From: Barnesiella sp.
GTDB lineage: Bacteria > Bacteroidota > Bacteroidia > Bacteroidales > Muribaculaceae
Reading direction: 5' to 3'
Length of the DNA stretch: 64,000 nt
Assembly: GCA_014801075.1 (NCBI GenBank)
Contig: JAAVEW010000020.1
Coordinates: 94,037-158,036 of the forward strand
Every line of letters begins with the position of its first letter. Within the stretch, counting starts at the first letter, position 1. Positions 1 through 64,000 of this stretch are shown one piece after another. The position numbers and the translations under genes are program-made. The notes under the pieces are model-generated. The model did not search any database, had not been told where the DNA came from, and saw only the letters and a list, made by a program, of their open reading frames with translations.

Positions 1-408
1 ATTCTTGATTTTGACCATGTGGAATTTATCGTCAACGGCGTCAAAGTATCATTCTATGCCAACCCCAATCATTCGCCTGTGCAGCAGGTAGTTCAATATA
101 TGAATAATATCAGATTGGCAGATATGCTGTCGATTGGTGCAATGAAGATGGAAGTAATGCTGCGCAGAAGTAAATTCAGGGACTACTATGATATATATTC
201 TCTTATAGAGGCCGGAATAAATATATCGGATATGGTAAATCTCGCGCTGAAGTATTCCGGTCATAAGTTGAAGTCCAAGAATTTATTGGCTATGCTGACG
301 CGATCAGAAAGATTCCAGCCCGATAGTAATTTTGCGGCCCTGGAGCCGATCTATGATATAACCCCCAAAGATATAGAAGAGAGAATCAAAAGAGCACTCG
401 CTGATTGA
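1..408 (+). CDS. AbiEii-family nucleotidyltransferase (type IV TA/Abi toxin), C-terminal part, 5'-truncated by window
   Basis: Frame is open from base 1 (ILDFDHVEF...). The motif IGAMKMEVMLRRSKFRDYYDIYSL matches the K...R...RDxYD signature of the AbiEii family. Confidence 0.7.
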   Translation: MLDFDHVEFIVNGVKVSFYANPNHSPVQQVVQYMNNIRLADMLSIGAMKMEVMLRRSKFRDYYDIYSLIEAGINISDMVNLALKYSGHKLKSKNLLAMLTRSERFQPDSNFAALEPIYDITPKDIEERIKRALAD

Positions 409-634
409 TAAACTCGCAGCTGAGTCGATGGTTTTTCGTGCGGTTTCGGTGTGAGGAAGTTGGTCAGGCCTGTTGGGTATGGTGAGCTGTTGGCGAGGAT
501 GGGTCTGCTATTATAGAAATCAGTGAGGGTGAGTTTTGGTGTGGGGTGAGGGTTTGTCGTGGGGTTTTTCGGGAATTGGTGAATTGTTGTGAAGATTGTT
601 TGGGGGGGGAGGGGTGAATTATTGTGGGAATATT

Positions 635-666
635 TTTGTTTTTTTGGGGAATTGCTTTTAATTTTG
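635..666 (+). promoter_or_regulatory. Bacteroidetes sigma-70 promoter upstream of the structured leader
   Basis: TTTG (635-638), 20 nt, then TAATTTTG (659-666). Confidence 0.5.
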
Positions 667-669
667 TGG

Positions 670-1160
670 CGCATCTATGTACGCGGAAGCCCTTTAGAGG
701 TGGGAATGCGGACGGGATGCATTGAAATTTTATGTAAAAGGCGTTTATCCAACGCTACGTTCTTCGCGATTCAGAACTTCGCAACTTCATGTATCCGATT
801 GAAGGACATAGCAACGATAGATGTCCCGTGGATATGATTATCGTAATCATAGCCGGTAGTTTACGTAATGGTACACTCCCACAGCGGGGGTGGCATGTTG
901 CGTAATCGTGCGTATCCCGGAAACAGGATGCGGACCGATTCATACTACCACGCTATGATGGTCAGTTCTTTGTTCTATACAAAGAATTATCATATTCGGG
1001 CGTGGGCTTCTGCGTTGCTCGTTCACTAATCGGAAACGGCAATGCGAAGGCCATGAATCGCAGTGGGCGAGCAATAGATAGAGTTTCCCACGTCTTTTTG
1101 TATTCCTGAATTAATAATCCATGCGTCCGCACAGGGGAACTGCGGGGGCGCTTTTATTGT
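670..1160 (+). ncRNA. Candidate long structured RNA / 5' leader of the GTPase cluster
   Basis: No credible ORF. At least 7 stems: 804-809/821-826, 833-840/844-851, 855-860/944-949, 911-917/926-932, 966-973/979-986, 999-1006/1087-1094, 1015-1027/1062-1074. Several carry G-U pairs on the + strand. Confidence 0.45.
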
Positions 1161-1169
1161 CCAAGGGAT

Positions 1170-2261
1170 ATGAGACAGACCAATTACGTAAAGATTTTCT
1201 CTTTTCTTGCATTCTTGCTTTTCGGTGGCGTAAGTTGCTGGGCTACTGCCGAGTCACTTCACATGCTTTTGGCCTCGTGGCCTAAAATTTTCTGTTACCT
1301 CGTTGCGATAGGTTTCTTTGTAGTGGCCTCAATCGGCACGAAACTTATTGTTGACTCGCTCAATCAGAAAATCTATATCGAGGGGCGCACCGGCAAACTT
1401 ATCGGCGGCATCATACTGGTGCTGATATTCTGGCTTGCCACTTCGATGCCCACCAATACACATACCTTTATCTACCGCAATGTCATATCGGAGCGCGTCA
1501 ACAATGACGTGGACGTGACGATGGGCTACCTCGAAGATGTGGTTAAAAACACTGTTAATGAGGAAAACTGCGCGGCCATGATTGCCGAACGTGTAGCTAT
1601 AGTCAAAGGGTATCAGAACCGACTGATGACGGAAGTGAACCAGCCCAACGACCCCGGAAGCGGACCCCGCGCCGAAAATATCCTCAAAGAACTCGAAACG
1701 AAATACGGCTACCGCATAGAGCGTTATCGTCCCGGCGGAAAGAATGAGGGACTGCGCGAAGTCAATCAGGCTATCGACTTCTATAATGCTCAGTTCAATA
1801 ACCTTATCAACAATATCATCCCCAACTATTATCAGGAGAAGATGGTAAGACCTAACGAAACGAATCTCGATCAGGCTATGGCAGCTTACGAAGGGCTTGC
1901 TGACCTGAAAGATAAGATTGAGGCAGGAAGAAAGGCAAAGGGTTCGGCAAAGGGTAACGCCATCAGCCTTAACAGTGCCGAGGATATGCATGACATAGTG
2001 ATACCCCGTATCAACACCGGTTATCAGGCAGTCAGCAGCAATCATGGACTGGTAAGATTCCGTTCAGGCGATGAAGCCAAGTACAGAGCCGACCCCGTGG
2101 TTACCGAAACCCAGCGTATGACAAGTATTTTTGAAGTGTGGGGCGACTACATGGCCGGCAAGTTCAACGGTCACGGTTTCTTCTGGTGGATACTGCTCGC
2201 AGTTCTCATAGACATCGCCGCCTTCATATTCTTTGATATAGCATTTAAAAAGAGCTACTGA
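1170..2261 (+). CDS. Membrane protein (3 N-terminal TM helices, helical soluble region, C-terminal TM; DUF4407-like topology)
   Basis: 363 aa ORF with hydrophobic segments at the N-terminus and FFWWILLAVLIDIAAFIFF at the C-terminus. The family name is inferred from topology only. Confidence 0.7.
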   Translation: MRQTNYVKIFSFLAFLLFGGVSCWATAESLHMLLASWPKIFCYLVAIGFFVVASIGTKLIVDSLNQKIYIEGRTGKLIGGIILVLIFWLATSMPTNTHTFIYRNVISERVNNDVDVTMGYLEDVVKNTVNEENCAAMIAERVAIVKGYQNRLMTEVNQPNDPGSGPRAENILKELETKYGYRIERYRPGGKNEGLREVNQAIDFYNAQFNNLINNIIPNYYQEKMVRPNETNLDQAMAAYEGLADLKDKIEAGRKAKGSAKGNAISLNSAEDMHDIVIPRINTGYQAVSSNHGLVRFRSGDEAKYRADPVVTETQRMTSIFEVWGDYMAGKFNGHGFFWWILLAVLIDIAAFIFFDIAFKKSY

Positions 2262-2368
2262 TACATCAACTGATACATTAAGTTATATATAGCGTAAAAA
2301 TTTTTCAATTAGCAGAATTGATAAAACCAATCTTATTTTAATCGCAAATCATTAATCAATAATATATT

Positions 2369-3313
2369 ATGGCAAAATTTGAATTTGACGAAATGAATCG
2401 TCCTGACGATAATACCACTTCCGCCCCCGTAAGCGAGCCCGCGCAGCCTTCGGCATCCGCTCAGCCTGCCCCCAACACTTCCATACAGGGTCTCACCCAG
2501 AATGAACTTAACGACCCCAACGCAATACAGATAGTGTTGCAGAATCCCGATATACCCATTGTGGTGTTTTTCGGACCGCCTACCTGCGGCAAGACCATGA
2601 CACTGATACGCCTGTCGCGCTATCTGTTGCAGAACGGCTACTCCGTGACACCCGTGCGCTCGTTCCGCCCCGGTTACGATGAGCATTATAAGAAAATGTG
2701 CGACGACTTCAATATTATGATAAACAGTAATATAGCGCAGGAGGGTACCAACTTCATCAGCTTCATGCTCGTGGAGGTGTCATACAATGGCCGTCCGCTC
2801 TGTCAGATACTTGAAGCGCCCGGCGAGCATTATTTCAAACCGAGCAATCCCAATGCACCCTTCCCCGCTTATATAAATACTATCAGCTCGTCGTCCAACC
2901 GCAAGCTGTGGGGATTTTTCATCGAGCCTGACCACACCAACAGCCAGCTGGAGAACTCTGATCGACTCAACTATGTGAACCGCATAGGTCGTTTCAAGTC
3001 CTACATGCATCCGCGCGACAGAGTGGCCGTCATTTTCAACAAGATTGACCAGACCAACACTGTACTCAACATCGGTACGGCCAACAACTCGCTGGCCTTT
3101 CAGCTCGCCAACTACACCTATCCCGGCCTGTTCAAGCTTTTTGCCAACGAGAACCCCATCACGAAGTTTTTCAAACCTACGCGTGCGGCGTTCGTGCCCT
3201 ATATGAACGGTTACTTCACCGACCTCCAGAGTGGAGGCAGGTCTTTCCAGATCGGGCATGACAACTATCCCCGCAATCTTTGGGGCATAATTACCAAATC
3301 AATAAAGGGTTAA
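2369..3313 (+). CDS. TRAFAC-class GTPase-domain protein
   Basis: G1 GPPTCGKT, G3-like EAPGE, G4 NKID. Confidence 0.75.
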   Translation: MAKFEFDEMNRPDDNTTSAPVSEPAQPSASAQPAPNTSIQGLTQNELNDPNAIQIVLQNPDIPIVVFFGPPTCGKTMTLIRLSRYLLQNGYSVTPVRSFRPGYDEHYKKMCDDFNIMINSNIAQEGTNFISFMLVEVSYNGRPLCQILEAPGEHYFKPSNPNAPFPAYINTISSSSNRKLWGFFIEPDHTNSQLENSDRLNYVNRIGRFKSYMHPRDRVAVIFNKIDQTNTVLNIGTANNSLAFQLANYTYPGLFKLFANENPITKFFKPTRAAFVPYMNGYFTDLQSGGRSFQIGHDNYPRNLWGIITKSIKG

Positions 3314-3315
3314 GT

Positions 3316-5076
3316 ATGGCAATAAATATTATAGTCCACGGCGTTACCACCGGGTTTGACACCAACGAGAGTAATTACCCGCCATTCATTCAGAGTTTCT
3401 ATAACCGACCGAACGGTGAGTCATACTTCATAGCCGAGATACTGCGCGATGCAACGGGAGTGAAAAGTTGCTACACGCTCTATATGTCGAACAATGTGTC
3501 AAATTATAGCAACCGCGCCGGTTCATACTTCGGTATATCGGTGATAATCGACAACAATGCTTGTCTCGATGTCAAGGCACTCTACAGTGCTTTGTTATCG
3601 ACATTCAGTAACTCCATAGTGGGCACGGTGCTCGAAAAGCAGGGGAGCGGCTACCGCTACAAGGTGGGTAGCTTTGCCGCGGCCGCCGATATTATTAATA
3701 CTGCTGTAGAGAAGCTCTTCGGCCAGATACAGAACACATTGAAGACTTCGCATGCACCGATTGACAGTACCTATCACCTGAGTTCGGGCAATCTGTCGGA
3801 CTGGAATCCCGCCGACCTGACCGACAGCGATGTCAACAAGATTATAAAAAGAGACGGAGGTATCAAGCTGTCAAACGAATATCCCATGCAGGCGCAGAAG
3901 AAACTGCTTGACGAGGAGCGTCGCAAGCGACAGCAGGATGCTGAGGCTGCCCATGCCGAAATGGAGCGGCAGAAAGCCCTCGCCGAGAAGCGACTGGCCG
4001 AGGAACGCGAACGCGCCGCGCGGCAGGCAAAGCAATTGACCGATGAGGTAAAGGCTACGGCCGACCGCATCACGCGTGAGAGCCGCGAGAAAGTGCGTGC
4101 CGTAGAAAACAGGTTTGGCGCTGAAATCGCTGACCTTCGTGACCAATTGGCCAAGAAGGATGACGTAATACGCAGCTACAATGACGAGTACGTGAAATTG
4201 GCCACATCCATTGAGCAGCTCAACAAACGTATCGCCGACCATCAGGCTGACGGCTATAAGGGCTACGGCTCAGAGATGAAACGCCTTGCCGACGGTTACA
4301 GCGGCCTTAGCGAAAGAATTGCAACGCTCGAGACAAAGGGCGTGGGCCGCACTACAGCTGCTCCCGTCGACGGAGGCGGACAGCCCCCGGTCCCTAAACC
4401 CAATCCTCACCGCGGCGGCGACAGTAAGAAACTATATCTGATTCTTGGAGGCGTCATACTGGTGATACTGATAGCTCTTATTGTGATTTTCGCAAGTGGC
4501 GAGTCATCTGACAACTCGAATGAGAATCCCGCTGAACAAGAGCAAATCAAGCCCTCGGACGACAACCGTAAAGTCGATAATGGCGGTAAAATAGACAAAG
4601 ACGACAAGGACGACAAAGGCGGCAGTACCGGCGACTTAGGTAACATTTGGGGCAATTCGCAGGATCAGTTGCCGGTTGACCAGGATGGAAGCAATGGATA
4701 TGAGGCGTTGGAGGACCCGGGAAGTCTGTATGACGGTGCATATCCGTTGCCCATTGAGATGCTGAATGAAATAAAAATTACCATCAGTGACAAACTTTAC
4801 GGTGGAAATAGAAAAATCTCTTTAAGAAAGGCCTCCATTCAGGAGCTGATTAAGGAGGCTTTGCCTAATAAGAGATGCGAAGTTGTAGTGTCATATCCTG
4901 ATGGCACGGCTGTTTATTCGGAAGATATCCGGGGATATGAATTTCAGTGTGATTTTAAACCTGAAGGGTTAATGAGTCATTCCCATGGAGGCACCTATAA
5001 TGATTATCAGGTGAGAATGATTTATGACTTCGGAACATTCGAGCGTAAGAATAATGAGACCACCTTTATCCCCTGA
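3316..5076 (+). CDS. GTPase-associated membrane protein (globular N-domain, coiled coil, single TM, acidic C-domain)
   Basis: Start taken at MAINII (3316), just after the GTPase stop. Charged coiled coil, then TM LYLILGGVILVILIALIVIFA. Confidence 0.65.
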   Translation: MAINIIVHGVTTGFDTNESNYPPFIQSFYNRPNGESYFIAEILRDATGVKSCYTLYMSNNVSNYSNRAGSYFGISVIIDNNACLDVKALYSALLSTFSNSIVGTVLEKQGSGYRYKVGSFAAAADIINTAVEKLFGQIQNTLKTSHAPIDSTYHLSSGNLSDWNPADLTDSDVNKIIKRDGGIKLSNEYPMQAQKKLLDEERRKRQQDAEAAHAEMERQKALAEKRLAEERERAARQAKQLTDEVKATADRITRESREKVRAVENRFGAEIADLRDQLAKKDDVIRSYNDEYVKLATSIEQLNKRIADHQADGYKGYGSEMKRLADGYSGLSERIATLETKGVGRTTAAPVDGGGQPPVPKPNPHRGGDSKKLYLILGGVILVILIALIVIFASGESSDNSNENPAEQEQIKPSDDNRKVDNGGKIDKDDKDDKGGSTGDLGNIWGNSQDQLPVDQDGSNGYEALEDPGSLYDGAYPLPIEMLNEIKITISDKLYGGNRKISLRKASIQELIKEALPNKRCEVVVSYPDGTAVYSEDIRGYEFQCDFKPEGLMSHSHGGTYNDYQVRMIYDFGTFERKNNETTFIP

Positions 5077-5089
5077 CACCGTAGATTGT

Positions 5090-6553
5090 ATGAATATTTC
5101 AGTATATGTATTTAAGAAGGTCGGGAGGGAAACGGGAGCTAAAGTGGAATCCTTCCCGACCGCTCTTGACAAGGGGACGCAGAAGGTTGTCGGCGATATC
5201 AGAATCGAGGGCGAGAGGAACGCCGCCCTCGTGGTGAGGCGCAATGGCAATCTGATGTATTATATCTATGCAGTCAATGTTGACGATGATATATTCGGGT
5301 TTATATTTATAGTGAATAATGCCTATCTTGCGCATGTGGATTCGTTGAGTCGCTTCTGCAGCGATATGATAGGCACGATAGCCGCCCGACACTTGCTTCT
5401 GAAATGGTCGTCGGCGGGTCAGCTGTGCTTTACCGACTCTCGATTCGTGAAGTGTAGCGACGAGGCGAGTCAGGTGTTGATGCGTCTTGAAGAGATACGC
5501 AACGTGTCGGTGTTCAACAAGGCAATCGCGCTCCCTCTGCTCGACTATGGTGCTGAGACCAAGCACGTTGTTATGAATTGTTGGAATTCACAAGAGCTGC
5601 CTGCCATACCGCAGAGCCACCGTCAGGTGGAGGTTGTGGAGATGCGGCTGCCGAAAGTCGATTTCCACGTGGCGGACGTGATACACTCGCTGCACGATAC
5701 CAACCTCTCGTGGGAAAAACAGTATGATGAACTGACGGAGAAATATACCAGACTCAGTAATCAGAAGAAGAGGATGAAATGGGTGATAATCCTCGGTTTG
5801 TGCATGGTGGCCGGCGGTGTGGTGCTGTTTGCCGTGAACAAGAATCTGAAACGTACGCAGTCAAATCTGAGCGAAGCACATACAGCTATCGACAGCCTGT
5901 CGGTGGAGAAAGCTGTTTTAATCTCCGACGTGGATAAACTGTATAATGTCTCCGAAATATACAGTAATGAAATAAAGTCATTGAAATCGGACTATATTAC
6001 GGCCATTGACAGGATATCATATCTGGAGTCAAAAATGCCGGTTGAGGTGACTTCAATGAGGTTGATTTATATTTGTGACGGTTATTCTTATTCCGGAGGG
6101 ACGCCGGTCAAGGATCAGGTAAGCGCCATCAGTTTTGATGTCAAATACAAGGTCAGCCGATTCAAGGGAGTCGATATTTCGAAATACCCTTCGGTGGAAC
6201 TCTACCGTCCGGCCCGGTATGACCTTAAGGAGCAGGAAGCAAATGCCAATCTTATTGAAGAAGAGCAGCCGGAAATACAGGCAGAAGCTGAGTCTGCAGA
6301 TTGCTCTCGACCTAAACAATTGTATCTTGCTTTGAGATGTTATTACAAACCGTATTCTTCAGGTTCATTGGATTATGTTCTGAAAGGGGTATACGGTTTT
6401 ACACTTAATATCTCTTCCAGCAGTAGCGGGTCTGTCAGTACGCCGTCGTTCAGCATGGGCTTCACTAAATTCCCCGCAGGGGCTTATCGCATAGAACTAT
6501 GGGATACGTGGGAGAACAAGTGTATGTATTATACTGTTTTCACTATAAGTTAA
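5090..6553 (+). CDS. Second GTPase-associated membrane protein (N-domain, coiled coil, TM, C-domain)
   Basis: Start taken at MNISVYVF (5090). TM WVIILGLCMVAGGVVLFAV is flanked by coiled coils; same layout as 3316-5076. Confidence 0.65.
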   Translation: MNISVYVFKKVGRETGAKVESFPTALDKGTQKVVGDIRIEGERNAALVVRRNGNLMYYIYAVNVDDDIFGFIFIVNNAYLAHVDSLSRFCSDMIGTIAARHLLLKWSSAGQLCFTDSRFVKCSDEASQVLMRLEEIRNVSVFNKAIALPLLDYGAETKHVVMNCWNSQELPAIPQSHRQVEVVEMRLPKVDFHVADVIHSLHDTNLSWEKQYDELTEKYTRLSNQKKRMKWVIILGLCMVAGGVVLFAVNKNLKRTQSNLSEAHTAIDSLSVEKAVLISDVDKLYNVSEIYSNEIKSLKSDYITAIDRISYLESKMPVEVTSMRLIYICDGYSYSGGTPVKDQVSAISFDVKYKVSRFKGVDISKYPSVELYRPARYDLKEQEANANLIEEEQPEIQAEAESADCSRPKQLYLALRCYYKPYSSGSLDYVLKGVYGFTLNISSSSSGSVSTPSFSMGFTKFPAGAYRIELWDTWENKCMYYTVFTIS

Positions 6554-6592
6554 TTATTAGGCTGTATATAAGATAGTTAAGCGGTGGTGTTG

Positions 6593-6619
6593 GAGCGCGG
6601 GTCAGGAGACCCCCGCCAC
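6593..6619 (+). repeat. REP-like GC-rich repeat, single copy
   Basis: GAGCGCGGGTCAGGAGACCCCCGCCAC is identical to the core at 19266-19292. Confidence 0.8.
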
Positions 6620-6826
6620 ATGGTGTTATCCCTGCTATGTGGTATAAAAGTGAGAGTGCGCTGTAAACATTAATTACGACACTGCCCTCTTTTTCTTTTT
6701 CAATGTGTAAAAAAATCGGGGTGGGTGGCGTAAACGTGAATAAAAAACGGGGGCGGGGTGGCGTATTGTCGAAGATATTTGCTATATTCGCGTTATAAAC
6801 CGTTTTTTTGATAATTTGATATTACC

Positions 6827-7507
6827 ATGACAATAGCAATAATTGTGGCGATGGACAAGGAGTTGCAGCTTTTGCTGCCGCTGCTGTCGGAGCCGCGCAC
6901 CACTGTGATTGACGGCATTACGTTCTATCTGGGCGATGCCGGTAACAACTCGCTTGTGATAATGAAATCGGGCATAGGCAAGGTGAATGCCGCGCTTGCC
7001 ACGATGCAGATGATACGCCAGTTTGCGCCTGACCTTGTGATAAATACGGGTGTGGCCGGCGGCACGGGTTCCGATGCCCGTATTCTCGACATCGTTGTGG
7101 GCGAGCGTATAGCGTATCACGACGTGTGGTGCGGTCCTGACACCGTTGAGGGTCAGGCGGCACGCTGTCCCCGCTTCTTTGAGTCGGACGGCAAGGTGGC
7201 GTCGCTCCCCGTGCTGCGCGACAATCCCCGTGTGCGTCACGGACTTATAGCGTCGGGCGATATCTTCGTGGCCGACCCTGCGGTCGTGGCCCGTATCAAG
7301 GAGCTCTATCCCGATGTGCTTGCCGTGGACATGGAGTCGGCGGCGATAGCCCACACCTGCTTCCTGCTCAACACGCCGTTCTTCTGCATCCGCGTGGTCA
7401 GCGACACCCCCGGGGCGGCCGACAACGTGGCGCAGTATGACGACTTCTGGGAGGCTGCTCCGCGACAGTCGTTTGAAATCATCTCATCGATACTCAATGC
7501 GCTCTAA
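6827..7507 (+). CDS. mtnN: 5'-methylthioadenosine/S-adenosylhomocysteine nucleosidase
   Basis: IAIIVAMDKE, SGIGKVNAA, INTGVAGG, AVDMESAAIA and IRVVSD motifs. Confidence 0.93.
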   Translation: MTIAIIVAMDKELQLLLPLLSEPRTTVIDGITFYLGDAGNNSLVIMKSGIGKVNAALATMQMIRQFAPDLVINTGVAGGTGSDARILDIVVGERIAYHDVWCGPDTVEGQAARCPRFFESDGKVASLPVLRDNPRVRHGLIASGDIFVADPAVVARIKELYPDVLAVDMESAAIAHTCFLLNTPFFCIRVVSDTPGAADNVAQYDDFWEAAPRQSFEIISSILNAL

Positions 7508-7553
7508 GGGTGTGCTTAATAGTTTAATCCGAATCAAAACACTCTGAGCCACG

Positions 7554-8036
7554 ATGAAAAAGATTGCAAGTTTTACCATCGACCACACGCGCCTTGAGCC
7601 GGGCATATTCCTTTCGCGCCGCGACACCACCCCCTTGGGCGACGTTATCTCTACATTTGACATACGCCTTACGCGCCCCAACCGCGAGTCTGCGGTCGAT
7701 GGCGCTGCGCTCCACACGATAGAACACCTTGCCGCCACCTTCCTGCGCAACCACGCGCAGTGGGCCGACCGCGTAATCTACTGGGGCCCTATGGGTTGCC
7801 TCACGGGCAGCTACCTGTTGCTGTCGGGCGAACTCACCTCGGAGGATATATTGCCTCTCGTGCGCGAGACATTTGCCTTTATCGCTGACTTCGAGGGGGA
7901 TATACCCGGAGCTACGGCGCGCGACTGCGGCAACTGGACCTACAACAACCTGCCGGAGGCACGCCGCGTGGCACGCCGATTCCTCGACGAGACGCTCGCC
8001 TCGCCGTCGGCCGACAATCTTAACTATCCCGACTGA
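7554..8036 (+). CDS. luxS: S-ribosylhomocysteine lyase (AI-2 synthase)
   Basis: IASFTIDH, HTIEHLAATFLR, GPMGCLTG and CGN motifs; adjacent to mtnN. Confidence 0.95.
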   Translation: MKKIASFTIDHTRLEPGIFLSRRDTTPLGDVISTFDIRLTRPNRESAVDGAALHTIEHLAATFLRNHAQWADRVIYWGPMGCLTGSYLLLSGELTSEDILPLVRETFAFIADFEGDIPGATARDCGNWTYNNLPEARRVARRFLDETLASPSADNLNYPD

Positions 8037-8149
8037 TTGCGCCGCAGCCCGTGGCCGTGCGCCCCGCTGCAGCAATCCGTCACGAGCGCCCGCTACGGGC
8101 GCTGACTATTTAATAATGACCTACACAACTGACCTACCATACTTTAGCT

Positions 8150-8800
8150 ATGAAAGATCTGACAGCCATCAAAGGCCGTTACTACATTCATTCGCTCATC
8201 GAAGAGGGTGAGCACGAGCAGCAGGACTTTAAGTTTGCCATCACGGACGCGCGTAAGATAGCGCGTTCGATATCGGCGTTTGCCAACCATTCGGGGGGCC
8301 GTCTGCTCATCGGGGTGAAGGACAACGGCGTGGTGGCGGGCGTGCGCAACGAGGAGGATGTCTACATGATAGAGACGGCGGCCGAGATGTATTGCCGTCC
8401 GGCAGTGGAGGTGACGATGACGGCGTTTAAGGTTGACCCGGGCACGGTGGTGATACGCGCCGAGATACCGAAGGCGTTGCATCCGCCTGTGCATGTGGTG
8501 GAGAAGGGCGACATGCTGCGCGCCTATTACCGTGTGAATGACGAGAATATCGTGGCCCACCCGCTGTTGCTGAGTGCGTGGAGGCATTATGCGTCGGATG
8601 AGGGTGCGCTGGTGGCTTTTGACGAGAACCACCGTTTGCTGATTGATATGATTAACGCCGCGGGCTTCACCACGCTTGAGGAGTTTGTGCGGCAGTCCCA
8701 CTTGTCGACGCCCACTGCGATAGAGCTTATCGGTAGGCTGGCCGCTTCGTCGGTGGTCAATCTCGTGTATCAGCGCGGTCAACTGGTGATTACGGTATAG
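8150..8800 (+). CDS. AlbA_2/Schlafen-like putative DNA-binding domain protein
   Basis: EGEHEQQDFK...ISAFANHSGGRLLIGVKDNG signature. Confidence 0.8.
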   Translation: MKDLTAIKGRYYIHSLIEEGEHEQQDFKFAITDARKIARSISAFANHSGGRLLIGVKDNGVVAGVRNEEDVYMIETAAEMYCRPAVEVTMTAFKVDPGTVVIRAEIPKALHPPVHVVEKGDMLRAYYRVNDENIVAHPLLLSAWRHYASDEGALVAFDENHRLLIDMINAAGFTTLEEFVRQSHLSTPTAIELIGRLAASSVVNLVYQRGQLVITV

Positions 8801-9647
8801 TAGCATAGCTGACGGGGCGGTTTTTGAGCCATGTCAGCTGTTTTTTTGCGTAGACGCGGGTGTTGCGTGCTATTTTGGCTATGGCTTCGTCGAGGGTTGT
8901 GAGACCGTCGATGTAGGGCCATAATTCCTTGTATCCTACGGTGTTGAGTGAGTTGAGGTGGCGCAGGTGGCTTACGGCGCGCGCTTCCTCCACGAGGCCG
9001 TTGTCAATCATTACGTTGACGCGGCGGTTGATGCGGTCGAAGAGCTCGGGGCGCGGCATGTCGATAGCGTGCATCTCGATGTCGAAATCGCGGGGCTTGA
9101 TGCGGCCGGTGCGCAGCGAGGAGTAGGGGACGCCCGCCTGACGGCATATCTCGATGGCGTGGACGAGGCGTTTGTGGTTGTTGAGGTCGACCTGACGGTA
9201 GTAGACGGGGTCGAGTTCGAGCAGCGTGAGGCGCAGTTGCTGCAGGCCGCCACGCTCGTAGAGTGCCCACGCTTCGGCGCGAATCTCGTCGGAGATGGTG
9301 GGTAGCTCGTCGATGCCGCGGGTCACGGCGTCGATATACATCATTGAGCCGCCGCAAAGTATCTGCACGGGCGATTTCTCCCATAGCGAGGGGAGCAGCG
9401 CCATGACATCCTCCTCGTATTGGGCGGCCGAGTAGTAGTCGCCGAGCGAGAGGTTGCCTATGAAGTGGTGGTTGACGCGGGCGAGGTCGTCGGCCGTGGG
9501 GGCAGCGGTGCCGACGGGTATTTCGCGGAACATCTGCCGGGAGTCGGCCGAGATGATGTCGCAGCCGTAGCGCTCGGCCAGTTGCATGGCGAGCTCGCTT
9601 TTGCCCGAGCCGGTGGGGCCCGTTATGACTATCAGCCGATTGCGCAT
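8790..9647 (-). CDS. miaA: tRNA dimethylallyltransferase
   Basis: GPTGSGKS, IISADSRQ, GGSMMY, TVGYKE and TRVYAKKQLTW motifs. Confidence 0.95.
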   Translation of the reverse strand: MRNRLIVITGPTGSGKSELAMQLAERYGCDIISADSRQMFREIPVGTAAPTADDLARVNHHFIGNLSLGDYYSAAQYEEDVMALLPSLWEKSPVQILCGGSMMYIDAVTRGIDELPTISDEIRAEAWALYERGGLQQLRLTLLELDPVYYRQVDLNNHKRLVHAIEICRQAGVPYSSLRTGRIKPRDFDIEMHAIDMPRPELFDRINRRVNVMIDNGLVEEARAVSHLRHLNSLNTVGYKELWPYIDGLTTLDEAIAKIARNTRVYAKKQLTWLKNRPVSYATIP

Positions 9648-9796
9648 AGTGGGGAGACGTGGTTTTGTGGTAATGAAATCGCGTCCGCATGTGGGGTACG
9701 TTATACCGTCGGGGAGGACGGCGACCGGCGATGCGGACGCGATGTATCGCGTCCCTGCTGCTACAGTCAGATGGCAGCAGGGGGTGGGATGCTTGA

Positions 9797-11026
9797 TTAT
9801 GCTTTCTGAGCTACGAGGCGGGCGATGTTGACGATAACCTCTACGGCCTTTTCCATGGAGCGGACGGGCACGTACTCGTAGCGGCCGTGGAAGTTGAGAC
9901 CGCCTGCAAAGATGTTGGGGCAGGGGAGGCCTTTGAATGAGAGCTGGGCGCCGTCAGTGCCGCCGCGTATGGGCACTACCTTGGGCACTACGCCGCTTTC
10001 GCGCATCGCTTCCTGAGCAATGTCGATGATGTGCATAACGGGCTCTATCTTCTCGCGCATGTTGAAATACTGGTCCTTGATTTCGATGTCGCACACGCCG
10101 GGGAACTCGTTGTTGATTTTGCGGGCGAGGTGCTGCAGTTCCTTCTTGCGGCGCTCGAAGCGGTCGCGGTCGTGGTCGCGGATGATGTAGGTGAGCACGG
10201 TTTTCTCCACAGAGCCTTCGAAGGAGATGAGGTGGTAGAAGCCTTCGTAGCCTTCGGTGTGTTCGGGAGTCTCCCATCGGGGGAGCATGATGACGAACTG
10301 GTTGGCGATGCGGATAGAGTTGATCATCTTGTGGTAGGCGTATCCGGGGTGAACGTTGCGGCCGTGGAAGGTGACCTTGGCAACGGCGGCGTTGAAGTTT
10401 TCGAACTCAAGTTCGCCTATCTCTCCGCCGTCCATAGTGTAGGCCCAGTCGGCGCCAAATCGTTCAACGTCAAATTTATGAGCGCCCTGGCCTATCTCCT
10501 CGTCGGGGTTGAAGGCGATGGCTATGTCGCCGTGCTCCACTTCGGGGTGGGCCTGCAGCCAGGCGATGGCGGTGATGATTTCGGCTACGCCGGCTTTGTC
10601 GTCGGCGCCGAGCAGTGTGTTGCCGTCGGTGACGATGAGGTCCTGACCTTCGTAGTGGTCGAGCTCGGGGAAGTCGGAGGGGGAGAGGATGATATTCTTG
10701 TCGGCGTTGAGCACGATGTCCTTGCCGTCATAGTTGCTTACTATGCGGGGGTTGACGTTGTGGCCCGACATGTCGGGCGACGTGTCGAGGTGGGCGATGA
10801 AGCCGACGGTGGGGAGCTTCTTGGAGGAGTTGGAGGGGAGGCGGGCCATCAGGTAGCCGTTATCGTCGAGGTAAATGTCGGCGAGGTTCATGTCGCGGAG
10901 CTCCTGCTCGAGGTGCTGCGCGAATATCATCTGCCCCGGAGTGGAGGGGGTGAGGTTGGTGAGTTCGTCACTCTGGGTGTCGAACTTCACGTATTTCAGA
11001 AATCTATCAACGACAGAGGTATTCAT
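9797..11026 (-). CDS. pepT: Peptidase T (M20 tripeptide aminopeptidase)
   Basis: [23 protein letters not shown] and IRGGTDG motifs. Start set at [12 protein letters not shown] (11026). Confidence 0.95.
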
Positions 11027-11559
11027 GGAATTATTAGTAAAATGAGTTATATAATGATGCAAAGTTAACAAAAATGTGGGAACTGCTCTATTTTTCCGAC
11101 ATTTTATTTGCAATTTCGGGCCAACGGGGAGCAAGAGGGCGCAACTTTATCGGGGCGATTGTGAAATATTTTTTAGAAAAATGTTTAAAATATGAAAAAT
11201 TTTACTTTAATTTGTAGAATAATCCCTAAAAGGATAGGGAGAAGTAAATTAAGTCAAAGGAGCAAATTAACTAAGATGTATATCTGACCTTAACGCACCA
11301 TGAAACTGTAATACGAGCGTAAAGAGTTAGCTATTAAAGGATTAAAGTGTAAACTGGCCATAGTTCCCGGCTATTTGCGGGAATTGCGTGCGGGAAGATG
11401 TACTCTTATGCCGAGATGCCCCATTGATTACATAATTTAACAGAATGTCGTTTCGCAGTGATTATTCAGCGAATAGTTGTTACGACCGACATCCCGAAAC
11501 AGAAAATTGAGATTATATATATTTATTGTAAAACCCAAATTAACTAAAAATTTTCTTGC

Positions 11560-14500
11560 ATGAAGAACATTTGTTTTCAAATGACTCGGAAAGCGTGGCT
11601 TACCATCGTAATGGTGTTGTGCCTTTCTTTCCCTGCTTTAGCGCAGAAAACTACAGTCACAGGTACTGTAGTTGATTACGAGGGCGAACCCGCCATCGGT
11701 GCAAGTGTCATCGCTGAAGGTACAAGCAACGGCGTTGCCACTGACTTCGATGGTAACTACAGCATCGACGTTGCCCCCAACGCCGTCCTCGTAGTATCTT
11801 ATGTGGGTTGCGAGACTCAACGTATTCCCGTTGACGGCCGCACTCATATAGATGTAACCCTTAAATCCAATGCGGTAGTCCTCAACGAGGTCGTAGCCAT
11901 CGGTTACGGTACGGTGAAGAAATCCGATGCCACAGGATCGGTAGCCGTAATCAAGCCCGACGAAATCGAAGCCGGTCTTGCCACTTCGGCCCAGGACATG
12001 CTCGTGGGCGCAACCCCCGGTGTTGTTGTAACCACTACCGGTAACCCCTCGGAAGGCGGTACAATCCGTATCCGTGGCGGCTCCTCACTGTCAGCATCCA
12101 ATGACCCGTTGATTATTGTCGACGGTGTGCCCATGGACGGCGGTTCGGTGAAAGGTTCTTCCAACCCTCTGGCGCTCATCTCGCCCGAGAACATCGAGTC
12201 AATGACCGTGCTCAAGGATGCATCGGCAACCGCTATCTACGGTTCGCGCGCATCAAACGGTGTCATCATCGTTACTACCAAGAAAGGTCAGGCAGGCAAG
12301 CCCCAGGTTAACTTCTCGGCCAACCTTTACGTAGCCACTTCACGCAAGAAAGTTGATATGATGGACGGCAACCAGTTCCGTGCCTACGTTCTCGACCACT
12401 ACGGCGAAGAGTCAAGCCAGGCTACAGGTCTCGGTACCTACAACACCAACTGGCAGGACGAAGTGCTCCGCACATCCGTTTCTTCAGACTATAACCTCTC
12501 GGTAGGCGGTACCGTAGGTATCCTTCCCTACCGCGTAGCAGTAAGCTATACTTCTAACGAAGGTATCATCAAAAAGACCGGTATGGACCGCGCGACTGCC
12601 AGCATCAACCTGTCGCCCAAGTTCTTCGACGGTCTCCTTCAGGTCAACGCCAACGTCAAGGGCGCTTACGTGCGCAACGAATATGAGCAGGGTGTGCTCG
12701 GCGGAGCTATCAGCTTCAACCCGACTCTCCCCGTCAAGAACCCTGACGGCAACGTGTTCAACAACTGGACTACTTACACCTCGTCAGGCCAGACAGCAGG
12801 CCCCGACACCCCCGGATCGGCCATCAACACCATCGAGGCCATCAACCCCATCTCACGTCTGCAGGACTACGAGTCAAAATCTGACGTGTACCAGTCGGTA
12901 GGTAACCTCCAGCTTGACCTGCGCATGCCCTTCCTCCGCGACCTGCGTGCCAACCTCAACCTCGGCTACGACTACAGCCACGGTTCGGTAACAAGCTACA
13001 ACTATCCCTTCTCACCCGAGGCATGGAAAGCGGGCCACCGCTCACCCGGCGTAGAGGATGCAGTGAAGGACGGTTACTCAACCATCAACTACGAGAAACA
13101 GCGTATCTACAACCTCCTTCTCGAGTTCTACCTCAACTACAACAAGGACCTCGCAGCCATCCAGTCATCAATCGACGTGACCGCCGGTTACTCTTGGCAG
13201 AAATTCTACAACAAGGGTTGCAACTGGAGCCCCGTTTACGCTCCCGGCCAGGAATTTGACGGCTACCTCTACAATCCCCGCACTGACTACAGCAAGCCCT
13301 ATCAGCTCGTATCGTTCTTCGGTCGTCTGCAGTATGGCTTCATGGACAAATATCTGTTGACAGTAACTGTACGTCGCGACGGTTCGTCACGCTTCAGCAA
13401 GGACAACCGTTGGGGCACATTCCCCTCAGTGGCTCTCGCATGGCGCATGATCGACGAGTCGTTCATGGAAGGCGCCCGCGGCTGGCTCTCTGACCTTAAG
13501 ATTCGCGGTACATGGGGTATCACCGGTCAGCAGAACCTCGGTGACGACTTCTCACGCCTCTTCCCCTACCTCCCCATCTACAACGTGTGGACCGGTTCGG
13601 AAAACATGGGCTTCAACCCCATTACCGGCGCTTACCTCCCCATCGTAGCTCCCAGCAGCTATAACGCCGACCTCAAATGGGAGGAAACAACTACATGGAA
13701 CCTCGGTGTTGACTTCGGTTTCCTCAACAACCGCATCAACGGTAGCATCGATGCTTACTACCGCAAGACCAAGGACCTCCTTACCAGCACCACTTACGCT
13801 GCAGGTTCTAACCTCGGCCCTGACGGTCCCATGAATATCGGTGACCTTACCAACAAAGGTATCGAGTTCAACTTGATCACCCGTCCTATCGTGACCCGTG
13901 ACTTCACATGGAACTCAAGCCTCAACGTCTCTTACAACAAGAACGAAATCACTCACCTCGCGCAGGGTGCCGACATCCCCACCGGTGACATCGGCAACTC
14001 GCTCAACGTGCAGCTCCAGCGCGAAGGCTACGCAGCCAACTCATTCTTCGTTTACGAGCAGGTGTACAACCCCGACGGCACTCCCGCTGAAGGCGTTTAC
14101 GTTGACCGCAACGGCGACGGCCAGCTCACTGATGCCGACAAGTACATGTTCCACAGCCCCGATCCCAAGTGGACTCTCAACTGGCAGAACACCTTCAACG
14201 TGAAGAACTGGGACTTCGGTATCAGCCTGCGCGCCAACTTCGGCAACTGGGTGTTCAACAAGACCCAGCAGGACAACTCGTTCACTTCAGTAACCGACGC
14301 CCTCCCCTTGAGCAACCTTATGAACGATACCTATCTGTTCACCTCAACCCGCTCGACTTCACTGCTCGCCAGCGACTACTGGGTCCAGAACGCATCGTTC
14401 CTGCGCTGCGACAACATCACAGCCGGTTACACATTTGACAACCTCCTGAACAACGCCCTCCGTCTGCGCCTCTTCGCAGCCGTTCAGAATCCCTTCGTAA

Positions 14501-14604
14501 TCACCAAGTACAAAGGTATCGACCCGGAAGTGTTCGGTGGTATCGACTCTAACGTATATCCCAAGCCTGTCACTTTCACCTTCGGTCTTGTGGCTACATT
14601 CTAA
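11560..14604 (+). CDS. SusC/RagA-family TonB-dependent transporter
   Basis: Carboxypeptidase-like N-domain, IRIRGGSS, LKDASATAIYGSRASNGVIIVTTKKG, C-terminal F. Confidence 0.95.
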   Translation: MKNICFQMTRKAWLTIVMVLCLSFPALAQKTTVTGTVVDYEGEPAIGASVIAEGTSNGVATDFDGNYSIDVAPNAVLVVSYVGCETQRIPVDGRTHIDVTLKSNAVVLNEVVAIGYGTVKKSDATGSVAVIKPDEIEAGLATSAQDMLVGATPGVVVTTTGNPSEGGTIRIRGGSSLSASNDPLIIVDGVPMDGGSVKGSSNPLALISPENIESMTVLKDASATAIYGSRASNGVIIVTTKKGQAGKPQVNFSANLYVATSRKKVDMMDGNQFRAYVLDHYGEESSQATGLGTYNTNWQDEVLRTSVSSDYNLSVGGTVGILPYRVAVSYTSNEGIIKKTGMDRATASINLSPKFFDGLLQVNANVKGAYVRNEYEQGVLGGAISFNPTLPVKNPDGNVFNNWTTYTSSGQTAGPDTPGSAINTIEAINPISRLQDYESKSDVYQSVGNLQLDLRMPFLRDLRANLNLGYDYSHGSVTSYNYPFSPEAWKAGHRSPGVEDAVKDGYSTINYEKQRIYNLLLEFYLNYNKDLAAIQSSIDVTAGYSWQKFYNKGCNWSPVYAPGQEFDGYLYNPRTDYSKPYQLVSFFGRLQYGFMDKYLLTVTVRRDGSSRFSKDNRWGTFPSVALAWRMIDESFMEGARGWLSDLKIRGTWGITGQQNLGDDFSRLFPYLPIYNVWTGSENMGFNPITGAYLPIVAPSSYNADLKWEETTTWNLGVDFGFLNNRINGSIDAYYRKTKDLLTSTTYAAGSNLGPDGPMNIGDLTNKGIEFNLITRPIVTRDFTWNSSLNVSYNKNEITHLAQGADIPTGDIGNSLNVQLQREGYAANSFFVYEQVYNPDGTPAEGVYVDRNGDGQLTDADKYMFHSPDPKWTLNWQNTFNVKNWDFGISLRANFGNWVFNKTQQDNSFTSVTDALPLSNLMNDTYLFTSTRSTSLLASDYWVQNASFLRCDNITAGYTFDNLLNNALRLRLFAAVQNPFVITKYKGIDPEVFGGIDSNVYPKPVTFTFGLVATF

Positions 14605-14638
14605 AAATAATTGTTCAATCAATTCATAAAACGATAAT

Positions 14639-16225
14639 ATGAAATTTTTCAAATATATAGCACTCGGTTCAATGGCTTTGTCGCTTGGCGTGGGCGCTTC
14701 ATCATGCGTCGATGACCTTGATGTCACCCCCGATGACCCCGACAAAAAGACCGAGCTTACCACACCCGAAGAGTGGTATGGCTACTTCAGCTCGCTTTAC
14801 GGCAACCTCCGCTATGAAGGCGGACTGACACCCAACGGTGTCGACGGCGGTGCCGGTACATGGATGCGTTGCCACTGGAACCTCCAGACCATCACTGCCG
14901 ACGAGGCAATCATCCTCTCCAAATGGAACGACCCCGGTTACAACGACCTCAAGTTCAACACCTGGATGACCGACAACACCTGGATGTTCATGGCCTACCA
15001 GCGTGAAGCTACTTCGGCAAAACTCTGCTCGGAGTTCATCTCGAAAATTGACGGCGCTGCCGCTGCCGGCGTTGATGCCGACCTTATCGCGCAGATGAAG
15101 TCAGAAGCCCGCGTGCTCCGCGCTTACAGCTACTACTATATGATTGACCTCTTCGGTAAAGGCCCCTGGATTACTAACGAGGCTGTAGGTGTCAACGCTC
15201 CCGTGCTTGAGCGTGCCGACCTCTTCAATGCCGTTACCGCAGAGCTTGAGGATGTCATCGCTAACGGCAATCTCGTAGTCAGCACCAGCCAGACTTATGG
15301 CCGACTCTCCAAAGAGGCTGCCCACATGCTTCTTGCCAAGCTTTACCTCAATGCCGAGGTTTACGCCGGCACTCCGATGTACGACAAGTGTGCAGCTCAC
15401 TGTAAGGAAATCCTCAAGACCACCAACACTCTTGCCGATGATTACCGCTACCTCTTCTGCGCCGACAACGACCGGTACGTAGGTAAAGGCCAGGAAATCA
15501 TCTGGGCTATCGAGCAGGATGCCAACTACATGACTACCTGGGGCGGTACCACCTACCTCACCGCAGGTGCTTACATTGAATCAGTTCCCGATGAAGTGCT
15601 CAACCGCCTCGGCGCTCTCGGTCAGACTCCCTGGACAGGTCTTAAAGTTCGCCCCGAACTTCCCCAGGTGTTTGACAAGGACGGCAGCAGCCGCACAAGC
15701 GACAAGCGCTACCTCTTCTACGAGGGTGAGTTCCAGGAAGGTGTAGAGAACCTCGATGACATCTCTGAGACTTCTGACGGTTTCATGTGTGTCAAGTACA
15801 CTTACACCAACTCAACCGACTACACCAACGAAGCCAACATAGCTCTTACCAACCAGGTATGTAACACTGACTATCCCTTGTTCCGCCTCGCCGACACTTA
15901 TCTGATGCTCGGAGAGTGCCAGAAACGTGGTGTAAACGATGCCGACCCCGGCTTCACTTACTTCAACAAGGTGCGTGACCGCGCAGGTCTTGCCCCGATT
16001 ACCAACCCCACACTCGACGAAATTCTCAACGAGCGCCAGCGTGAGCTCTACTGGGAAGGCCACCGTCGCAGCGACCTTATCCGCTTCGGCAAGTACACCG
16101 GCGGTACTTACAACTGGTCATGGAAGGGCGGTATCTACGAAGGCAAGTCAATCGACTCTTACCGCAATCTGTTTGCAATCCCCTACCAGTACGTAAGCAC
16201 TGTAGGTCAGAACCCCGGTTATTAA
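14639..16225 (+). CDS. SusD/RagB-family glycan-binding lipoprotein
   Basis: Lipobox ASSC; EARVLRAYSYY; FRLADTYLMLGE; ERQRELYWEGHRRSDLIRFG. Confidence 0.93.
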   Translation: MKFFKYIALGSMALSLGVGASSCVDDLDVTPDDPDKKTELTTPEEWYGYFSSLYGNLRYEGGLTPNGVDGGAGTWMRCHWNLQTITADEAIILSKWNDPGYNDLKFNTWMTDNTWMFMAYQREATSAKLCSEFISKIDGAAAAGVDADLIAQMKSEARVLRAYSYYYMIDLFGKGPWITNEAVGVNAPVLERADLFNAVTAELEDVIANGNLVVSTSQTYGRLSKEAAHMLLAKLYLNAEVYAGTPMYDKCAAHCKEILKTTNTLADDYRYLFCADNDRYVGKGQEIIWAIEQDANYMTTWGGTTYLTAGAYIESVPDEVLNRLGALGQTPWTGLKVRPELPQVFDKDGSSRTSDKRYLFYEGEFQEGVENLDDISETSDGFMCVKYTYTNSTDYTNEANIALTNQVCNTDYPLFRLADTYLMLGECQKRGVNDADPGFTYFNKVRDRAGLAPITNPTLDEILNERQRELYWEGHRRSDLIRFGKYTGGTYNWSWKGGIYEGKSIDSYRNLFAIPYQYVSTVGQNPGY

Positions 16226-16267
16226 TCGGGACGCCTGACGGCTTTTAACAAAAGTTTTTAGTAACAA

Positions 16268-17497
16268 ATGTTGAAATTATCTCAAATGAAAAAAATATTA
16301 TTATTCGCCGCTTTGGCGTCCACAATGGCTTTCACAAGCTGTGACGAGTCAAAGGATGACCATCCTACACTCTACCCCAACGATGGAGTGATTGTGGAAA
16401 ACTTCCTCAACACCCCGGAGATGAGCAACATGTCGGTAGAATTTACCCCCGACAATGCAGCCAACGTTGTGCACATGACTTGCTCTCAGCCCTCCTACGG
16501 CTATGCAGCCACCGTGCGCTACAATGTGGAAGTATCATACAGCGAGGACTTCACTACTCCCACTGTTGAAGGTCTTCCCGCCTACGCAACACTCGACACT
16601 CCGTTCTACGACTGTAGCGAAGTAAACCCCACTTATGGTGAACTCGCTACCGCAATGTGCGACCTTCTCGGACTTAAGAGCGAGAAGGAAGTGCCCACCG
16701 GCTACCGCGACCTCTATGCCCGTCTCGTAGCCAACGTGGAAATCGCAGGCGGTGCCAACCTCTATCCCAACACTACCTACATGTCAAATGTAGTGAAACT
16801 CACCCGCGCCAACTGTACCTATCTCGCGGTTATTGTACCCGGCGAACCTACCGGTATCTACCTCCGTGGCGGTATGAACGATTGGGGCGCTCCCGCTGAA
16901 TGGGAATTCCTCACCACTGACGTGGCAGGCGTTTACGCTATCGACGACGCTACTATCGAAGAAGGTGTTGAATTCAAGGTCGCTGATGCCAACTGGGCCG
17001 CTATCAACTACGGTTACAACGGTACCGACATCGAGTTCAACAAGAGCTATGAACTCGCCGGTCCCGACAACCCCGGTAACCTCACAATGCCCCAGAAGTT
17101 CACAGGTCGTATCCAGCTCACTGTCAAAGCCGGTACATACACCCTCCTCTTTGAGCCTGCCGAGCCCGAAACTCCCGGTCTGCAGTCAGGTATCTACCTC
17201 AAAGGCGACATGAACGGCTGGGCCAACGAAGGTGCGTGGGAATTCATCACTACCGAGGTCAAGAACGTATGGCTCGTACAGGGCGTTACCATCGGTGCCG
17301 GCGACGGCTTCAAAGTGGCTGATGCCGACTGGGGTCCCATCAACCTCGGCGGTGCCGCAGGTGAGGTCCTCGCAATTGGCAAGGCGTTCACCCTCGCTTC
17401 AGGCGGTGAGAACATCACCTGTCCCGAGGCATTCACCGGTGACGTAGAGCTGAAAATACAGGGTGGTGCTTACAAACTCACTTTGATTGCCCTCTAA
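16268..17497 (+). CDS. SusE/SusF-like surface glycan-binding lipoprotein
   Basis: Lipobox FTSC; two repeated modules YLRGGMNDWG...FKVADANW and YLKGDMNGWA...FKVADADW. Alternative start at 16286. Confidence 0.8.
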   Translation: MLKLSQMKKILLFAALASTMAFTSCDESKDDHPTLYPNDGVIVENFLNTPEMSNMSVEFTPDNAANVVHMTCSQPSYGYAATVRYNVEVSYSEDFTTPTVEGLPAYATLDTPFYDCSEVNPTYGELATAMCDLLGLKSEKEVPTGYRDLYARLVANVEIAGGANLYPNTTYMSNVVKLTRANCTYLAVIVPGEPTGIYLRGGMNDWGAPAEWEFLTTDVAGVYAIDDATIEEGVEFKVADANWAAINYGYNGTDIEFNKSYELAGPDNPGNLTMPQKFTGRIQLTVKAGTYTLLFEPAEPETPGLQSGIYLKGDMNGWANEGAWEFITTEVKNVWLVQGVTIGAGDGFKVADADWGPINLGGAAGEVLAIGKAFTLASGGENITCPEAFTGDVELKIQGGAYKLTLIAL

Positions 17498-17588
17498 TCA
17501 ACACTGAATATCAAGGACACCGGCCCCTCCCCGCCGCGGGAGGGGAACGGTTTCCGATAATCCAATACAAAAATCAGATTAATCAGAT

Positions 17589-19073
17589 ATGAAAAAATTA
17601 AGCATATTTTTGCTTGGCGCATTGGCCTTTGCCGCCACTTCGTGTGAGGACGGCCCTTCAGTGCCCCCCATTCAGTCCAACCCCCAGGGTCCGGTGTATG
17701 AGATAGAAGGCGTCACTGTTGAAGAGCCCTCTGAGATTACTATAGACCTGCAGGACTATGCCGATGCTGAACGCAATATTCCCGTGGGACACTTCCTCGT
17801 GAGCGATTTTCCCGCAGGATGCGATATGAAGGTCGTGACCTATATAGCAAAGGATGAGACATTTGCCGGTGCTCGTGAAGTAGAGGCTACTCTCACCGAC
17901 AACACCGTGTTCGTCACTCCCGATGACTTCGAGAACGCTTACATCGCAGCTATCAGCAAGAGCCCCGCAGCCAAGGACGTGTATGTGCGTTTCGCCGTAT
18001 ATGCAGTGAACGGCAATTATGAATACCGTATCGGTACTGAAAACAGCTACCTCGGCGGTTACTTCCTCAACGTTACTCCCTATCCCTCTGACCTCGTGCT
18101 CGAGCAGAACTACTACCTCGTAGGTACAGTCAACGGTTGGGACGTAGCTACAGCTCTCAAATTTGACCACTCGGGTGCAAGCCCCTACGATGATCCTATC
18201 TTCACTATCGTAGTTGATATCACTCAGGATCAGGCCGCCAATGGCTGGTGGTGGAAGATTGTTCCCCAGTCAACCTACGAGGCCGGCACTTGGGTAAGTG
18301 CAGCCAACTCGTCATTCGGTCCTGAAGAGAACGGCAGCGAGGATATGGAAGGCATGCTCTTCGCGTCAAAGATGGAAGATGGCGAATATGTTGACTCACA
18401 GGCCGGCTGTCTCTACGACTACGGTACTTACATGCTGACAATCAACATGGTTGAGGGTACTTACAAGTTCTCACTCGCAGTTCCCCATCTTTATATCATG
18501 GGCGACGCTGCAGGCTGGGACTGGAACTCACCCCTCGTGGCCGAGATGCAGACTTCTGACTACACCAACTACTACGCGTTCGCACGTCTGTCGGTAGGCG
18601 GTTACAAGTTCACCTCGGAAAAGGATTGGTCAGCAACCTTCAATCTCGGTATTGACGGTACTCCCGAAATCACTGACAACAATATCAGTGGCAAGCTCGT
18701 CAACGGCGGTAACAACAACGTTATGCCCGAGGAGACCGGTCTCTACTGGAACCACGTTAACCTCGCTACGTTCGACTTCCAGTCGTTCTACATCTCTACA
18801 CTCGGTGTAATCGGCGACTGTACCCCCGCAGGTTGGGACGCTTCAACAGCTCTCACTCCCTCGGCCGACGGTCTCGTATGGGAAGGTGACATCGAGTTCG
18901 GCGCTACCGGCGAGTTCAAGATTCGTGCCAACGACGCCTGGGATATCAGCCTCGGCGGCGACATGGACAACCTCGGCTGGGATAACGCTCCCAACATGCC
19001 CACCCCCGGTGCCGGCGTGAAACACGTTGTCCTCAACCTCTCTCAGTATCCCTACACTCTGACTATCCAGTAA
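17589..19073 (+). CDS. SusE/SusF-like surface glycan-binding lipoprotein
   Basis: Lipobox ATSC; YYLVGTVNGW, LGVIGDCTPAGWD and EFKIRANDAW modules. Confidence 0.8.
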   Translation: MKKLSIFLLGALAFAATSCEDGPSVPPIQSNPQGPVYEIEGVTVEEPSEITIDLQDYADAERNIPVGHFLVSDFPAGCDMKVVTYIAKDETFAGAREVEATLTDNTVFVTPDDFENAYIAAISKSPAAKDVYVRFAVYAVNGNYEYRIGTENSYLGGYFLNVTPYPSDLVLEQNYYLVGTVNGWDVATALKFDHSGASPYDDPIFTIVVDITQDQAANGWWWKIVPQSTYEAGTWVSAANSSFGPEENGSEDMEGMLFASKMEDGEYVDSQAGCLYDYGTYMLTINMVEGTYKFSLAVPHLYIMGDAAGWDWNSPLVAEMQTSDYTNYYAFARLSVGGYKFTSEKDWSATFNLGIDGTPEITDNNISGKLVNGGNNNVMPEETGLYWNHVNLATFDFQSFYISTLGVIGDCTPAGWDASTALTPSADGLVWEGDIEFGATGEFKIRANDAWDISLGGDMDNLGWDNAPNMPTPGAGVKHVVLNLSQYPYTLTIQ

Positions 19074-19150
19074 TAACTGACCTCAGCAATACCAAGCGCG
19101 GACTCCGATGCGGAGCCCGCGCTTCGTGTATTTGGGGGTGGGGGCGTGGC

Positions 19151-19350
19151 GGGGCCGTCCTCGGCCGCGCTTCGTGGCGCTTCGTGGCGGGGGTCTCCTG
19201 ACCCGCGCTCTGCCACTTTTGGAATTATACAAGGAGTGGGTGAGTGTCGAATTGTGTAAGTGGGTGAGCGCGGGTCAGGAGACCCCCGCCACGAGGCGTT
19301 ACGAGGCGTCAAATTGCGTAGGGTGGTGTAGTGCGGCCGAGGACGGCCCC
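19151..19350. repeat. Nested inverted REP-like repeat cluster
   Basis: Perfect 29-bp IR 19182-19210/19266-19294 inside a perfect 18-bp IR 19151-19168/19333-19350. Confidence 0.8.
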
Positions 19351-19545
19351 ACCACGAGGCCCACGAGGTGACACGGGGCGTTGCTGCGTGGTTTCCTCCC
19401 TTTTTTATATTAATTGCAACGGGAGTTGCTTTGGGTTATGGAATTTTTTGGTTTATTTGCGGGTGTTAAACTTGTCAATTATTTTGGGTGACAATCTTGT
19501 CAAATTTGAGGTTGTCAATCTTGAGATATAATACTTAATAGTATC

Positions 19546-21141
19546 ATGAAAAAAATTGCTGTATCTTTAGTTTTTGCTGTGGGCAGTATTGCGGTAGCGA
19601 ATGCTGCCAATCCGTATCTGCCTTTGTGGGAATATATACCTGACGGGGAGCCGCACGTGTTCGACGACCCTGATGTGCCGGGAGAGAAGAGGGTCTATAT
19701 CTACGGGTCGCACGACTCGCGCGTGACCGATTTCTGCGGCCGCGAGCAGGTGGTGTGGTCGGCGCCGGTCGACAGTCTCGACCGCTGGCGCTACGACGGG
19801 GTGATATTTGCCGCCGTCACTGACCGCGACGGCAATCAGCTCAACGACGATGGTCTCGGCGACATACTCTACGCCCCCGATGTGGCCGTGGTGCATGACG
19901 AGGCGGGAGTGCCCACATACTACCTCTTCCCCAACGACCAGGCTGACGGCCGCAAGGGACTTATCGCCCGAAGCAGCCGTCCCGACGGCCCGTTTGAGGT
20001 GTGCAACTGGAGCGAGGATAATCCCAAGGAAACGTATGGCGTATTCGGCTTCGACCCCTCGGTGCTGGTCGATGACGATGGCCGCATATATGGCTACTGG
20101 GGCTTCGAGGAGAGTTTCATGGCCGAGCTCGACCCCGCCACGATGTCGACCGTGAAGCCGGGCACCGAGCTGAAGGTACGCGCCGTGCCGGGATTCTCGC
20201 AGGATGATGTGGCCCGTTTCTTCGAGGCCTCGTCGATGCGTAAAATAGGCGACAAATATGTATTTGTGTACAGCCGCTCGACGGCCGACGGTGATTTCGG
20301 TCTCGGTTCAAGCAACTACACGCTGGCCTACGCCTACGGTGACACGCCGCTCGGCCCGTGGACCTACGGGGGTACAATCATCGACGGCCGCGGCCGCACC
20401 GTGCTGCCCGACGGCACCACCATCTACACCGCCCATCCCAACGGCAACACCCACGGTGGTCTCTGTCAGCTCGGCGGACAGTGGTACATATTCTATCACC
20501 GACAGTGCGGCCTCGACGAGTTCTCGCGTCAGGCCATGGTGGCCCCGGTGGAGGTGACAGTGGAGTCCGGTCCCGGCGGAAAGGTCACTATCAGCGAGGC
20601 CGAGTACACGTCGGAGGGATTTGAAATCAACGGTCTCAATCCGCTCAACACCTATCCCGCAGGCATAGCGTGTCACTACACCGGCCACCAGCCCGCCATA
20701 GAGACCGGATGGCCCCACAAGCGATTCTACGGCTCTTACATACAGCCGGGACGACACGACGGCGACCCCGCCTCGGTGCCCGCCGATGTCAATCTGAGGG
20801 TCAACCCCGTGGTCAATAACGTTGACGGCGCCGTGACCGGCTACAAGTATTTCAACTTCGACCTGCTCGACTCTTCGCGCCCCGCCGAACTGCTGCTTAC
20901 CATGCGCCCCACGGGAGTGAAAGGCACGATTGAAATCCTTGCCGGCGACATATACCGCGACCCCGTGAAGCTCGGCGAGACAGCGCTCGGCGACGCGGCC
21001 GGCGACGCGGAGACCACGCTGCGCGTGCCGCTCGATAAGATTGACCGCCTGCATGGTAAGATGCCCCTCTATTTCCGCGTCAGCTCCCCGGAGCAGGATG
21101 CCTCGGTGGGTGATATGCTCTATTTCCGATTCAATCAGTGA
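19546..21141 (+). CDS. Glycoside hydrolase family 43 protein with signal peptide
   Basis: NPYLPLWEYIPDGEPHVF, YAPDV, FDPSVLVDDDGRIYGYWG, FFEASSMRK and GNTHGG motifs. Confidence 0.85.
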   Translation: MKKIAVSLVFAVGSIAVANAANPYLPLWEYIPDGEPHVFDDPDVPGEKRVYIYGSHDSRVTDFCGREQVVWSAPVDSLDRWRYDGVIFAAVTDRDGNQLNDDGLGDILYAPDVAVVHDEAGVPTYYLFPNDQADGRKGLIARSSRPDGPFEVCNWSEDNPKETYGVFGFDPSVLVDDDGRIYGYWGFEESFMAELDPATMSTVKPGTELKVRAVPGFSQDDVARFFEASSMRKIGDKYVFVYSRSTADGDFGLGSSNYTLAYAYGDTPLGPWTYGGTIIDGRGRTVLPDGTTIYTAHPNGNTHGGLCQLGGQWYIFYHRQCGLDEFSRQAMVAPVEVTVESGPGGKVTISEAEYTSEGFEINGLNPLNTYPAGIACHYTGHQPAIETGWPHKRFYGSYIQPGRHDGDPASVPADVNLRVNPVVNNVDGAVTGYKYFNFDLLDSSRPAELLLTMRPTGVKGTIEILAGDIYRDPVKLGETALGDAAGDAETTLRVPLDKIDRLHGKMPLYFRVSSPEQDASVGDMLYFRFNQ

Positions 21142-21374
21142 GGGCAACCGTCGTCAATTGCCGCAGGCTGCTGTCAGACTCCGTTCCCCCGATATTTGTT
21201 AATGCTTAACCCCCACAGCGTTAACAAATATTGGGGAACGGTGTGTTAATTAATTTAGTTAAAGATGTTATTTTTGGAAATAAATCTGTAAATTTGCAAT
21301 GTTAATAATCAGGTGAACGCGACCGAGGGTCGCGGACCGAACGAATATATAAACATACTTAATATATTACAATT

Positions 21375-22310
21375 ATGTCAAAGGTAACAGTTGTAGGCGC
21401 CGGTAATGTAGGCGCAACTTGTGCAAACGTGTTGGTGACTTGTCAGATCGCCGACGAAGTAGTTCTTCTCGACATCAAGGAAGGTGTATCGGAAGGTAAG
21501 GCTATGGATATCATGCAGACAGCAAATATCCTCGGTCTGCAGAGCCGTCTCAGCGGTGTGACCAACGACTACGAAAAGACAGCCGACAGCGACGTAGTGG
21601 TTATCACTTCAGGTATTCCCCGCAAGCCCGGTATGACCCGCGAAGAACTCATCGGTGTGAACGCAGGTATCGTTAAGTCAGTAACAGAGAACGTACTCAA
21701 ATACTCTCCCAACGCCGTTATCCTCTGCGTTTCCAACCCCATGGACACCATGACCTATCTTATCCACAAGACTTCAGGTCTGCCCAAAAACCGTATCATC
21801 GGTATGGGTGGCGCGCTCGACTCAGCCCGTTTCAAATATTTCCTGAGCAACGCCCTCGGTGCCAACGCTACTGAAGTAGAAGGTATCGTAATCGGCGGCC
21901 ACGGTGACACTACCATGATTCCTTTGACCCGCTACGCTGCTTACCGCGGTGTGCCCGCTTCAGAGTATCTCTCTGAGGAGAAACTCGGCGAAGTAGCTGC
22001 CAACACTATGGTAGGCGGTGCTACCCTTACCAAGCTCCTCGGCACTTCGGCATGGTATGCTCCCGGTGCTGCATCGGCTCAGGTAGTAGGCGCAGTGCTC
22101 CACGACCAGAAGAAACTCATCTCTTGCTCTGCACTTCTCGACGGCGAGTACGGCGAAAGCGACCTCTGCATCGGTGTTCCCTGTATCATCGGCAAGAACG
22201 GTATCGAGAAAATCGTTGAATTTGACCTCAACGACGCTGAGAAAGACCTCTTCAAGAAGAGCGCAGAAGCTGTTCACAAAACCAACGCTGCCCTCGCAGG
22301 CGCTCTCTAA
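21375..22310 (+). CDS. mdh: Malate dehydrogenase
   Basis: VVGAGNVG, PRKPGMTREEL, VSNPMD, LDSARF and GGHGD motifs. Confidence 0.95.
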   Translation: MSKVTVVGAGNVGATCANVLVTCQIADEVVLLDIKEGVSEGKAMDIMQTANILGLQSRLSGVTNDYEKTADSDVVVITSGIPRKPGMTREELIGVNAGIVKSVTENVLKYSPNAVILCVSNPMDTMTYLIHKTSGLPKNRIIGMGGALDSARFKYFLSNALGANATEVEGIVIGGHGDTTMIPLTRYAAYRGVPASEYLSEEKLGEVAANTMVGGATLTKLLGTSAWYAPGAASAQVVGAVLHDQKKLISCSALLDGEYGESDLCIGVPCIIGKNGIEKIVEFDLNDAEKDLFKKSAEAVHKTNAALAGAL

Positions 22311-22323
22311 TCAGTCATAGATT

Positions 22324-22767
22324 ATGAAGATGCTCAAATCATTGCTCATGGCGATGGTTGCCGTAGCCGGCCTCTCGATGGCTTCGTGCGGCGGCAATGC
22401 CGACAGCAAGGATAATGCCGAGGCTAAGACCGAAGCTCAGGCCGAAGAGACTTCGACCGACAAGGCTCCCCTTGATCTCGACAATCTGAAGGCTGACCTT
22501 ACGGTTGTTGACTTCAACGCCGTGTGGTGTGGTCCCTGCAAGCAGTTTGCACCCATCTTCGAGGCTGCCGCCGAGAAGTATGCCGGAAAGATTGACTTCG
22601 TTGAAGTTGATATTGACAACTATCCCGAGCTCGCCGAGCATTTCGGCGTTGAGGCTATCCCTATGGTAGTGCTTCTCGATAGCAATGGTAATGTTGTAAA
22701 TCAGAATGTCGGCTTCATGGATGCTGACCAGTTTGAGATGTTCCTTAGCGGCAAAATAGAAGAATAA
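22324..22767 (+). CDS. Thioredoxin-family lipoprotein
   Basis: Lipobox MASC; WCGPC active site. Confidence 0.9.
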   Translation: MKMLKSLLMAMVAVAGLSMASCGGNADSKDNAEAKTEAQAEETSTDKAPLDLDNLKADLTVVDFNAVWCGPCKQFAPIFEAAAEKYAGKIDFVEVDIDNYPELAEHFGVEAIPMVVLLDSNGNVVNQNVGFMDADQFEMFLSGKIEE

Positions 22768-22791
22768 GATACTGCCACAGTATATTATACC

Positions 22792-22827
22792 GAGCGCGGA
22801 CCGTCAACGGCCCGCGTTCATTTTTTT
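22792..22827 (+). terminator. Intrinsic terminator after thioredoxin
   Basis: GAGCGCGG...CCGCGTTC hairpin followed by T7. Confidence 0.55.
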
Positions 22828-23008
22828 ATCGGACAGCAATAACTCTTTTGCAGTGGCGGGGTGTCGCGGCCGTACTGCCGGGTGGGATGTATTTGGCTTT
22901 TTTGCGGGAGAGCGTGAACAATGGCGGGGGTGGGGGCGTTTTATTGGGGAAGAGTGCCTGAGAGGCCTCTTCGCAGGATTAAAGAATTAAAAGGAGATTT
23001 GTGTAACT

Positions 23009-23176
23009 ATGAAAACTGACAAACACACAGCCGTTAAGGTTGAAACCGTAAAGGATCAGATTGTGATCGATAGCGACGATGTGCGCTATGCCGAAGAGTT
23101 GGCTGTGCGCCGTGGTCACGGTATGGAAAATGAGGGTGAAATCGTCATCGAGACACCTCAGTCCGGCAACCGTTAA
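23009..23176 (+). CDS. Small hypothetical protein, 55 aa (MKTDKHTAVKVETVKDQ...), below the ORF-track cutoff
   Basis: ATG after an A-rich leader, host-like codon use, stop at 23174-23176 followed by a strong hairpin. Confidence 0.5.
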   Translation: MKTDKHTAVKVETVKDQIVIDSDDVRYAEELAVRRGHGMENEGEIVIETPQSGNR

Positions 23177-23193
23177 AACGGGATTATTAACAG

Positions 23194-23231
23194 CGACAGC
23201 GCCGCAAGCCATCAGGCTTGCGGCGCTGTCG
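23194..23231. terminator. Hairpin between convergent genes
   Basis: Perfect 17-bp IR CGACAGCGCCGCAAGCC/GGCTTGCGGCGCTGTCG. Confidence 0.7.
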
Positions 23232-23268
23232 TGTATGGGTGTTACACAGATTGTTTCTTGGGGGCGCG

Positions 23269-23736
23269 TTATTTCTTGGGGGCGCGCTTGTTATGGTGGT
23301 AGCGGAGCAGCTGCATGTTGAAGTCGCGCTCTACCTTGCGCAGTTCAAAGAGTTGTTTCTTTGAAAGGATGTCGTTGAGCTTCTCGTAGTATTCCTGCTC
23401 GATGGCTGCTTCCTTGCTTTTGACTTCGAGGAGGGTGCGGGTAGCCATCTCGTACTCTATGTCGGTGATTGACCCTGCGGGTGCGTCGTAGATTTTGGTT
23501 TCGACGGCGCGGGCTTCGTCGTTGAGAGCGGTGACGGCGTCGTCCATATTGTCGTAGACGTCGAAGAATGATGCCGCTTGCTCGCGCGAGAGGTCAAGGC
23601 GCTTGCGGAAGAAGTTGTGCTTGTACTCGCGTATGTCGTCGCGATACTGCTTCAGGTTGTTCTTCTGGGCCGAAGCCGGGAGCGAGCAGAAGCATATGGC
23701 TGCGAGGAGCAGCAGTATGGTTGAAATGCGTTTCAT
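23269..23736 (-). CDS. Secreted helical protein of the ECF sigma cassette (Spy/CpxP-like)
   Basis: Signal peptide MKRISTILLLLAAICFCSLPASA; LDLSREQAASFF; start set at 23736. Confidence 0.65.
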   Translation of the reverse strand: MKRISTILLLLAAICFCSLPASAQKNNLKQYRDDIREYKHNFFRKRLDLSREQAASFFDVYDNMDDAVTALNDEARAVETKIYDAPAGSITDIEYEMATRTLLEVKSKEAAIEQEYYEKLNDILSKKQLFELRKVERDFNMQLLRYHHNKRAPKK

Positions 23737-23779
23737 CGGATAGTTGTTTTTTGAAGCCGGTATTGTTTTTTTGTTATCG

Positions 23780-24241
23780 TCAGATGGAGTCGTCGTTGAG
23801 GTCGAAGTCAACGCTGTAGTCAAATGCGTCGTCGTCGAGGGTGAACGCTTCATCGCTGTCATCGTCGCCGAAATGGAGCTCTTCGATAAGGTCGTACTGG
23901 TCGACTCCGGGATAGAGGTAATCATCGACAAAGGCAGCGTCGTTGAGCGCTGTCATCACACCGGGGTAGTTGCGGATGTCGGTGAGGTCGGGGCCGGGTC
24001 CGGAAAGGATGCCGAACATCTTCATCATGCACCATATGCCGGCAAACATGGCGGCCATGTAGGCATAGGGGCGCACTTTGTGCCAGAATGAGCGCCGGGG
24101 CTCGGGGGCGAGGATGTCGGCGGGAGCGGCCTCGGGCAGCGATTCCGACATGCGTGAAATGAAGCTGTCGAAATACCCCTCGGGTACCGTCATGCCGTCG
24201 CGGCGTCCGATTTTATCGAGTATGTCGTTGGTTTCTTTCAT
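23780..24241 (-). CDS. Putative anti-sigma-like membrane protein
   Basis: DGMTVPEGYFDSF motif plus a TM segment, directly downstream of the ECF sigma; start set at 24241. Confidence 0.65.
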   Translation of the reverse strand: MKETNDILDKIGRRDGMTVPEGYFDSFISRMSESLPEAAPADILAPEPRRSFWHKVRPYAYMAAMFAGIWCMMKMFGILSGPGPDLTDIRNYPGVMTALNDAAFVDDYLYPGVDQYDLIEELHFGDDDSDEAFTLDDDAFDYSVDFDLNDDSI

Positions 24242-24362
24242 AGAGAGATTGTGTTTTGTTTTTGAAGCTGTGGCACGCATCGGCTGCTTGGCGCAGAGCG
24301 CTGCCGGGGGGTGCCTGTTTTATTATTGTTGTTACGTTTAGACTGCGGGGTGTGAAAAAAGT

Positions 24363-24923
24363 TTAATCGATGTCGGCAAAATGTTGCTCTATTTTTTTTA
24401 CCGCGAGGTGGTAGGAGCTTTTGAGAGCGCCTACCGAGGTGCCGAGTATCTCCGACATCTGCTCGTATTTCATCTCGTCGTAGTAGCGCATGTTGAATAC
24501 GAGGCGCTGCTTCTCGGGGAGCGACGCGATGGCTTTGCGCAGCTCCAGGGCGAGGGAGTCGCCGTCGATGTTGGTGTCGGCCTCGATGGCGTTGATGAGC
24601 AGGGAGGCTTCGTCGTCGATGGAGATGTTGTTGCGGCGGCGTTCGCGGGCAAGGAATGTAAGGCTCTCGTTGATGGCTATCTTGTAGAGCCATGTCGAGA
24701 GCTTGGCATCGCCGCGGAAGTTGGAGAGCGATGTCCAGGCTTTGATGAATGTTTCCTGAAGAATGTCGTTGGCGTCGTCGTGGCTCTCGATCATGCGCCT
24801 TATCTGCCAGTATAGCGGCTCGGTGTATGCGGCAATCACTTCGGTGAATGCGTCGCGGGCTGTCGAGGCGTCGCGCAGACGCTCGATGAGCTCGGGAGAG
24901 TCTTTTACCGGTTGTTTTGACAT
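24363..24923 (-). CDS. ECF RNA polymerase sigma-70 factor
   Basis: DANDILQETFIKAW, STWLYKIAIN, LPEKQRLVF and SVGALKSSYH motifs. Confidence 0.92.
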   Translation of the reverse strand: MSKQPVKDSPELIERLRDASTARDAFTEVIAAYTEPLYWQIRRMIESHDDANDILQETFIKAWTSLSNFRGDAKLSTWLYKIAINESLTFLARERRRNNISIDDEASLLINAIEADTNIDGDSLALELRKAIASLPEKQRLVFNMRYYDEMKYEQMSEILGTSVGALKSSYHLAVKKIEQHFADID

Positions 24924-25052
24924 CGTGGGATTGTTTTTTGTGGAGTGTAAAGTTAATCAAATTTTTTTTATTACGCAATAATAACTAATTTTGTAAGTCG
25001 AATAATCAACTTAAAAAATGGCTTGGACGGGTGAACCGGGCTGTAACTGTTT

Positions 25053-27308
25053 TTGCGTGTGAAAAAGATTGCAATATGCACGGGCCTTGCATTGGCGGTT
25101 GTGATAACCGCGAAGGCCGCAGCCGTGCCTGCTCCGTCGGGGGCGGCATCGGAGTATATCGATTCGGTTGTAGGACTTGACGAGGTGTCGGTGTCGGTGA
25201 TAAAGTCGACATCGGGGGCCGCGTTCCCCTCTACGGTGACTACCGTAGGACCGGAGATGATAGAACGCTTCGATATTGACGGTGTGAAGGGGGTCAGCGA
25301 GATTGCGCCCAACTTCTACATGCCTCAGTATGGCTCGCGCATGACATCATCAATCTACGTGCGCGGTCTCGGCACGCGTATCGACCAGCCCGTGGTCGCG
25401 CTCAATGTCGACAACGTGCCCATGCTCAATAAGGACAGCTACGACTTCACGATGGCCGATCTCGACAGAATAGAGGTGGTGCGTGGTCCGCAGAGTATCC
25501 TTTACGGACGCAACTCGATAGGCGGTGTCATCAACATGTCCACCCTGTCACCGCTCAAGTATCAGGGCATCAAGGCGCTGGCCGAATATGGCTCGGGCAA
25601 CTCGTGGCGCGCCTCACTCTCGGCCTACCGCAAGCTGTCATCCCGGCTGGGTGTCGCTATAGGCGGAGCGTTCAACTCCACTGACGGTTTCTTCCGCAAT
25701 CTCTACACAGGCAAGAAGGTCGACACTGACCGCACGTGGCTCGGCCGCACCAAAGTGGCGTGGCGCCCGTCGTCGCGTTTCCTGCTTGAGAACAGCGCCT
25801 GGGTAAGCTCCACCCGCCAGGGCGGTTACCCCTATCAGTCGCTCGCAACGGGTGAGATAAACCACAACGATACATGTTATTACGACCGCACTACGGTGGT
25901 TGATGGCCTGACGGCACGCTATTTCGGCGACAATATATCGATGTCGTCGATAACCTCGTTCCAGTATATCAACGACAACATGACCCTCGACCAGGACTTC
26001 CTGCCGCAGGATTACTTCACCCTTACCCAGAAGCGCCACGAGTGGACCCTCTCGCAGGACTTCATCGTCAAGGGCGCGGCCGGGTCATACCGTTACCTCG
26101 GCGGTCTCTTCGGATTCTACAAGCGCGGCAACATGTCGGCACCCGTGACGTTCAAGGACTACGGTATCAAGACACTTATCGAGGACAATGCCAACACCCC
26201 CGGCTCGCCGATGCAGATACGCTGGAACGAACGCAGCATGCTGCTTGCGTCAGATTTCATGATGCCCAACTGGGGCGTGGCCCTCTACCACCAGAGCGAA
26301 TATGAGTGGAAGGGGTGGAAGGCGTCGCTCGGCCTGCGTCTGGCCTTCGAGCGCAGCGCCATCGACTACCACAGCTATGTCAACACGGGGCTTACGCTCT
26401 TCATGCAGCAGGGCCCGGTGATGATACCGCTGCGACAGATTGACGTGGACCTCGACCTCGCCGACCGACTGCACCAGACGTCGCTTCAGCTGCTCCCCGA
26501 ATTGAAACTGTCATATAACTTCACCCCCTCCACAGCTGTAGGCTTCGTGATTTCAAAGGGCTACAAGGCGGGAGGCTACAACACCCAGATGTTCTCCGAC
26601 ATCCTGCAGCAGAGCCTTATGGGCATGATGGGCGGCGAGCAGAAATATGATGTTGACGAAATCATCTCCTACAAGCCCGAGATGAGCTGGAACTATGAAC
26701 TCAATGCCACTACATCGCTCTTCGACCATACGCTCGACCTCGACGCGGCTCTCTTCTTTATCGACTGCCGCGACCAGCAGATGACGATGTTTCCCGCCGG
26801 AAGCACCACCGGCCGCGTGATGGCCAATGCAGGCCGCACCCACTCCAAGGGTGTGGAGGTGTCGGCGACGTGGCGTCCCGACAACCATTTCACGGTCAAC
26901 GCTTCCTACGGGCATGCCGACGCGCGCTTCCGCCGCTTCAACAACGGCCTCGTTGACTGCAAGGGCAACCACGTGCCCTATGCGCCTGTCAATACGCTCT
27001 TCGGGTCGGTGACCTACGGCACTGACGTCAACACGTCGTGGCTCCGTCGCGTGGAGGTCAACGCCAACTGCCGCGGTGTGGGCCGCATCTACTGGGACGA
27101 GGAGAACACCGTCAGCCAGCCCTTCTACGCGCTGATGGGCCTCTCGGTCAACTTCCGCCTGCCCGTGGTTGACATGGAGCTGTGGGGCGAGAATATCACC
27201 CGCACCAAGTATTCGACATTCTACTTCGAGTCAATAGGCAACCGGTTCGTGCAGCGCGGCAATCCCCGACGTTTCGGCGTTACGTTCCGCATGGATTTCG
27301 CAATGTAG
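25053..27308 (+). CDS. TonB-dependent receptor
   Basis: LDEVSV TonB-box region, IEVVRGPQSILYGRNSIGGVIN plug motif. Exact start uncertain. Confidence 0.9.
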   Translation: MRVKKIAICTGLALAVVITAKAAAVPAPSGAASEYIDSVVGLDEVSVSVIKSTSGAAFPSTVTTVGPEMIERFDIDGVKGVSEIAPNFYMPQYGSRMTSSIYVRGLGTRIDQPVVALNVDNVPMLNKDSYDFTMADLDRIEVVRGPQSILYGRNSIGGVINMSTLSPLKYQGIKALAEYGSGNSWRASLSAYRKLSSRLGVAIGGAFNSTDGFFRNLYTGKKVDTDRTWLGRTKVAWRPSSRFLLENSAWVSSTRQGGYPYQSLATGEINHNDTCYYDRTTVVDGLTARYFGDNISMSSITSFQYINDNMTLDQDFLPQDYFTLTQKRHEWTLSQDFIVKGAAGSYRYLGGLFGFYKRGNMSAPVTFKDYGIKTLIEDNANTPGSPMQIRWNERSMLLASDFMMPNWGVALYHQSEYEWKGWKASLGLRLAFERSAIDYHSYVNTGLTLFMQQGPVMIPLRQIDVDLDLADRLHQTSLQLLPELKLSYNFTPSTAVGFVISKGYKAGGYNTQMFSDILQQSLMGMMGGEQKYDVDEIISYKPEMSWNYELNATTSLFDHTLDLDAALFFIDCRDQQMTMFPAGSTTGRVMANAGRTHSKGVEVSATWRPDNHFTVNASYGHADARFRRFNNGLVDCKGNHVPYAPVNTLFGSVTYGTDVNTSWLRRVEVNANCRGVGRIYWDEENTVSQPFYALMGLSVNFRLPVVDMELWGENITRTKYSTFYFESIGNRFVQRGNPRRFGVTFRMDFAM

Positions 27309-27479
27309 GCCGGGCGTCAATGAAACAATGGAAGCCACGGCGTCAATAAAATATCGTGAAACGGGGTATAACTCCCTGTCGATACAATATTTGCCGACCG
27401 ACGCCGTTATCTATATTGCATGTACCCGTCATGCGTAATTTCAAAAATTTTAATTTAATACATAAATTTTTTTGTTTTC

Positions 27480-28343
27480 ATGAAAATCCTCAAGACTTCA
27501 TTAGTGGCACTGGCTGCGGCCTTCGCTCTCTCATCATGTGACTCGGACGGCGGCAAGGAAACCAGGCAGTACACCTACCGCAACAATGTCACCTATGTCA
27601 ATGACGTGGCTAACAATACATCGGTTGCGACCGATGCCGCAACCTACGTGGTGGAATATGACTTCGTAAGCGCCAAGGCTAAGGTTGAAATCAAAGACCT
27701 CCGTCTCAGCGAAAACGCCACGCCCATGAATCTCCTGATACAGAACGCATCGTTCGGCTACAGCGGCGAGACAGGTTCTACCATCATCACTCTTCCCAAC
27801 GCAGTGTCGGTGGTTGGTGGCGAGACTCACACCATCTCCAACTTCAAGCTGTCGCAGACAGTTGCCTATCTCAATGCCCTCGGCGGCGAAGTGACCTACT
27901 ACTCCATCTCTTTCCTGCTTGACAATCAGTACACCGTTACGGCTGTGCAGACCGCCGCTGTGCTGCCCGGCACCACCATCGTGGCCAATAACGACGGTAA
28001 CATCCTCGAGACCACTTCGCGTCCGTACTACTCCTACGTGCTTGATTCCGAAAAGAAAACGGCTACGCTTACCGCCTACGGTCTGCGCGTCGAAGGCGTG
28101 ACTTACGCGTCACTCAGCTTTGAAAATCTCCCCTACACTCTGACCCCCGCCGGTATCAGTATCAACATAGAGGACGATGTGACCGCCAAGCAGCTCGCCT
28201 CTAACGGCGAACCCTTCGTGGCCAAAGCCCTCAGCATGGATTCAAAGTATGACGCATCGACCCAGATACGCATTCAGACTGCCAACAACCTTGTGACCGC
28301 GAGCCTCTCATACCGCGTTCAGCAGTCAACCCCCTCCAACTAA
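27480..28343 (+). CDS. Hypothetical lipoprotein
   Basis: Lipobox LSSC; 287 aa with host-like codon use. Confidence 0.75.
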   Translation: MKILKTSLVALAAAFALSSCDSDGGKETRQYTYRNNVTYVNDVANNTSVATDAATYVVEYDFVSAKAKVEIKDLRLSENATPMNLLIQNASFGYSGETGSTIITLPNAVSVVGGETHTISNFKLSQTVAYLNALGGEVTYYSISFLLDNQYTVTAVQTAAVLPGTTIVANNDGNILETTSRPYYSYVLDSEKKTATLTAYGLRVEGVTYASLSFENLPYTLTPAGISINIEDDVTAKQLASNGEPFVAKALSMDSKYDASTQIRIQTANNLVTASLSYRVQQSTPSN

Positions 28344-28389
28344 TCTTCGGAACTGTTCCCCATATCGCTGACATGCGTCAGCGGAAAAC

Positions 28390-28423
28390 GCATCCCGAAA
28401 GCCGGCCAAGGCTTTCGGGATGC
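28390..28423. terminator. Hairpin after the lipoprotein gene
   Basis: Perfect 14-bp IR GCATCCCGAAAGCC/GGCTTTCGGGATGC. Confidence 0.6.
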
Positions 28424-28511
28424 TTCTGTTTTAGGAAAATAGCGCCGAAAAGTTATGATTATGGCGAGGATTTCAGTATATTTGTCGGTATGACGATATT
28501 GATGGACTGGT

Positions 28512-28727
28512 ATGGAGATATGGATTCTGGTATTTGTGGTTGTCATTGTTTTAAAGGCAATTAAAATTCCGACGAAAAGTTCGGGTGGGACAACGATGCG
28601 CAGGCTACGTTCGCGCCGACGTGCAACGGGCTCAAGAGCACATGGATTGCCGTGGATGGACCCCAATTACAAGAAAGCTATGAAACAAAAAGAGAGGATG
28701 CGCAACTCTAATAAGTTCTTAACGTAA
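28512..28727 (+). CDS. Small single-TM Arg-rich protein (paralog of prophage gene 63471-63638)
   Basis: MEIWILVFVVVIVLKAIKIPT...GLPWMDPNYKK; TATATTTG at 28477-28484 upstream. Confidence 0.7.
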   Translation: MEIWILVFVVVIVLKAIKIPTKSSGGTTMRRLRSRRRATGSRAHGLPWMDPNYKKAMKQKERMRNSNKFLT

Positions 28728-28781
28728 ACATGCTCTAAGAGCGGAGTGTGCAAAACCAACTCCGTTTTTGTTGCGGTAAAA

Positions 28782-28832
28782 AAAAGCATCAGGAGGGTGT
28801 AACTTGTTGAGTTACACCCTCCTGATGCTTTT
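28782..28832 (-). terminator. Terminator of the interrupted tRNA locus
   Basis: Perfect 22-bp IR 28782-28803/28811-28832 with an A-run on + (U-tract on -), immediately after the tRNA-like CCA end. Confidence 0.75.
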
Positions 28833-28849
28833 GGTCGGGGTGACAGGAT
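28832..28849 (-). repeat. Prophage att core: duplicated 3' 18 nt of a tRNA-Pro
   Basis: The minus strand reads ATCCTGTCACCCCGACCA (T-stem, acceptor stem and CCA typical of tRNA-Pro). No rest of a tRNA follows; phage genes begin 60 bp away. Confidence 0.75.
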
Positions 28850-28910
28850 AGTTCGCCCCGTTTTGGTGGCATTTTCGAGCTTGTTTTTGAATTGATTTTA
28901 TGTGAGTTTC

Positions 28911-29303
28911 TCAGGTATTCTGTTCCGATTCCGTTCCGATTCTAAGTCCCGATGCAGCCAGTAATACCTGGATTAAGCGTTCCTTTTCCGCAAGCAGGTC
29001 AAGGAGCGCTTGCTTTTCTTTAATTTGGTGCTCTGCTCCTATGGTTACAGTAGCTGAACCGACGGTAGTATGAGCACTGATGTCGGAGTATTTCTTGATT
29101 GTGCCATGTGGTACCTCAAATGCGTCGGCCGGGTTCAGCCCTGATGCTAAACATAGTTTCTCCCATAACTCGCAATCCATTGTGGGCTTGGCAAATATGG
29201 TCGATAAGTAGTTGTAGGATATATGTGCGGCCTCTGCGACCTCTCGTTTTTTTATGTTTTGGGATTCAATGTGTTTTTTGAGTAATTTTCCAAGATGTTT
29301 CAT
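28911..29303 (-). CDS. CI-like XRE HTH repressor
   Basis: N-terminal HTH (KKREVAEAAHISYNYLSTIF), divergent from a Cro-like ORF. Confidence 0.75.
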   Translation of the reverse strand: MKHLGKLLKKHIESQNIKKREVAEAAHISYNYLSTIFAKPTMDCELWEKLCLASGLNPADAFEVPHGTIKKYSDISAHTTVGSATVTIGAEHQIKEKQALLDLLAEKERLIQVLLAASGLRIGTESEQNT

Positions 29304-29335
29304 GTCTCAAAATGTTAAATAAGATTAAACTAATC

Positions 29336-29375
29336 GAGAATAACATTCTCAAATAGTTAAACTTTCAACTATTTG
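29336..29375. promoter_or_regulatory. Candidate repressor operators in the divergent intergenic region
   Basis: IRs GAGAAT-N3-ATTCTC (29336-29350) and CAAATAGTT-N8-AACTATTTG (29350-29375). Confidence 0.45.
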
Positions 29376-29427
29376 TTGTTACTTTGCTTTCGTAAATATA
29401 CGACAACAATTTTACTTTTCCAAGCAT

Positions 29428-29637
29428 ATGACAGCAAATGAGGCTCTTGACCAATACCTAAAATCGCTTGAATCTAAGGAGCGAGCTATCAAATCGCGTG
29501 ATATACGCTACTTATGCCAGAAAACGAGTAGCGTTCTATACGACTGGAAGAAGGGGAGAACTCCTATTCCCAGTGTATATCGCGACAAAATTATTGAAGC
29601 AGTTGGAATAAATATATTTGAAAATGTCGCAAATTGA
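29428..29637 (+). CDS. Cro-like small HTH protein
   Basis: 69 aa, first gene of the rightward operon, VLYDWKKGRTPIP. Confidence 0.6.
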   Translation: MTANEALDQYLKSLESKERAIKSRDIRYLCQKTSSVLYDWKKGRTPIPSVYRDKIIEAVGINIFENVAN

Positions 29638-29647
29638 TTAAATTGAC

Positions 29648-30208
29648 ATGAACAGGCCATTAACGGATATAGAATTTTTTTCATACGAAGGAGAAGTTTG
29701 GTATCGACACCGGGATTCTACTCTTAACCTCCTTCGTGAAGCTGACACCAATATCCTTGACGCGCTCATGGATACTATCTCGACTTTCTACCCCAAAGCT
29801 TATGAAGCGTTGTGTGCAGAATATAAAGGCTGCGCGCTTAATCGGTCGTATTATCGCTTCCGTATAGCCTGTCGATTTATTCGGTGCAACTTTGCACAAT
29901 TGGATAATATCCCGGATGTCGCGGACGGGTGCCAGTGCTCTTTCGAATATGTGCCTTGCCCTCTTCGTGGTGAGTGCCGGCACGAGAGAATTATCTGTCG
30001 CCCCGAGTTCGACCATAAATTATCAGTGGCCGAGATACCGGTCCTTAAGTTATGGTACAATGGACTTTCTGTCGATGAAATCGCAGCGCAGCTGTGTCTC
30101 TCTCCCCATACTATTCATAATCACATTCGCCATGCGTATCAACGGCTCAATATCCACACTAAAAGTGAATTTGTCAGATATGCCTCTCAACACAACTTGT
30201 TCACATGA
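29648..30208 (+). CDS. Transcription regulator with C-terminal LuxR-type HTH and Cys-rich N-domain
   Basis: GLSVDEIAAQLCLSPHTIHNHIRHAYQRLNI; CPLRGEC...C. Confidence 0.8.
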   Translation: MNRPLTDIEFFSYEGEVWYRHRDSTLNLLREADTNILDALMDTISTFYPKAYEALCAEYKGCALNRSYYRFRIACRFIRCNFAQLDNIPDVADGCQCSFEYVPCPLRGECRHERIICRPEFDHKLSVAEIPVLKLWYNGLSVDEIAAQLCLSPHTIHNHIRHAYQRLNIHTKSEFVRYASQHNLFT

Positions 30209-33200
30209 AATCATCCAATCTTAAATATAGCCGTTTTGAGGTGCAGCGCGTGCGTGACCTCGATATTAGACAATTCATTCCCGGGTGTAATCCAAGCAAA
30301 GCATCCCAGAATGTAGAATGCCCTTTCTGTGGGAAGATGAAATTCAGCGTTACCCATAAGAAAGGTTACAACTGTGCCAAGTGTTGGGCTTGCAATGAAG
30401 GCTTCAGTGGCCCTATCGAGGCTGTGGCTTACTATTCCAAGATTAATCTCGATTCCGATTGGCTGCATGCTCTTGAAGAAACTGCACGACAAGGCGGAAT
30501 AGTCCTGGTTCCCGAGGAACAACGTCGTAATGACCTGTTAGCAGCCGAGGTCAAGACCAATCAATCGTCCTTTATTCGGAAACAACTCGATGGGTCGGGA
30601 CTATGCGAGGCGGACATAATGGCTAATATCATCGAGGGGGGACAGGAATTGATGCGTTCTCCCTTCCGCAAGGGTCGAGTTAACGAATCGTTCGTCCCGG
30701 ATGAAACAGGCGATGAAATGCTGATATATTACTACGATCTCAACGGGCGCCCTATGATGTATACGCCCAGAGGGTCGTCTAAACCTCGTCAATACTTACG
30801 CGTTCGCTGGTCTAATCCGGCATTGCATCTCAGCCGAGATGGTAAAGAAATGAAATATCAGACTCCTGCCGGAGCTCCATGCCGCGTATATATCCCGGAG
30901 AAAATACGCCGTCTCTATAAAAGTAAAACTCACATCGATACTCTATTCCTTCAAGAAGGTGAGAAAAAAGCGGAGAAAGCATGTAAACACGGCATGCTTT
31001 CAATCGGAATACAGGGGATTAACAACTTTGGCTCTCAGCAGGAGGGTCTTTTGCAAGACATCCAGGATATTGCCAAAGTTTGCTCTATTGCAAATATAGT
31101 GCTTGTTATGGACTCGGACTGGAACGATTTGCATCGGGAAATAATCGTCGGCGACAGCGCTGATAAACGGCCTAATTCTTTCTCAAAGGCTGTCATCAAG
31201 TATCGGCAATACATGAAGACTTTCAACACCATTGGCCTCTCCGTAAATATCTGGTGGGGCCATGTGAACGAGAACGAGCATGGCGACAAAGGTGTCGATG
31301 ACCTCCTTTGCGGTTCTCTGCTTGGGCGTGAGTCTGAACTTGTCGAGGACATTGAGCGAACGATGAACTCTCACGACGGGCGTGGAACGTGGCTCAATAT
31401 CCACAAAATCACTGAGGAATCAGATACAAAAATTCGTGATTTTTGGTCATTGAATGATGTTCAAGCATTCTATGAAGTCCACAAAGAACGCTTGACCGGA
31501 GTCGATACCTTCAAAATAGGCAATATCCGCTATAGGGTTGAGAACGGAAAACTCATTCCGATGAGCCGATACTCTTCGTCTACGGATATTTACACTGTCA
31601 CTCAGACCTCGAAAGGTGAGGACAAGGTTGAGTTTAACGACCATGAAGCTTTCCGCTTTCTTACAGCCAATGGCTTTCGTCGTCTGCGAAACAGTGACGA
31701 GGCGGCCACCGGATACGAGCTTATTCGCATTGATGACGGTATCATCGACCGTGTGGCGTCTTATGAAGTGCGCGATTTTATACGCGACTATATCAACAAG
31801 AACTGCAAGTCCGATCTTGTCCTGCTGTTCTTTTCAAAGCGACTGTCTACCTTGATGGCGGATAAGCAGCTCGAAAATCTCGACATTATAACTGATGATT
31901 TCAATAATTTTTCATCGGGCGTGCAAAGGACTTATTACAATAACGGTCAGGTAGAGATTACCGCAAATACAATCACACCAAACAAGCCTATCAATCAGGT
32001 GTGGCGAAATCGAATTGTGCCGCGTCGTTTTCGTCGTGTCCCTATCATAAAGGATATTCAAAAGATTGGTGACAATTTTTACATAGAGTACACTCAGGAA
32101 GCTGCTAAATGTGAGTTCCTATCGTTTATCGTCAACACTTCAAACAACTTTTACTCACACTATGCTCCGCGCGACCTTTTAGAATCAGAAGCATTCGAAT
32201 GGATTCATCACATAGTTAATAAAATCACGACAATCGGCTACTTACTGTGTGATTATAAATATGCTGCCGAACGTAAAGCTGTCGTCATTCAGGACCACCT
32301 CATGTCGGAGGTGGGCCAGAGCCACGGAGGAGCCGGTAAGTCGATTGTCGGAAATGCAATCGGGCATGTCGTTTCGCAGTTCTTCATTGATGGTAAGCAG
32401 ATGAAGCGAGATGATGAGTTCCTCCTGTCCGGTGTCACCAAGGTAACACGTAATATATTCATCGATGACGTTAAAACGAACTTTGCCTTTGAGAACCTTT
32501 TCGCTATGGTTACAGGGCCAATGTATGTCAACCCAAAAGGCAAAGACCGTTATTGCATCCCTCTTGAGGACTCCCCGAAAATACTGATTACAACCAATCA
32601 TGCTATTAATAAAGCTAATGAAGCCGCGACGAAACGTCGAATCATATACATGGAGTTTTCAACCTGGTATAATCCAGGCCATACTCTCGTCGACGATTTT
32701 CACCACATGTTCTTCGACGATTGGGACGAGGAGCAATGGAATCTCTTTGATAATTTCATGGCAGAATGTGTGATGTATTATTTTCGCTCATTTGAGAACT
32801 GCTGGGAGAGAGAGGGCGTCGGGGCTGTGGCTCCTCCCATGAAGAATATCGAGCTGCGTACTCTCCGACAGGAAATGTCCGAAGTGCTTTATCAATGGGC
32901 CGAGGAATACTTCGACCCATCAGGAACCCATCTCAACGAGCGAATTAAACGTGCTGACCTCGTGGCCGCGTTCTTCGATTATGCCGGTGGCCCTGCCGGG
33001 CACGGCGTTACTCGAACCAATTTCAAGCTCAAAATCCAAGCATATTGCAAGTTTAAAGGCTACGATTTTAATATCGATCGCCCTAATAGAGACAAAGCTT
33101 ATTACTCCGATTGGAAACCGTTGCATCCGGATGAATCATTTCTCGGCTCTGACGATAAATCCGGCGGCGCAGAATATTTCAAAGTTTACTCGCCGGCTAA

Positions 33201-33225
33201 AGAAAAAGAAGGTAAACCATTTTAA
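30205..33225 (+). CDS. Phage primase-helicase (Zn finger, TOPRIM-like, SF3-like helicase)
   Basis: CPFC...CWAC; LQEGEKKAEKA and MDSDWND; Walker A GGAGKS; Walker B IFIDD. Confidence 0.8.
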   Translation: MKSSNLKYSRFEVQRVRDLDIRQFIPGCNPSKASQNVECPFCGKMKFSVTHKKGYNCAKCWACNEGFSGPIEAVAYYSKINLDSDWLHALEETARQGGIVLVPEEQRRNDLLAAEVKTNQSSFIRKQLDGSGLCEADIMANIIEGGQELMRSPFRKGRVNESFVPDETGDEMLIYYYDLNGRPMMYTPRGSSKPRQYLRVRWSNPALHLSRDGKEMKYQTPAGAPCRVYIPEKIRRLYKSKTHIDTLFLQEGEKKAEKACKHGMLSIGIQGINNFGSQQEGLLQDIQDIAKVCSIANIVLVMDSDWNDLHREIIVGDSADKRPNSFSKAVIKYRQYMKTFNTIGLSVNIWWGHVNENEHGDKGVDDLLCGSLLGRESELVEDIERTMNSHDGRGTWLNIHKITEESDTKIRDFWSLNDVQAFYEVHKERLTGVDTFKIGNIRYRVENGKLIPMSRYSSSTDIYTVTQTSKGEDKVEFNDHEAFRFLTANGFRRLRNSDEAATGYELIRIDDGIIDRVASYEVRDFIRDYINKNCKSDLVLLFFSKRLSTLMADKQLENLDIITDDFNNFSSGVQRTYYNNGQVEITANTITPNKPINQVWRNRIVPRRFRRVPIIKDIQKIGDNFYIEYTQEAAKCEFLSFIVNTSNNFYSHYAPRDLLESEAFEWIHHIVNKITTIGYLLCDYKYAAERKAVVIQDHLMSEVGQSHGGAGKSIVGNAIGHVVSQFFIDGKQMKRDDEFLLSGVTKVTRNIFIDDVKTNFAFENLFAMVTGPMYVNPKGKDRYCIPLEDSPKILITTNHAINKANEAATKRRIIYMEFSTWYNPGHTLVDDFHHMFFDDWDEEQWNLFDNFMAECVMYYFRSFENCWEREGVGAVAPPMKNIELRTLRQEMSEVLYQWAEEYFDPSGTHLNERIKRADLVAAFFDYAGGPAGHGVTRTNFKLKIQAYCKFKGYDFNIDRPNRDKAYYSDWKPLHPDESFLGSDDKSGGAEYFKVYSPAKEKEGKPF

Positions 33226-33236
33226 ATTATATCATT

Positions 33237-33539
33237 ATGGACAACAAAGAAATTGCAATTACCGTAGTCAGTAAAATCACCGGTGTTTCAAGGACAAAAA
33301 TTCTGTCGAAAACTCGTGTGTGGCCGGCAGTGGAAGCCCGGCAGTTTATCATTCTGTTACTCTCGCATGACGGCGCAACTGATGAGCTCATCGCCTGGAC
33401 TCTGAATCGAGGACGTGGCGCAGTGCTTAAATCAAGACATAACGCCAACGATGCTATCAGGTTATCGAAACTTTTTCGAGACAAGTACAATAAAATCAAA
33501 GAAGCCTATGAGCTGCAAAAATCGCTACGAGCATCTTAA
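33237..33539 (+). CDS. DnaA C-terminal (domain IV)-like HTH protein
   Basis: VSKITGVSRTKILSKTR...EARQFIILLL...IAWTLNRGRGAVL follows the DnaA domain IV pattern. Confidence 0.6.
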   Translation: MDNKEIAITVVSKITGVSRTKILSKTRVWPAVEARQFIILLLSHDGATDELIAWTLNRGRGAVLKSRHNANDAIRLSKLFRDKYNKIKEAYELQKSLRAS

Positions 33540-33858
33540 AATTGACTGCCTCGAAGATGTCACCTCGGTTCCTCCTCAGTCTACGTGGTACGTGACTCAC
33601 GGTCGAAAAGAGACAATCGCTATCTACACAACACAGCTTGATGACGGCTTGTGGGTTTATGGATATCAAGTCTATTGGGCCTCCGGTAAAGTTTCCGAGC
33701 AACGCCCCACTGCTGCTCCGGGTAAATTCCGCTCACAGCGCGAGGCTTCGTTATACGCCATCGGCTTCATGCTCCTGTATCTTGACTATTTCCTGGCCGA
33801 AACTCGTGAGGATATCATGAGCGCAGAGGCAACCTTAATGCAACCCGAATTATTTTAA
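33508..33858 (+). CDS. Hypothetical phage protein
   Basis: Start set at MSCKNRYE; co-directional with the early operon. Confidence 0.6.
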   Translation: MSCKNRYEHLKIDCLEDVTSVPPQSTWYVTHGRKETIAIYTTQLDDGLWVYGYQVYWASGKVSEQRPTAAPGKFRSQREASLYAIGFMLLYLDYFLAETREDIMSAEATLMQPELF

Positions 33859-33869
33859 ATCATATCAAA

Positions 33870-34229
33870 ATGTATCGCAAACTATCTATTCTTTTTATCC
33901 TTGCTCTTACAAGCTGCACGGCCTATGAAGAGCGCGAAGAAGTGGCTGAACAGGTTTCGCCTGCAGCCGCGCGTGAAACAATCCCGACAGGGTTTACTGT
34001 CGTCGAGCAATCTCCTGCCGGATATTTTATCAGAATCTCCTCGCCCGAACGAGTTACCTCGGGCGCTATCCACTCACTCTGCCGGGCCTTTGACGGTCGC
34101 TTTGACCGTATCGATCTTTGCCTTGATGACGCCCATGAGCGCGGAGATGAATACGCTTCGATTATCGGTAACAAGGTATTCGACTATGACAATGATACAA
34201 TCTACTCACTTAATTCTACTTCAAAATGA
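33870..34229 (+). CDS. Hypothetical phage lipoprotein
   Basis: Lipobox LTSC. Confidence 0.6.
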   Translation: MYRKLSILFILALTSCTAYEEREEVAEQVSPAAARETIPTGFTVVEQSPAGYFIRISSPERVTSGAIHSLCRAFDGRFDRIDLCLDDAHERGDEYASIIGNKVFDYDNDTIYSLNSTSK

Positions 34230-35065
34230 ACGAAAATAAAACTTTGGCTGCCCGATTCTTTTTCCGGAACTGTACTGTATCGATATATCAACCCGGCGAA
34301 ATGCAAATATCGTATAATCTGAAGCCCGACATCGGAGACGTAGTCTTCGACCGCGATTTCTCCCCGGCAAGCTCTTCTTCGGAATTCATTGGTGGGCAAT
34401 CTGATTTTTATCGTTTCCTTGATGGAACAAGCACCACAAGTCTTTCTCTCGTTAAGAAGCTTCTGACAATAGGATACTTGCTTTGTAATAAATTGCCAAA
34501 GCACATGCCTATGCGCTTTCGTTCTTTTATCTGTGTAAATGAGGATAAAACGGCTATCTGTAACGGCAAATCTCTTTTTTGTAATGCTATTGCTCATTAC
34601 TGTAATACAGTTCAAATTGAAGGACGTGCTTTCCGCTCTCATTTGGGGCTGTCAAATGTAACAAATCAGACTCAACTTCTTATTGTTGAAGGCGTCAGTA
34701 ACAGGTTTGATATTCAACAAATATACCCTCTTTGCTCTGATGATTGGATAATAAATCGCAAGGGCTTAAAACCACTGATTATTCCCTTCAAAAGTAGTCC
34801 TCACATGCTGTTAGTCTCAAATATCGCTATTGCTAATCTCCGCAGCGATGGTGGCTTTCGTCGACGTTTCAGAACCTTGGAATTCTCCTCATTTTTCAGT
34901 GAATCCAACACAGTAGGAGATTTCCTCGGTCACAATATGTTCACTGATTGGAATATTTCACAATGGCATGCGTTCGACAATCTCATGTTCCACTGTGTTC
35001 TCGAATACCTACGAAACTACTCCAAGGGAGAGGACATTTTCAGTCTATACTCATATAAGGATTAA
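34226..35065 (+). CDS. Stand-alone paralog of the primase C-terminal helicase domain
   Basis: Aligns with the 30205-33225 C-terminus (TIGYLLC; GKS; IP..SP; EFS; F.DW...QW..FDN.M..CV..Y.R). Confidence 0.7.
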   Translation: MNENKTLAARFFFRNCTVSIYQPGEMQISYNLKPDIGDVVFDRDFSPASSSSEFIGGQSDFYRFLDGTSTTSLSLVKKLLTIGYLLCNKLPKHMPMRFRSFICVNEDKTAICNGKSLFCNAIAHYCNTVQIEGRAFRSHLGLSNVTNQTQLLIVEGVSNRFDIQQIYPLCSDDWIINRKGLKPLIIPFKSSPHMLLVSNIAIANLRSDGGFRRRFRTLEFSSFFSESNTVGDFLGHNMFTDWNISQWHAFDNLMFHCVLEYLRNYSKGEDIFSLYSYKD

Positions 35066-35099
35066 TCAAAAAACTTAATTAACCATAATAATAATCATT

Positions 35100-35573
35100 A
35101 TGAATTTTAAATTTTTCGGTGGCAGCAAGCCACGTTTAGATGACCGCCTTTATTCCGGTAACAGTCGTAACAACAATGTAGAAGATGTTGACTTTGAAGA
35201 AGTCAAGCCGGAGCCCGAGATGCCTTCTATTGACAAAGCGTTCCGAACGGAACAAATTATAGCTGAGGCATACATTCGTTACCGGGTTCTAATGCCTAAT
35301 GACCCTAAAGGAACACTTCTGATGTCGAGGTTATTTGCCGGGGGCGCGGAGTGGGCCGATGAGCATCCCGTAACAGAATTCGACTCAAAGTCGGCCCGTC
35401 TATTGGCTGCGAAAGATGAAGTATATCTCATTCTAACTCAAGCCATACCAAGAGACACTCCCCCTCCATTTGCACTACTCCTTTATGCACTATTTTTTGA
35501 CGGTATATATTGGGCTGATGAACACCCGGCACCAACGCAGTCCTCCGATTCAAATTCTAAAACTGACAGATGA
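35100..35573 (+). CDS. Hypothetical phage protein with an internal WADEHP repeat
   Basis: 157 aa; GAEWADEHP and GIYWADEHP. Confidence 0.6.
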   Translation: MNFKFFGGSKPRLDDRLYSGNSRNNNVEDVDFEEVKPEPEMPSIDKAFRTEQIIAEAYIRYRVLMPNDPKGTLLMSRLFAGGAEWADEHPVTEFDSKSARLLAAKDEVYLILTQAIPRDTPPPFALLLYALFFDGIYWADEHPAPTQSSDSNSKTDR

Positions 35574-35574
35574 T

Positions 35575-35889
35575 ATGGAAGATAAAAACTTACGTGTTTG
35601 CACAACCTGCAATCGCGCGCTGCCACTGACAGCCTTCTGCAAAACCAGGATGGGAAGGCTTGCAACGGTTTGTAATGCATGTCGAGCTTCAAAGTCAGCT
35701 CAAACTCGAAACAAGCGCCGTGCCGCTATTGAGGGAATGACGTTCCCCGAATTTGACGGCAAGTCGCCGCAAGAAGTGATAACCATGATGGCACGGGCCA
35801 AAGCATGGCTATCTAAACAAGGCTTCGATGTTAAGCTTTCAGGCGAGTTTCGAGAAGTAAAAGTCAGACCAATTAAGTTTGAGCTGTGA
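35575..35889 (+). CDS. Hypothetical Cys4 zinc-finger protein
   Basis: CTTC...CNAC; start set at MEDKNL. Confidence 0.6.
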   Translation: MEDKNLRVCTTCNRALPLTAFCKTRMGRLATVCNACRASKSAQTRNKRRAAIEGMTFPEFDGKSPQEVITMMARAKAWLSKQGFDVKLSGEFREVKVRPIKFEL

Positions 35890-36073
35890 CGCCGGCATAG
35901 TCAGCGACATGTTAAACGAAATCCCAACTGCAAAGAAAGCTGATGCATTCATCGTTATGCTGCATCATACTATGTTCGCTGAGGGCGCCCAATGGGCCAT
36001 CGAAACACCTGCCCAACCATCTAAGAAATCGAGCGCACGCCCTTTGTGGTGTGCGCTCATACTCCAATCCTAA
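35879..36073 (+). CDS. Small hypothetical phage protein
   Basis: FAEGAQWA motif similar to 35100-35573. Start uncertain. Confidence 0.35.
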   Translation: MSCDAGIVSDMLNEIPTAKKADAFIVMLHHTMFAEGAQWAIETPAQPSKKSSARPLWCALILQS

Positions 36074-36090
36074 ACAATAACACCTTCCCT

Positions 36091-36321
36091 ATGAGTAAAA
36101 GTAAATCACCCATTTTCGTCGCCGTGTTCCTCGTGGCATGGCTTCTTTCAACAGCAGCCTTCATCGTGCTCAAATGCCTCGGAGTTCTCTCCTGGTCTTG
36201 GTGGTGGCTGCTCGTGCCAATCCTTGGCATACCTGTCCTCGCTATCCTTGCAGTCGGCACAGTGGCCTTCTGCGTCATATTCCTCACAATGGTCTCAAAA
36301 GTACGTCACACAATTCCATGA
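36091..36321 (+). CDS. Small 2-TM membrane protein
   Basis: Hydrophobic, WSWWWLLVPI; start set at MSKSKS. Confidence 0.6.
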   Translation: MSKSKSPIFVAVFLVAWLLSTAAFIVLKCLGVLSWSWWWLLVPILGIPVLAILAVGTVAFCVIFLTMVSKVRHTIP

Positions 36322-36722
36322 CTCGGCGTTTCTCCAAATCATTACTTGCACGGCGCTACTGTCAGATTGCACTTTCTATTAACGCAAACAGTCGGAATGA
36401 CATACAACAAGCCTTTGCAGTGATAGTTGATGAATTCCGCTTAATGGCCGTTAGCGTAGCTGAGGCTGAGGCTGTTCTGAAACGTATCGGTTCGCCACCT
36501 TGTATGCCGCCTACCATCCTTCCCAACTCTAAATTTCCAATTCACAATCTCCAACTTAACTATTATCAATGTTTGCAGGAGTTTGAAACCGTAAGGCGTC
36601 CTACTTGTGACGCTTGCTGTCATTATCAGTCCCACCCACCCCGATGTCAGCTTTCAAAACGAGCCATCTCCCCTAATCAATTCTCTTGTAAGAAATATTC
36701 CTCAAAATTCAATCGACGATAA
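36318..36722 (+). CDS. Hypothetical protein with C-terminal Cys cluster
   Basis: ATGA overlap with the previous gene; CDACCHY...C...C. Confidence 0.5.
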   Translation: MTRRFSKSLLARRYCQIALSINANSRNDIQQAFAVIVDEFRLMAVSVAEAEAVLKRIGSPPCMPPTILPNSKFPIHNLQLNYYQCLQEFETVRRPTCDACCHYQSHPPRCQLSKRAISPNQFSCKKYSSKFNRR

Positions 36723-36964
36723 TGACTAACCATATCCCAATAAAGTGGTATAAACCATCTGAACGCCTTCCTGAAAATGGTCAGGTCGTTATTATACGCG
36801 AATATTATAGAAGCGCAAAGACGGGAAAATTCCGCACCGATTATGCGGTTTTCTATTATTTCGAGGACTATGGCTTTAAGATTGAGGAACGCATACATCG
36901 TCAATTAGAGTTAAAAGTTACTCACTGGCTACCTATCCCCCCACTTAATTATGAAGAAGTTTAA
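36722..36964 (+). CDS. DUF551-like phage protein
   Basis: WYKPSERLPE...VTHWLPIP. Confidence 0.7.
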   Translation: MTNHIPIKWYKPSERLPENGQVVIIREYYRSAKTGKFRTDYAVFYYFEDYGFKIEERIHRQLELKVTHWLPIPPLNYEEV

Positions 36965-37115
36965 CCACCTTGTCCGCGAATGGGAGCGCTCATGCTGTCG
37001 TGAAGTGCCTGATTCGTATTGTACCGAATCAGTTCGTCTCCGGCTTGAATTTCTCCGTTTAAGGCGAGAAATTCTCCGTCAGATATTCCGAAAATACTAC
37101 TATTTACTAAATTAA
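36951..37115 (+). CDS. Small hypothetical protein, 54 aa (MKKFNHLVREW...)
   Basis: Overlapping start fills the gap in the operon; below the ORF-track cutoff. Confidence 0.4.
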   Translation: MKKFNHLVREWERSCCREVPDSYCTESVRLRLEFLRLRREILRQIFRKYYYLLN

Positions 37116-37128
37116 AACATATCCTAAA

Positions 37129-37581
37129 ATGATTAGTATTGGATTTATTATGGGGTGCACTGGCGCACTCCTTATTGGCCTTGTCTTAGGCGATTCACTT
37201 GGCGAGCGCCGTGGCCGTCGAATCGGCGAAGCCTCAGGCTTTGAACGAGGGCTTCGAGCGAAAAATCGACAAAACGAGGCATTCCTTTTTGAGTATCGTT
37301 CAAAGTTTAAACGATACCAGTGTTCAAGAAAGCTGCTCGTCCGGCGGTCTTGGGACGTTGAGACCCTTGAACTCGCTGCTACTACCCATGTCGAGATGAT
37401 GGGTAACTCATTACTTGACTTACTTCTTGAGAATAAGGTTTTGAAACCTTATATAGTTTCAAAAGAACCGCATCAAGAGGGCGAAATCTGGACTGTGGGG
37501 TTGTCGATATATTGTGCCGTTGACCCTGTTGGCATAGAGTTTGACAGCCTCCCGTATATCCGAAAAGGGTGCCCAAAATAA
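37129..37581 (+). CDS. Hypothetical protein with N-terminal TM
   Basis: 150 aa; last gene of the early operon. Confidence 0.6.
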   Translation: MISIGFIMGCTGALLIGLVLGDSLGERRGRRIGEASGFERGLRAKNRQNEAFLFEYRSKFKRYQCSRKLLVRRSWDVETLELAATTHVEMMGNSLLDLLLENKVLKPYIVSKEPHQEGEIWTVGLSIYCAVDPVGIEFDSLPYIRKGCPK

Positions 37582-37618
37582 AAAAATATAACATTTTCGT
37601 TATTTTTACGCCCAAAAA

Positions 37619-37650
37619 TTTGGTAGTATAACGAAAATGTTATACCTTTG
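37619..37650 (+). promoter_or_regulatory. hicAB promoter with overlapping palindromic operator
   Basis: TTTG (37619-37622)-N20-TACCTTTG (37643-37650); GTATAAC-N6-GTTATAC at 37626-37645. Confidence 0.7.
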
Positions 37651-37681
37651 TAGTGCTAAATCAAACGAGATATTTGACACA

Positions 37682-37861
37682 ATGAAATGGAAAGAGTTAA
37701 TTAAAATCGCCACCGAAAAGGGCTACAGATTTTACGCCCACGGTAAGAAACACGACATCTACGTCAATGACAACGGCGACCGTCTGATAGTCGAAAGACA
37801 CGGCTCGCAGGAAATCCGAAAAGGCCTGATGAACGCTCTAAAAAAGCAAATCGGCTTCTAA
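37682..37861 (+). CDS. hicA: HicA-family mRNA interferase toxin
   Basis: 59 aa; GYRFYAHGKKHDIY...VERHGSQEIRKGLMNALKKQIG. Confidence 0.85.
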   Translation: MKWKELIKIATEKGYRFYAHGKKHDIYVNDNGDRLIVERHGSQEIRKGLMNALKKQIGF

Positions 37862-37931
37862 TCAAAGAGGGGGGAGGGCGCTCCCCTCCCTCTCTAAAAA
37901 ATAGAGTATTAACCCATAACACCCACTCGAT

Positions 37932-38330
37932 ATGAAAGTAAGCATAGAAAAACAATCTGACGGCTCGTATATAGCCTACAACACCACCGGCGAAAAGGTG
38001 CAGCTCATCGGCACCGGCAACACCGTCAAGGAAGCAAAAGAGGATTTCTTTAATTCACTTGACGAAATCCTTCAGACGTACAATGAAATCGGTGATGATA
38101 TTCCCGAATTCTTGAATGAAGATATAGAATTTCGCTTTGACATCACATCTCTGTTCGAGTATTACTCGATGTTCAACGTCAGCGCACTCGCTCGCTATCT
38201 CGGAATCAATGACAGCCTCATGCGTCAATACCGCTCCGGCGTCGCTCAGATTTCCGACAAGCAGCTCGAAAAGATTGAGGCAGGTATCCACCGCCTCGGC
38301 TCAGAACTTGCCGCTCTTCGTCTTGTTTGA
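37932..38330 (+). CDS. hicB: HicB-family antitoxin with C-terminal HTH
   Basis: GTGNTVKEAKEDF; NVSALARYLGINDSLMRQYRSG. Confidence 0.85.
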   Translation: MKVSIEKQSDGSYIAYNTTGEKVQLIGTGNTVKEAKEDFFNSLDEILQTYNEIGDDIPEFLNEDIEFRFDITSLFEYYSMFNVSALARYLGINDSLMRQYRSGVAQISDKQLEKIEAGIHRLGSELAALRLV

Positions 38331-38447
38331 TTTAGCACTCCATTTCATTTCAAGAGTGGCCACACCCTCGCCCATCACGGCGGGGGTGTTTTGCATTGTT
38401 GCCTTTTTATCGTATATTTGTCGGCAGTTTAACCAAATACTACAACA

Positions 38448-39083
38448 ATGCAAAAGTTATTTATCCCCATTCTCATGTTAGCATTCTGCATGATGATAGC
38501 GTGCTCCCATTCAAGTTCATTCAGCGACATTGAAGAACAGGCCCTATCCGCAGCACAACAATTCGTCCAGTCTGAATATGCTCCTGACGCAGACTTTATA
38601 CAAGACGGAACTGTTATTGAACCAACTTCTGTCGCCGACCGATATAAGATTCTACAGCGTTTTGACAGCGACTCTCACTATGGACATAAATTCGTTTATA
38701 GGATATGGGTACAGAAATTTTCTACAGGTTGGGAATTTGGAAATCTTGCTATTGATCGAGTTGGAGGAGGAAACGTCCTCACAACTGATGGCCGCATGAA
38801 GGATATGGAACGTCAAAATATGACCCGTCAAGAATCATCTTCAGCCGGCGGCGTAGATTTTACTATCATCAAGCGAAACGCTCCAAATTACGTCCGTGTA
38901 TATACTGAGAAACGTCTTAATCGAGACGACGTCCTCGCAGTATATAACCAGTTGAAAACTGACTATGAAATCGTTCAATTCAGCATTTCACCCAATCCTG
39001 AAGACGATGACTACATGGCTATTCAGTACGGCAGTGTCTACGAATATGACAAGGATAAAATCACGAAGTTAGTAGACTATTGA
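38448..39083 (+). CDS. Moron lipoprotein of unknown function
   Basis: Lipobox IAC; own promoter TTTG (38390)-N19-TATATTTG (38413-38420). Confidence 0.7.
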   Translation: MQKLFIPILMLAFCMMIACSHSSSFSDIEEQALSAAQQFVQSEYAPDADFIQDGTVIEPTSVADRYKILQRFDSDSHYGHKFVYRIWVQKFSTGWEFGNLAIDRVGGGNVLTTDGRMKDMERQNMTRQESSSAGGVDFTIIKRNAPNYVRVYTEKRLNRDDVLAVYNQLKTDYEIVQFSISPNPEDDDYMAIQYGSVYEYDKDKITKLVDY

Positions 39084-39100
39084 TTTTTCTTCCACGAAAA

Positions 39101-39371
39101 TTTGGCACTGTTAGTATATTGTCGTATATTTGCAGTGCTACAAATCACGATAGTAAGTCTATCCCGCCGGGCTCGGTTAATGCTCGACATGTTCCTCGGG
39201 CTTTTTTTATGCCCTTACTTAACGAAGTTTGCTTCGTTAAGTTTACATACCCAGCCTTACGGCTGCCATTCCGATAATCTTGCACTCGGCAACGGGATTG
39301 CATCGTGATTTGTAGCAACGGAATCGGCAGCCGTTTTTTTGTCTGCCTGCTACAAATCACGATGCAATATG
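39101..39371 (+). ncRNA. c4/CI-like antisense-switch leader, copy 1
   Basis: Promoter 39101-39132. A1 (39136-39151) and A2 (39348-39367) are both complementary to A' (39298-39317). Closing stem ACGGCTGCC/GGCAGCCGT followed by a T-run. ATG at 39369. Confidence 0.65.
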
Positions 39372-39644
39372 CAAACAACAGCTCTTACCGCGCCGGCTAC
39401 ACTGGCGCAAGTTCCAAACCTCCGCGCTATGGCTATGCGTGCCATCAGCGCCGCCTTCTCGTCGAAGGCTTTCATTATCGTCGCCGGCTTAGTGGCCGCG
39501 ATGATGTATTTCCACTTCATTACCATAGTCGACACCATCGCGATGCAGCGTGCCCTCGCCACTGACTGTCTCTGCGCTGCGCCCTGGGCCCTCGCCCGGC
39601 TTATACGCTCAATCAGGAAAGGAGGTAGCTATGCACGGATTTAA
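39369..39644 (+). CDS. Small hydrophobic protein, first gene under leader copy 1
   Basis: MQTTALTAP...; TM-like stretch FIIVAGLVAAMMYFHFI. Confidence 0.6.
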   Translation: MQTTALTAPATLAQVPNLRAMAMRAISAAFSSKAFIIVAGLVAAMMYFHFITIVDTIAMQRALATDCLCAAPWALARLIRSIRKGGSYARI

Positions 39645-39861
39645 GGAAGACCTTCTCAATGTAGTTGCCCGGTGCGTCGTCGAGGACTGGGAGTTATCAG
39701 AAGGAAATGTCGAATATTGTGCCGACAGAGTACGTAAATCCGGCCTCTCAACCGCCGACCTGGCCGACTACCTTTTCGAGCGTAAGCATGTTGCCCCCGT
39801 GTGCGTTATCACCGTATTCGACCACATCGTAAATCCTATCGAGGAAGGAGGTGAGTCATGA
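39631..39861 (+). CDS. Hypothetical phage protein
   Basis: MHGFKEDLL; AAGGAGGT upstream. Confidence 0.6.
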   Translation: MHGFKEDLLNVVARCVVEDWELSEGNVEYCADRVRKSGLSTADLADYLFERKHVAPVCVITVFDHIVNPIEEGGES

Positions 39862-40100
39862 ATGAATATCTTAGAGCCTATTGGGAAGAAAAGACTTCTA
39901 CGTTATGCAAGACTCTCAAAGTAGCGAAGAAGGCTCACAAGTTCCCTTACATCTACCGTGTGTGGTTAAATTCTAAACTCGAAATAATAGGCCAAGAGCC
40001 TGTGTGGTGTTATGGCATATCAGTCTGCACTATCAAACGGGCAGACTCCATTATTGCAGATCGTCTAACCGCTAAATCTCATGAAGGAGGTGAGCAATGA
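39858..40100 (+). CDS. Hypothetical phage protein
   Basis: ATGA overlap with AAGGAGGT upstream. Confidence 0.6.
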   Translation: MNEYLRAYWEEKTSTLCKTLKVAKKAHKFPYIYRVWLNSKLEIIGQEPVWCYGISVCTIKRADSIIADRLTAKSHEGGEQ

Positions 40101-40609
40101 ACCGTGCAACTCCGATTCCCAACGTTGTAATCACCCCTACCGTAGCAGCTGACAGCGAAGAAGGGTGCAAGGTCGTTAACATCGTTATCGATGTGCAGGC
40201 AACCCCGGAAATATCAAACGGCTTCGTCGTGCTCGATGAGCCCGAGGACCTTCACATCCTCCGACGTGCCATCGATAAGTATATTAAATTGCATAACATT
40301 CCTAATACGAATCATATGAATACAGAAGAAGACAAAAAGAGTGCGGCCGCCGACACTGAGAGTGAAAGCCGGCCGAGGTTCCTCGATGTAATCGAGGGTG
40401 TGATTAACGCTGAGTGGAGGCCCACGAGAGGGTTTAATCCTGATGACAGACATCGATTCAGGATTCTGTCGTCACAGGACATCGTTCTACAGCTGGCCGA
40501 CATGGTCGACATGGAGCTTAACGATGTGGCTGAGGCGATGCTATTCCTGGGCTATCGTACCATAGTGTATGATGACAGTGTCGGGTGGCTCCTCGAGCGC
40601 CGCCCGTAG
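40097..40609 (+). CDS. Hypothetical phage protein; C-terminal half is a paralog of 63189-63443
   Basis: ATGA overlap; internal in-frame ATG at 40316. Confidence 0.6.
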   Translation: MNRATPIPNVVITPTVAADSEEGCKVVNIVIDVQATPEISNGFVVLDEPEDLHILRRAIDKYIKLHNIPNTNHMNTEEDKKSAAADTESESRPRFLDVIEGVINAEWRPTRGFNPDDRHRFRILSSQDIVLQLADMVDMELNDVAEAMLFLGYRTIVYDDSVGWLLERRP

Positions 40610-40634
40610 TTGGTATCATTCTTATAAAAGGCAA

Positions 40635-40666
40635 GCGGCACCACGTTTCACAACGTGGTGCCGCTC
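40635..40666. terminator. Hairpin ending the leader-1 operon
   Basis: GCGGCACCACGTT/AACGTGGTGCCGC 13-bp IR. Confidence 0.55.
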
Positions 40667-41522
40667 CGGTTTGAATAATGAATCCAGTAGTCGGTGGTAT
40701 CGCAAACCTATACAATATTTGGATTTGGTTGGTATCTTTATATACGCACACATATACGTTTCTGCCTTACACATGACGATAATGTGCGCCCAATATAACG
40801 CAAAGCTACACATTCTTTATCAGATTAACAAACATTCTGCAATCGAGTTAGTGACACCGTTTTCGGTATCGTTGGCGGCTCCCCCGCGCCCCCTCCATTG
40901 CATGAGAATTGGACGCTTGTGCCTGCGTGCGATGGCCGGATGCACTCTGCCCGGTACGAGCAAACGGGAGGGGAGGAGGGGAGGCCATCGCTGCCTCCCT
41001 CCCGGCTCGATATTACGTATCGGAGGTAAGTTGTTGATATATAGCGTAAAAGTAAAATGCAACAACTCTTAATATATTTTTTTATCTCCTGCGTAATAAA
41101 TAAGAAAAAAAGAGTACATTTGGACAGAATGGCAATTTACAATTGTAAATCAATGGGTTACGCCTGCACGAATTTTGCACTATTGCGCACAAATGTCCCG
41201 ATGTCCAAATCTGACCGTAGAACGTACTGTTTTCGGCCCTTTCGCGCACGAATTGTGTGCGCCCTTAATGTCCTTATACATAGCGTTTTATAGCTATGTG
41301 CACGAATGTCCACTAAAAGTGTACAAAGTTGACCTCCATCGCAGAATTTTTTTATGTCGAGGATTCTTTTTTTTGTATTAATTGAATTGAGAAGTGGTTA
41401 ATCTATTGCAGAATTTTATTATCTTTGCACTATAATCACACATCAAATCGCGGGAGACGGTAACGTGACTTTACCTATACCCGGCCAACCTATAAATCAA
41501 TCATCTCATTCTCCTCTCTCTC

Positions 41523-41993
41523 ATGTCTCAATTTTCCGTTTACATCAATCCGCCCGAATACCTCGGCCAGTGGTTGCGCCATGACTACTGGGATACCGAG
41601 AAAGGCAGAGTTTCTTTTCCGCGCGGTTCTGCTCCGCGTGCCATCCTCAAATCATTGCTGCGTAAAGCTCCGGCTACATATGTAGAATGTGGCCGCGAGG
41701 AAATGATTCCTGTTGAAGTCCCCTCATTCAAGGGGCTCAACCCCGCGTCATTCAACTACCTGTCGCCAACAGGAAAGAAAGCTCTTATCTCCGCTTGCAG
41801 AGATTTGTTTCAGGCAACTCTCGTCGATGAGTTGCATGAGCTCTTTTTCCATGATATTAAAATCACCGATATTATTTATGACTTCATGGACCGGCACGGT
41901 ATCGAACGAACCGAACAGAACTGGGAAGCCATCCGACAGATGTATTATAGAGTGCGCAAAAGGAACAAATCGCCTAAGGTTAAATTATGTTAA
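41523..41993 (+). CDS. Hypothetical phage protein preceding the head genes
   Basis: 156 aa; TATCTTTG at 41420-41427 upstream. Confidence 0.7.
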   Translation: MSQFSVYINPPEYLGQWLRHDYWDTEKGRVSFPRGSAPRAILKSLLRKAPATYVECGREEMIPVEVPSFKGLNPASFNYLSPTGKKALISACRDLFQATLVDELHELFFHDIKITDIIYDFMDRHGIERTEQNWEAIRQMYYRVRKRNKSPKVKLC

Positions 41994-42075
41994 ATGCGCG
42001 TTGACTTCAACGCGCATAATTACCAAGCCGCACAATTAACACAATACGCACAAACGACACAAGCAAAACACTGCC

Positions 42076-42495
42076 ATGACGCACTTATCACTCCCCGGCA
42101 TCAAAAAAATCCAGGTCATTCGTTGCAATCAGCTTCCACCCGGCCTGATGCTGCATTCGATATGCGGTTGTATGGTCGCACTCTCGCTGCCATCTCATTC
42201 TGTGGCTTTCAACGGCAGGCCGTTGCTTACCTGGGAGGGAACAATGGTTAACGGGGGGCGGCAGGAAAAATCCACGTTGGAATTCACTACCGCCGAGCCT
42301 CTGCCTGAGGGCGAGAATCTGGCTTTCGTCGTAACCGGGGCCGGAGGAAAGCAATATCTTATCGGCACCCGTGAGGGACGTTTCCCTATTGTCGCCTACT
42401 CCGAAACTACCGGCTCACCTAACGGCGACGCCGCCGTCCGAACCTATAAAATCACACATATAGCCCGGAAATCCGTGCTCCCATGCGTTTTATAG
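42076..42495 (+). CDS. Hypothetical phage protein
   Basis: 139 aa beta-rich ORF. Confidence 0.65.
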   Translation: MTHLSLPGIKKIQVIRCNQLPPGLMLHSICGCMVALSLPSHSVAFNGRPLLTWEGTMVNGGRQEKSTLEFTTAEPLPEGENLAFVVTGAGGKQYLIGTREGRFPIVAYSETTGSPNGDAAVRTYKITHIARKSVLPCVL

Positions 42496-42529
42496 TCTTT
42501 TAACGCGGCTTCCGTACTACCTATTTTTG
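42495..42529 (+). promoter_or_regulatory. Putative phage late promoter 1
   Basis: GTCTTT-N21-TATTTTTG. Confidence 0.6.
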
Positions 42530-42550
42530 AGGCATATTCAATTCAGAACT

Positions 42551-43576
42551 ATGCCTAAATATTACAATCTCTTTCTCAAAGGCACTGTCGGCTATTGGAA
42601 CTTCAATGCCGACATGGTCTCTGTTGTTCTTGACAAGCACAAGAACTCCAGGGTAGATGTCCTGATTGACTCACTCGGTGGCGATACAGCTACCGCTCTA
42701 TCTATCTCCTCTCTCTTCCGTTTGCATGGCGATGTTCACTGCCACTATGTAGGTATGAACGCGTCGGCTGCTACAATCGCTTCAATGGGAGCTAAGCATA
42801 TCTCCATTGATGCCGATGCCCTTTTCCTCGTTCACAAATGTATGGCGCCCGTATTTGAATGGGACTACATGAACGCTGATGAACTCGACGCTCATATCGA
42901 GGAACTGAAAAAAACGAAGAAAGATAATGAGACCATAGACGGTTGTATTGCCGGAATGTATGCAAAGCGATGCAAGAAGACCAAGGAGGAACTCCTCGAT
43001 CTGATGAAAGAAGGTGCATGGCTTACAGCCGGGCAAGCCCTCGAATGGGGCTTCGTCGATGAAATCACCAACGAAGCCGAGGACCCCGCTCCTGTGCTCA
43101 CTGACTCCGTTGCTTCTGTTATTGCAGATGCAGGCATCCCGATGCCACCGATTGACGTTAAAAAGGGCTCTTTTTTAGAACGCCTGTTCAAGGCGTTTTC
43201 GCCAAGTTTCCAATCCGCAGACGAGGCTAAAAAGCCAGAAGCTGCAAAATCAACTGTTCAAATGCCGAAAAAATTCACAGCTGTTGGTGCCCTTCTGGGT
43301 ACTGCCGTCTCGGTCTCCGATGGTAAGCTCACTATTACCGAACAGCAGGCCGACACTCTGGAGGCCGCTGTCGCAGCTCATGACACCACCGTCAATGACC
43401 TCAATTCTAAAATCGCAGAGAAGGACAGTAAAATTGCCGAACTCAATGCTAAAATCGCTGACCTCGTCAAAGAGCCTGCCGACGACACCAAAACCATAAA
43501 TCAGACTCCCGGTGAGGTGACGCAGGACTCTATCGACATCGATAAGATGTGCGATGCCATTCTCTCCAACTTCTAA
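42551..43576 (+). CDS. ClpP-like head maturation protease / scaffold
   Basis: IDSLGGD, NASAATIA, FLVHKC, AWLTAGQALEWGFVDEI; coiled-coil C-terminus; start set at MPKYY. Confidence 0.88.
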   Translation: MPKYYNLFLKGTVGYWNFNADMVSVVLDKHKNSRVDVLIDSLGGDTATALSISSLFRLHGDVHCHYVGMNASAATIASMGAKHISIDADALFLVHKCMAPVFEWDYMNADELDAHIEELKKTKKDNETIDGCIAGMYAKRCKKTKEELLDLMKEGAWLTAGQALEWGFVDEITNEAEDPAPVLTDSVASVIADAGIPMPPIDVKKGSFLERLFKAFSPSFQSADEAKKPEAAKSTVQMPKKFTAVGALLGTAVSVSDGKLTITEQQADTLEAAVAAHDTTVNDLNSKIAEKDSKIAELNAKIADLVKEPADDTKTINQTPGEVTQDSIDIDKMCDAILSNF

Positions 43577-43597
43577 TCCAATTCAAATCTCTCTCCA

Positions 43598-44572
43598 ATG
43601 GAAATCAAACCTCTCATCACAGATGAAGTGCTGCAGCAATACAAGGACACCTGCATTAAGTGGGATAAAGTATTTCAGCAGCTCCCCATGCGTGCCGCTG
43701 ACGATGTCCTGAAGTATTTTACCAAGGTAACGAAGCTCCGCGGTAAAAAACGCTTAGGCTACATCAACGGCAAATCACAGTATGCTCCCTTCAAGAAGAC
43801 CCGCGATTCAAAATCCGAGGTCAACTTCGACTTCCGCGAGATTGAAACTTTCCACGGTAATGTTATCGACCCCTTCTCGCCCGTGGATTTTATCGATCTT
43901 CCGTTTGTCTACGATGACCCCGTTATAGGTGAAGCCATCAAGAAAGCAGGTATTACCTTCAAGGTCCTTGCCCTGCTTGCCATCGCCCGCGGTGCCGGCA
44001 TCGCCCAGACCGCCTTTACAGGTAAACGAAATGCTGATGGCGACACTACTGAGGATATCTGCGATGGTCTCCTCACTATTGCCGATAAGGAAGTCGAAGA
44101 TGGTAACATCTCAGCCGAGAAAGGTAATTACATCAAGTTTACCGATGCGGTAACCAACGACAATGCTGTGGATATCGCCAAAGAAATCGTGTTTACAAAC
44201 AACCCGTTTCTGCAGCGACAGCATTCTCTCATGTTCTGCTCGCCTGAGTTCAAGAATAAATATAACGAGGCCTACCTGCTCACTCATCATTCTGTTAACT
44301 ACAATAAGCAGTATAATCAGCCCTTTGTGGAGGGTTCGGATGACCGCCTTACTCTTGTTTCTCTCCCCGAGCTTGCCGGCCAGAACCGCGCTATTATCAC
44401 TAATAAGGCCAACCTCCTCTGCGGTGTCTACAACGATACCGATTTCACGTCGGTTGATATCATCCGTGAAGGTCACTATGACCTCTCGATGGCTTCCGAT
44501 ATCTGGCTCGGATTCCAGTTCCACACCATTGATCCTCGCGTATTCCGTTACGTCGAATTTGCCGGGGAATAA
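43598..44572 (+). CDS. Putative major capsid protein
   Basis: 324 aa directly after the Clp protease, with high-expression codon bias. Function is inferred from position. Confidence 0.65.
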   Translation: MEIKPLITDEVLQQYKDTCIKWDKVFQQLPMRAADDVLKYFTKVTKLRGKKRLGYINGKSQYAPFKKTRDSKSEVNFDFREIETFHGNVIDPFSPVDFIDLPFVYDDPVIGEAIKKAGITFKVLALLAIARGAGIAQTAFTGKRNADGDTTEDICDGLLTIADKEVEDGNISAEKGNYIKFTDAVTNDNAVDIAKEIVFTNNPFLQRQHSLMFCSPEFKNKYNEAYLLTHHSVNYNKQYNQPFVEGSDDRLTLVSLPELAGQNRAIITNKANLLCGVYNDTDFTSVDIIREGHYDLSMASDIWLGFQFHTIDPRVFRYVEFAGE

Positions 44573-44589
44573 CCATTAAAATTTGAATT

Positions 44590-45171
44590 ATGCCTGATAC
44601 CAATGTAAATAAATGCTTTTCTACCCTGCACGATATGAAATATTGCCAGGGTACTCCCGTCACTCCCGGTATCAAACGCCGTGCGTGGTACACGTCCGTC
44701 GACTCCATCCTGAAGTGGCCCGTTATCCCCGTCGATGAGCTCGGCCGTCCCACCTCGGCTATCTATGAGGGCAATTTCGTCCTTGCCGAGGGTATTAAAT
44801 GGCGACCCCTCGACCATCTTCCCGGTAAAGCCGAGTTTAAGTCCGAAACGCAAGGTGACGAACCCTCGCGCACCTTTAAAGTGACCGGCTCATTCCTTCA
44901 CCCGAAAATTGATGAAGATGCCGCTACAGCTTCGACCGCCTTGCTCAACACGCGCATCGTTGTTCTTGTCGAGGACATGAAAGGTCGATACCGTGTGATT
45001 GGCTGCGAGCAGTATGACGGCGCACTCGTGTCGCCATCCCGCGATAACGGCCAGGGTGCCACCGGTTCGGCGGGCACCACCATCCTTGTCGAGGCTGATG
45101 ACCCCGTGGAAACTCCCTTCTATACGGGACCCATCGACACCGTGGACGGTATCATCAATGAAGCTGCCTGA
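44590..45171 (+). CDS. Putative virion protein (tail-tube-like)
   Basis: 193 aa after the capsid; beta-rich. Confidence 0.5.
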   Translation: MPDTNVNKCFSTLHDMKYCQGTPVTPGIKRRAWYTSVDSILKWPVIPVDELGRPTSAIYEGNFVLAEGIKWRPLDHLPGKAEFKSETQGDEPSRTFKVTGSFLHPKIDEDAATASTALLNTRIVVLVEDMKGRYRVIGCEQYDGALVSPSRDNGQGATGSAGTTILVEADDPVETPFYTGPIDTVDGIINEAA

Positions 45172-45820
45172 TACTGCCGGGGATAATGCCGGAAGCCTGT
45201 TGGCCGACGTCACCTCTATTCTTTCCGATTTTGAGGTGACGGACGGCTCGCCGGCTCTCGATAATCTTCCCTCCGAAGGAAAGGACCTCTTCGCCGGATC
45301 GAACCGCAAGGCATGGGATAAATCCACAGAGGCCCGTTGTAATTTTGACTATCGGCCAAGGTTAGTTCCGCGTGCCGGCCTTTGGTTCCTTTCGCTGTGG
45401 CAAAAGTCTATCATGGGCAGAACTCTCTCCGAGATTAAGTCCGACCCGGCTGAAATTCCGCATTTCGCTGATGCCGTGTCGGACTTTCTTGTTCAATACC
45501 TCGGGCCTTCCATATCTTCGGGCCATTGGTGCATCTGCACCTCACCTAAACGGCGCCATAAAGAACGGAATTTCGCATCGCTTATTTGCGAGCTTATTCA
45601 CGAACGATTGCAGATTCCTTTTTATGAGGATGTTGCTTTTTGCTCTTCTCGCCAGCGTATAGGTGCGGTGTTCACTCTCAACCTACTGCCGGAAGAACCT
45701 AATATCATAGTTTTCGATGACTTCGTCACCACCGGTTCCACACTCAAAGGGATGCATGAACTCTTACTTAAATATGGCAAAAACACCCTGTTTGTCGCCG
45801 GTATAAATAATAAGTTATGA
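45158..45820 (+). CDS. Phosphoribosyltransferase-domain (ComF-like) protein
   Basis: PRPP-binding loop IIVFDDFVTTGSTL; start set at 45158. Confidence 0.75.
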   Translation: MKLPDTAGDNAGSLLADVTSILSDFEVTDGSPALDNLPSEGKDLFAGSNRKAWDKSTEARCNFDYRPRLVPRAGLWFLSLWQKSIMGRTLSEIKSDPAEIPHFADAVSDFLVQYLGPSISSGHWCICTSPKRRHKERNFASLICELIHERLQIPFYEDVAFCSSRQRIGAVFTLNLLPEEPNIIVFDDFVTTGSTLKGMHELLLKYGKNTLFVAGINNKL

Positions 45821-46557
45821 TTGACTTAGAACTCACCCCAATTATAAAAAAATGGCTTGATACAGAGCCTTCCCAACGCGACCTTCAGCAAGGCGCCGAC
45901 CTGCTGCTGCGTGTTACAAAAAATAAAATCCTCTATGCCAATGTCACCCGTAATATAGAGCAACGAGCTTCCTCGATTGAATATCACTTGAAGAAGATTT
46001 ATTCAAGCCGCCTTAACGATATAACACATGCCGAAGTTAAGGCTATGATGGTGACTGTCGATTCCATAGCCAAGGCTCGTGGCCTCGGTAATCCGGAAGG
46101 ATCGTCTAAAAAAACAGAACTGCAGCGCGGTAAACGCGCCGACCATGACGAGCTTCCCGACGAAATCAAGCAGCTCTATGTCGATAACGCCGACGTGCTG
46201 CGTAAAATGCGTGAGTGTCATGTAAGGCTGAGAATGATTTCTTCGGAAAATTCTACATGCCCCGATTCCGACCGTTACCCCTGGGCGAAAGAACTCATCG
46301 CCCTTGATACTCTTTACCGGGAGAACTGGAATAGATACGACCATTACGTGAAAGGAACTGCTCCCGCCTCGGTTAAGCTTGTTACTGACGCTCGCTCCGA
46401 GTCGCGCAACGCTTCAAGGGTCATTCATCTGCTCCTCGGCAAGTATGCCGCCAATCCCGACGAAGCTCTGGCGGCCCGCATTCGTGACACTTATGCTAAA
46501 ATTTCATCTCCTACCGTGGCAATACGGAAGAAGATGTCAGAAGCCGGGTTGTTATGA
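45817..46557 (+). CDS. Hypothetical phage protein
   Basis: 246 aa; ATGA overlap. Confidence 0.7.
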   Translation: MIDLELTPIIKKWLDTEPSQRDLQQGADLLLRVTKNKILYANVTRNIEQRASSIEYHLKKIYSSRLNDITHAEVKAMMVTVDSIAKARGLGNPEGSSKKTELQRGKRADHDELPDEIKQLYVDNADVLRKMRECHVRLRMISSENSTCPDSDRYPWAKELIALDTLYRENWNRYDHYVKGTAPASVKLVTDARSESRNASRVIHLLLGKYAANPDEALAARIRDTYAKISSPTVAIRKKMSEAGLL

Positions 46558-47075
46558 TGAATCGCTGCACTGCCGTTGATGACACACTCTCTCCTCTTTG
46601 CGAGAAAGAGTCGCAGGCTTATCTAAGTAATGCCCTCCAGGTTGCCGATATTCTCAAATGGGTTCTCCTGCAGACCGGGCCGGCAAGTGTCATGATGTCC
46701 TCCTTCTCTATCTCGGAAGAGTTCCTCCGACGGATATTCTTCATCAGGAAGGAGGGCCTCGTCAGATCTCTTGATATTCTGCTCGATTTCAAAGCTACTA
46801 ATAAAACCCTCAAATTATGGCCTTTCATTGCTCAGACGGTGGAGAACTGTTACCTGTCGGACAATCACTCGAAGATACTGCTCGTGGAAAACGACTCGCA
46901 TAAGGTGAGCGTGGTTATGTCGCAGAACCTCACAAGAGGCAATCGGTACGAGTCAGGTTTCATTTCAACCGACGCCGATGTCTTTAATCGTCTCCATCAG
47001 CAACTCAATTACGTTATAACCCGTCAATCCGTGCCTTTCCATGATATATTCAGACGAACAGTTGACAACAATTAA
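46554..47075 (+). CDS. Phospholipase D-like (HKD) nuclease-domain protein
   Basis: NHSKILL...SQNLT = HxK...SxN single PLD motif. Confidence 0.7.
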   Translation: MMNRCTAVDDTLSPLCEKESQAYLSNALQVADILKWVLLQTGPASVMMSSFSISEEFLRRIFFIRKEGLVRSLDILLDFKATNKTLKLWPFIAQTVENCYLSDNHSKILLVENDSHKVSVVMSQNLTRGNRYESGFISTDADVFNRLHQQLNYVITRQSVPFHDIFRRTVDNN

Positions 47076-47316
47076 TCAGTTGGCAGCTCTTTATATCACA
47101 CCAACTGAAATCGCTGTCACCATCGATATTCCCGAAGAGGAATTCAAGAGTGATATTGCGATGGCCGACTCTCCGGCCAGGAAAGCATACCTCAAAGGAA
47201 AGCTTTCTCAAAAAATTCAAACTCGCAAGCAGATGGCTATGCTTGCCCGTGTCGGCTCTCCCGCAGCTCTGGAGATGTCAGAGCGGGCTCTGCTCGATAT
47301 GGAAGATGACGAATAA
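47041..47316 (+). CDS. Small hypothetical protein (possible terminase-small-like HTH)
   Basis: 91 aa upstream of the terminase. Confidence 0.55.
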   Translation: MIYSDEQLTTINQLAALYITPTEIAVTIDIPEEEFKSDIAMADSPARKAYLKGKLSQKIQTRKQMAMLARVGSPAALEMSERALLDMEDDE

Positions 47317-47326
47317 TCACTGACTC

Positions 47327-47959
47327 ATGCCGAAACTCCTCTCTCCCCTTGAAGCATGTAAGGTTGACCTCTTTGCATCGGAGGCCGAACTGCACGAGAA
47401 ATATCCTGTCGCTCTCGCTGAGCGCGTCATGCGTATTCGTGAGATGTACAATTATTGGCTCGCCAATCCATCCATGAAGGACCGTCAGTTGCGTGATGCC
47501 ATAATGTCTCGTTATGGCGTATCGCAGTCAACGGCCTACTCCGACATTAGCGTAATTCATCAGCTCGTGCCTCTGCTCTCTCAGAAATCTCGTGATTTCC
47601 ACAGAGCCAGAGCCAATGAGATGCTCTTGGAAACATACGCAATGGCTAAGGCCCGGAAGGACACTAAGTCGATGGAACGCGCGGCGGCCTCTTATGCCAA
47701 ATACAACCGTGTCGATCTGGAGGACGAGATGACAATGCCATACGACGAAATAGTAATTCAGCCGTTCTGTGCTACTCTTGATGTCCGTGTGCTTGGCCTC
47801 GAACCTATCCCCGACGCATACAACTATATCGCTCAACTTACTAAAGAGTTGTCGCGCGATTTCCGTGACATCGAGGACGTGGAGTTTGAAGATGCTGACC
47901 TTGAAGAACAACTACTTTTTGCACCTCTCTCCGATGGAAATGATAAATCCGAAAGCTAA
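47327..47959 (+). CDS. Hypothetical protein, candidate small terminase
   Basis: HTH-like RYGVSQSTAYSDI; overlaps the terminase start. Confidence 0.55.
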   Translation: MPKLLSPLEACKVDLFASEAELHEKYPVALAERVMRIREMYNYWLANPSMKDRQLRDAIMSRYGVSQSTAYSDISVIHQLVPLLSQKSRDFHRARANEMLLETYAMAKARKDTKSMERAAASYAKYNRVDLEDEMTMPYDEIVIQPFCATLDVRVLGLEPIPDAYNYIAQLTKELSRDFRDIEDVEFEDADLEEQLLFAPLSDGNDKSES

Positions 47960-49580
47960 GCCTACATACTTCAACCGCCCGCAGCTCACGGCACAGCTCA
48001 TCGGTGCCCGTACTACCGTAATTGTGGCCGGGCGCCGTACCGGAAAAACCGATTCTATTGCCGCTCCCTACGTGCTGAAAATGATGCAGCGCATGCCCGG
48101 CTCAACAGGCGGAATCGTTGTGCCCACGTTCAAACATGGCCTCACCAATACGCTTCCGGGACTCTTTGCTGCTTGGGAGCGCTGGGGGTTTAAACGAGGC
48201 GTCCATTACGTCGTTGGTCGCCGTCCCCCTAAATCGTTCGCCAAACCTATAACTGAGCCTCATGACTGGGAGCAGGTTATATCTTTCTATAACGGGTCGG
48301 TTGCAATCCTCCTTTCTCAGGACCGCACCGGCGCCGCCAACTCTCTCACGCTCTCATGGCTGCTCATCGACGAGGCTAAATTTATTGACCCCGTGCGTCT
48401 GCATGAGGAAACTTTCCCCGCCAATGGTGGAATCAAGACCCATTTCTCACGCCATTCATTCAATCATGCAGTCCTCATTCTTTCAGATATGCCGCAGAGT
48501 AAAAAGGGCTCATGGTTTCTCGAATACGAGAAAAAGATGAACCCCGAGATTATCCGTGCTATCGAGGCAGGCGTGTACGAAGTATGGAGACAGAAACAGA
48601 AAATCGTTGAACTGAGAAAGAAAGGTGTCGAGCCTCCATCTTATCTCCGCGGTTATCTGCGGCGCCTCGATGCTAACATCAATAAGTTGCGCTCTATCGC
48701 TACTTATTATCGTGAATACTCTTCAGTTGAGAACGTCGAGCTGCTTGGCGAACAGTACCTGCGAGATATGAAACGTGACCTGACGCCGCTTACCTTTCAA
48801 ACATCGATTATGTGTCAGAAAATCGGTATTGCCCGCGATGGTTTCTACTCCTCTATGAAGGAAGGGCATAAATATAATGCCAGTGATTTTGAATATCTTG
48901 ACAATCTCGGTTATGACTTTGTTCCCGAGGCAATGGATTGCCGGGCTGACCGCGACCTCGATCGCTTCCGGCCTATTTGCATAGGTATGGACTACAATGC
49001 TAATATCAACTGGATTGTAGCCGGACAGCCCGATGAATCAATCGGCCGATTAAACATCCTCAAATCCTTCTATGTCAAGTATGAGAGAAAACTCCCTGCC
49101 CTTATAGCCGATTTCTGCCAATATTATGCCCATCATAGGTGTAAGACGGTGGTGTTCTATTATGACACCACGGCTCTCGGCTCTAACTACGCCGTCAACA
49201 ATGTCGACTTCCGATATACCATCATCGAAGAGTTTAAGCGGCACGGTTGGTATGTCGTGGCAATCCCTTTGGGCAATCCGATGCATCATGAGGAAAAATA
49301 TCACCTAATCAATCATGGATTTGCCGGCAGAAACCGCCTTACTCCATATTTTAATCGACAGAATAACGATGACCTTATCCTCGCTATTCAGTCGGCCGGT
49401 GTGACTCGCGGTCGTAAAGGTTTTCACAAGGATAAATCCGGAGAAAAACTTGCCGAGACCGAGGACGATCGCCTTGAACTGCGTACCGATGGCACAGATG
49501 CCTTCGACACGCTGTATATCGGTTGTGAGAAATTCCCGCATTTTGGCGGTTCGTTCGTCGATGTGTCCGGTCTCATGTAG
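47934..49580 (+). CDS. Terminase large subunit
   Basis: Walker A VAGRRTGKT, Walker B LLIDEAK, nuclease IGMDYN and TDGTDAFD. Start at 47934 or 47940. Confidence 0.88.
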   Translation: MEMINPKAKPTYFNRPQLTAQLIGARTTVIVAGRRTGKTDSIAAPYVLKMMQRMPGSTGGIVVPTFKHGLTNTLPGLFAAWERWGFKRGVHYVVGRRPPKSFAKPITEPHDWEQVISFYNGSVAILLSQDRTGAANSLTLSWLLIDEAKFIDPVRLHEETFPANGGIKTHFSRHSFNHAVLILSDMPQSKKGSWFLEYEKKMNPEIIRAIEAGVYEVWRQKQKIVELRKKGVEPPSYLRGYLRRLDANINKLRSIATYYREYSSVENVELLGEQYLRDMKRDLTPLTFQTSIMCQKIGIARDGFYSSMKEGHKYNASDFEYLDNLGYDFVPEAMDCRADRDLDRFRPICIGMDYNANINWIVAGQPDESIGRLNILKSFYVKYERKLPALIADFCQYYAHHRCKTVVFYYDTTALGSNYAVNNVDFRYTIIEEFKRHGWYVVAIPLGNPMHHEEKYHLINHGFAGRNRLTPYFNRQNNDDLILAIQSAGVTRGRKGFHKDKSGEKLAETEDDRLELRTDGTDAFDTLYIGCEKFPHFGGSFVDVSGLM

Positions 49581-49588
49581 CTTTTTCT

Positions 49589-49623
49589 GTCTTTCTTTAA
49601 GCTCTGTCTCATTTATACTTTTG
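49589..49623 (+). promoter_or_regulatory. Putative phage late promoter 2 (lysis cassette)
   Basis: GTCTTT-N21-TACTTTTG. Confidence 0.6.
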
Positions 49624-49648
49624 TCAAAAATCAATATCACTCCTCCCA

Positions 49649-49855
49649 ATGAAAAAGTCCAGCATGCAAACACATCGCCATTTTCTCGGAATCTTTCTGA
49701 TTCTTGTGGCGATGGCTCTCATCCTTTACGATTTCTTTAGTCCGCCTGTTGGCGAACTTAGTAATGTAACTCTGATACTCTTCGCTAAGATAATTGCTCT
49801 CGCCGGTTCGCTGATGAACATAGATCTCAGGAAGAATTCCGACGATTCCATCTAA
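49649..49855 (+). CDS. Putative holin (2 TM)
   Basis: Two hydrophobic helices and a charged C-terminus, upstream of the amidase. Confidence 0.55.
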   Translation: MKKSSMQTHRHFLGIFLILVAMALILYDFFSPPVGELSNVTLILFAKIIALAGSLMNIDLRKNSDDSI

Positions 49856-49873
49856 TATTTCCTGTCTCTCCTT

Positions 49874-50080
49874 ATGAAAAAATTTGAAATACGCCTTGCA
49901 GAACAGCATCGACGCAATGCTCTGCATTTGAAAAATCTTACCGCATTCATTGAGAACCCCGAGCGCTTCAATAAACTCGCTCCTGAGGACCAACAGTTAA
50001 TTCAGACCCAACAGGCTCTTATGGCACGCCTTGATGATGTTCTGGAGCAACGTTTACGCAGACTTAATATTCCCGTATAA
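49874..50080 (+). CDS. Small helical phage protein (crAss001_48-like pattern)
   Basis: L.NL.AFI...F..L...Q.L...Q...M....VL..RL pattern. Confidence 0.55.
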   Translation: MKKFEIRLAEQHRRNALHLKNLTAFIENPERFNKLAPEDQQLIQTQQALMARLDDVLEQRLRRLNIPV

Positions 50081-50670
50081 TGCAGACACTCAAAACAGGC
50101 AGTCGCGGACAGGATGTCCGCACTCTCCAGTCAGCCCTCTCTTTACATGTCGATGGCATTTTCGGGCCTTTAACCGAGGAGGCGGTCAAATACTTCCAGG
50201 CTGAAAAGTCTCTGACCGTTGATGGCATCGTGGGTCCTAAGACATGGGCCGCTCTTGGTGTCAAGTCTCCGGGTCGCAACATATCAAAAATCATTCTTCA
50301 CTGTACCGCCACTCCCGAAGGGCGCGACTTCACAGTGGCCCGAATTAAGGAATGGCATCTGGCTCGAGGTTTCTCGGACATAGGCTATCATTATGTTATA
50401 TATCGTGATGGCTCTGTAAACGTCGGCCGTCCCGAAGCCGTGGCCGGAGCTCATTGCACCGGGCAAAATTCTTGCTCAATAGGTATTGCCTACGTAGGAG
50501 GTTGCGCAGCTGATGGTAAAACACCTAAAGATACGCGTACTTCCGAGCAAAAGTCAGCACTGCATAAGCTCGTCGCCGAGCTGCAGAAAAAATACCCCGG
50601 CGCCTCAATTCACTGTCACTACGAATTTGCCAATAAAGCTTGCCCCTCTTTCAAACTATGCGATTTTTAA
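50080..50670 (+). CDS. Endolysin: peptidoglycan-binding domain + N-acetylmuramoyl-L-alanine amidase (T7-lysozyme type)
   Basis: VDGIFGPLT/VDGIVGPKTW; IILHCTAT; DIGYHYVI; HYEFANKACPSF. Confidence 0.92.
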   Translation: MQTLKTGSRGQDVRTLQSALSLHVDGIFGPLTEEAVKYFQAEKSLTVDGIVGPKTWAALGVKSPGRNISKIILHCTATPEGRDFTVARIKEWHLARGFSDIGYHYVIYRDGSVNVGRPEAVAGAHCTGQNSCSIGIAYVGGCAADGKTPKDTRTSEQKSALHKLVAELQKKYPGASIHCHYEFANKACPSFKLCDF

Positions 50671-51140
50671 TATTCCTCTCTCTCTTGCTGCTGCTCTTAT
50701 CCTGTCGCAGCCATAAGGAGCTGCAGGTCGAATCGGTTGATGATGTCCGTGTCGAAAGGCAGATCCAAAATGACAGAGACTCTGTCTCTTTGATTTTTGA
50801 CCTTCTCCGTTCTTCCTCCGACATTCTCCTTTCCGGGCTTACCATTGACTTCTTTCCTCCTGATTCGCTCCATCCGGACATCCGAGCCGTTCCCAAGTCG
50901 ATACATATCGATAGCGCACGCGTGAGCGAATTGTCTGAACGGGCCACAGCTGCTACTGCCAACGTCTCGGATAAAGGGACTGAAAATCTCAAATCCGACT
51001 CCTCTTCCTCAAAAAAGGAAAATCAGCGTTCCGATATCCGGGCTTTCTCTCCTTCCGGATGGACAATATTCCTCCTTACTGTGGCAGCCATTCTGATAGC
51101 TGGCGTGTTTGTCTATTTAAAATTCTTCCGGAATCATTAA
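50658..51140 (+). CDS. Putative spanin-like lipoprotein (lipobox + C-terminal TM)
   Basis: MRFLIFLSLLLLLLSC and a C-terminal TM; follows the endolysin. Confidence 0.55.
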   Translation: MRFLIFLSLLLLLLSCRSHKELQVESVDDVRVERQIQNDRDSVSLIFDLLRSSSDILLSGLTIDFFPPDSLHPDIRAVPKSIHIDSARVSELSERATAATANVSDKGTENLKSDSSSSKKENQRSDIRAFSPSGWTIFLLTVAAILIAGVFVYLKFFRNH

Positions 51141-51184
51141 TGGCTGAACCTCTTTCTCCTCTCTCTTTGGTTCGCTCCTTACAG

Positions 51185-51217
51185 GTCGCCCCGTAATATT
51201 CGGGACGACCTTTTTTT
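51185..51217 (+). terminator. Terminator after the lysis cassette
   Basis: GGTCGCCCCG...CGGGACGACC hairpin followed by a T-run. Confidence 0.7.
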
Positions 51218-51459
51218 ATCCTAAAATGACTTTTTAGGGTAGTATTGGACCTCATTTAACGCTAAGATGAATCGTTTTTACCCTCAAAAATGACTTTTTT
51301 GGTAGCGGTTGACATATTTTAACAGTCACCCTTCGGGTCGGGCTTTCGTGAACCGAGCCTGTAGTCTCGGCCCTTCGGCTTCAATCCCTGACTCGGTCCC
51401 TCCCGACCTCTTTGTTCAGTGTTTTATTTGTCGTATCTTTGCAGAAATTTTAAGTCCCA

Positions 51460-51975
51460 ATGAAAAAAATATTACTTCTATTCACAATCATCATGTCGGC
51501 GTTTGGCTCACATGCTCAAAACTGCCTTTCCTCTGAAAATGTATCACTGGAAGGCAATCGAATTGTCTTACACGGTATAGTAAAGGTCGATTCCGCCTCG
51601 ATTTCAAATATTCATGACGGAATCGTTAAATGGATTTCATTAAATTACAATAACCCTCAGTCAGTTATAAAATCTGACTTACCGTCAATGGTAGTCATGG
51701 AAGGATTTATCCCTACCACGGGTTTTGAACATATCGCACGTGTCGTTTTTGAGATAAAAGAGAATAGATATCGCTGGTCTATTGATAATATTCTTTTTTA
51801 TAGCGAAACACTTGCAAGGTATGGAGGTCAATTAAAAACAGAGGTTGAAACCCAGCCATGGTATATAAATGCAGAAGGTATGGATAGAATTAACGAAATT
51901 ATTAAGAGATATTCATCGGCACCTTGCTCTATGATTGAGGGTATAAATCAACAGATATTAGATTCGGACTGGTAG
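51460..51975 (+). CDS. Moron secreted protein (DUF4468-like)
   Basis: Signal peptide; WISLNYNNPQSVIKSD and FEIKENRYR; AT-rich; promoter TTTG (51411)-N19-TATCTTTG (51434). Confidence 0.65.
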   Translation: MKKILLLFTIIMSAFGSHAQNCLSSENVSLEGNRIVLHGIVKVDSASISNIHDGIVKWISLNYNNPQSVIKSDLPSMVVMEGFIPTTGFEHIARVVFEIKENRYRWSIDNILFYSETLARYGGQLKTEVETQPWYINAEGMDRINEIIKRYSSAPCSMIEGINQQILDSDW

Positions 51976-51990
51976 AAAATAACCTCAAAG

Positions 51991-52238
51991 TTTGGCCATG
52001 TACTCTTTTTGTAGTATATTTGCAGTGCCAACTAAAACGAGACGCAAGTCTACCGATGAGCCACGGTTAACGGCTCGAACATCCTTCGGGCATTTTTTAT
52101 GCCCTTACATAAACGGCTACGGCTGTCATATCCTTACAATTTTTGCTCTTCGGAGACAAGTCTTGTTTTAGTTTGGCGACGGGATATGGCAGCCGTTTTT
52201 TTCTCTGCCTGTAATGCCAAACTAAAACAAGCACTATG
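51991..52238 (+). ncRNA. c4/CI-like antisense-switch leader, copy 2
   Basis: Promoter 51991-52022; A1 52027-52043, A' 52160-52177, A2 52216-52231; stem 52119-52133/52182-52196 plus T-run; ATG at 52236. Confidence 0.65.
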
Positions 52239-52625
52239 AACGAATTTGAAAAACGAATGAATGCGCTTTGCCGCCAGTACAGAGCCGAGCGCGCCCAAAT
52301 CACCAAGGACACATACCGCCACATCGGACACATCAACAACGCCATCTCGCAGTCCGAGTACCCGGAAGTCCGTGAAGCTCTACGCGCTGAGAAAGAACGC
52401 CTCTACGAGGCAATGCGCACCTCACACAAGTACAACCGCGTCTGCTACCGTCAGCAGCTCGAAATGCTTGAGGAGGAGTACCTGCTCTATCGCGAAAACA
52501 ATCCCTCCGGCCGTCAGCTGCGCCGCATGATGGCGCTCCTGTGCGATTCTGCCGAGACCAAAGGCGAGAAAACGCTGAAAATAGCTTTCGGTGACAACCG
52601 GCACGCAGAGATATCCTTCAGCTGA
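52236..52625 (+). CDS. Helical hypothetical protein under leader copy 2
   Basis: 129 aa; host-like high-GC codon use. Confidence 0.7.
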   Translation: MNEFEKRMNALCRQYRAERAQITKDTYRHIGHINNAISQSEYPEVREALRAEKERLYEAMRTSHKYNRVCYRQQLEMLEEEYLLYRENNPSGRQLRRMMALLCDSAETKGEKTLKIAFGDNRHAEISFS

Positions 52626-52690
52626 GAAATAATTTTGAGCCATTAACCAACTTCAGGAAACAGGGTGCGTCGCGAGGACTCGCCCTGTTT

Positions 52691-52725
52691 GTCTTTTTCT
52701 ATCGCCTTTATATCTGATACTTTTG
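52691..52725 (+). promoter_or_regulatory. Putative phage late promoter 3
   Basis: GTCTTT-N21-TACTTTTG, just after the hairpin at 52658-52690. Confidence 0.6.
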
Positions 52726-52729
52726 TCTT

Positions 52730-53794
52730 ATGGCAACTACGTTTATAAATGCTCCGCTAAATAACCGCCCCGTACTTACTTCGGCGTTTTACTCTCTTCG
52801 CGCTACCACTGACAGCCCCAAAGTGAGGGTGGAGGTGATACGTGACCCCGCCGGGGAGAGCGACGCGATGTTCTCTACGGAACTGTACCCGTCAGGCAAT
52901 ATTGTCGAGTTCTCCGATATAGGCTCCCTGATTGAGACTCATTTTCGAGAGAAAGGCATTATCTGGGATACTGTCGAGATTCGTTTTAACGAAGCATCGA
53001 TAGCTTTCACCGTGCTGTATTGTGATTTTATTCTTGACCCCGATTTCGATGGAACTGAAACATTCCTATGCGCATCGGGTGTCTCTGAGGTACATCGCAA
53101 TTCGGCCATCTCCCTTGCTCACTGGGACCATGACACCGACGAATACCGTATCCAGATTGTTGGCCTTGACAGTCAACATAAAACGGCTGTGGTTGAACGT
53201 ACCGTTCGGCATAAGAAGAATTCTTACGAAATCTCCTTCTCGGTGAACCAAATTATAGCAATGGCTTGTGATGCGGAATATGGAGATTGTCTTGACACAG
53301 TCTCTTACTTCGCCATTTCATACGCGTCGATGCGCAAAATCTTTCACCTCGTCGAACACCCGTTTTTCCTTACGTTCTGCTTCCGTAATATGTTTAATGC
53401 CACGGAATATGTAGATGTGGTGGGTACTGTGATACGTAAAACGGCCGTTGACTCCGAGTCTGCGTTTTGTGGCGGGAATATTCTTCAATACAATCAAGCG
53501 GTGACCCGAACCTACGAAATGTCAACCGCACCGCTGACCGATGACCAGGTCAGAGAACTCGAACAGCTCGTTTGCTCACGAAGCATAAAATTGTGTGCCG
53601 GAGATTACGAATATGATGTTGTGATTTCGGACCTGTCAGCGGAAATTGACAACAACGATGAAGGCCTCAATGCGATGAAATTCACCTTTCGATTCGTAAA
53701 TAAACGCCCGCTTTTGGTCTCTTCGGAGATAAAGGCGTTGATGCCTTCTGACTCTCATATATTCTCAAATCAATTTACGCCTGAGTTCGCATGA
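52730..53794 (+). CDS. Putative virion structural protein
   Basis: 354 aa beta-rich ORF in the late region. Confidence 0.65.
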   Translation: MATTFINAPLNNRPVLTSAFYSLRATTDSPKVRVEVIRDPAGESDAMFSTELYPSGNIVEFSDIGSLIETHFREKGIIWDTVEIRFNEASIAFTVLYCDFILDPDFDGTETFLCASGVSEVHRNSAISLAHWDHDTDEYRIQIVGLDSQHKTAVVERTVRHKKNSYEISFSVNQIIAMACDAEYGDCLDTVSYFAISYASMRKIFHLVEHPFFLTFCFRNMFNATEYVDVVGTVIRKTAVDSESAFCGGNILQYNQAVTRTYEMSTAPLTDDQVRELEQLVCSRSIKLCAGDYEYDVVISDLSAEIDNNDEGLNAMKFTFRFVNKRPLLVSSEIKALMPSDSHIFSNQFTPEFA

Positions 53795-54024
53795 AAAAAG
53801 CTATACATATTTCGCAAGCTCTCGCTATGCTCAATCATGGTGAACGCGTCAACCTTATTGTTGTCTCATCCAAAGGGAAACTGCTGTTCTTTGACGATGT
53901 CATATCGCTGAGTTACGATACTTATAAGGGTACTCGGTCTATCAAATTCGTGCGCTCCGGACAAATACGCACTATCCATGATGTATGTATTGTGGGTATA
54001 AATGATTTCGAGGTCTTTCTCTGA
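53791..54024 (+). CDS. Small hypothetical phage protein
   Basis: ATGA overlap; precedes the portal. Confidence 0.65.
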   Translation: MKKAIHISQALAMLNHGERVNLIVVSSKGKLLFFDDVISLSYDTYKGTRSIKFVRSGQIRTIHDVCIVGINDFEVFL

Positions 54025-54070
54025 TTAATTTTCTCTCCTACGTTTGTCAATTGTTAAACTCTCTCTCCAA

Positions 54071-55459
54071 ATGCCAAAGAAAAAAACAGCTCCGTATTTC
54101 TATTCTCCCTCAAACGCCCTCGATATATTGTCCATTCATGATGTACCAATGTCAAATGTCAGGGCGGCTATTGTCACGAAAACTGAATCCGTCTTTCGTG
54201 AGACTAATACCATATCATGCCTTAAAACGCCCAAAGGCGATATCGCGTATGTTCCGTGGGGCGCCGATGACGAGTTGCCATATAAGCTGATAAATCTTAT
54301 TGAGGAAGACGAAACCCTCTCGACTTGTCAGATATTCAACGCGGAAGTTTGCTATGGAAGCGGCCTTAAGTATTGTACTGAGGGCGCGTCTCTCGTAGTG
54401 AAAAATGAAGTCGACGATTTCCTCATGGACAATCCGATGCCCGACTACTTCCTCGGCGTTTGCCAGGATTTGAAATACTTTAATTTTTCTATCTCGGTAA
54501 TAATCCTCAATGAGGATGGTGATAAAATTGTTGAACTACACCGTAAACCTGCATGTTATTGCCGTTTCTGTCCGGCAGACAAGAAAACAGGCAAGATTAC
54601 CAAGGTCATTTTTGCCCCTTTCCGTTCCCTTACCGCTAATGACTCTGTAGAGGTTATTGACTTGCTTGACCCTCGTTCTCCATGGAAAGACCTTCAGCAG
54701 CGCATGGGCCTGCGTGCCTCCAAAGCTAATCCCGATAAGGGCAATATACCCAAAGTTCGTAAGTTCGCAATATTATCGCGATTCCCGGGCGTCGATTCAA
54801 TGTATTATCCTATTCCTCATTATGCAGCGCTCTTCAAAGGCCACTGGTATAACATAAAGCGGCTTATCGGCGAAGCGAAGATGTCAAAATTGAAGAATGC
54901 TGCTCCCATAAAATATGTCATAGAGGTCTCCCCGCGATACTGGGATAACCTTTTCGCCAGTCGGCATACTGTCTCGCAGGAGGAACGGCAGAAACTGATT
55001 AATGAGAAAAAACAGGAAATGCTGCAGTTCCTTACCAGCGTTGAAAATACCGGTTCGGTCTTGTTCACCCCTAAAAGTATATCACTCGATGGAAAAGGAG
55101 AATCTCCCGACATTACAGTCACATCCATCGATAGCAAGACCAAAGAGGGAGGTGACTGGGAGAGCGATATTGCGGAAGCTGTGAACATGGTATGCTTTAC
55201 AATGCGTGTTCATTCCAACCTCGTTGGCTCGGTGCCCGGAAAAGCTCAGACGAACAACTCCGGCTCAGATAAACGCGAACTGTACACAATCGCCCAGGCT
55301 TTGCAGAAGCCCTATCACGATATACTCTTTCTCGTACATCAAATCATAATCAAGTTCAATAAATGGAATGGCGTACATGTCGATTGTCCTTTCATTCAGC
55401 TGACAACTCTTGACGAACATTCCGATGCAAAAGAAGTATCAACAGAAAATAAAAATTAA
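54071..55459 (+). CDS. Putative portal protein
   Basis: About 460 aa; YVPWGADDELP...YYPIPHY...NNSGSDKRE pattern recalled from Bacteroidales prophage portals; start set at MPKKK. Confidence 0.7.
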   Translation: MPKKKTAPYFYSPSNALDILSIHDVPMSNVRAAIVTKTESVFRETNTISCLKTPKGDIAYVPWGADDELPYKLINLIEEDETLSTCQIFNAEVCYGSGLKYCTEGASLVVKNEVDDFLMDNPMPDYFLGVCQDLKYFNFSISVIILNEDGDKIVELHRKPACYCRFCPADKKTGKITKVIFAPFRSLTANDSVEVIDLLDPRSPWKDLQQRMGLRASKANPDKGNIPKVRKFAILSRFPGVDSMYYPIPHYAALFKGHWYNIKRLIGEAKMSKLKNAAPIKYVIEVSPRYWDNLFASRHTVSQEERQKLINEKKQEMLQFLTSVENTGSVLFTPKSISLDGKGESPDITVTSIDSKTKEGGDWESDIAEAVNMVCFTMRVHSNLVGSVPGKAQTNNSGSDKRELYTIAQALQKPYHDILFLVHQIIIKFNKWNGVHVDCPFIQLTTLDEHSDAKEVSTENKN

Positions 55460-55463
55460 TATA

Positions 55464-56297
55464 ATGGAACTAAACATAGACAATTCCCGACTTTTGGCCT
55501 TGATACCGAATGTCATCCATACTGTGACTAATGAGACAACACTTTACGACAAGTTACAACCATGGTTGTCATCAGCTAAATCATGGTTGGAATCGAATAT
55601 TCTTGGTAGCTATCAACCCGAAGGCCCTCTTGCCTTATTGGCTGAAAAGATTGTAGTGTACCGTGCGTTTGCTGACGCTGCTCCTTCTCTCGATTTATTG
55701 CTCAGTCCTGCCGGATTCTCAGTAATAGATACCGAGGGACGTGCCCCGGCCTCTAAGGAGCGTGTCGAACGTCTTATCAATGCTCTCAACTCTTTCGTCG
55801 ATGCTAACCTCGCAGCTCTTCTCCTTGAACTCCATAAGAAAAAAGAGTGGGCCGATTCATCGGAAGGCTCTTGGTTTCAAGATTCGTTCCTTCCTGATTT
55901 TACACACGTATCCCGATTCCGCGGCGACCGCAATCTCCTGCAAGCATATCGTATCATGCGGGAAGCGGCCAAGCATTTTGAGCAGCTTGTCGCCGAGCGC
56001 TATCTCGGTCATGAGTTCCTTGCATACGTTCGTAATACCTATCCGGCTTTCACGGATAACGGGGCGAGAGAAATCTATGAGATGATTCAGTCGGCCGAAC
56101 TCAAATATATTTCCGCCCGTCTCATTGACAAAAAAAATATGGGGCCGGATTCTCATTTTATTTGGCATCTTGTCCGTCATATTATCGCTCAGCTCAATTA
56201 TTGGCCGGAGTTGAAAAACAGATGGTCGCAGGAAATGAGCGATACATTCAATGTTGAACCTTTCAAAAATACCGTTAAGGGCGGTTTTTACTTCTAA
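55464..56297 (+). CDS. Putative head-tail connector (DUF6712-like)
   Basis: Follows the portal; DLLLSPAGFSVI...APASKERV. Confidence 0.5.
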   Translation: MELNIDNSRLLALIPNVIHTVTNETTLYDKLQPWLSSAKSWLESNILGSYQPEGPLALLAEKIVVYRAFADAAPSLDLLLSPAGFSVIDTEGRAPASKERVERLINALNSFVDANLAALLLELHKKKEWADSSEGSWFQDSFLPDFTHVSRFRGDRNLLQAYRIMREAAKHFEQLVAERYLGHEFLAYVRNTYPAFTDNGAREIYEMIQSAELKYISARLIDKKNMGPDSHFIWHLVRHIIAQLNYWPELKNRWSQEMSDTFNVEPFKNTVKGGFYF

Positions 56298-57091
56298 TGG
56301 CTGACGTTATTAATATATCTCTCCCCAAGACTTGGGGAGAATTGTCTCAGCAGCAGCTGCGGTTCCTCCTGTCTGTTATGGTGGCCGTTAATGCCGCCAA
56401 CCGTAATGTCAGTTTCCGCTCTCGGGAGGACTACGCTGCTCAGACTGCGGCGCAGGTGCAGACAATCTGTTTATTCAAATGGTCGGGCATGACCGTTATT
56501 TGTCCCTACGGTAACGGATACCTCGTAAAATTTGCCGATAAGGAGTTTGAACTGTCTGCAGAGATAATCGCCTCGGCTATTACTCACCTGTCATGGACTG
56601 CGGAACTGCCTCACGAACCTGTCAGACTTGATGTCGTCGATGGCTCGGAGGCTATCCCTGCCGATATTTCTGCCGGCCTTTCTTTTGATGGCTGGCTTGC
56701 CTGCGAAACCCTTTGGCTACGATATCAGCTCAGCCCCGATGATGCCTTACTTCATCAGATGGCCGAAATTCTATATAATAAAGCCGGTATCAAACTGAGA
56801 GAGGACGAAACTCTCGGCGTTTTCTACTGGTGGGCCGGTGTTAAACATCTCGTATCCGAGATGTTCCCAAACTTCTTTAAACCCTCCGGCGATAACTCTG
56901 ATGACAGCACATCTGTTTCTTACGATGATATGCGCCGTAATATTGATGCTCAGATAAGGGCTCTCACCAAAGGTGACGTTACCAAAGAACGTGAAATCCT
57001 CTCGCTCAATGCTATTCGTGCCCTCACTGAGCTTGACGCACAAGCTCGTGAGTATGACGACCTGCAGCGACGGTTCCCATCAAACCACTAA
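56297..57091 (+). CDS. Hypothetical phage neck/tail protein
   Basis: 264 aa; overlapping start. Confidence 0.65.
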   Translation: MADVINISLPKTWGELSQQQLRFLLSVMVAVNAANRNVSFRSREDYAAQTAAQVQTICLFKWSGMTVICPYGNGYLVKFADKEFELSAEIIASAITHLSWTAELPHEPVRLDVVDGSEAIPADISAGLSFDGWLACETLWLRYQLSPDDALLHQMAEILYNKAGIKLREDETLGVFYWWAGVKHLVSEMFPNFFKPSGDNSDDSTSVSYDDMRRNIDAQIRALTKGDVTKEREILSLNAIRALTELDAQAREYDDLQRRFPSNH

Positions 57092-57109
57092 CCTTAACCT
57101 CTCCCTATA

Positions 57110-57622
57110 ATGAATGACTCTAATTTCAATTGGGACGCCTCCTCATTCTTTGAACGCCTCACCAAGAATAATCGCTTCGCCAAAGAAAATGGCTATGTAT
57201 TCGAGAAGGTGTCATCCCTCGAGGGATTTCATGGGGCGTTGGACTCCATGACAACAACGACAGCCATTGTGGCTGTCAGTGACACCTCTAATGGGGGGCT
57301 CGACCTCGAGAACACACCTCACACCCGAAGAGTGAAAACGGTATTTCTTGCCAAACGTCATGCCGTCGACAACATGACGGACCGTGAGGAGTGCATGGAT
57401 AATATGCGTGAACTCTTCCGCCAGTTTATGTCCGTGCTTATCCTCGAGAAAATACGGCTTGAAGAGCACAATATCATTATCGACCCTCGTATCTCATTCA
57501 CGGAAATTGACAGGTATTTCTTTACAGGATGTGCTTGTGCCTACTTCCAGATTGCAATTGACACTTATACTGACCTAACTTATAATCCTGACGAATGGCT
57601 GAACTCGGAACTGATGCAATAG
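57110..57622 (+). CDS. Hypothetical phage tail-completion-like protein
   Basis: 170 aa. Confidence 0.6.
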   Translation: MNDSNFNWDASSFFERLTKNNRFAKENGYVFEKVSSLEGFHGALDSMTTTTAIVAVSDTSNGGLDLENTPHTRRVKTVFLAKRHAVDNMTDREECMDNMRELFRQFMSVLILEKIRLEEHNIIIDPRISFTEIDRYFFTGCACAYFQIAIDTYTDLTYNPDEWLNSELMQ

Positions 57623-58062
57623 ATAAGAGGCAAAAGTTTGTCGAAGCTTGGAATAAAACCATGATTGACATCTGGACCGAACGTATAAGTAAGTTAAAAG
57701 TATTCGACACCGGAACTCTGTGGCGCTCGCCTGTAAAGTTACCCGTAAGAGCTGACGGCAGATTCTATGATATTACTTTAACGCAGAGCTTTTTGGAATA
57801 CGGAATCTGGCAAGATCTCGGAGTCGGGCGCGAACTTCGCCATGGAGAATATGAGCGCAACCAAAATCATATTGAGAAACATGGGCGAAAACGAGAGCCT
57901 CGCCCTTGGTTCTCGACCAAGTATTACTCCTCAGTAATGAATCTTCGCGATTTTATGGCCGACTCGCTGGGCGATGAGTTCAAATCAATGTTCTGCGCGG
58001 CTCTTGATATCGACAACATCCGCGCCAATACGGATTACTATAAGAAACGAAACTACCGATAA
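57595..58062 (+). CDS. Hypothetical phage protein
   Basis: 155 aa; DTGTL and REPRPWF motifs resemble neck/minor-capsid types. Confidence 0.6.
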   Translation: MAELGTDAIDKRQKFVEAWNKTMIDIWTERISKLKVFDTGTLWRSPVKLPVRADGRFYDITLTQSFLEYGIWQDLGVGRELRHGEYERNQNHIEKHGRKREPRPWFSTKYYSSVMNLRDFMADSLGDEFKSMFCAALDIDNIRANTDYYKKRNYR

Positions 58063-58064
58063 CT

Positions 58065-58099
58065 GTCTTTCAACACTGACCCTTAGGTCTGTATTTTCA
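58065..58099 (+). promoter_or_regulatory. Putative phage late promoter 4 (variant -7 box)
   Basis: GTCTTT-N21-TATTTTCA. Confidence 0.45.
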
Positions 58100-58115
58100 C
58101 CGCAAATATTAAACT

Positions 58116-60611
58116 ATGACTGATTATTCCTCTCTCTTTCTTAAGATTGATGCCCTGAAGGCTAAAATAGCCAGGGACTCAATCACTCCTTCATCTCTTG
58201 GCTCTTTACTTGAAGAAATTCTCCTTACTATGGAGTCTATCGACATGACTTCTGAGCGTGAGACTATACGTTCTGCGTTGACAACTGCCTCCTCCGCTCT
58301 TGCTAAGGCTGTAAGCAACGAAAAAGACATCAATACCTTGTTGCATGGTAACGTGTCGGAAGCCATTGACAATCTTAACGAAATTATCGCTTTCCTCGAT
58401 GGGGTCAAGGACGACGAGCGGTTCGCTTCCTACATCTCCGACCTCGACGACCGTAAATATGACATCGACTACCTCGAGCGCCGGATTGCGCCCAAGGTAG
58501 AACGCACCTCGGAGTGGAACGATGGCTACATACGTACCACCTCCGATGGCTCCCGGCCCGTCGAGCACGTTAGCTTCACACCGGTAATCCAATCGCCCTA
58601 CCGTCATCGAATCATCAAATGCAAGGAGGGCGACCGCTTCAAACTCAACTATAAGGGTGGCACCTTCCTCGGCCGTGCCTGGAACTTCCTCGCAGCTGAC
58701 AAATCCGTCATCGCTCAGTCATCCCTCGAGACTATCGACGAAGAGCTCGTCGCCCCCGCCGGCGCCCGTTACCTCGTCATGAACGCTACAATTAGCTACG
58801 GCACATTTGAGTTCCTTAACGGGTCAGCTATGAAAAAGACCCTGAATCTGCTTTGCTTCGGCAACTCATTTACTGAGGACTCCATGGGCTACGTACCCAT
58901 GATATTGAAGCGTATTGCCCCCGAAGTTGAAGTCACTATCGGTATCGCATACCTCGGAGGCTGCTCCCTTCAGCAGCACCTCGCCAACTTCTGCGGCCGG
59001 GCTCTTACCGACGCCGGCACTGAGTACACACCGAAACGCTACACCTACTATCTCAATCAGCAAGGTACGCCATGGGCTACCCAATACGATAAAAGCCTCG
59101 ACGACATTCTCGCTGATAAAGAATGGGATGTCGTCACCTTTCAGCAAAACGGTTCGCAGTCTTACCTCGAGTGGACGGACGTTATCTGGCCCTTTATAAG
59201 CGAACTCGTCAAGCTGCTCGCCGAGAAGGTAACCAAGCCCGTTAAATGCGGATGGCTGCTCACTCATGGCGCCTACGGTGCCAGCGATGCCGGATTTGAA
59301 AAATACTGGAGAGGAACCGCCGACAACGCCGAAAAAACTGAAAATGCCCTCGGCTGCATCGTATTTCCCTACGGAACGGCCGTTCAGAATATGCGACGTA
59401 CCGAATTGCGGACACTCGGCGACGGTTCCGCCCACAACCTGACTATCGATAACGGCCATCTTCAGGAAGGCATAGGCTGCTACGGCGCGGCTCTCGCCAA
59501 TGCAATGAAAATATTGCAGCTCGTCGGCGTGGATAAGACCGGCATCCTCGGTGATACTACCGACATCACTGAGGCGTCCATCACAGCAATGAATGTTCCC
59601 GGGCGTCACCTCGGCACCGGCATAATCGGCATGACTCCCGAGAACCGCATCATAGCTCAGCGGGCAGCCGTCGCCGCCATACGAAATCCCTACTGCCTGA
59701 CTGACATCTCTACCGGTGAACTCACTCCCGATACAAACAAGAAAGAGCATGAAGCCATAACACAGGCAATTAACCGTGTCGCTGAGGACATCGCCAAGGC
59801 CAAAATTGCCCTCTTCGACGACATGTGGGCCTCCATCGACGGCACCAAGCTCGACAACGGCAACTACCGCAAGACAGCAGCGGGCAAAGAACTGACCCTC
59901 GCCGAAGCCATCGTCCGCTACGAGCGCAACGGGTTTATCGAGGAATGGAACCACAAGTTTAAATTCTATGGGTGGAATTACTATCAGCGCCCCTACGTAA
60001 CTGAAAATGGCGGCTACAACGAGTTTACCCTCTTCTATGAGGGTAACGGATTGAACAACATAACGCACGAGCAAGCTGTCAATATCCTAAGAACCCCGCT
60101 CCCCGGTACGCCCAAAATCCCTGCCATGTGGTTTGCCGGTTATGATATACGCACGAATGTGCCGAGGCTGCGTGCCGGCACTCTCGAATATTGCCCATTT
60201 TTCGCCCAGTATCGCATTGAGGTTATCGCTCTTGCCGACAATACTGAAATCCCGAGCGGCTTATGTTATCAGTGTTTCTGCCTCCATACCATTAAAGGAG
60301 TCTTGAAGTTGTCAGGGCAGACGTTTGCCAGCCAGACATGGAATCTGGAAAACGTTACGGTTTATTGTACTAAGGCTAATATCTCATACCAATTTAAGGA
60401 TAACCGCAAACTGTCCTACGACTCAGTCAAATACACCATAGAGCATACAGCTGTAGTATGTACGCTAATTTATCACCCCGACGTCTATGCCAAGCTGACA
60501 GGCGACACTACCAACGAAGCTGCTGCGGCGCTGACCGAGGAAGAGCTCGCACAGTGGCAGGACCTACTGGCAACCGCCGTCTCAAAAAACATAGCCATCG
60601 CAACCGTTTAA
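58116..60611 (+). CDS. Tail fibre / receptor-binding protein with central SGNH-like (DUF4886-like) domain
   Basis: LCFGNSFTEDS...WDVVTFQQ...DNGHL; C-terminal domain is paralogous to 60728-61432. Confidence 0.7.
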   Translation: MTDYSSLFLKIDALKAKIARDSITPSSLGSLLEEILLTMESIDMTSERETIRSALTTASSALAKAVSNEKDINTLLHGNVSEAIDNLNEIIAFLDGVKDDERFASYISDLDDRKYDIDYLERRIAPKVERTSEWNDGYIRTTSDGSRPVEHVSFTPVIQSPYRHRIIKCKEGDRFKLNYKGGTFLGRAWNFLAADKSVIAQSSLETIDEELVAPAGARYLVMNATISYGTFEFLNGSAMKKTLNLLCFGNSFTEDSMGYVPMILKRIAPEVEVTIGIAYLGGCSLQQHLANFCGRALTDAGTEYTPKRYTYYLNQQGTPWATQYDKSLDDILADKEWDVVTFQQNGSQSYLEWTDVIWPFISELVKLLAEKVTKPVKCGWLLTHGAYGASDAGFEKYWRGTADNAEKTENALGCIVFPYGTAVQNMRRTELRTLGDGSAHNLTIDNGHLQEGIGCYGAALANAMKILQLVGVDKTGILGDTTDITEASITAMNVPGRHLGTGIIGMTPENRIIAQRAAVAAIRNPYCLTDISTGELTPDTNKKEHEAITQAINRVAEDIAKAKIALFDDMWASIDGTKLDNGNYRKTAAGKELTLAEAIVRYERNGFIEEWNHKFKFYGWNYYQRPYVTENGGYNEFTLFYEGNGLNNITHEQAVNILRTPLPGTPKIPAMWFAGYDIRTNVPRLRAGTLEYCPFFAQYRIEVIALADNTEIPSGLCYQCFCLHTIKGVLKLSGQTFASQTWNLENVTVYCTKANISYQFKDNRKLSYDSVKYTIEHTAVVCTLIYHPDVYAKLTGDTTNEAAAALTEEELAQWQDLLATAVSKNIAIATV

Positions 60612-60623
60612 ATCCTTAAAGCT

Positions 60624-61432
60624 ATGATAGAAAGCAGAATCGTAAATAATTCATTTACAGAGATATACGTGAGGGGGGGGTAAATACCTACCTTACAGAA
60701 AGTTACCCGACCAACTTTCATACGTTCGTGCCCCGTAGGATACTCACCGATGGTGACAGCATCGACAACTACCGGGAAGTTACAGCCGCCGAGCGTGCCG
60801 CCATCGAGGCCGAGGCCGCTAAATGGGTTCTACCCCCGCAACTGTTCATCGACATGTGGGACATCGCCTGCGGGAAATATGGACGGTATAACAGAGCGAC
60901 CGGTTACTTTGAGCTTAACGGCCTGACCGATATAACTTACGAGCAGGCGATAGCTATTTACCAGGCGTGGAGACCGAAGAATGCTGCCGATACGTTGCAG
61001 ATTTATGCCCGCATGAATATCCGTACCAACATCCCCTGGGTGCAGTCAATCAATTCGGGTTGCGGTGAGGCATTCTTTGCAAACTCAACTATCGAAGTTG
61101 CCCATTTATCAGAGCCATCTACTACTATCACCGGGTTATACTGTTTCTACATGTGCTCAAAGCTGCATACGATAATCGGTGATATAAGATTTGGCCTGAG
61201 CAATGAGTTCAAACAGTGCTCCAAGCTTGTCTCTGTGACGGCGAGGATGAATGTGTCAGGAGGCCAATTGTCATTCATTGGCAGCCCATTGCTCAGCCTT
61301 GACTCCATCAGATACTCAATCGAGAAGTCCCAACCGTGTACCATCTTACTGCACCCCAACGCCTACGCACGCGTCACAGACGAACTGTTCACGCTTGCCG
61401 AAGAGAGAAATATCACTTTAGCAGCCGCTTAA
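60624..61432 (+). CDS. Second receptor-binding-like protein, split by a G8-TAA frameshift (19-aa ORF 60624-60683 plus -1 frame to 61432)
   Basis: ATG 60624...AGG GGG GGG TAA. The -1 frame from 60680 is open (VNTYLTESYPTNFHTF) into ORF 60728-61432. Confidence 0.6.
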
Positions 61433-61457
61433 AAAACATCAACCAATATCAACCGAC

Positions 61458-61889
61458 ATGAAAAAAGAATACATCGAGAGCGTAGACCGCTACGCCATAG
61501 CATGCGACAACGACCACTACCTGCACCGCATAGGCTCGCAGGAATACCCCAAGATACGCCACACCCGCGTCGCCCCCGACGACATCGACAACTGGGAGGA
61601 AATCCCCGTGGCCGACTTCCCCGCCTACACCGTCGACCAGTACAAGGCAAAAGTCGTAGAGCTTATCCGTGAGCGCTACGACATCAACAAGGAGTTTGAG
61701 ATACAGCGCGAGATGTGGCGCGTCATGCTCCCCGCCCTTGCGACCCTCGACGACGAGGACGGCGCCGGCCACACCGCGCCCGTTGACCCCGACGCCGCCA
61801 TCGCCGCCTTCCGCACCTACAACGCCTACGTAGACAACTGCAAGCTCCGCGCGGTAGAGGAGTTGGAGACGAAAGGAGGTGAGGTATAG
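61458..61889 (+). CDS. Hypothetical tail-associated protein
   Basis: 143 aa; high-GC host-like codon use. Confidence 0.75.
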   Translation: MKKEYIESVDRYAIACDNDHYLHRIGSQEYPKIRHTRVAPDDIDNWEEIPVADFPAYTVDQYKAKVVELIRERYDINKEFEIQREMWRVMLPALATLDDEDGAGHTAPVDPDAAIAAFRTYNAYVDNCKLRAVEELETKGGEV

Positions 61890-62790
61890 AACTTAATCCG
61901 GCGCACGTCGTTGCCCTTGACTTGTCCCACTGCAGACAGGGCCCAAACAAAGGACTTAACGAGTGGGGCATGCCCCGGTCGATAGTCGGGGCGTTCCTTA
62001 AATAGAATGTTGAATTCTCTGCTCTACATGAGGAGATGAGACTGACATGGTGTCAGTTCTCATCTCCTCATTTCGTTTCGTTCATTCACCATACTATTGT
62101 CAGTCACTTAAACCCGCCTGACTCCCTTTCACTCAATCAGTCCTTTGTTTGGGCCGTGCCCGCCATGGGAGTTTGCGCAGCAACAACATGAGCGCCGGAA
62201 GCCCACCCCAGGCCCCTCGTTAGGGCGCTAAGTTCGCACATCGCTCATCAGTCATAGTTTCTTCATCTCGTCGAGGATAAAGTATTGCCGTAGTCCTTCG
62301 GACATCGGCACGAAGCATTGCGCTCGCATTCGTCGTCGGCCCCACCCATTGCCGCTGACTCATTCCGGGCGCCGATGGTGGTTGTTCCAATCACCACCCG
62401 CACCCTCCATCAGTCCAAGGCGCGGAAAAGGGCAGGCCTGACGGCGAGGCGGTACTGTGTACACGCAGCAATGCCCCGGCTACTTACTCCTCTCCTCTAT
62501 ATCATCACTACGCCTTATTCGCTAAGCACTCACTTACGACCCTAACGAGCCGAATACCGCTCCATCGGAGCAGAGCGGTCGCCAATGCCTACACCGCACC
62601 ATCTTACAGATGACAGCGGTGTAGGCGTTGGCCTCATTACCGTGCATCTGTCGCCGTGCCTCGGTTTCGCTCCCATCTGCACGCTTGCCCCACTCGCATA
62701 TTCCGCTTCTTTGAAAGGCTTAGGCGGCATCGCTCCGTAGGGCGGGCGGGGGTCGTTTGACGGAAAAAGGGGAAAAATTCCCCTTTTGAC
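61890..62790 (+). ncRNA. Candidate large structured non-coding RNA/DNA element
   Basis: No credible long ORF. Perfect long-range complements of 17, 11 and 10 bp plus several hairpins with G-U pairs on the + strand. Confidence 0.4.
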
Positions 62791-62944
62791 CCCTTTAAAT
62801 CCTTAGAAATTACGACTTTAATTTTTGAACCCCTGGAAAAATTAAAATAATCGTAAAATTTCACGGAAAACTCTAAGGAAATATCCCTTGCAAACCAGAC
62901 ATTTACGTGTGCTGTAAATTCTCCAAAAAAATATTCATTGTTGC

Positions 62945-63191
62945 TTTGTTTTCGTATTATTTTTTTGTATATTTGCAATGCCAACGTAACATGAGCGTTT
63001 GTCGTTCCCGTAGAGCCACGGTCATCGGCTCGAACATTCTTCGGGCATTTTTTATGCCCTTACAGTCATTTACGGCTGCTGTCCTCTCACAACTTTTGCT
63101 CTTCGGAGACGAAGCTCGTGTTACGTTTGGCGACGGAGGATGGCAGCCGTCTTTTACTACTGCCTGTAACGCCAAATGTAACACAAAAATG
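62945..63191 (+). ncRNA. c4/CI-like antisense-switch leader, copy 3
   Basis: Promoter 62945-62975; A1 62980-62996, A' 63114-63131, A2 63171-63184; stem 63072-63086/63136-63150; ATG at 63189. Confidence 0.65.
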
Positions 63192-63443
63192 GAAGAATTA
63201 AGACAATTGACCATAGGTCAAAAAGCCATCGTAGACGGCTATCTCGAGAATTATGAACCCGCTGAAACTTACGACCACGACATGCATGTGCTCATCGACA
63301 CGCAAACGATGATATTTCAGATGAATACAATGGGGTTCTTCGATGAAAACATGCTATCCGACTACCTCGCAGAAAAAGGTTACCGCGCCCACTTCGAGCC
63401 TGATGACGCGCTAAGTGGCTGGATAATGAAAGAGATTAGATAA
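63189..63443 (+). CDS. Small acidic protein under leader copy 3
   Basis: MEELRQLTIG..., 84 aa. The ORF-track extension to 62907 runs through the promoter and leader. Confidence 0.7.
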   Translation: MEELRQLTIGQKAIVDGYLENYEPAETYDHDMHVLIDTQTMIFQMNTMGFFDENMLSDYLAEKGYRAHFEPDDALSGWIMKEIR

Positions 63444-63470
63444 CACTGACCATAATATAAATTTACGACT

Positions 63471-63638
63471 ATGGAAGTATGGATTTTAGTATTTGTAGTG
63501 GTCCTTATTCTCAAAGGGATTAAAGTCCCGACGAACGTGTCGGATGGCTCGCCCTCTTGTCGACGACGTTCACGTAGAACGAGACCCCGCCACAAATCAC
63601 GGGGATTGCCTTGGATGGACCCTAACTACCGTAAATAG
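63471..63638 (+). CDS. Small single-TM Arg-rich protein, 55 aa (paralog of 28512-28727)
   Basis: MEVWILVFVVVLILKGIKVPT...GLPWMDPNYRK*. Confidence 0.7.
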   Translation: MEVWILVFVVVLILKGIKVPTNVSDGSPSCRRRSRRTRPRHKSRGLPWMDPNYRK

Positions 63639-63666
63639 GTATTGTATTTATTAGAAAATAAATCGA

Positions 63667-63703
63667 CGCCACGCTGTATTTAATTTCAGCGTGGCGTTTT
63701 TTT
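63667..63703 (+). terminator. Terminator of the leader-3 operon
   Basis: ACGCCACGCTG/CAGCGTGGCGT followed by a T-run. Confidence 0.75.
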
Positions 63704-63705
63704 GT

Positions 63706-63740
63706 GTCTTTTAATAAAGATTACTCATGCGATAGCTTTG
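63706..63740 (+). promoter_or_regulatory. Putative phage late promoter 5
   Basis: GTCTTT-N21-TAGCTTTG. Confidence 0.6.
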
Positions 63741-63763
63741 CCTTAAATCAATCTCTCCAAAAA

Positions 63764-64000
63764 ATGAGTGGCATAAAAGATACCGCAACCGTAACCTTAA
63801 ATGTCAATGGCGCGCAGGCAAAGCAGATGATGGGCGAAGTGTCTCAGAAGATTCTCGAGACAAGGGCTAAAATCATTTCGATGCAGGAAAGCATGGCCGA
63901 CCCTAAAGCCATAGAAAAGACTCGCAAGGAACTAAAAAAATACGAAAAACAACTTGAAGAAATGAAGTCAGCTACCGAGGGCGTAAAATCAGCTCTCGGT
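63764..64000 (+). CDS. Probable tape measure protein, N-terminus (3'-truncated)
   Basis: MSGIKDTATVTLNVNGAQAKQMM followed by coiled coil; frame open to the window end. Confidence 0.65.
   Translation, partial: MSGIKDTATVTLNVNGAQAKQMMGEVSQKILETRAKIISMQESMADPKAIEKTRKELKKYEKQLEEMKSATEGVKSALG

What the first reader, a model, noticed from the sequence alone, without database searches (positions are those of the whole stretch)
670..1160. ~480-nt highly structured RNA leader in front of a defence-like GTPase operon
Seen: between a consensus promoter (635-666) and the ATG at 1170 there is no credible ORF, but a run of nested stems. These are GGACAT/ATGTCC (804/821), TATGATTA/TAATCATA (833/844), a multibranch closed by GGTAGT/ACTACC (855/944), CGTATCC-GAAA-containing loop-GGATGCG, TTCTTTGT/ACAAAGAA, and a long arm GGCGTGGG/CCCACGTC enclosing TTGCTCGTTCACT/AGTGGGCGAGCAA. 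G-U pairs favour the + strand. A final hairpin (1113-1151) sits just before the start codon. Inference: a large cis-regulatory or stand-alone ncRNA co-transcribed with the operon, possibly an RNA component of the system.
Basis: partly seen in the sequence, partly recalled or inferred. Interest (0 to 1): 0.65.

Follow-up and report, generated by a model that had tools for sequence, protein, structure and literature searches.

The report
Multi-state terminator leader RNA, Bacteroidales
The flagged stretch encodes a real, roughly 430-base, intricately folded RNA that sits between the only promoter and a four-gene operon, can fold in at least two mutually exclusive ways around a built-in stop signal, and belongs to a leader-RNA family of gut Bacteroidales that I did not find in Rfam or in the papers searched.

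Summary
Region 671-1169 (+) folds far better than shuffles (z -6.5) and much better than its complement. It has no conserved ORF and lies behind a Bacteroidetes-type promoter (TTTG 635-638, TAATTTTG 659-666).

Segment 736-838 pairs along its whole length with 989-1098, forming a long rod. A variable, structured insert (839-988; 37-150 nt in relatives) sits at its tip.

The same strands can also form two separate hairpins. The 3' hairpin (998-1095 plus U-run 1095-1099) is a canonical intrinsic terminator. Both folds are kept in ten relatives, with compensatory changes.

Three further conserved pairings exist:
- the 5' hairpin arm against the terminator's 5' strand;
- a downstream hairpin loop against a rod bulge;
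- an anti-SD/SD helix.

The two rod strands are 89-99% identical between genomes whose neighbouring gene is only 71-80% identical. Sequencing contigs of a relative cover only promoter-to-terminator, so early termination looks like the default.

There is no Rfam match. The core also occurs before an unrelated gene.

Verdict: a cis-acting multi-state attenuator, not a component specific to the GTPase system. The trigger is unknown.

The parts
635..666 (+). Bacteroidetes-type promoter: -33 TTTG (635-638) and -7 TAATTTTG (659-666). Predicted start near G671.
   Evidence: Sequence read. A -7 box TAnnTTTG is kept at the same place in the relatives. It is the only + strand box before the operon. RNA-like contigs of a relative begin about 12-15 nt after the predicted start.
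671..720 (+). D1: a 5' hairpin at the very start of the transcript. Its 5' arm (681-692, ACGCGGAAGCCC) is complementary to the terminator's 5' strand (1004-1015).
   Evidence: A 5' hairpin is predicted independently in nine sequences. Arm complementarity runs 12-18 contiguous bp in six Muribaculaceae-type sequences (0-4 of 300 shuffles), and L009 keeps 12 bp through changed letters. 91% of cells are paired against 40-63% when slid.
736..838 (+). R5, the 5' strand of the rod. It has three parts: segment 1 (736-765, including the small hairpin 740-756), the rod-only middle K5 (766-801), and segment 2 (801-838).
   Evidence: MFE helices. 89-96% identical to relatives whose CDS is 71-80% identical. 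On its own it folds as a hairpin, -27.8 kcal/mol.
839..988 (+). Variable apical insert: a multi-hairpin domain at the tip of the rod.
   Evidence: Sequence is unrelated and length is 37-150 nt in relatives. Metagenome contigs show other 112-128-nt fillers between identical flanks. Each long insert is strongly structured on its own: z -6.4, -3.1, -4.3, -5.5, -4.0, -1.9.
989..1099 (+). R3, the 3' strand of the rod. It has segment 3 (989-1027), K3 (1027-1061), segment 4 (1062-1094) and the U-run (1095-1099). On its own it folds into the terminator hairpin 998-1006:1087-1095, 1008-1012:1079-1083, 1014-1027:1062-1075.
   Evidence: The R3-alone fold is -43.4 kcal/mol and -42 to -43 kcal/mol in seven relatives. 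95-99% identical to relatives. A U-run follows in the relatives. Covariance model R1 scores 111.5 bits here. Contigs of a relative end at the stem just before the U-run.
1083..1089 (+). GUUUCCC: a bulge in the rod and part of the terminator's 3' strand. It is complementary to the loop of the last hairpin.
   Evidence: Pairing with 1134-1140 is kept in 93% of cells (helix 11). L015 has CGGCUCUC:GAGAGUCG at the same places. Read by eye from the sequences: L021 GUUCCC/GGGAAC and L024 GGCUCC/GGUAGCC.
1100..1107 (+). Anti-SD segment GUAUUCCU. It pairs with the SD-like AAGG and the start codon (1164-1171).
   Evidence: The helix is kept through changed letters: L001 ACCUUAAU:AUUAAGGU, L002 UAUCCUUA:UAAGGAUA, L012 CGUAUUCCU:AGGAAUAUG.
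1123..1151 (+). H3: the last hairpin, with conserved loop AGGGGAAC (GGGGAAC = 1134-1140) and a covarying stem.
   Evidence: Helix 15 has 4 of 5 pairs with changes on both sides.
1164..1172 (+). SD-like AGGGAUAUG, including the start codon (ATG 1170) of the first operon gene (1170-2261).
   Evidence: AAGG sits 5-8 nt before the ATG in the Muribaculaceae-type relatives and in L015 and L017. It is absent in L021 and L024.

Best explanation
This is a cis-acting transcription-attenuating leader RNA. It belongs to a widespread family of gut Bacteroidales that I could not find described.

Transcription starts near 671 and must cross the leader to reach the operon. Four strands are mutually complementary: 1 = 736-765, 2 = 801-838, 3 = 989-1027, 4 = 1062-1094. 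They can therefore form either of two folds:
- a single long rod (1:4 and 2:3, joined by the rod-only helices 766-801:1027-1061);
- two hairpins (1:2 and 3:4).

The 3:4 hairpin, followed by U1095-1099, is an intrinsic terminator. The base of the rod (GGCGU 740-744 : ACGUC 1090-1094) also abuts the U-run.

Shown: both folds are conserved, and the leader of a relative accumulates as a promoter-to-terminator piece.

Inferred: termination is the default and yields a stable RNA of about 430 nt. Read-through happens when strand 4 is left without a partner. The best candidate route is that the 5' hairpin D1 opens and its arm (681-692) captures strand 3 (1004-1015), while 1:2 re-forms. This needs a trigger I cannot identify. 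It could be a protein, an RNA or a kinetic signal acting on D1 or on the small hairpin 740-756.

Read-through transcripts carry a second lock: anti-SD 1100-1107 pairs with the SD and AUG at 1164-1171. They also carry a loop-bulge contact (1134-1140 with 1083-1089) that may set translation.
For: Structure:
- z -6.5 on the + strand.
- The rod is the MFE in nine relatives folded independently.
- Rod on alignment A2: 82.5% of cells paired against about 43% when slid; 32 pairs changed on both sides against 18.1 +/- 2.7 in shuffles (0 of 500).
- Example of compensation: GCGAUUCA:UGAAUCGC becomes CUGCUUGA:UCAAGCAG (L015), ACGCUAAG:CUUAGCGU (L021) and ACGAUGUAA:UUACAUCGU (L024), and ACGAUCGAU:AUCGAUCGU in L009 (read).
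- Two-hairpin fold: 90.3% paired against about 45% when slid; 16 double-change cells against 5.9 +/- 1.8 (0 of 500).

Terminator:
- The terminator hairpin is -42 to -43 kcal/mol in seven relatives, each followed by a U-run.

Link to the operon:
- There is no other promoter box before the operon.

Conservation:
- The multi-partner strands are 89-99% identical where the CDS is 71-80% identical.
- The single-partner helices covary freely, as expected if the frozen strands each serve several pairings.

D1 arm and strand 3:
-.
- When that pairing is forced, 1:2 re-forms in all three sequences. Strand 4's terminator end is left unpaired in the window and L002, but re-pairs in L012.

Transcripts:
- In runs X28 and X30, contigs at up to 84x cover only L001 133/137-513/516, that is start to terminator stem.
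- X29 has a shorter piece inside the leader (202-493).
- X27 runs on 32 nt into the CDS.
- Nothing lies on the rest of the operon.
- Two labelled RNA libraries hold leader-only contigs of relatives.

Association:
- A rod leader with a terminator stands directly before the homologous operon in 11 lineages sampled with enough upstream DNA, across Muribaculaceae, Barnesiella, Parabacteroides and Prevotella-type loci. A twelfth lineage, L017, shows only the last 108 nt.
Against: - No transcript ends were measured in this organism, and no sequencing run of it was found.
- The runs with the clearest leader-only contigs have no library type on record, so calling them RNA is an inference from the missing flanks.
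- Both folds place a helix next to the U-run, so the rod/two-hairpin exchange alone does not explain an on/off decision.
- The proposed read-through state lies 17-25 kcal/mol above the rod in a nested-structure model.
- The D1 pairing rests on conserved complementarity with only one compensatory case. It is absent in L024 and is in a different register in L021.
- Any two of the three strand pairings largely imply the third, so the data cannot say which are directly selected.
- The trigger is unknown.
Confidence: 0.62

Rival explanations
1. It is a stand-alone, stable rod-shaped non-coding RNA gene (promoter to terminator, about 430 nt) whose real job is in trans, for example titrating a protein or pairing with other transcripts. 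The operon is expressed only by incidental read-through.
For: Leader-only contigs at high depth with nothing on the operon. The 5' and 3' ends are paired at the rod base, AAAAGGCGU:ACGUCUUUU, as in many stable RNAs. The family core also occurs without a co-oriented downstream gene in L008.
Against: The operon has no promoter box of its own. The leader stays glued to the same operon across four genera while upstream neighbours change. The conserved anti-SD/SD helix and the loop-bulge contact lie beyond the terminator and make sense only in read-through mRNA.
Confidence: 0.15
2. It is a factor-dependent antitermination unit like phage lambda PR'-6S RNA-tR'. The RNA is essentially a constitutive short transcript ending at a strong terminator. 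A protein loaded on RNA polymerase (Q-like or NusG-like) gives read-through, and RNA refolding is not the sensor.
For: Default termination. Both folds put a helix at the U-run. Bacteroides are known to use specialised NusG paralogs in capsule-operon leaders (PMC11685472).
Against: It does not explain why two exclusive folds, a 5' arm complementary to the terminator strand, and about 210 nt of near-invariant sequence are all maintained. No NusG-like or Q-like gene lies in the cassette; Pfam found nothing in the four ORFs.
Confidence: 0.12
3. It is a riboswitch: part of the RNA (for example the conserved GGCAAUGCGAAGGCC / GAACUUCGCAA internal loops, or D1) binds a small molecule that shifts the fold.
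For: It has alternative folds around a terminator and some invariant unpaired nucleotides.
Against: There is no Rfam match. The downstream genes are not metabolic and differ between family members. Most invariant positions are in helices with several partners rather than in a junction-type pocket. The largest domain, the insert, is not conserved at all.
Confidence: 0.06
4. It is an RNA subunit or guide of the downstream GTPase system.
For: It is strictly adjacent to the operon in all sampled lineages.
Against: The family core stands before an unrelated gene and beside integrases. It is spread over many other contigs in metagenomes. Prevotella-type orthologous operons use a leader of different sequence. 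Earlier notes of this scan place look-alike leaders before many unrelated genes (leads only).
Confidence: 0.03

Closest known systems
Classical four-segment terminator/antiterminator attenuators (trp-type leaders, 1:2 / 2:3 / 3:4)
   Same: It has four mutually complementary segments, and 3:4 plus a U-run acts as the terminator. 1:2 and 2:3 are alternative pairings. It lies in a 5' leader that is the only route into the operon.
   Different: There is no conserved leader peptide. Segment 1 also pairs with 4, so the alternative to the two hairpins is one continuous rod of about 100 bp. Segments 2 and 3 are separated by a 37-150-nt variable domain. A fifth strand (the D1 arm) competes for segment 3. 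The whole is about 430 nt rather than about 140 nt.
Riboswitch expression platforms and T-box leaders (a large sensor domain in front of a terminator/antiterminator)
   Same: A long structured leader with mutually exclusive folds that decide termination. A second level of control acts at the ribosome-binding site.
   Different: No aptamer or T-box model matches. There is no coherent metabolic regulon, and no specifier or T-box sequence was tested positive.
Phage lambda PR' - 6S RNA - tR' unit
   Same: A promoter makes a short terminated RNA by default. The genes behind it are expressed only when termination is overcome.
   Different: In lambda the decision is made by protein Q on the polymerase. 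Here conserved alternative RNA folds suggest that the RNA takes part in the decision.
Capsule-operon leaders of Bacteroides with UpxY (NusG paralog) and ops-like pause sites (PMC11685472)
   Same: It is in the same phylum, and control of accessory operons takes place in the transcribed leader.
   Different: Those leaders work through non-template DNA and pause hairpins recognised by a locus-encoded UpxY. No UpxY or UpxZ gene is present here, and the RNA is far larger.
The 'rod-shaped / two-state leader RNA of Bacteroidales' noted repeatedly by earlier agents of this scan (unpublished AI notes)
   Same: Its own TAnnTTTG promoter, a long rod, a built-in terminator, a kissing loop, and a position before accessory genes. 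It is absent from Rfam.
   Different: This copy is larger (about 430 nt against 235-310 nt) because of the 150-nt apical insert and the D1 hairpin. Sequence overlap with those windows is small, 2-4 of 30 short words.

Membership tests
   There were no matches in the whole window. With permissive filters on 380-1300 the only hit was a chance miRNA match, E 1.5. No family matched the leaders of six diverged relatives.
trp-type four-segment attenuator | Alternative pairings 1:2, 2:3 and 3:4, with 3:4 followed by a U-run | tested here: met
   Both pairing sets are conserved.
trp-type four-segment attenuator | A translated leader peptide overlapping segment 1 that senses charged tRNA | tested here: not met
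   There is no conserved ORF. The AUG-UAA at 731-736 and the ATG-789 frame are not kept in L001 or L002.
Riboswitch | A conserved ligand-binding aptamer, and a regulon tied to one metabolite | tested here: inconclusive
   No known aptamer matched. Downstream genes are non-metabolic and vary across family members. Ligand binding itself cannot be tested with these tools.
Intrinsic (Rho-independent) terminator | A stable GC-rich stem directly followed by a U-run, with transcript 3' ends there | tested here: met
   Stem 998-1006:1087-1095 plus UUUUU 1095-1099, kept in relatives. Contigs of a relative end 3-9 nt before the U-run. That is indirect evidence, because the library type is not on record.
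Undescribed Bacteroidales rod-leader family (this scan's earlier notes) | Own TAnnTTTG promoter, long rod, terminator at the rod base, kissing loop, and a position before varied accessory genes | tested here: met
   Promoter. Rod and terminator. Loop-bulge contact. Core before another gene in viral contigs. Direct sequence comparison with the earlier windows was not possible beyond shared short words.
RNA subunit of the GTPase/longin cassette | Occurs only with that cassette and co-varies with it | tested here: not met
   The core is found apart from the cassette. Orthologous cassettes carry a different leader type.

The most novel reading that the evidence does not exclude
The leader is a strand-exchange device with at least three states, and its 'on' state is set by a shared key. 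The terminator's 5' strand is GGGCUUCUGCG in most family members seen here, with close variants in L015, L024 and L009. It is matched by an 11-18-nt complement (CGCAGAAGCCC) that most copies keep locked in their own 5' hairpin. Anything that exposes such a key could switch on many accessory, surface and defence operons of a gut Bacteroidales cell together. The key-bearer could be a protein opening D1, a dedicated small RNA, or the abundant terminated leader RNAs of other copies acting in trans. The freely covarying middle helices would act as per-copy addresses that keep folding in cis.
Probability: 0.1. Interest if true: 0.85.

Novelty: new variant of a known kind. Interest (0 to 1): 0.62.

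Why it matters
Bacteroidales dominate the mammalian gut. Little is known about how they keep horizontally acquired surface, capsule and defence operons silent and then switch them on.

A large, abundant, multi-state RNA gate that travels with such operons would be a new class of riboregulator for this phylum. It would point to an unknown trigger, possibly linked to phage attack or envelope stress. It would also offer a compact, portable control part for engineering Bacteroides.

The extreme conservation of about 210 nt, explained here by each base serving two or three alternative pairings, is also a clean natural example of how multi-state RNAs freeze their sequence.

Tried and rejected
I could therefore not count copies in the window's own genome, nor run a model over relatives.
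- A 20-mer of the core scanned against metagenome contigs gave only three chance hits inside coding regions.
- BLAST of the leader against the plasmid and phage collections gave nothing.
- The RNA-run search with the long stretch found nothing.
- Small-ORF readings were rejected because the frames are not conserved.
- RNAalifold on a mixed alignment of the two leader types failed to recover the known stem because of misalignment. I therefore supplied structures by hand.
- RNAduplex between D1 and R3 was uninformative because long interior loops gave shuffle-level energies. I replaced it with an ungapped-run test.
- A search of the window for a second copy of the key, the K5 segment or the small hairpin found only chance-level hits.
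- Model R1 found no second family copy in the 64-kb window.
- Five full-text searches found no description of the family.
- A DNA-level reading (cruciform or mobile-element end) was rejected. The folds have strand-specific G-U pairs, the unit is bounded by a promoter and a terminator, and it appears as leader-only contigs.

Full report
**What is at the coordinates**

Region 409-1169 lies between the end of an AbiEii-type fragment (1-408) and the ATG at 1170. It holds no conserved ORF.

A Bacteroidetes-type promoter is present: TTTG at 635-638 and TAATTTTG at 659-666. It is the only + strand TAnnTTTG box before the operon, and the next one is at 2126. Transcription of the four ORFs at 1170-6553 must therefore pass through the flagged stretch.

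The + strand 670-1169 folds to -194.8 kcal/mol, against -148.8 +/- 7.0 for dinucleotide shuffles (z -6.53). The complement reaches only -150.1. Rfam 15 has no match, at gathering thresholds or with permissive filters.

**Relatives**

- A genome scan gave L001 (a Muribaculaceae MAG) and L002 (Barnesiella).
- A protein search gave 1331 homologues.
- Twelve look-ups of where they are encoded gave L010-L030.

Every lineage has a structured leader directly upstream, while the upstream neighbour differs each time. Neighbours include DUF2400, a TPR protein, ORF6N, an aldo-keto reductase, a HipA-type pair, RecR, an acetyltransferase and an M13 peptidase. Promoter, leader and operon therefore travel as one unit.

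The alignments show four zones:
- two nearly invariant blocks (window 736-838 and 989-1098);
- a middle part that shares no sequence and varies from 37 to 150 nt;
- a covarying 5' hairpin;
- a last hairpin with a conserved loop.

Gut metagenome contigs show the same two blocks with yet other 112-128-nt fillers. They also hold many further contigs that match only the core 1000-1052.

**The main structure is a rod**

The MFE pairs 736-838 with 989-1098 over the whole length. The insert 839-988 forms its own multi-hairpin tip. Nine relatives folded independently give the same architecture.

On alignment A2 (ten sequences, inserts masked):
- 82.5% of cells are paired, against about 43% when partners are slid;
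- 32 pairs show changes on both sides, against 18.1 +/- 2.7 in shuffles (0 of 500);
- the covariation score is 0.185, against 0.132.

The clearest compensations are in the middle helices (except where noted):

| Window helix | L015 | L021 | L024 | L009 (read) |
|---|---|---|---|---|
| GCGAUUCA:UGAAUCGC | CUGCUUGA:UCAAGCAG | ACGCUAAG:CUUAGCGU | ACGAUGUAA:UUACAUCGU | ACGAUCGAU:AUCGAUCGU |
| UCCGAUUG:UAAUCGGA | GGUAAAGU:AUUUUACC | UCAAGUC:GACUUGA | CUGAUAGU:ACUAUCAG | not listed |

**A second, exclusive fold is also conserved**

On its own, 736-838 folds into a hairpin of -27.8 kcal/mol: 740-749:816-825, 754-757:809-812 and 759-765:801-807.

On its own, 989-1100 folds into a hairpin of -43.4 kcal/mol: 998-1006:1087-1095, 1008-1012:1079-1083 and 1014-1027:1062-1075. 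This hairpin is followed by UUUUU at 1095-1099.

On A2 this two-hairpin fold has 90.3% of cells paired, against about 45% when slid. It has 16 double-change cells, against 5.9 +/- 1.8 (0 of 500).

Up to the U-run, the rod is 9-18 kcal/mol more stable than the two-hairpin state in seven relatives. The leader is therefore a four-strand system (1:2 + 3:4 against 1:4 + 2:3), plus rod-only helices in the middle.

This explains the conservation pattern:
- the multi-partner strands are 89-99% identical between genomes whose adjoining CDS is 71-80% identical;
- the single-partner middle helices covary freely;
- the partner-less insert is replaced altogether, yet each long insert is strongly structured (z down to -6.4).

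**Further conserved pairings**

(a) The 5' arm of hairpin D1 (681-692, ACGCGGAAGCCC) is complementary to strand 3 (1004-1015, GGGCUUCUGCGU).
- The run is 12-18 contiguous bp in the six Muribaculaceae-type sequences (0-4 of 300 shuffles).
- L009 keeps 12 bp through changed letters, CCGAAAGCCCCG:UGGGGCUUUCGG.
- L015 has 9 bp, L021 has 10 bp in another register, and L024 has none.
- On A2, 91% of cells pair against 40-63% when slid, but with only one compensatory case.
- If this pairing is forced, 1:2 re-forms in the window, L012 and L002. Strand 4's terminator end is left unpaired in the window and L002, but re-pairs in L012. The cost is 17-25 kcal/mol in a nested model.

(b) The loop of the last hairpin (GGGGAAC, 1134-1140) is complementary to GUUUCCC (1083-1089). 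That segment is a bulge in the rod and part of the terminator stem. 93% of cells pair, and L015 has CGGCUCUC:GAGAGUCG instead.

(c) GUAUUCCU (1100-1107) pairs with AGGGAUAU (1164-1171), covering an SD-like AAGG and the start codon. The helix is kept through changed letters in L001, L002, L011, L012 and L014.

**Transcripts**

No run of this organism was found.

I laid four runs of one study (library type not on record) on L001.
- X28 and X30 each gave a single contig covering only 133/137-513/516. That runs from about 12 nt after the predicted start to the terminator stem just before the U-run.
- X29 gave a shorter piece inside the leader (202-493).
- Depths ranged from 7 to 84.
- Nothing lay upstream or on the operon.
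- X27 extended 32 nt into the CDS.

In DNA data at such depth the flanks would be present, so I read these as RNA. On that reading, termination is the prevailing outcome and some read-through occurs. Two labelled RNA libraries also hold leader-only contigs of relatives. This is indirect evidence: contigs rather than reads, and a relative rather than the window.

**Family and specificity**

A covariance model of the terminator hairpin (R1) finds:
- one copy in the 64-kb window (111.5 bits);
- all cassette-linked copies;
- three copies in viral contigs (42-49 bits);
- the Prevotella-type leaders weakly (23 bits).

In L006 the core precedes an unrelated 661-aa ORF. In L008 it sits beside an integrase without a co-oriented gene.

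The Prevotella-type cassettes (L018, L027, L029) have leaders of different sequence but the same logic. GGUUCACGCU, GGCGUGAACU and GGUU(C/A)CACGCC act as strands 2, 3 and 4. A U-run follows, and a helix covers the start region.

Earlier notes of this scan describe look-alike rod or two-state leaders before many unrelated accessory genes in more than 30 genomes. I treat these as leads that agree with what I found, not as evidence.

Five full-text searches found no published description. The nearest Bacteroides precedent for control within a leader is UpxY at capsule operons.

**Mechanism, with what is shown and what is inferred**

Shown:
- a promoter-to-terminator unit through which the operon must be transcribed;
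- two conserved, mutually exclusive folds;
- a canonical terminator;
- conserved anti-SD and loop-bulge pairings;
- leader-sized contigs in sequencing data.

Inferred: during synthesis, D1 and 1:2 form first. Strand 3 then either zips onto strand 2 from the insert-proximal toehold (830-838:989-997), giving the rod, or waits for strand 4. In both cases a helix closes next to the U-run and transcription stops, leaving a stable RNA of about 430 nt with paired ends.

Read-through needs strand 4 to be left without a partner. The best candidate is capture of strand 3 by the D1 arm while 1:2 holds strand 1. Read-through mRNA then still has its ribosome site masked. The loop-bulge contact, available only when GUUUCCC is free, may decide whether that mask holds.

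The trigger is unknown. Rivals are listed with their tests: a trans-acting stable RNA, factor-only antitermination of the lambda 6S type, a riboswitch, and a subunit of the GTPase system.

**Verdict**

It is a new variant, in a family I could not find described, of the known terminator/antiterminator kind. It is unusual in its size, its four-to-five-strand exchange design, its interchangeable apical domain and its extreme sequence conservation.

Noticed in passing
window 409-660: The spacer between the AbiEii fragment and the promoter is a G+T-rich tract almost free of C. GC skew reaches +0.91 at 550-649. L014 has a similar GT-rich tract upstream of its leader. Its function is unknown. On the minus strand it would read as a C/A-rich, Rho-loading-like sequence.
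   Followed up: partly
window 822-837 and 1158-1173: The end of rod strand 2 (TGTCCCGTGGATATGA) and the SD/start region (TGTCCAAGGGATATGA) are 81% identical direct repeats. Likewise, AUCAUAUUC (989-997) resembles the anti-SD UGUAUUCCU. The ribosome-site helix may be a copy of the helix that closes the insert, which would allow further partner swaps.
   Followed up: no
window 731-736: A minimal AUG-UAA start-stop sits just before rod strand 1. It is not kept in L001 or L002, so it is probably chance.
   Followed up: yes
window 1164-1167 and relatives: An SD-like AAGG lies 5-8 nt before the start codon in the Muribaculaceae-type copies and in L015 and L017. This is unusual for Bacteroidales, which rarely use SD pairing. 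Here it is the target of the masking helix.
   Followed up: partly
L006 6407-6506 (-) and L008 5836-5937 (+): These viral-contig copies hold the terminator half but lack the 5' rod strand seen in L009. They lie next to a tyrosine integrase gene, and L008 has no co-oriented gene behind it. They are possibly decayed or truncated leaders at mobile-element borders.
   Followed up: partly
L009 3390-3427 (-): An abiF RNA motif (Rfam RF03085, 52.7 bits) lies just upstream of, and divergent from, the leader's promoter in this viral contig.
   Followed up: no
window 1-408: The window starts inside an AbiEii-type nucleotidyltransferase toxin gene, of which only the C-terminal 135 aa are present. In the other lineages the upstream neighbour is different, so the juxtaposition with the cassette is not conserved.
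   Followed up: yes
window 766-801 / 1027-1061 and relatives: The two variable middle helices flank an invariant one (CUUCGCA:UGCGAAG). Every diverged family member carries a different pair of sequences there, which would keep several copies in one cell from pairing with each other. Whether this is selection for orthogonality or simple drift is open.
   Followed up: no

Follow-up and report, generated by a model that had tools for sequence, protein, structure and literature searches.

A structured RNA leader of about 210 nt heads three small gene cassettes of a Muribaculaceae-type Bacteroidales prophage in the window (the whole 64,000-nucleotide stretch of DNA analyzed here), with copies at 39101-39371, 51991-52238 and 62945-63191, all on the plus strand. 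The leader constitutes a new structured RNA family, a variant of the P4 CI/P1 c4 kind, and is in its logic an undescribed relative of the switches by which coliphages P4 and P1 exert immunity through antisense RNA. An initial reading made from the sequence alone had placed one shared architecture at 39101, 51991 and 62945, and every element it listed was found where it had been placed; the three-copy observation is confirmed as real and lies far beyond chance. Searching the whole window with nhmmer and a covariance model returned exactly three copies, and the reverse complement of each antisense address box (A'), with up to four substitutions allowed on both strands of the 64 kb, matched only its own upstream box (A1) and its own downstream box (A2). 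RNA-based regulation is poorly charted in Bacteroidota and their phages. The elements of copy 1 are as follows.

39101-39132, plus strand: promoter, with the -33 element TTTG at 39101-39104, a 20-nt spacer and the -7 box TATATTTG at 39125-39132
39136-39151, plus strand: box A1 (TGCTACAAATCACGAT), at the transcript 5' end, partner of A'
39149-39163, plus strand: hairpin P1, GATAG-TAAGT-CTATC, with the 3' part of A1 as its 5' arm
39161-39166, plus strand: 5' half of the extension helix, AUCCCG, partner of CGGGAU at 39293-39298 in the minimum-energy fold
39169-39185, plus strand: hairpin P2, GGGCU-CGGUUAAU-GCUC (GGGCUCGGUUAAUGCUC), its loop nearly invariant family-wide
39198-39214, plus strand: hairpin P3 (GGGCUUUUUUUAUGCCC; GGGCU7AUGCCC)
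39218-39241, plus strand: extra hairpin found in copy 1 only, CTTAACGAAG-TTTG-CTTCGTTAAG
39259-39340, plus strand: P4 domain, with the stem 39259-39273/39319-39334 around A'
39297-39317, plus strand: antisense address box A' (ATTGCATCGTGATTTGTAGCA)
39343-39347, plus strand: CTGCC 3' of the T-run, partner of GGCAG in the P4 3' strand once P4 is open
39348-39368, plus strand: box A2, a perfect 21-nt complement of A', adjoining the ATG at 39369

Bacteroidetes promoters follow the consensus TTTG-N19-21-TAnnTTTG, which the copy 1 promoter fits; a sigma-70 scan also called this promoter (TTGGCA-17-TATATT, 10/12), and transcription is predicted to start at about 39137. The 16 nt of A1 are the same as the start of A2, and A1:A' is part of the minimum-energy fold. 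The A':A2 duplex, initially read as 20 nt, is perfect over 21 nt, and the 16 nt read for A':A1 hold. The GAGC..GCTC hairpin that had been described as conserved is present in copy 1 in a weaker form, GGGC..GCUC with a G-U pair. Likewise, the long stem followed by Ts is borne out in copy 1, where P4 has 76 nt within the stem and seven T after it (39334-39340), while the T-run is weak or missing in some relatives. As an alternative to P3, GCUCGA..UCGGGC (39182-39201) together with the P3 U-run forms a terminator-like hairpin, which the terminator scan flags in copies 1 and 2. The two other copies have the layout of copy 1 with other A boxes, and have 17 (copy 2) and 15 (copy 3) unbroken A':A2 pairs with one G-U each.

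51991-52238, plus strand: copy 2 module (covariance model, 203 bits)
51991 (-33) and 52015-52022 (-7 box), plus strand: copy 2 promoter
52027-52043, 52058-52076 and 52088-52104, plus strand: copy 2 A1, P2 and P3
52119-52133/52182-52196, 52160-52178 and 52196-52202, plus strand: copy 2 P4 stem, A' and U7
52205-52209, 52215-52231 and 52236, plus strand: copy 2 CTGCC, A2 and ATG
62945-63191, plus strand: copy 3 module (covariance model, 176 bits)
62945 (-33) and 62968-62975 (-7 box), plus strand: copy 3 promoter
62980-62996, 63013-63031 and 63043-63059, plus strand: copy 3 A1, P2 and P3
63072-63086/63136-63150, 63114-63132 and 63151-63155, plus strand: copy 3 P4 stem, A' and CUUUU
63160-63164, 63170-63184 and 63189, plus strand: copy 3 CTGCC, A2 and ATG

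Beyond the window, public phage and metagenome-assembled contigs, mostly from Muribaculaceae and otherwise from other Bacteroidales, yielded 55 distinct leader copies with 38 address (A') classes, and in the cases seen a phage contig carries two to four leader units, each with its own address. Both the proposed Bacteroidales phage family of leader RNAs with co-varying A1, A' and A2 and the claim of three specificities on one prophage, each ahead of small genes without known function, are thus upheld, the latter by three different A-box sets. A wider distribution, including Prevotellaceae and Bacteroidaceae, had come from a looser DNA pattern that gave many chance terminators in unrelated phyla, and was dropped because nhmmer and the covariance model (R1) kept Bacteroidales copies only.

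In all 55 copies, with boxes located by HMM-column parsing, A' complements both its own A2, which adjoins the ATG, and its own A1, where transcription is predicted to start. Cognate A':A2 duplexes average -28.0 kcal/mol versus -14.7 for non-cognate ones (z = -26.8 versus permuted pairs), and cognate A':A1 duplexes -26.4 versus -12.6 kcal/mol (z = -25.5); the 55 copies thus bear out by covariation the claim that the boxes differ between copies while each A' tracks its own A1 and A2. For the three window leaders, the computed energies are -25 to -35 kcal/mol in cognate and -7 to -17 kcal/mol in crossed combinations. A 50-sequence alignment contains compensatory changes in 13 of the 17 A':A2 pairs and 7 of the 15 P4 stem pairs, and the extension helix, found in most relatives as CCGnnGAGC with GCUCnnCGG, has them in four of nine. 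In the 50-sequence alignment 92% of cells are paired, versus 37-40% with the partner column slid, and the helix covariation tests taken together gave 92% and 90% versus 35-48%. Covariation is even three-way in the 'constant' part, where GCCAA/TTGGC/GCCAA becomes GCGAA/TTCGC/GCGAA or GCTAA/TTAGC/GCTAA, and a divergent subgroup with different sequences keeps the same helices, the extension helix included. The P1 arms covary across the family (GATAG/CTATC, AGAC/GTCT, CGATG/CATCG, CAGTG/CACTG, ACGG/CCGT); P3 is 99.7% paired and has a single compensatory change. For the pairing of P4 with the segment after the T-run, scored in 28 copies, GACAG is matched by CTGTC in 13/13, and GGCAG by CTGCC in 11 and CTGTC in three, with no partner found in one. 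The 3' end of A2 mostly lies 0-5 nt before the ATG (range -4 to +9).

G-U pairs outnumber A-C mismatches 139 to 34 in the leader helices, which fits pairing in RNA of the plus strand. This strand-specific 4:1 excess bears directly on the idea that the A1/A2 direct and A' inverted repeats are recombination or cassette-mobility sites in DNA. Shuffling of modules and ORF families and the address swap between near-isogenic phages would suit such sites, but the element begins right at a consensus promoter, stops at a start codon, is transcribed and has no associated recombinase gene, and we consider a DNA-level role very improbable indeed.

P4 has a stem of 15-16 bp in most copies and a domain of 76-84 nt in 27 of the first 28 (the 99 nt recorded for the remaining one, L028, is a failed stem call). 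Five to seven of the eight nucleotides after P4 are T in 53 of the 55 copies; L003, L018 and L019 have no real U-run. The terminator scan tool is blind to P4 because the P4 loop exceeds 8 nt. ARAGORN found nothing tRNA-like in the leader.

In the energy models, which ignore kinetics, pseudoknots and proteins, the three pairings of A' are mutually exclusive. State B, in which A1:A' is lengthened by the extension helix, a second covarying long-range helix, to about 30 bp together, excludes P4 and is the minimum-energy fold in 53 of 53 copies tested, whereas blocking the first 18 nt (A1) brings P4 back in all 53. Forcing P4 costs 0.2-27.6 kcal/mol, typically about 9.6 (first 28 copies). With A2 included, the minimum-energy fold is state C, A':A2 plus a GGCAG:CUGCC cap. 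A' lies just 2-6 nt from the P4 3' strand, and a pseudoknot holding A1:A' and P4 together is, by rough geometry, strained but not strictly impossible. A1 had been read as a partner of A'; it does pair with A', and it appears to be more than a second target: since A1 with the extension helix gives the most stable fold and excludes P4 (53/53), it would behave as an anti-antisense, or antiterminator.

We propose a three-state, address-coded leader switch, trans action included, and give this full reading an even chance. Each cassette would comprise a consensus promoter, the ~210-nt leader, one to three small ORFs and a terminator, and its one variable address would have three mutually exclusive partners, so that A' would serve as antisense, A2 as target and A1 as anti-antisense or antiterminator. 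In state B, the most stable fold predicted for the nascent RNA, A' and an adjacent conserved segment would lie on the transcript 5' end and prevent P4, which may represent the ON state with read-through and an open start site. When A1 is unavailable, P4 would close round A' (state A), giving a ~78-nt hairpin followed by a U-run with A' presented single-stranded, and free A' could pair with A2 and close the translation start (state C); the OFF state would arise from state A by termination and/or, after read-through, by state C. RNAs exposing A', whether terminated or 5'-processed leaders, may further act in trans on transcripts with the same address, be they new transcripts of their own cassette or those of a superinfecting relative, forcing P4 when bound to A1 and blocking translation when bound to A2. 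A fast-diversifying address would give each cassette a private channel. Divergence of addresses between paralogues, a natural A'/A2 swap and the lack of any other A' target in the window are pointers to specificity in trans.

A leader that regulates its own transcript through the same three folds, with no relevant trans action or immunity, would operate either as a co-transcriptional attenuator with a translational lock on terminator leak or as a timer that inactivates the mRNA by passing from state B to state C. All partners lie on one transcript and the three boxes are then fully explained; the predicted minimum moves from state B in the nascent RNA to state C at full length, as in metastable leaders, and read-through RNA is abundant in lysogen-like samples. 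The address boxes, however, change much faster than the scaffold and the ORFs, which is unexpected without selection on specificity between molecules, and RNAs this abundant, perfectly complementary over 15-21 nt, would in any case encounter each other in trans. We regard action in cis only as unlikely, if a serious contender. The turnover is seen in co-resident paralogous cassettes, whose ORFs are 95-96% identical and whose address boxes are only 47-71% identical, and in a near-isogenic phage in which the ORF differs at two positions while A' and A2 are both replaced and still complementary at 16/16. Selected avoidance of a shared address within a genome found no statistical support; among 38 classes, two identical addresses would seldom coincide in any case.

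The evidence on transcription consists of assembled contigs of mouse-gut metatranscriptomes, in which local depth is not resolved. Two related cassettes are transcribed in vivo while the neighboring structural genes are almost silent. In one homologous cassette, RNA contig depth climbs about 90-fold at the -7 box, being 2.9 before it and 253 after it. The L004 cassette has RNA depths of 76-253 versus 0-3 upstream. Depth over the L143 cassette is 23-73; its RNA ends at 4983, where adapter sequence marks the end, and the tape measure gene is silent. RNA contigs of the two related cassettes cross P4 into the ORFs (four metatranscriptome runs, one sample), and P4 there is therefore at best a partial terminator and self-repression not tight. 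Both read-through cassettes have weak U-runs, and window copies 1 and 2 have U7; read-through in lysogen-like samples argues that transcription is not tightly shut off, at least where the U-run is weak. None of the RNA-seq runs searched for the window phage contains it, and the raw-read runs for 'organism A' gave 0 reads. The run labeled small RNA (X45) looks like DNA (a 4.8-kb contig with even depth), and runs X52-X62, in which variant phages are covered evenly and at low depth, are uninformative on RNA ends.

The fold might instead be picked by a protein, of phage or host origin, or by a small ligand on P2/P3, with the A boxes as the expression platform. The P2 loop CGGUUA and UCGGGCAUUUUUUAUGCCCUUAC are almost invariant in 50 copies though partly unpaired, the alternative terminator-like hairpin overlaps these invariant P2/P3 segments, and the phage encodes a LuxR/GerE-type regulator. 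In the related loci (~8 kb), however, no candidate binding protein co-occurs with the leader, a LuxR homologue being found in one other locus, and address diversification is left unexplained; we judge this alternative improbable, and it would be compatible with the three-state switch rather than exclusive of it.

The parallel to P4 CI and P1 c4 drawn in the sequence-only reading matches in layout logic, with an upstream copy, a stem-enclosed antisense segment and a downstream copy by the start codon; A1, A' and A2 follow one another on the same strand behind one promoter in 55 of 55 copies. P4 immunity is ordered seqA, CI RNA (seqB), seqC and likewise places its leader on the same strand, behind a prophage promoter that is constitutive, and has a single antisense segment within a stem with complementary copies both up- and downstream, a domain of ~80 nt, a logic tying RNA pairing to premature termination, and specificity from the box sequence (PMC4825925). 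In contrast to P4 CI, to which it has no sequence or structure match in Rfam, the leader family is hosted by Bacteroidales (Enterobacteria for P4), sits in moron-like cassettes and not before replication genes, has a downstream box that adjoins the start codon, and has an upstream box whose fold is, in the models, the most stable one within the molecule and precludes the stem. The P1/P7 c4 antisense RNA was reportedly described by Citron and Schuster in 1990. The c4 order is a1b1, c4, a2b2 and icd/ant, and c4 is represented by Rfam C4 (RF01695) and the c4-a1b1 motif (Weinberg 2010, PMC2864571). As in our family, the antisense lies within the leader of the controlled operon, with targets up- and downstream of which the downstream one overlaps the translation start region, and heteroimmune variants differ in their boxes; however, c4 has two short boxes (a', b') in place of a single 15-21-nt box, its Rfam models miss the leader family even at E = 10, its known members are in Proteobacteria and their phages, and its RNase P processing and antirepressor target are neither seen in the leader family.

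IsrK of Salmonella Gifsy-1 also pairs a short terminated RNA with a read-through mRNA from a prophage leader, and translation of the mRNA hangs on alternative folds and on trans pairing with the short form (PMC4825925). Unlike the leader family, IsrK activates translation of its own long form, has no three-box address and is unrelated in sequence; the short form of the leader family is hypothetical. In plasmid antisense attenuation (pT181, pIP501/pAMbeta1) and type I mRNAs (hok, aapA1), the antisense is a separate opposite-strand gene. These systems share metastable co-transcriptional folds and exclusive terminator/antiterminator or open/closed states set by a short complementary RNA, whereas the leader family has antisense, decoy and target on one transcript strand.

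At the gathering score, Rfam returned no family for the window or for 13 related loci, and a scan of copies 1 and 2 up to E = 10 gave no C4, only chance miRNA-hairpin matches on the A'/A2 inverted repeat. A direct match to C4 or its relatives had been named as the check on novelty; these models do not match, so novelty is not lowered. The GenBank phage collection has no match to the phage or to module 2, the literature search returned no paper describing the leader family, and neither Rfam nor the searched literature holds a P4/P1-type leader-embedded antisense system outside Proteobacteria. The leader family would represent a compact three-state RNA switch backed by comparative genomics, with a swappable 15-21-nt address. 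Its 38 address classes would provide dozens of orthogonal variants from nature, from which parts for riboregulators of gut Bacteroidales could be chosen.

More tentatively, and at rather less than even chance, temperate phages of Bacteroidales may use programmable, mutually orthogonal RNA channels in which the address RNA released by a cassette's leader flips leaders of the same address, its own or those of a superinfecting relative, from the translatable read-through fold into one that is terminated or blocked in translation, by toehold-like strand exchange, and in which immunity is escaped or gained by swapping all three boxes. If so, these phages would possess protein-free, multi-channel immunity and gene control by RNA; to our knowledge, Hfq and ProQ are absent from the phylum. 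The leaders offer a testable route to the control of accessory (moron) genes in abundant mouse- and human-gut prophages without a protein repressor, and superinfection immunity without a protein repressor is possibly reached by the same route.

The cassettes resemble morons in being self-contained, each having a promoter and a terminator of its own, and are not the phage immunity region. For the window this follows from promoters and terminator-like hairpins in the DNA, and for the homologous cassettes L004 and L143 from RNA. Their genes and ends in the window are listed below.

39369-39644, plus strand: copy 1 gated ORF, 91 aa, with a hydrophobic stretch and no family match
52236-52625, plus strand: copy 2 gated ORF (F1), 129 aa, a helical hairpin, third helix and beta-hairpin in the AlphaFold model
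52658-52700, plus strand: hairpin with T-rich tail 3' of F1, terminator-like by eye only (the scan tool made no call)
63189-63443, plus strand: copy 3 gated ORF (F2), 84 aa, acidic
63471-63638, plus strand: second gene of cassette 3, a putative 55-aa ORF with a hydrophobic N-terminus
63666-63704, plus strand: terminator-like hairpin (11 bp) followed by seven T, at the end of cassette 3

The long ORF starting at 63764, whose product weakly resembles the L143 tape measure protein at the N-terminus, is probably the tape measure gene. Gating of late operons by modules that sit before head, tail and tape-measure genes was weakened as a proposal because of the cassette terminators and the RNA end before the silent L143 tape measure gene.

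Small hydrophobic ORFs are gated in copy 1, L143 (75 aa) and L061/L068/L102/L103, and the long-range 5' pairing and alternative folds recall hok and aapA1, as would be expected if toxic small ORFs were kept inert by long-range fold-back with the antisense in the same transcript. The commonest gated ORFs, however, look soluble (F1 a helical hairpin, F2 and F3 acidic or basic and non-hydrophobic) and unlike membrane peptides, and no opposite-strand antisense gene accompanies the leaders, so that we see only a slim chance of a system like type I toxin-antitoxin. Searches of the gated proteins against Pfam, PHROGs, NCBIfam and PDB sequences returned no function, as did Foldseek with the F1 AlphaFold model, and a protein search of viral contigs with F1 gave remote matches only, without modules. 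Homologues of the copy 1 ORF stand behind modules in L102 and L103, and those of F2 behind modules in 10 loci; an F1 homologue, P0010, occurs in Muribaculum intestinale, and the gated ORFs of the F3 family have 61-68 aa. Modules are found in varying combinations with the ORF families, and F1, F2 and F3 are three small phage protein families marked as regulated cargo.

The leader modules are well supported as a real, previously undescribed family of structured RNAs. The sequence-only reading had noted three such sites, at 39101-39371, 51991-52238 and 62945-63191 (copies 1-3), and element-by-element inspection confirms that all three, on the plus strand, share one anatomy, in 5' to 3' order:

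promoter, plus strand: Bacteroidetes type, TTTG-N19/20-TATATTTG, flagged by a sigma-70 scan as well
box A1, plus strand: at the predicted transcript start
P1: small hairpin, with the end of A1 as its 5' arm
P2: hairpin with a nearly invariant loop
P3: hairpin GGGCAU6AUGCCC
P4: 15-16-bp stem; it encloses a short hairpin region (UUCG type) and the variable antisense address, box A'
3' of P4: a run of T, the motif CTGCC, A2 and finally the start codon ATG

The 3' end of A2 mostly lies 0-5 nt before the ATG, and seven U follow P4 in copies 1 and 2. The pairing reported for copy 1 also holds, A' (39297-39317) pairing with A2 (39348-39368) over 21 nt and with A1 (39136-39151) over 16 nt; in the 64 kb, the reverse complement of each A' matches nothing besides its own A1 and A2. 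The copy 1 gene was taken as the 91-aa frame at 39369, which has homologues in two related loci (L102 and L103); a second ATG inside A2 opens an overlapping 67-aa frame (39362-39565, stop at 39565).

A DNA pattern search of viral and genome collections, followed by nhmmer and a covariance model, gave 58 hits representing 55 distinct modules in 38 address classes; the covariance-model search proposed with the sequence-only reading did recover a Bacteroidales family. By record title the hits belong to Muribaculaceae, Duncaniella, Sangeribacter, "Porphyromonadaceae" and Bacteroidales MAGs, sampled from mouse gut and in some cases from human gut; a small number of records are evidently mis-binned. 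On many of the phage contigs, two to four modules are found together. Pattern-scan matches in other phyla were rejected as chance terminators.

Compensatory change in the A boxes, which the sequence-only reading had noted among the three copies, is borne out with and without alignment. Alignment-free duplex energies average -28.0 kcal/mol for A' with its own A2 region versus -14.7 with the A2 of other modules, and -26.4 kcal/mol for A' with its own A1 versus -12.6 for non-cognate pairs, the cognate energies lying 26-27 standard deviations from permuted pairings. In a 50-sequence MAFFT alignment, with slid partners as control, the local hairpins and A':A2 are paired in 92% of cells versus 37-40% when slid, and compensatory changes occur in 13/17 pairs of A':A2, 7/15 of P4 and 2/5 of P2. 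The first five A1:A' pairs covary with A2 (GCCAA/TTGGC/GCCAA becoming GCGAA/TTCGC/GCGAA or GCTAA/TTAGC/GCTAA); A1, A' and A2 thus change together in a three-way covariation. Because G-U pairs outnumber A-C mismatches 139 to 34 in the helices, pairing takes place at the RNA level on the plus strand. A repeat function at the DNA level is contradicted by this strand-specific excess and by transcription, and is very improbable.

The leader RNA, taken from its predicted start as far as the U-run, folds with a long-range A1:A' helix and without P4, and this is the minimum-energy fold in 53/53 modules; when the first 18 nt are made unavailable in silico, P4 forms in 53/53. The A1:A' helix is prolonged by an extension helix between CCGnnGAGC (P1-P2 interval) and GCUCnnCGG (the "UUCG hairpin" inside P4), which is paired in 90% of cells versus 35-48% when slid, shows double changes at its two central pairs in 15 and 9 sequences, and pairs in a divergent subgroup (L044, L053, L064) despite quite different sequences. 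Since only 2-6 nt separate A' from the P4 3' strand, we infer that the A1:A' and P4 folds compete sterically too. Extending the RNA to ATG+30 shifts the minimum-energy fold to A':A2 plus a small cap helix between GGCAG in the P4 3' strand and CTGCC after the U-run; this cap helix covaries across lineages (GACAG with CTGTC, GGCAG with CTGCC). Three alternative folds, each conserved in its own right, are thus available to the leader. The switch envisaged in the sequence-only reading stands in its boxes and layout; the second helix extending A1:A' and the P4-excluding fold went unseen there, and the mechanism is richer than was then proposed. A further terminator-like hairpin within the leader (52073-52091 and 39182-39201; GCUCGA(A)-loop-(U)UCGGGC, then U6-7 that otherwise form the P3 loop) is mutually exclusive with P2 and P3, and would end the RNA at about +75, giving a short RNA with A1 alone.

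In energy models the pairings are mutually exclusive. With A1:A' formed, RNA polymerase would pass P4 and leave A2 free, and the ORF would be on. Occupation or removal of A1 would let P4 form and, given a good U-run, terminate transcription; in read-through RNA in the P4 state, A':A2 would close the start site and the ORF would be off. A putative discrete RNA exposing A' (the leader after termination, or the P4 domain of 76-84 nt after processing) could switch in trans any transcript with the same address. This step, and with it a putative trans immunity, is proposed on the logic of phage P4 immunity, where CI RNA has the targets seqA/seqC (as summarised in PMC4825925), and of P1 c4 with its targets a1b1/a2b2 (PMC2864571). 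The main rival is a purely cis switch, which is possible if somewhat unlikely. Trans specificity is suggested because addresses diverge faster than ORFs (co-resident paralogous cassettes have ORFs 95-96% identical and addresses 47-71% identical) and because A' and A2 are swapped concordantly: in a near-isogenic phage (DNA-like contigs, runs X56 and X60) the F2 ORF has changes at two positions, both A' and A2 have new sequences relative to L004 9279-9620 (ATCATTGTTTTGTTTCGCG / GCGAAACAAAACAATG; complementary 16/16), and 784 other letters replace the promoter/A1 part. An attenuator that responds to a protein or ligand through the invariant P2/P3 region is unlikely, and would be compatible with the antisense switch.

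The parallel to phage P4 CI and P1 c4 drawn in the sequence-only reading is upheld for layout and probable logic, and the leaders are best classed with this leader-embedded antisense kind. They are not members of either family: Rfam models do not match them, so that the comparison with the C4 models leaves their novelty undiminished, the host phylum differs, one long box replaces two short ones, and several modules occur per phage, in accessory cassettes. IsrK of Gifsy-1, whose single leader yields short and long isoforms and which acts in trans on its own long form (PMC4825925), is a further functional analogue. Neither a literature search for comparable RNAs in phages of Bacteroidales or Muribaculaceae nor the GenBank phage collection gave a match.

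The downstream ORFs comprise three recurrent families along with singletons, among them the hydrophobic 91-aa ORF in copy 1. The families, and the terminator-like hairpins of the window, are:

F1: 129 aa, copy 2
F2: 84 aa, acidic, copy 3
F3: 61-68 aa, basic N-terminus, absent from the window
52658-52700: terminator-like hairpin after F1, found by eye
63666-63704: terminator-like hairpin after cassette 3

None of the gated ORFs matches Pfam, PHROGs, NCBIfam or PDB sequences. F1 homologues form 114 clusters, none named, one being in Muribaculum intestinale; the confident F1 model (pLDDT 94) predicts a helical hairpin, a helix and a beta-hairpin and has no significant structural match. Modules and ORF families are freely combined, the same address being found with F1, F2 and F3. 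A type-I-toxin-like lock fits some cargos only and is quite unlikely. For F1 (52236-52625), the ATG adjoining A2 gives 129 aa with a conserved start MNEFEK..., and protein-collection gene callers start at Met-8 (122 aa) in several clusters, the window's own protein included.

The window phage was not found in public runs, and expression evidence comes from two related loci, L004 (cassette 3 homologue) and L143, in four mouse-gut metatranscriptome runs (X48-X51) of one sample, as assembled contigs that cannot compare leader with ORF abundance. In L004, upstream structural genes are at depth 0-3, versus 76-253 for the cassette; one run has a high-depth contig that starts at the -7 box, the upstream contig having depth 2.9. 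The RNA contig extends through P4 and the ORFs, ending shortly ahead of the terminator of the cassette. The L143 cassette has depth 23-73; an adapter marks the 3' end of its RNA, 10 nt ahead of the silent tape measure gene. The promoter therefore works, and the cassettes act like morons, with expression in lysogen-like conditions. Both loci show read-through of P4, and both have weak U-runs. The tape-measure-like region right after the L004 cassette terminator (10432-12061, homologue of window 63700 onward) has contig depth 2-7 in X48 and X49 versus 114-197 in X50 and X51; the four runs share one sample code, and L004 tail genes upstream of the cassette are near zero in all four. In L143, 297 nt (4410-4706), most of a 124-aa cassette ORF, are absent from RNA contigs of 4/4 runs, reflecting either a phage deletion variant in the sample or a joint in the RNA. 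A conserved hairpin, AAAAAGGGGAAnnnTTCCCCTTTT (window 62767-62792, L004 9197-9220), located about 180 nt 5' of the promoter of module 3, resembles a bidirectional terminator, and several RNA contigs break at it.

The prophage spans about 29.4-64 kb of the window, with host genes such as a TonB-dependent receptor upstream, and no integrase or tRNA gene was found within the window. More structural genes follow those named here:

28911-29303, minus strand: Cro/CI-type HTH gene, prophage left end, divergent
29648-30208: LuxR/GerE-type regulator (phrog_10300, E 2e-56)
30205-33225: primase/helicase-like gene
42527-43576: head protease
47769-49580: large terminase
50080-50670: amidase

A 69-aa ORF and the LuxR/GerE-type regulator face the divergent HTH gene (28911-30208). 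A 132-aa ORF (37932-38330), with no function assigned, has homologues in 12 related loci and lies about 130 nt or less upstream of a module in at least five of them (L126, L014, L060, L006, L008); in the window a 211-aa ORF (38448-39083) separates it from module 1. In a Muribaculum intestinale-type phage (L140 5006-5637; also L141 and L142), two minus-strand genes, for a HicA toxin and a 133-aa partner, sit immediately upstream of the module/F1 cassette, and are another accessory insertion at this junction.

What the first reader, a model, noticed from the sequence alone, without database searches (positions are those of the whole stretch)
51991..52238. Antisense-switch module copy 2, inserted between the lysis cassette/moron and the portal operon
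Seen: A' GTCTTGTTTTAGTTTGGC (52160-52177) pairs perfectly over 16 bp with A2 GCCAAACTAAAACAAG (52216-52231, 4 nt before the ATG), and imperfectly with A1 GCCAACTAAAACGAGAC (52027-52043). The closing stem ACGGCTGTCATATCC/GGATATGGCAGCCGT has one G-U pair and is followed by T7; a CTC-TTCG-GAG tetraloop hairpin lies in the loop. It controls a single 129-aa gene with its own terminator. Inference: A'-A2 pairing would occlude the translation initiation region, and A'-A1 pairing is the alternative state.
Basis: partly seen in the sequence, partly recalled or inferred. Interest (0 to 1): 0.65.

Follow-up and report, generated by a model that had tools for sequence, protein, structure and literature searches.

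The report
Address-coded phage leader RNA switch
This stretch is a promoter plus a roughly 210-base folded RNA leader, found three times in this gut-bacterial prophage and in dozens of related phages, in which one variable "address" segment can pair either with the RNA's 5' end or with the start-codon region of the next gene, so it most likely switches that gene on or off; no such RNA family is described.

Summary
At 51991-52238 there is a Bacteroidetes-type promoter and a structured leader. A' (52160-52177) is a perfect 16-bp complement of A2 (52216-52231, 4 nt before the ATG) and an imperfect complement of A1 (52027-52043).

This is copy 2 of three paralogous modules in the window. I collected 35 distinct instances plus 11 hold-out ones from Bacteroidales phages and prophages. 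The boxes differ between instances but stay complementary. 16 of 18 A':A2 pairs and 16 of 17 A1:A' pairs change on both sides. G.U pairs show the pairing is in RNA.

In folding models, A1:A' excludes the terminator stem in the short transcript. Blocking A1 or A' restores that stem. In the full leader, A1:A' and A':A2 are about equally likely.

Boxes are orthogonal between modules of one genome and are the most variable part of the RNA. RNA-seq contigs of a positional homologue in B. xylanisolvens begin at the module promoter and run through into the downstream genes.

Best reading: a bistable leader gating termination and translation, possibly set in trans by a cognate short RNA as in P4 CI or P1 c4. 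The trigger and the function of the 129-aa protein are unknown. There is no Rfam match.

The parts
51991..52022 (+). Promoter: -33 TTTG (51991-51994), a 20-nt spacer, then -7 TATATTTG (52015-52022). The predicted start is about 52026-52028, at the first bases of A1.
   Evidence: Sequence. The same arrangement precedes all instances. In the B. xylanisolvens positional homologue, RNA contigs begin 10-16 nt inside the predicted start and there is no coverage upstream.
52027..52043 (+). A1 box at the 5' end of the RNA. It is a degraded copy of A2, lacking one A, and pairs with A'.
   Evidence: A1:A' is 94.3% paired, 16 of 17 pairs change on both sides, and 0 of 500 shuffles reach the observed score.
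52040..52051 (+). P1a hairpin (AGAC-GCAA-GTCT). Its 5' arm overlaps the distal end of A1.
   Evidence: A 4-6 bp hairpin of variable sequence sits at this place in 35 of 35 instances.
52053..52061 (+). 5' strand of LR2 (CCGATGAGC). It pairs with 52145-52153 and overlaps the 5' arm of P2.
   Evidence: 87% paired, 4 of 9 pairs change on both sides. Non-consensus 'loop' letters are matched upstream.
52058..52076 (+). P2 hairpin (GAGCC / GGCTC) with the conserved loop ACGGTTAAC. It competes with LR2 and with T1.
   Evidence: 97% paired. Loop entropy is 0.72 bits.
52073..52100 (+). T1: hairpin GCTCGAA-CATCC-TTCGGGC followed by ATTTTTTAT, an early terminator-like site. P3 (GGGCAT-TTTTT-ATGCCC, 52088-52104) is the alternative use of GGGC.
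   Evidence: Terminator scan. Hairpin plus a run of 6-7 U in 35 of 35 instances. 92.7% paired. P(T1) rises from 0.46 to 0.93 when the 5' region is blocked.
52119..52133 (+). T5' arm of the main conditional terminator stem.
   Evidence: 94.6% paired, 7 of 15 pairs change on both sides.
52145..52153 (+). 3' strand of LR2 (GCTCTTCGG).
52160..52177 (+). A' box, the 'address'. It is complementary to both A1 and A2 and lies in the loop of the T stem.
   Evidence: There are 30 distinct 10-mers among 35 instances.
52182..52202 (+). T3' arm (52182-52196) and the run of seven T (52196-52202).
52205..52209 (+). CTGCC. It pairs with GGCAG of T3' (52188-52192) and caps the A':A2 hairpin, with the U run in its loop.
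   Evidence: GACAG/CTGTC occurs 15 times, GGCAG/CTGCC 14 times, GGCAG/CTGTC 3 times, and there is no A-C combination. This may reflect a single evolutionary event.
52216..52231 (+). A2 box, covering positions -20 to -5 relative to the ATG.
   Evidence: The helix ends within about 5 nt of the ATG, up to 5 nt before it or up to 3 nt into it, in all 35 instances. A':A2 is 91.2% paired, 16 of 18 pairs change on both sides, and 0 of 500 shuffles reach the observed score.
52236..52625 (+). Controlled gene: a conserved 129-aa protein of unknown function (two long helices, a third helix and a beta-hairpin).
   Evidence: 114 homologue clusters, all hypothetical. AlphaFold2 pLDDT 94. No significant fold match. 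No Pfam or PHROG hit.
52658..52700 (+). Terminator-like hairpin (52658-52671 / 52677-52690) followed by GTCTTTTTCT. It ends the one-gene unit.
   Evidence: inverted repeat I5. Sequence.
39101..39371 (+). Paralogous module copy 1, with a different address (CTACAAATCACGATGC).
62945..63191 (+). Paralogous module copy 3, about 79% identical to copy 2 outside the boxes. Its address is GCCAAA(C/T)GTAACAC.

Best explanation
The stretch encodes a host-type promoter and a cis-regulatory leader RNA of about 210 nt that can fold in mutually exclusive ways.

State ON: the 5'-terminal box A1 pairs with A', extended by helix LR2. This closes a domain of about 150 nt, locks the T5' arm inside it so the T5':T3' terminator stem cannot form, and leaves A2 and the start codon open.

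State OFF comes in two forms.
- If A1 is unavailable while the leader is being made, the early T1 hairpin and/or the T stem form, each followed by a U run, and transcription stops. The product is a short RNA that displays A' in a loop.
- In read-through transcripts, A' instead pairs with A2 and buries the translation start region.

The input that decides is most likely a short, terminated transcript of the same module. Its A' would pair in trans with A1 of nascent cognate leaders and with A2 of cognate leaders. That is a self-specific feedback or immunity loop of the P4 CI / P1 c4 type. Each module would carry its own 'address' so that the three modules of one phage, and those of related phages, do not cross-talk.

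Shown: the pairings are conserved and exclusive, the energetics are balanced, and a homologous module is transcribed with read-through. Inferred: termination control, translation control, and above all the trans-acting trigger. My confidence is about 0.8 for the cis three-box switch itself and about 0.35 for the trans trigger. The figure given is for the whole statement.
For: 1. There are three paralogous modules in the window. I collected 35 distinct instances plus 11 hold-out ones in Bacteroidales phages and prophages from mouse and human gut.
2. Covariation is strong. A':A2 scores 0.747 against 0.168 for shuffles. A1:A' scores 0.847 against 0.187. Both give 0 of 500 shuffles, and slid controls are only 33-46% paired. 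In the T stem, 7 of 15 pairs change on both sides. LR2 and T1 are also supported.
3. G.U pairs, for example A' G with A2 U in 8 sequences, show that the pairing is in the + strand RNA and not in DNA.
4. A2 abuts the ATG in all 35 instances; the helix ends within about 5 nt of it.
5. Folding of the short isoform gives P(A1:A') about 1 and P(T) about 0 in 34 of 35 instances. Blocking A1 or A' gives P(T) about 1 in 33-34 of 35. In the full leader P(A1:A') is 0.45 against 0.53 for P(A':A2).
6. Cognate duplexes average about -25 kcal/mol against about -11 for non-cognate ones. The boxes are orthogonal in all 7 genomes that carry several modules.
7. The boxes have the highest entropy in the RNA, 1.47 bits, although they are triply constrained.
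8. In 7 runs from 4 studies, RNA-seq contigs of B. xylanisolvens start at the module promoter of the positional homologue. They continue about 1 kb through both terminator-like sites.
Against: - No short terminated RNA has been seen. I had only assembled RNA contigs, which cannot show coverage steps.
- The homologue reads through both terminator-like sites in lysogen cultures.
- The exclusivity of A1:A' and the T stem rests on a pseudoknot-free energy model. The two helices share no nucleotides and could coexist as a pseudoknot.
- The U run after T is weak in some instances, with 4 U in the 8 nt after the stem.
- Orthogonal, fast-changing boxes are also compatible with purely cis function plus drift or box conversion.
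- No extra target of A' exists in the window, and the rest of the genome could not be searched.
- The RNA contigs begin 10-16 nt inside A1. That could mean 5' processing rather than library loss.
Confidence: 0.5

Rival explanations
1. Purely cis kinetic switch of the hok-mRNA type. Each transcript first folds into one state because of the order of synthesis: A1:A', helped or delayed by the P1a hairpin. It then relaxes to the other state, A':A2. The result is a short translation window or a delayed one. No trans RNA is involved, and the boxes differ only through drift with compensation.
For: - The three-box logic matches hok tac / ucb / SD, including a 5' metastable hairpin next to the 5' box (PMC9841398). 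P1a is present in 35 of 35 instances.
- The energies of the two states are balanced.
- A1 is systematically weakened relative to A2. It is bulged in 17 of 35 instances, often with G.U in the others. That would favour displacement by A2.
- No other target of A' lies in the window.
Against: - No fold-back partner for A1 lies downstream. The best sites are no better than for shuffled A1.
- This reading does not explain the strongly covarying T stem and the U runs.
- It does not explain why the triply constrained boxes are the most variable part of the RNA, or why they are distinct in every genome with several modules.
Confidence: 0.25
2. A platform for a protein or RNA-polymerase factor. The conserved scaffold (P2 loop ACGGTTAAC, the invariant GGGCATTTTTTATGCCC) binds a phage or host factor that sets termination at T1 and T for all modules at once, as put RNA, N/nut or RAT-type antiterminators do. 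The boxes would merely close the fold.
For: - The scaffold sequence is far more conserved than its structure requires. P3 entropy is 0.08 bits and the P2 loop 0.72 bits.
- There are several copies per phage at operon boundaries.
- P2 and T1 are balanced in the nascent RNA, 0.38 against 0.46.
Against: - No candidate factor was identified.
- This reading does not explain why A2 always abuts the ATG or why addresses diversify.
- There is no match to any Rfam family.
Confidence: 0.12
3. A pseudoknotted, stable small RNA is the main product. A1:A' and the T stem form together, and the RNA acts on targets elsewhere. The pairing of A2 with A' would be secondary.
For: - A1:A' and the T stem share no nucleotides and both covary.
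- A promoter directly followed by a terminator-like stem is typical of a small-RNA gene.
Against: - A2 complementarity is conserved, perfect or near perfect, and always sits at the ATG.
- The homologue's transcript continues into the genes.
- Only 4 nt link A' to T3', so two helices of 15-17 bp are hard to fit together. This is my own geometric reasoning and is not computed.
Confidence: 0.05
4. DNA-level element: A1, A' and A2 are recombination or inversion sites, or targets of a mobile element.
For: Direct repeats (A1, A2) and an inverted repeat (A') flank short segments.
Against: - Strand-specific G.U pairs would be mismatches in DNA.
- All other helices behave as RNA helices.
- The element is transcribed.
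- The 38-bp spacer is too short for known invertases. This is from my own knowledge.
- No inverted variants appear among 46 instances.
Confidence: 0.02

Closest known systems
Satellite phage P4 immunity (CI RNA with seqB, targets seqA and seqC) and the P1/P7 c4 antisense RNA (a'b' against a1b1 / a2b2 in the immI operon)
   Same: - One transcript carries target, antisense box and target in that order.
- The downstream target overlaps the translation start of the next gene.
- Pairing leads to premature termination or translational block.
- Specificity is sequence-coded and differs between related phages (heteroimmunity).
- The element is carried by a temperate phage.

Sources: PMC4825925 for P4; PMC8198154 citing Citron and Schuster 1990 for c4; the box order in P1 is from my own knowledge.
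   Different: - There is no sequence or structure homology, and no hit to any Rfam model.
- Here the short RNA would be made by an intrinsic terminator rather than by RNase P processing.
- The antisense box sits inside the terminator loop.
- The 5' target pairs in cis as an apparent antiterminator.
- There are three orthogonal copies per phage in front of unrelated small genes.
- The host phylum is Bacteroidota.
- Trans action is not shown here.
hok mRNA folding switch of plasmid R1 (tac / ucb / mok SD, with a metastable 5' hairpin)
   Same: - A 5'-end box and the translation start region compete for one middle box.
- A small hairpin next to the 5' box can delay the switch.
- Coupled covariation of three boxes is the evidence for the switch (PMC9841398).
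   Different: - There is no 3' fold-back (fbi) partner.
- No antisense Sok-like gene is evident.
- The controlled products are not small hydrophobic toxins. The one behind copy 2 is a soluble helical protein of 129 aa.
- Terminator stems are part of the switch.
IsrK of the Salmonella Gifsy-1 prophage (dual small RNA and messenger RNA)
   Same: A prophage promoter gives a short terminated RNA and a read-through isoform that is translationally inactive by itself. The short form acts in trans on the long one (PMC4825925).
   Different: - IsrK activates translation.
- It is a single locus with no variable-address family.
- The short isoform is not yet demonstrated here.
Antisense-RNA-driven transcription attenuation of plasmids pT181 / pIP501 (my own knowledge)
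   Same: Pairing of an RNA with the 5' part of a nascent leader prevents a pre-emptor helix, so that a terminator forms.
   Different: There the regulator is a countertranscript from the opposite strand. Here the antisense box is encoded in the same strand and the same leader.

Membership tests
Rfam C4 antisense RNA family (P1 c4 / P4 CI) | Match to the family covariance model | tested here: not met
   No Rfam family reached the gathering threshold in the whole window. At E up to 10 on 51950-52300, only chance microRNA/snoRNA-type hits appeared.
Rfam C4 antisense RNA family (P1 c4 / P4 CI) | An antisense box flanked in the same transcript by two complementary targets, the downstream one at a translation start | tested here: met
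   The order is A1, A', A2. A2 ends within about 5 nt of the ATG (up to 5 nt before it or up to 3 nt into it) in all 35 instances.
Rfam C4 antisense RNA family (P1 c4 / P4 CI) | The mature RNA is released by RNase P processing and acts in trans | not testable with these tools
   Only assembled RNA contigs were available.
hok/sok-type type I toxin-antitoxin mRNA | Three-box competition: 5' box against the start region for one middle box | tested here: met
hok/sok-type type I toxin-antitoxin mRNA | A 3' fold-back element pairing with the 5' box | tested here: not met
   The best downstream site for A1 is -15 to -16 kcal/mol. That is within the range for shuffled A1 in all three copies.
hok/sok-type type I toxin-antitoxin mRNA | Small hydrophobic toxin as the product | tested here: not met
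   The copy 2 product is 129 aa and modelled as soluble helices plus a beta-hairpin. The first gene behind copy 1 does have a hydrophobic segment.
Intrinsic-terminator attenuator | G+C-rich stem followed by a U run | tested here: met
   T1: 6-8 bp plus 6-7 U in 35 of 35 instances. T: 15 bp plus 4-8 U.
Intrinsic-terminator attenuator | Terminator stem mutually exclusive with an alternative pairing | tested here: inconclusive
   They are exclusive in the nested energy model: P(T) is 0 by default and 1 when A1 or A' is blocked. A1:A' and T share no nucleotides, so the exclusivity is topological and not proven. T1 and P2 do share nucleotides.
IsrK-like dual-function RNA | Read-through isoform carrying the downstream genes | tested here: met
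   Shown in the B. xylanisolvens positional homologue only.
IsrK-like dual-function RNA | A stable short terminated isoform | not testable with these tools
   Contig depth is flat, and no raw reads were on hand.
Metabolite riboswitch | Match to a known aptamer class | tested here: not met

The most novel reading that the evidence does not exclude
Gut Bacteroidales phages carry a natural kit of orthogonal, programmable riboregulators. Each module would make a short RNA whose roughly 10-nt address terminates and silences only leaders with the same address. This would give gene-by-gene self-repression in the lysogen and address-specific exclusion of related superinfecting phages. Addresses would diversify under an arms race. 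All this occurs in a phylum without Shine-Dalgarno-led initiation or Hfq.
Probability: 0.3. Interest if true: 0.85.

Novelty: new variant of a known kind. Interest (0 to 1): 0.7.

Why it matters
RNA-based gene control in Bacteroidota and their phages is poorly known, and no leader of this kind is in Rfam or in the papers I could search.

The family offers several things:
- a clear, testable case of a multi-state RNA in which both outputs, termination and translation, hang on one variable segment;
- a possible RNA-coded immunity or specificity system outside the enterobacterial P1/P4 paradigm;
- ready-made orthogonal parts (at least 30 addresses on one scaffold) for engineering gene expression in gut Bacteroides.

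It also marks a set of small conserved phage genes, including the 129-aa family, whose expression the phage evidently guards tightly.

Tried and rejected
- **Rfam:** at gathering and at E up to 10, nothing relevant.
- **Phage record collection:** blastn found no match.
- **Controlled and neighbouring genes:** Pfam and PHROGs gave nothing informative, apart from phrog_4002 upstream.
- **129-aa protein fold:** Foldseek on a confident model found no hit below E 0.05 in PDB or BFVD.
- **RNA runs for the window itself:** none hold it. Four runs hold only conserved pieces from relatives, on multi-kb contigs, and say nothing about transcript ends.
- **Muribaculum locus L053:** it could not be sent to the run search.
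- **hok-like 3' partner for A1:** none found.
- **DNA-level repeat or inversion reading:** rejected because of strand-specific G.U pairs and transcription.
- **P4 hairpin (ACGGC/GCTGT):** weak. It is 78.7% paired and no pair changes on both sides.
- **Pattern searches:** GGGCNTTTTTTATGCCCTTAC and the second pattern pick up many unrelated terminators and soil contigs. Only nhmmer-confirmed hits were used.
- **Tools unavailable:** The genome search and the fetch from genomes were shut, so the rest of the genome was not searched for further A2-like targets.
- **Covariance model:** I did not build one. MAFFT misaligns the variable boxes, so the boxes were counted on an anchored, gapless segment alignment with artificial linkers (A3). 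Its register was set by one best diagonal per sequence, which leans slightly towards the structure.

Full report
**What is there**

Region 51991-52238 reads as follows:
- a Bacteroidetes-type promoter: TTTG at 51991-51994, 20 nt, then TATATTTG at 52015-52022;
- a leader of about 210 nt;
- the ATG at 52236 of a 129-aa ORF.

- A' (52160-52177) and A2 (52216-52231) are a perfect 16-bp inverted repeat.
- A1 (52027-52043) pairs with A' with one bulge and one G.U.
- The stem 52119-52133 / 52182-52196 has 15 bp with one G.U.
- The run of seven T is 52196-52202 and includes the last stem base.

On its own, the 16-bp repeat is only mildly unusual for 64 kb.

**It is one member of a family**

Self-comparison finds three copies in the window: about 39101-39371, 51991-52238 and 62945-63191. 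Copy 3 is 79% identical to copy 2.

Pattern scans followed by an nhmmer profile gave 35 distinct full-length instances. They come from viral contigs and from genomes of Muribaculaceae, Sangeribacter, Prevotella and Bacteroides xylanisolvens XB1A.

A later metagenome scan added 11 further distinct instances, some from human gut. I used these as a hold-out set.

No Rfam family matches. Phage records hold nothing similar. Full-text searches turned up no description.

**The boxes covary three ways, at the RNA level**

I made an anchored, gapless alignment of the three boxes (A3). It uses artificial linkers, and the register was set by one diagonal per sequence.

| Helix | Cells paired | Pairs changed on both sides | Covariation score (shuffled) | Shuffles reaching it | Slid controls paired |
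|---|---|---|---|---|---|
| A':A2 | 91.2% | 16 of 18 | 0.747 (0.168) | 0 of 500 | 33-46% |
| A1:A' | 94.3% | 16 of 17 | 0.847 (0.187) | 0 of 500 | 34-46% |

Many pairs are G.U. For example, A' G pairs with A2 U in 8 sequences. These would be mismatches in DNA or on the opposite strand, so the pairing is selected in the + strand RNA.

A2 ends within about 5 nt of the ATG in all 35 instances: up to 5 nt before it, or up to 3 nt into it.

A1 is a systematically weakened copy of A2. 17 of 35 lack the A opposite a T of A', and most of the others carry it, often with a C-to-T change that gives G.U.

On the full-length MAFFT alignment A2:
- The terminator-like stem T5':T3' is 94.6% paired, and 7 of 15 pairs change on both sides.
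- The 'CTC-TTCG-GAG tetraloop hairpin' is better read as the 3' strand of a long-range helix, LR2 (52053-52061 with 52145-52153). This helix extends A1:A'. When its 'loop' letters depart from TTCG, the upstream strand follows: CA/TG, AT/AT, TT/AA, GG/TC, TA/TA. It is 87% paired and 4 of 9 pairs change on both sides.
- LR2 overlaps the small hairpin P2 (52058-52076).
- P2 in turn overlaps an early hairpin, T1 (52073-52091), which is followed by an invariant run of 6-7 U. T1 is a canonical terminator shape, present in 35 of 35 instances.
- A variable hairpin, P1a, overlaps the distal end of A1 in 35 of 35 instances.
- After the U run, CTGCC (52205-52209) pairs with GGCAG of T3'. The combinations are GACAG/CTGTC 15 times, GGCAG/CTGCC 14 times, G.U 3 times and A-C never. 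This may be a single evolutionary event. The small helix would cap the A':A2 hairpin.

**Energetics** (ViennaRNA, no pseudoknots)

- For the RNA up to the U run, A1:A' has probability about 1 and the T stem about 0 in 34 of 35 instances.
- If A1 or A' is made unavailable, the T stem forms with probability about 1 in 33-34 of 35.
- For the leader up to the ATG, the two partners of A' are nearly balanced. Mean P(A1:A') is 0.45 against 0.53 for P(A':A2), and 16 against 18 instances favour each.
- In the nascent RNA, P2 (0.38) and T1 (0.46) are also balanced. T1 rises to 0.93 if the 5' region is masked.

In this model, A1:A' therefore acts as an antiterminator and as an anti-sequestor of the start region. 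A caveat applies. A1:A' and T share no bases, so their exclusivity is topological and depends on the model.

**Addresses are specific and diversify**

- Cognate duplexes average -25.5 kcal/mol for A':A2 and -23.6 for A1:A'. Non-cognate duplexes average about -10.7.
- The cognate partner is the best of 35 in 29 cases for each helix.
- In every genome or contig with several modules, the boxes are orthogonal. This holds for the window (3 modules), Prevotella L026 (3 in tandem), L029, L030 and three further pairs.
- The hold-out set repeats this: -22.5 and -20.4 against -11.8 and -11.0.
- The variable part of the box has the highest column entropy in the RNA, 1.47 bits against 0.5-1.2 for unpaired linkers. 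This is despite having to change in three places at once. There are 30 distinct addresses among 35 instances.
- The same gene family sits behind many different addresses, and the same address sits in front of different genes.

**Transcription**

No RNA run holds the window.

The B. xylanisolvens XB1A module (L007) is the positional homologue of copy 2. A phrog_4002 gene lies upstream, as in the window. A 452-aa phrog_22277 gene lies downstream.

In 7 RNA-seq runs from 4 studies:
- the assembled RNA contigs begin at L007 6011-6025, which is 10-16 nt inside the predicted start;
- an adapter is joined at about 6020-6023 in two runs;
- the four runs laid show nothing over the roughly 130 nt directly upstream;
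- the contigs run about 1.04 kb through T1 and T into the small downstream ORFs and stop before the structural genes.

So the promoter is active in lysogen cultures, and the leader is part of an mRNA. Contigs cannot show whether short terminated RNAs also exist.

**What it controls**

The 129-aa protein has 114 homologue clusters, all unnamed, mostly of exactly 129 aa. In related phages the gene keeps its place, with the leader and a different address in front of it. The order there is terminase, endolysin, a 166-aa gene, a variable 'moron' slot, then module plus 129-aa gene, then 364-aa, 77-aa and 452-aa genes. It is therefore not a recent insertion.

A confident model (pLDDT 94) shows two long helices, a third helix and a beta-hairpin. 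There is no significant structural neighbour. Its function is unknown.

PHROGs confirm the terminase (47769-49580), the endolysin (50080-50670) and the head protease (42551-43576). They do not confirm that 54044-55459 is a portal.

**Mechanism**

I commit to a bistable leader.
- A1:A' plus LR2 gives read-through and an open start region.
- Loss of A1:A' gives termination at T1 or T, or A':A2 with the start region buried.

The most likely input is a cognate short transcript that pairs in trans with A1 and A2. This resembles P4 CI RNA with seqA and seqC (PMC4825925) and P1/P7 c4 (PMC8198154). That reading best explains the conditional terminators and the orthogonal, fast-changing addresses. It is also the least certain step.

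The main rival is a purely cis, hok-like folding timer. It shares the logic of tac / ucb / SD plus a metastable hairpin (PMC9841398). However, no 3' fold-back partner exists here, and it leaves the terminators unexplained.

A factor binding the highly conserved scaffold is a further possibility. It is not exclusive of the others.

IsrK of Gifsy-1 shows that a short terminated isoform acting on its own read-through isoform is a real mechanism in prophages (PMC4825925).

**Relation to earlier notes of this scan**

Two earlier follow-ups on copies 1 and 3 reached the same general reading and the P4 comparison. I re-derived the covariation and specificity independently. New in this report:
- the LR2, P2/T1 and cap helices;
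- the conditional-terminator and bistability calculations;
- the hold-out test;
- the synteny;
- the RNA-seq evidence;
- the hok and IsrK comparisons.

Noticed in passing
window 52236-52625: The protein collection holds this gene's product as 122 aa, starting at Met8 (P0001, 95% coverage). Nearly all of the 114 homologue clusters are 129 aa and start at the ATG that A2 abuts. The upstream ATG is the likely true start.
   Followed up: partly
Its 452-aa counterpart in B. xylanisolvens hits phrog_22277, of unknown function. The portal assignment is unverified.
   Followed up: partly
L026 6537-7702 (Prevotella MAG contig CALUGU010000086.1): Three modules stand in tandem about 465 nt apart. Each sits in front of a paralogous small ORF that begins MQTKTIGRSAAPAADIK. 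The three addresses are fully different from one another. It looks like a natural array of orthogonal switches on near-identical genes.
   Followed up: partly
L007 4978-6035 (B. xylanisolvens XB1A, minus strand): In lysogen cultures the prophage expresses a unit of about 1.04 kb, made of the leader plus three or four small ORFs. In the four runs laid over that stretch, the adjacent structural genes show no RNA contigs. The module's genes are therefore transcribed during lysogeny.
   Followed up: partly
window 51460-51975 and L007 6119-6571: A secreted or lipoprotein-like gene of phrog_4002 sits just upstream of the module in both phages. In the Muribaculum-type phage (L053) the same slot holds a HicA/HicB-like pair on the opposite strand. 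This is a variable 'moron' slot directly before the leader.
   Followed up: no
L012 and L025: MAGs labelled Clostridium and Staphylococcus carry typical modules with Bacteroidetes-type promoters. These contigs are probably mis-binned Bacteroidales phage DNA.
   Followed up: no
window 52691, 42495, 63706: Each of the three module-led units ends just before one of the phage-specific 'GTCTTT-21 nt-TAnnTTTG' promoters noted by another first-stage finding. The modules sit at operon boundaries.
   Followed up: no
window 39369-39644: The first gene behind copy 1 (91 aa) has a hydrophobic, membrane-span-like segment (AFIIVAGLVAAMMYFHFITIV). The products behind copies 2 and 3 look soluble.
   Followed up: no
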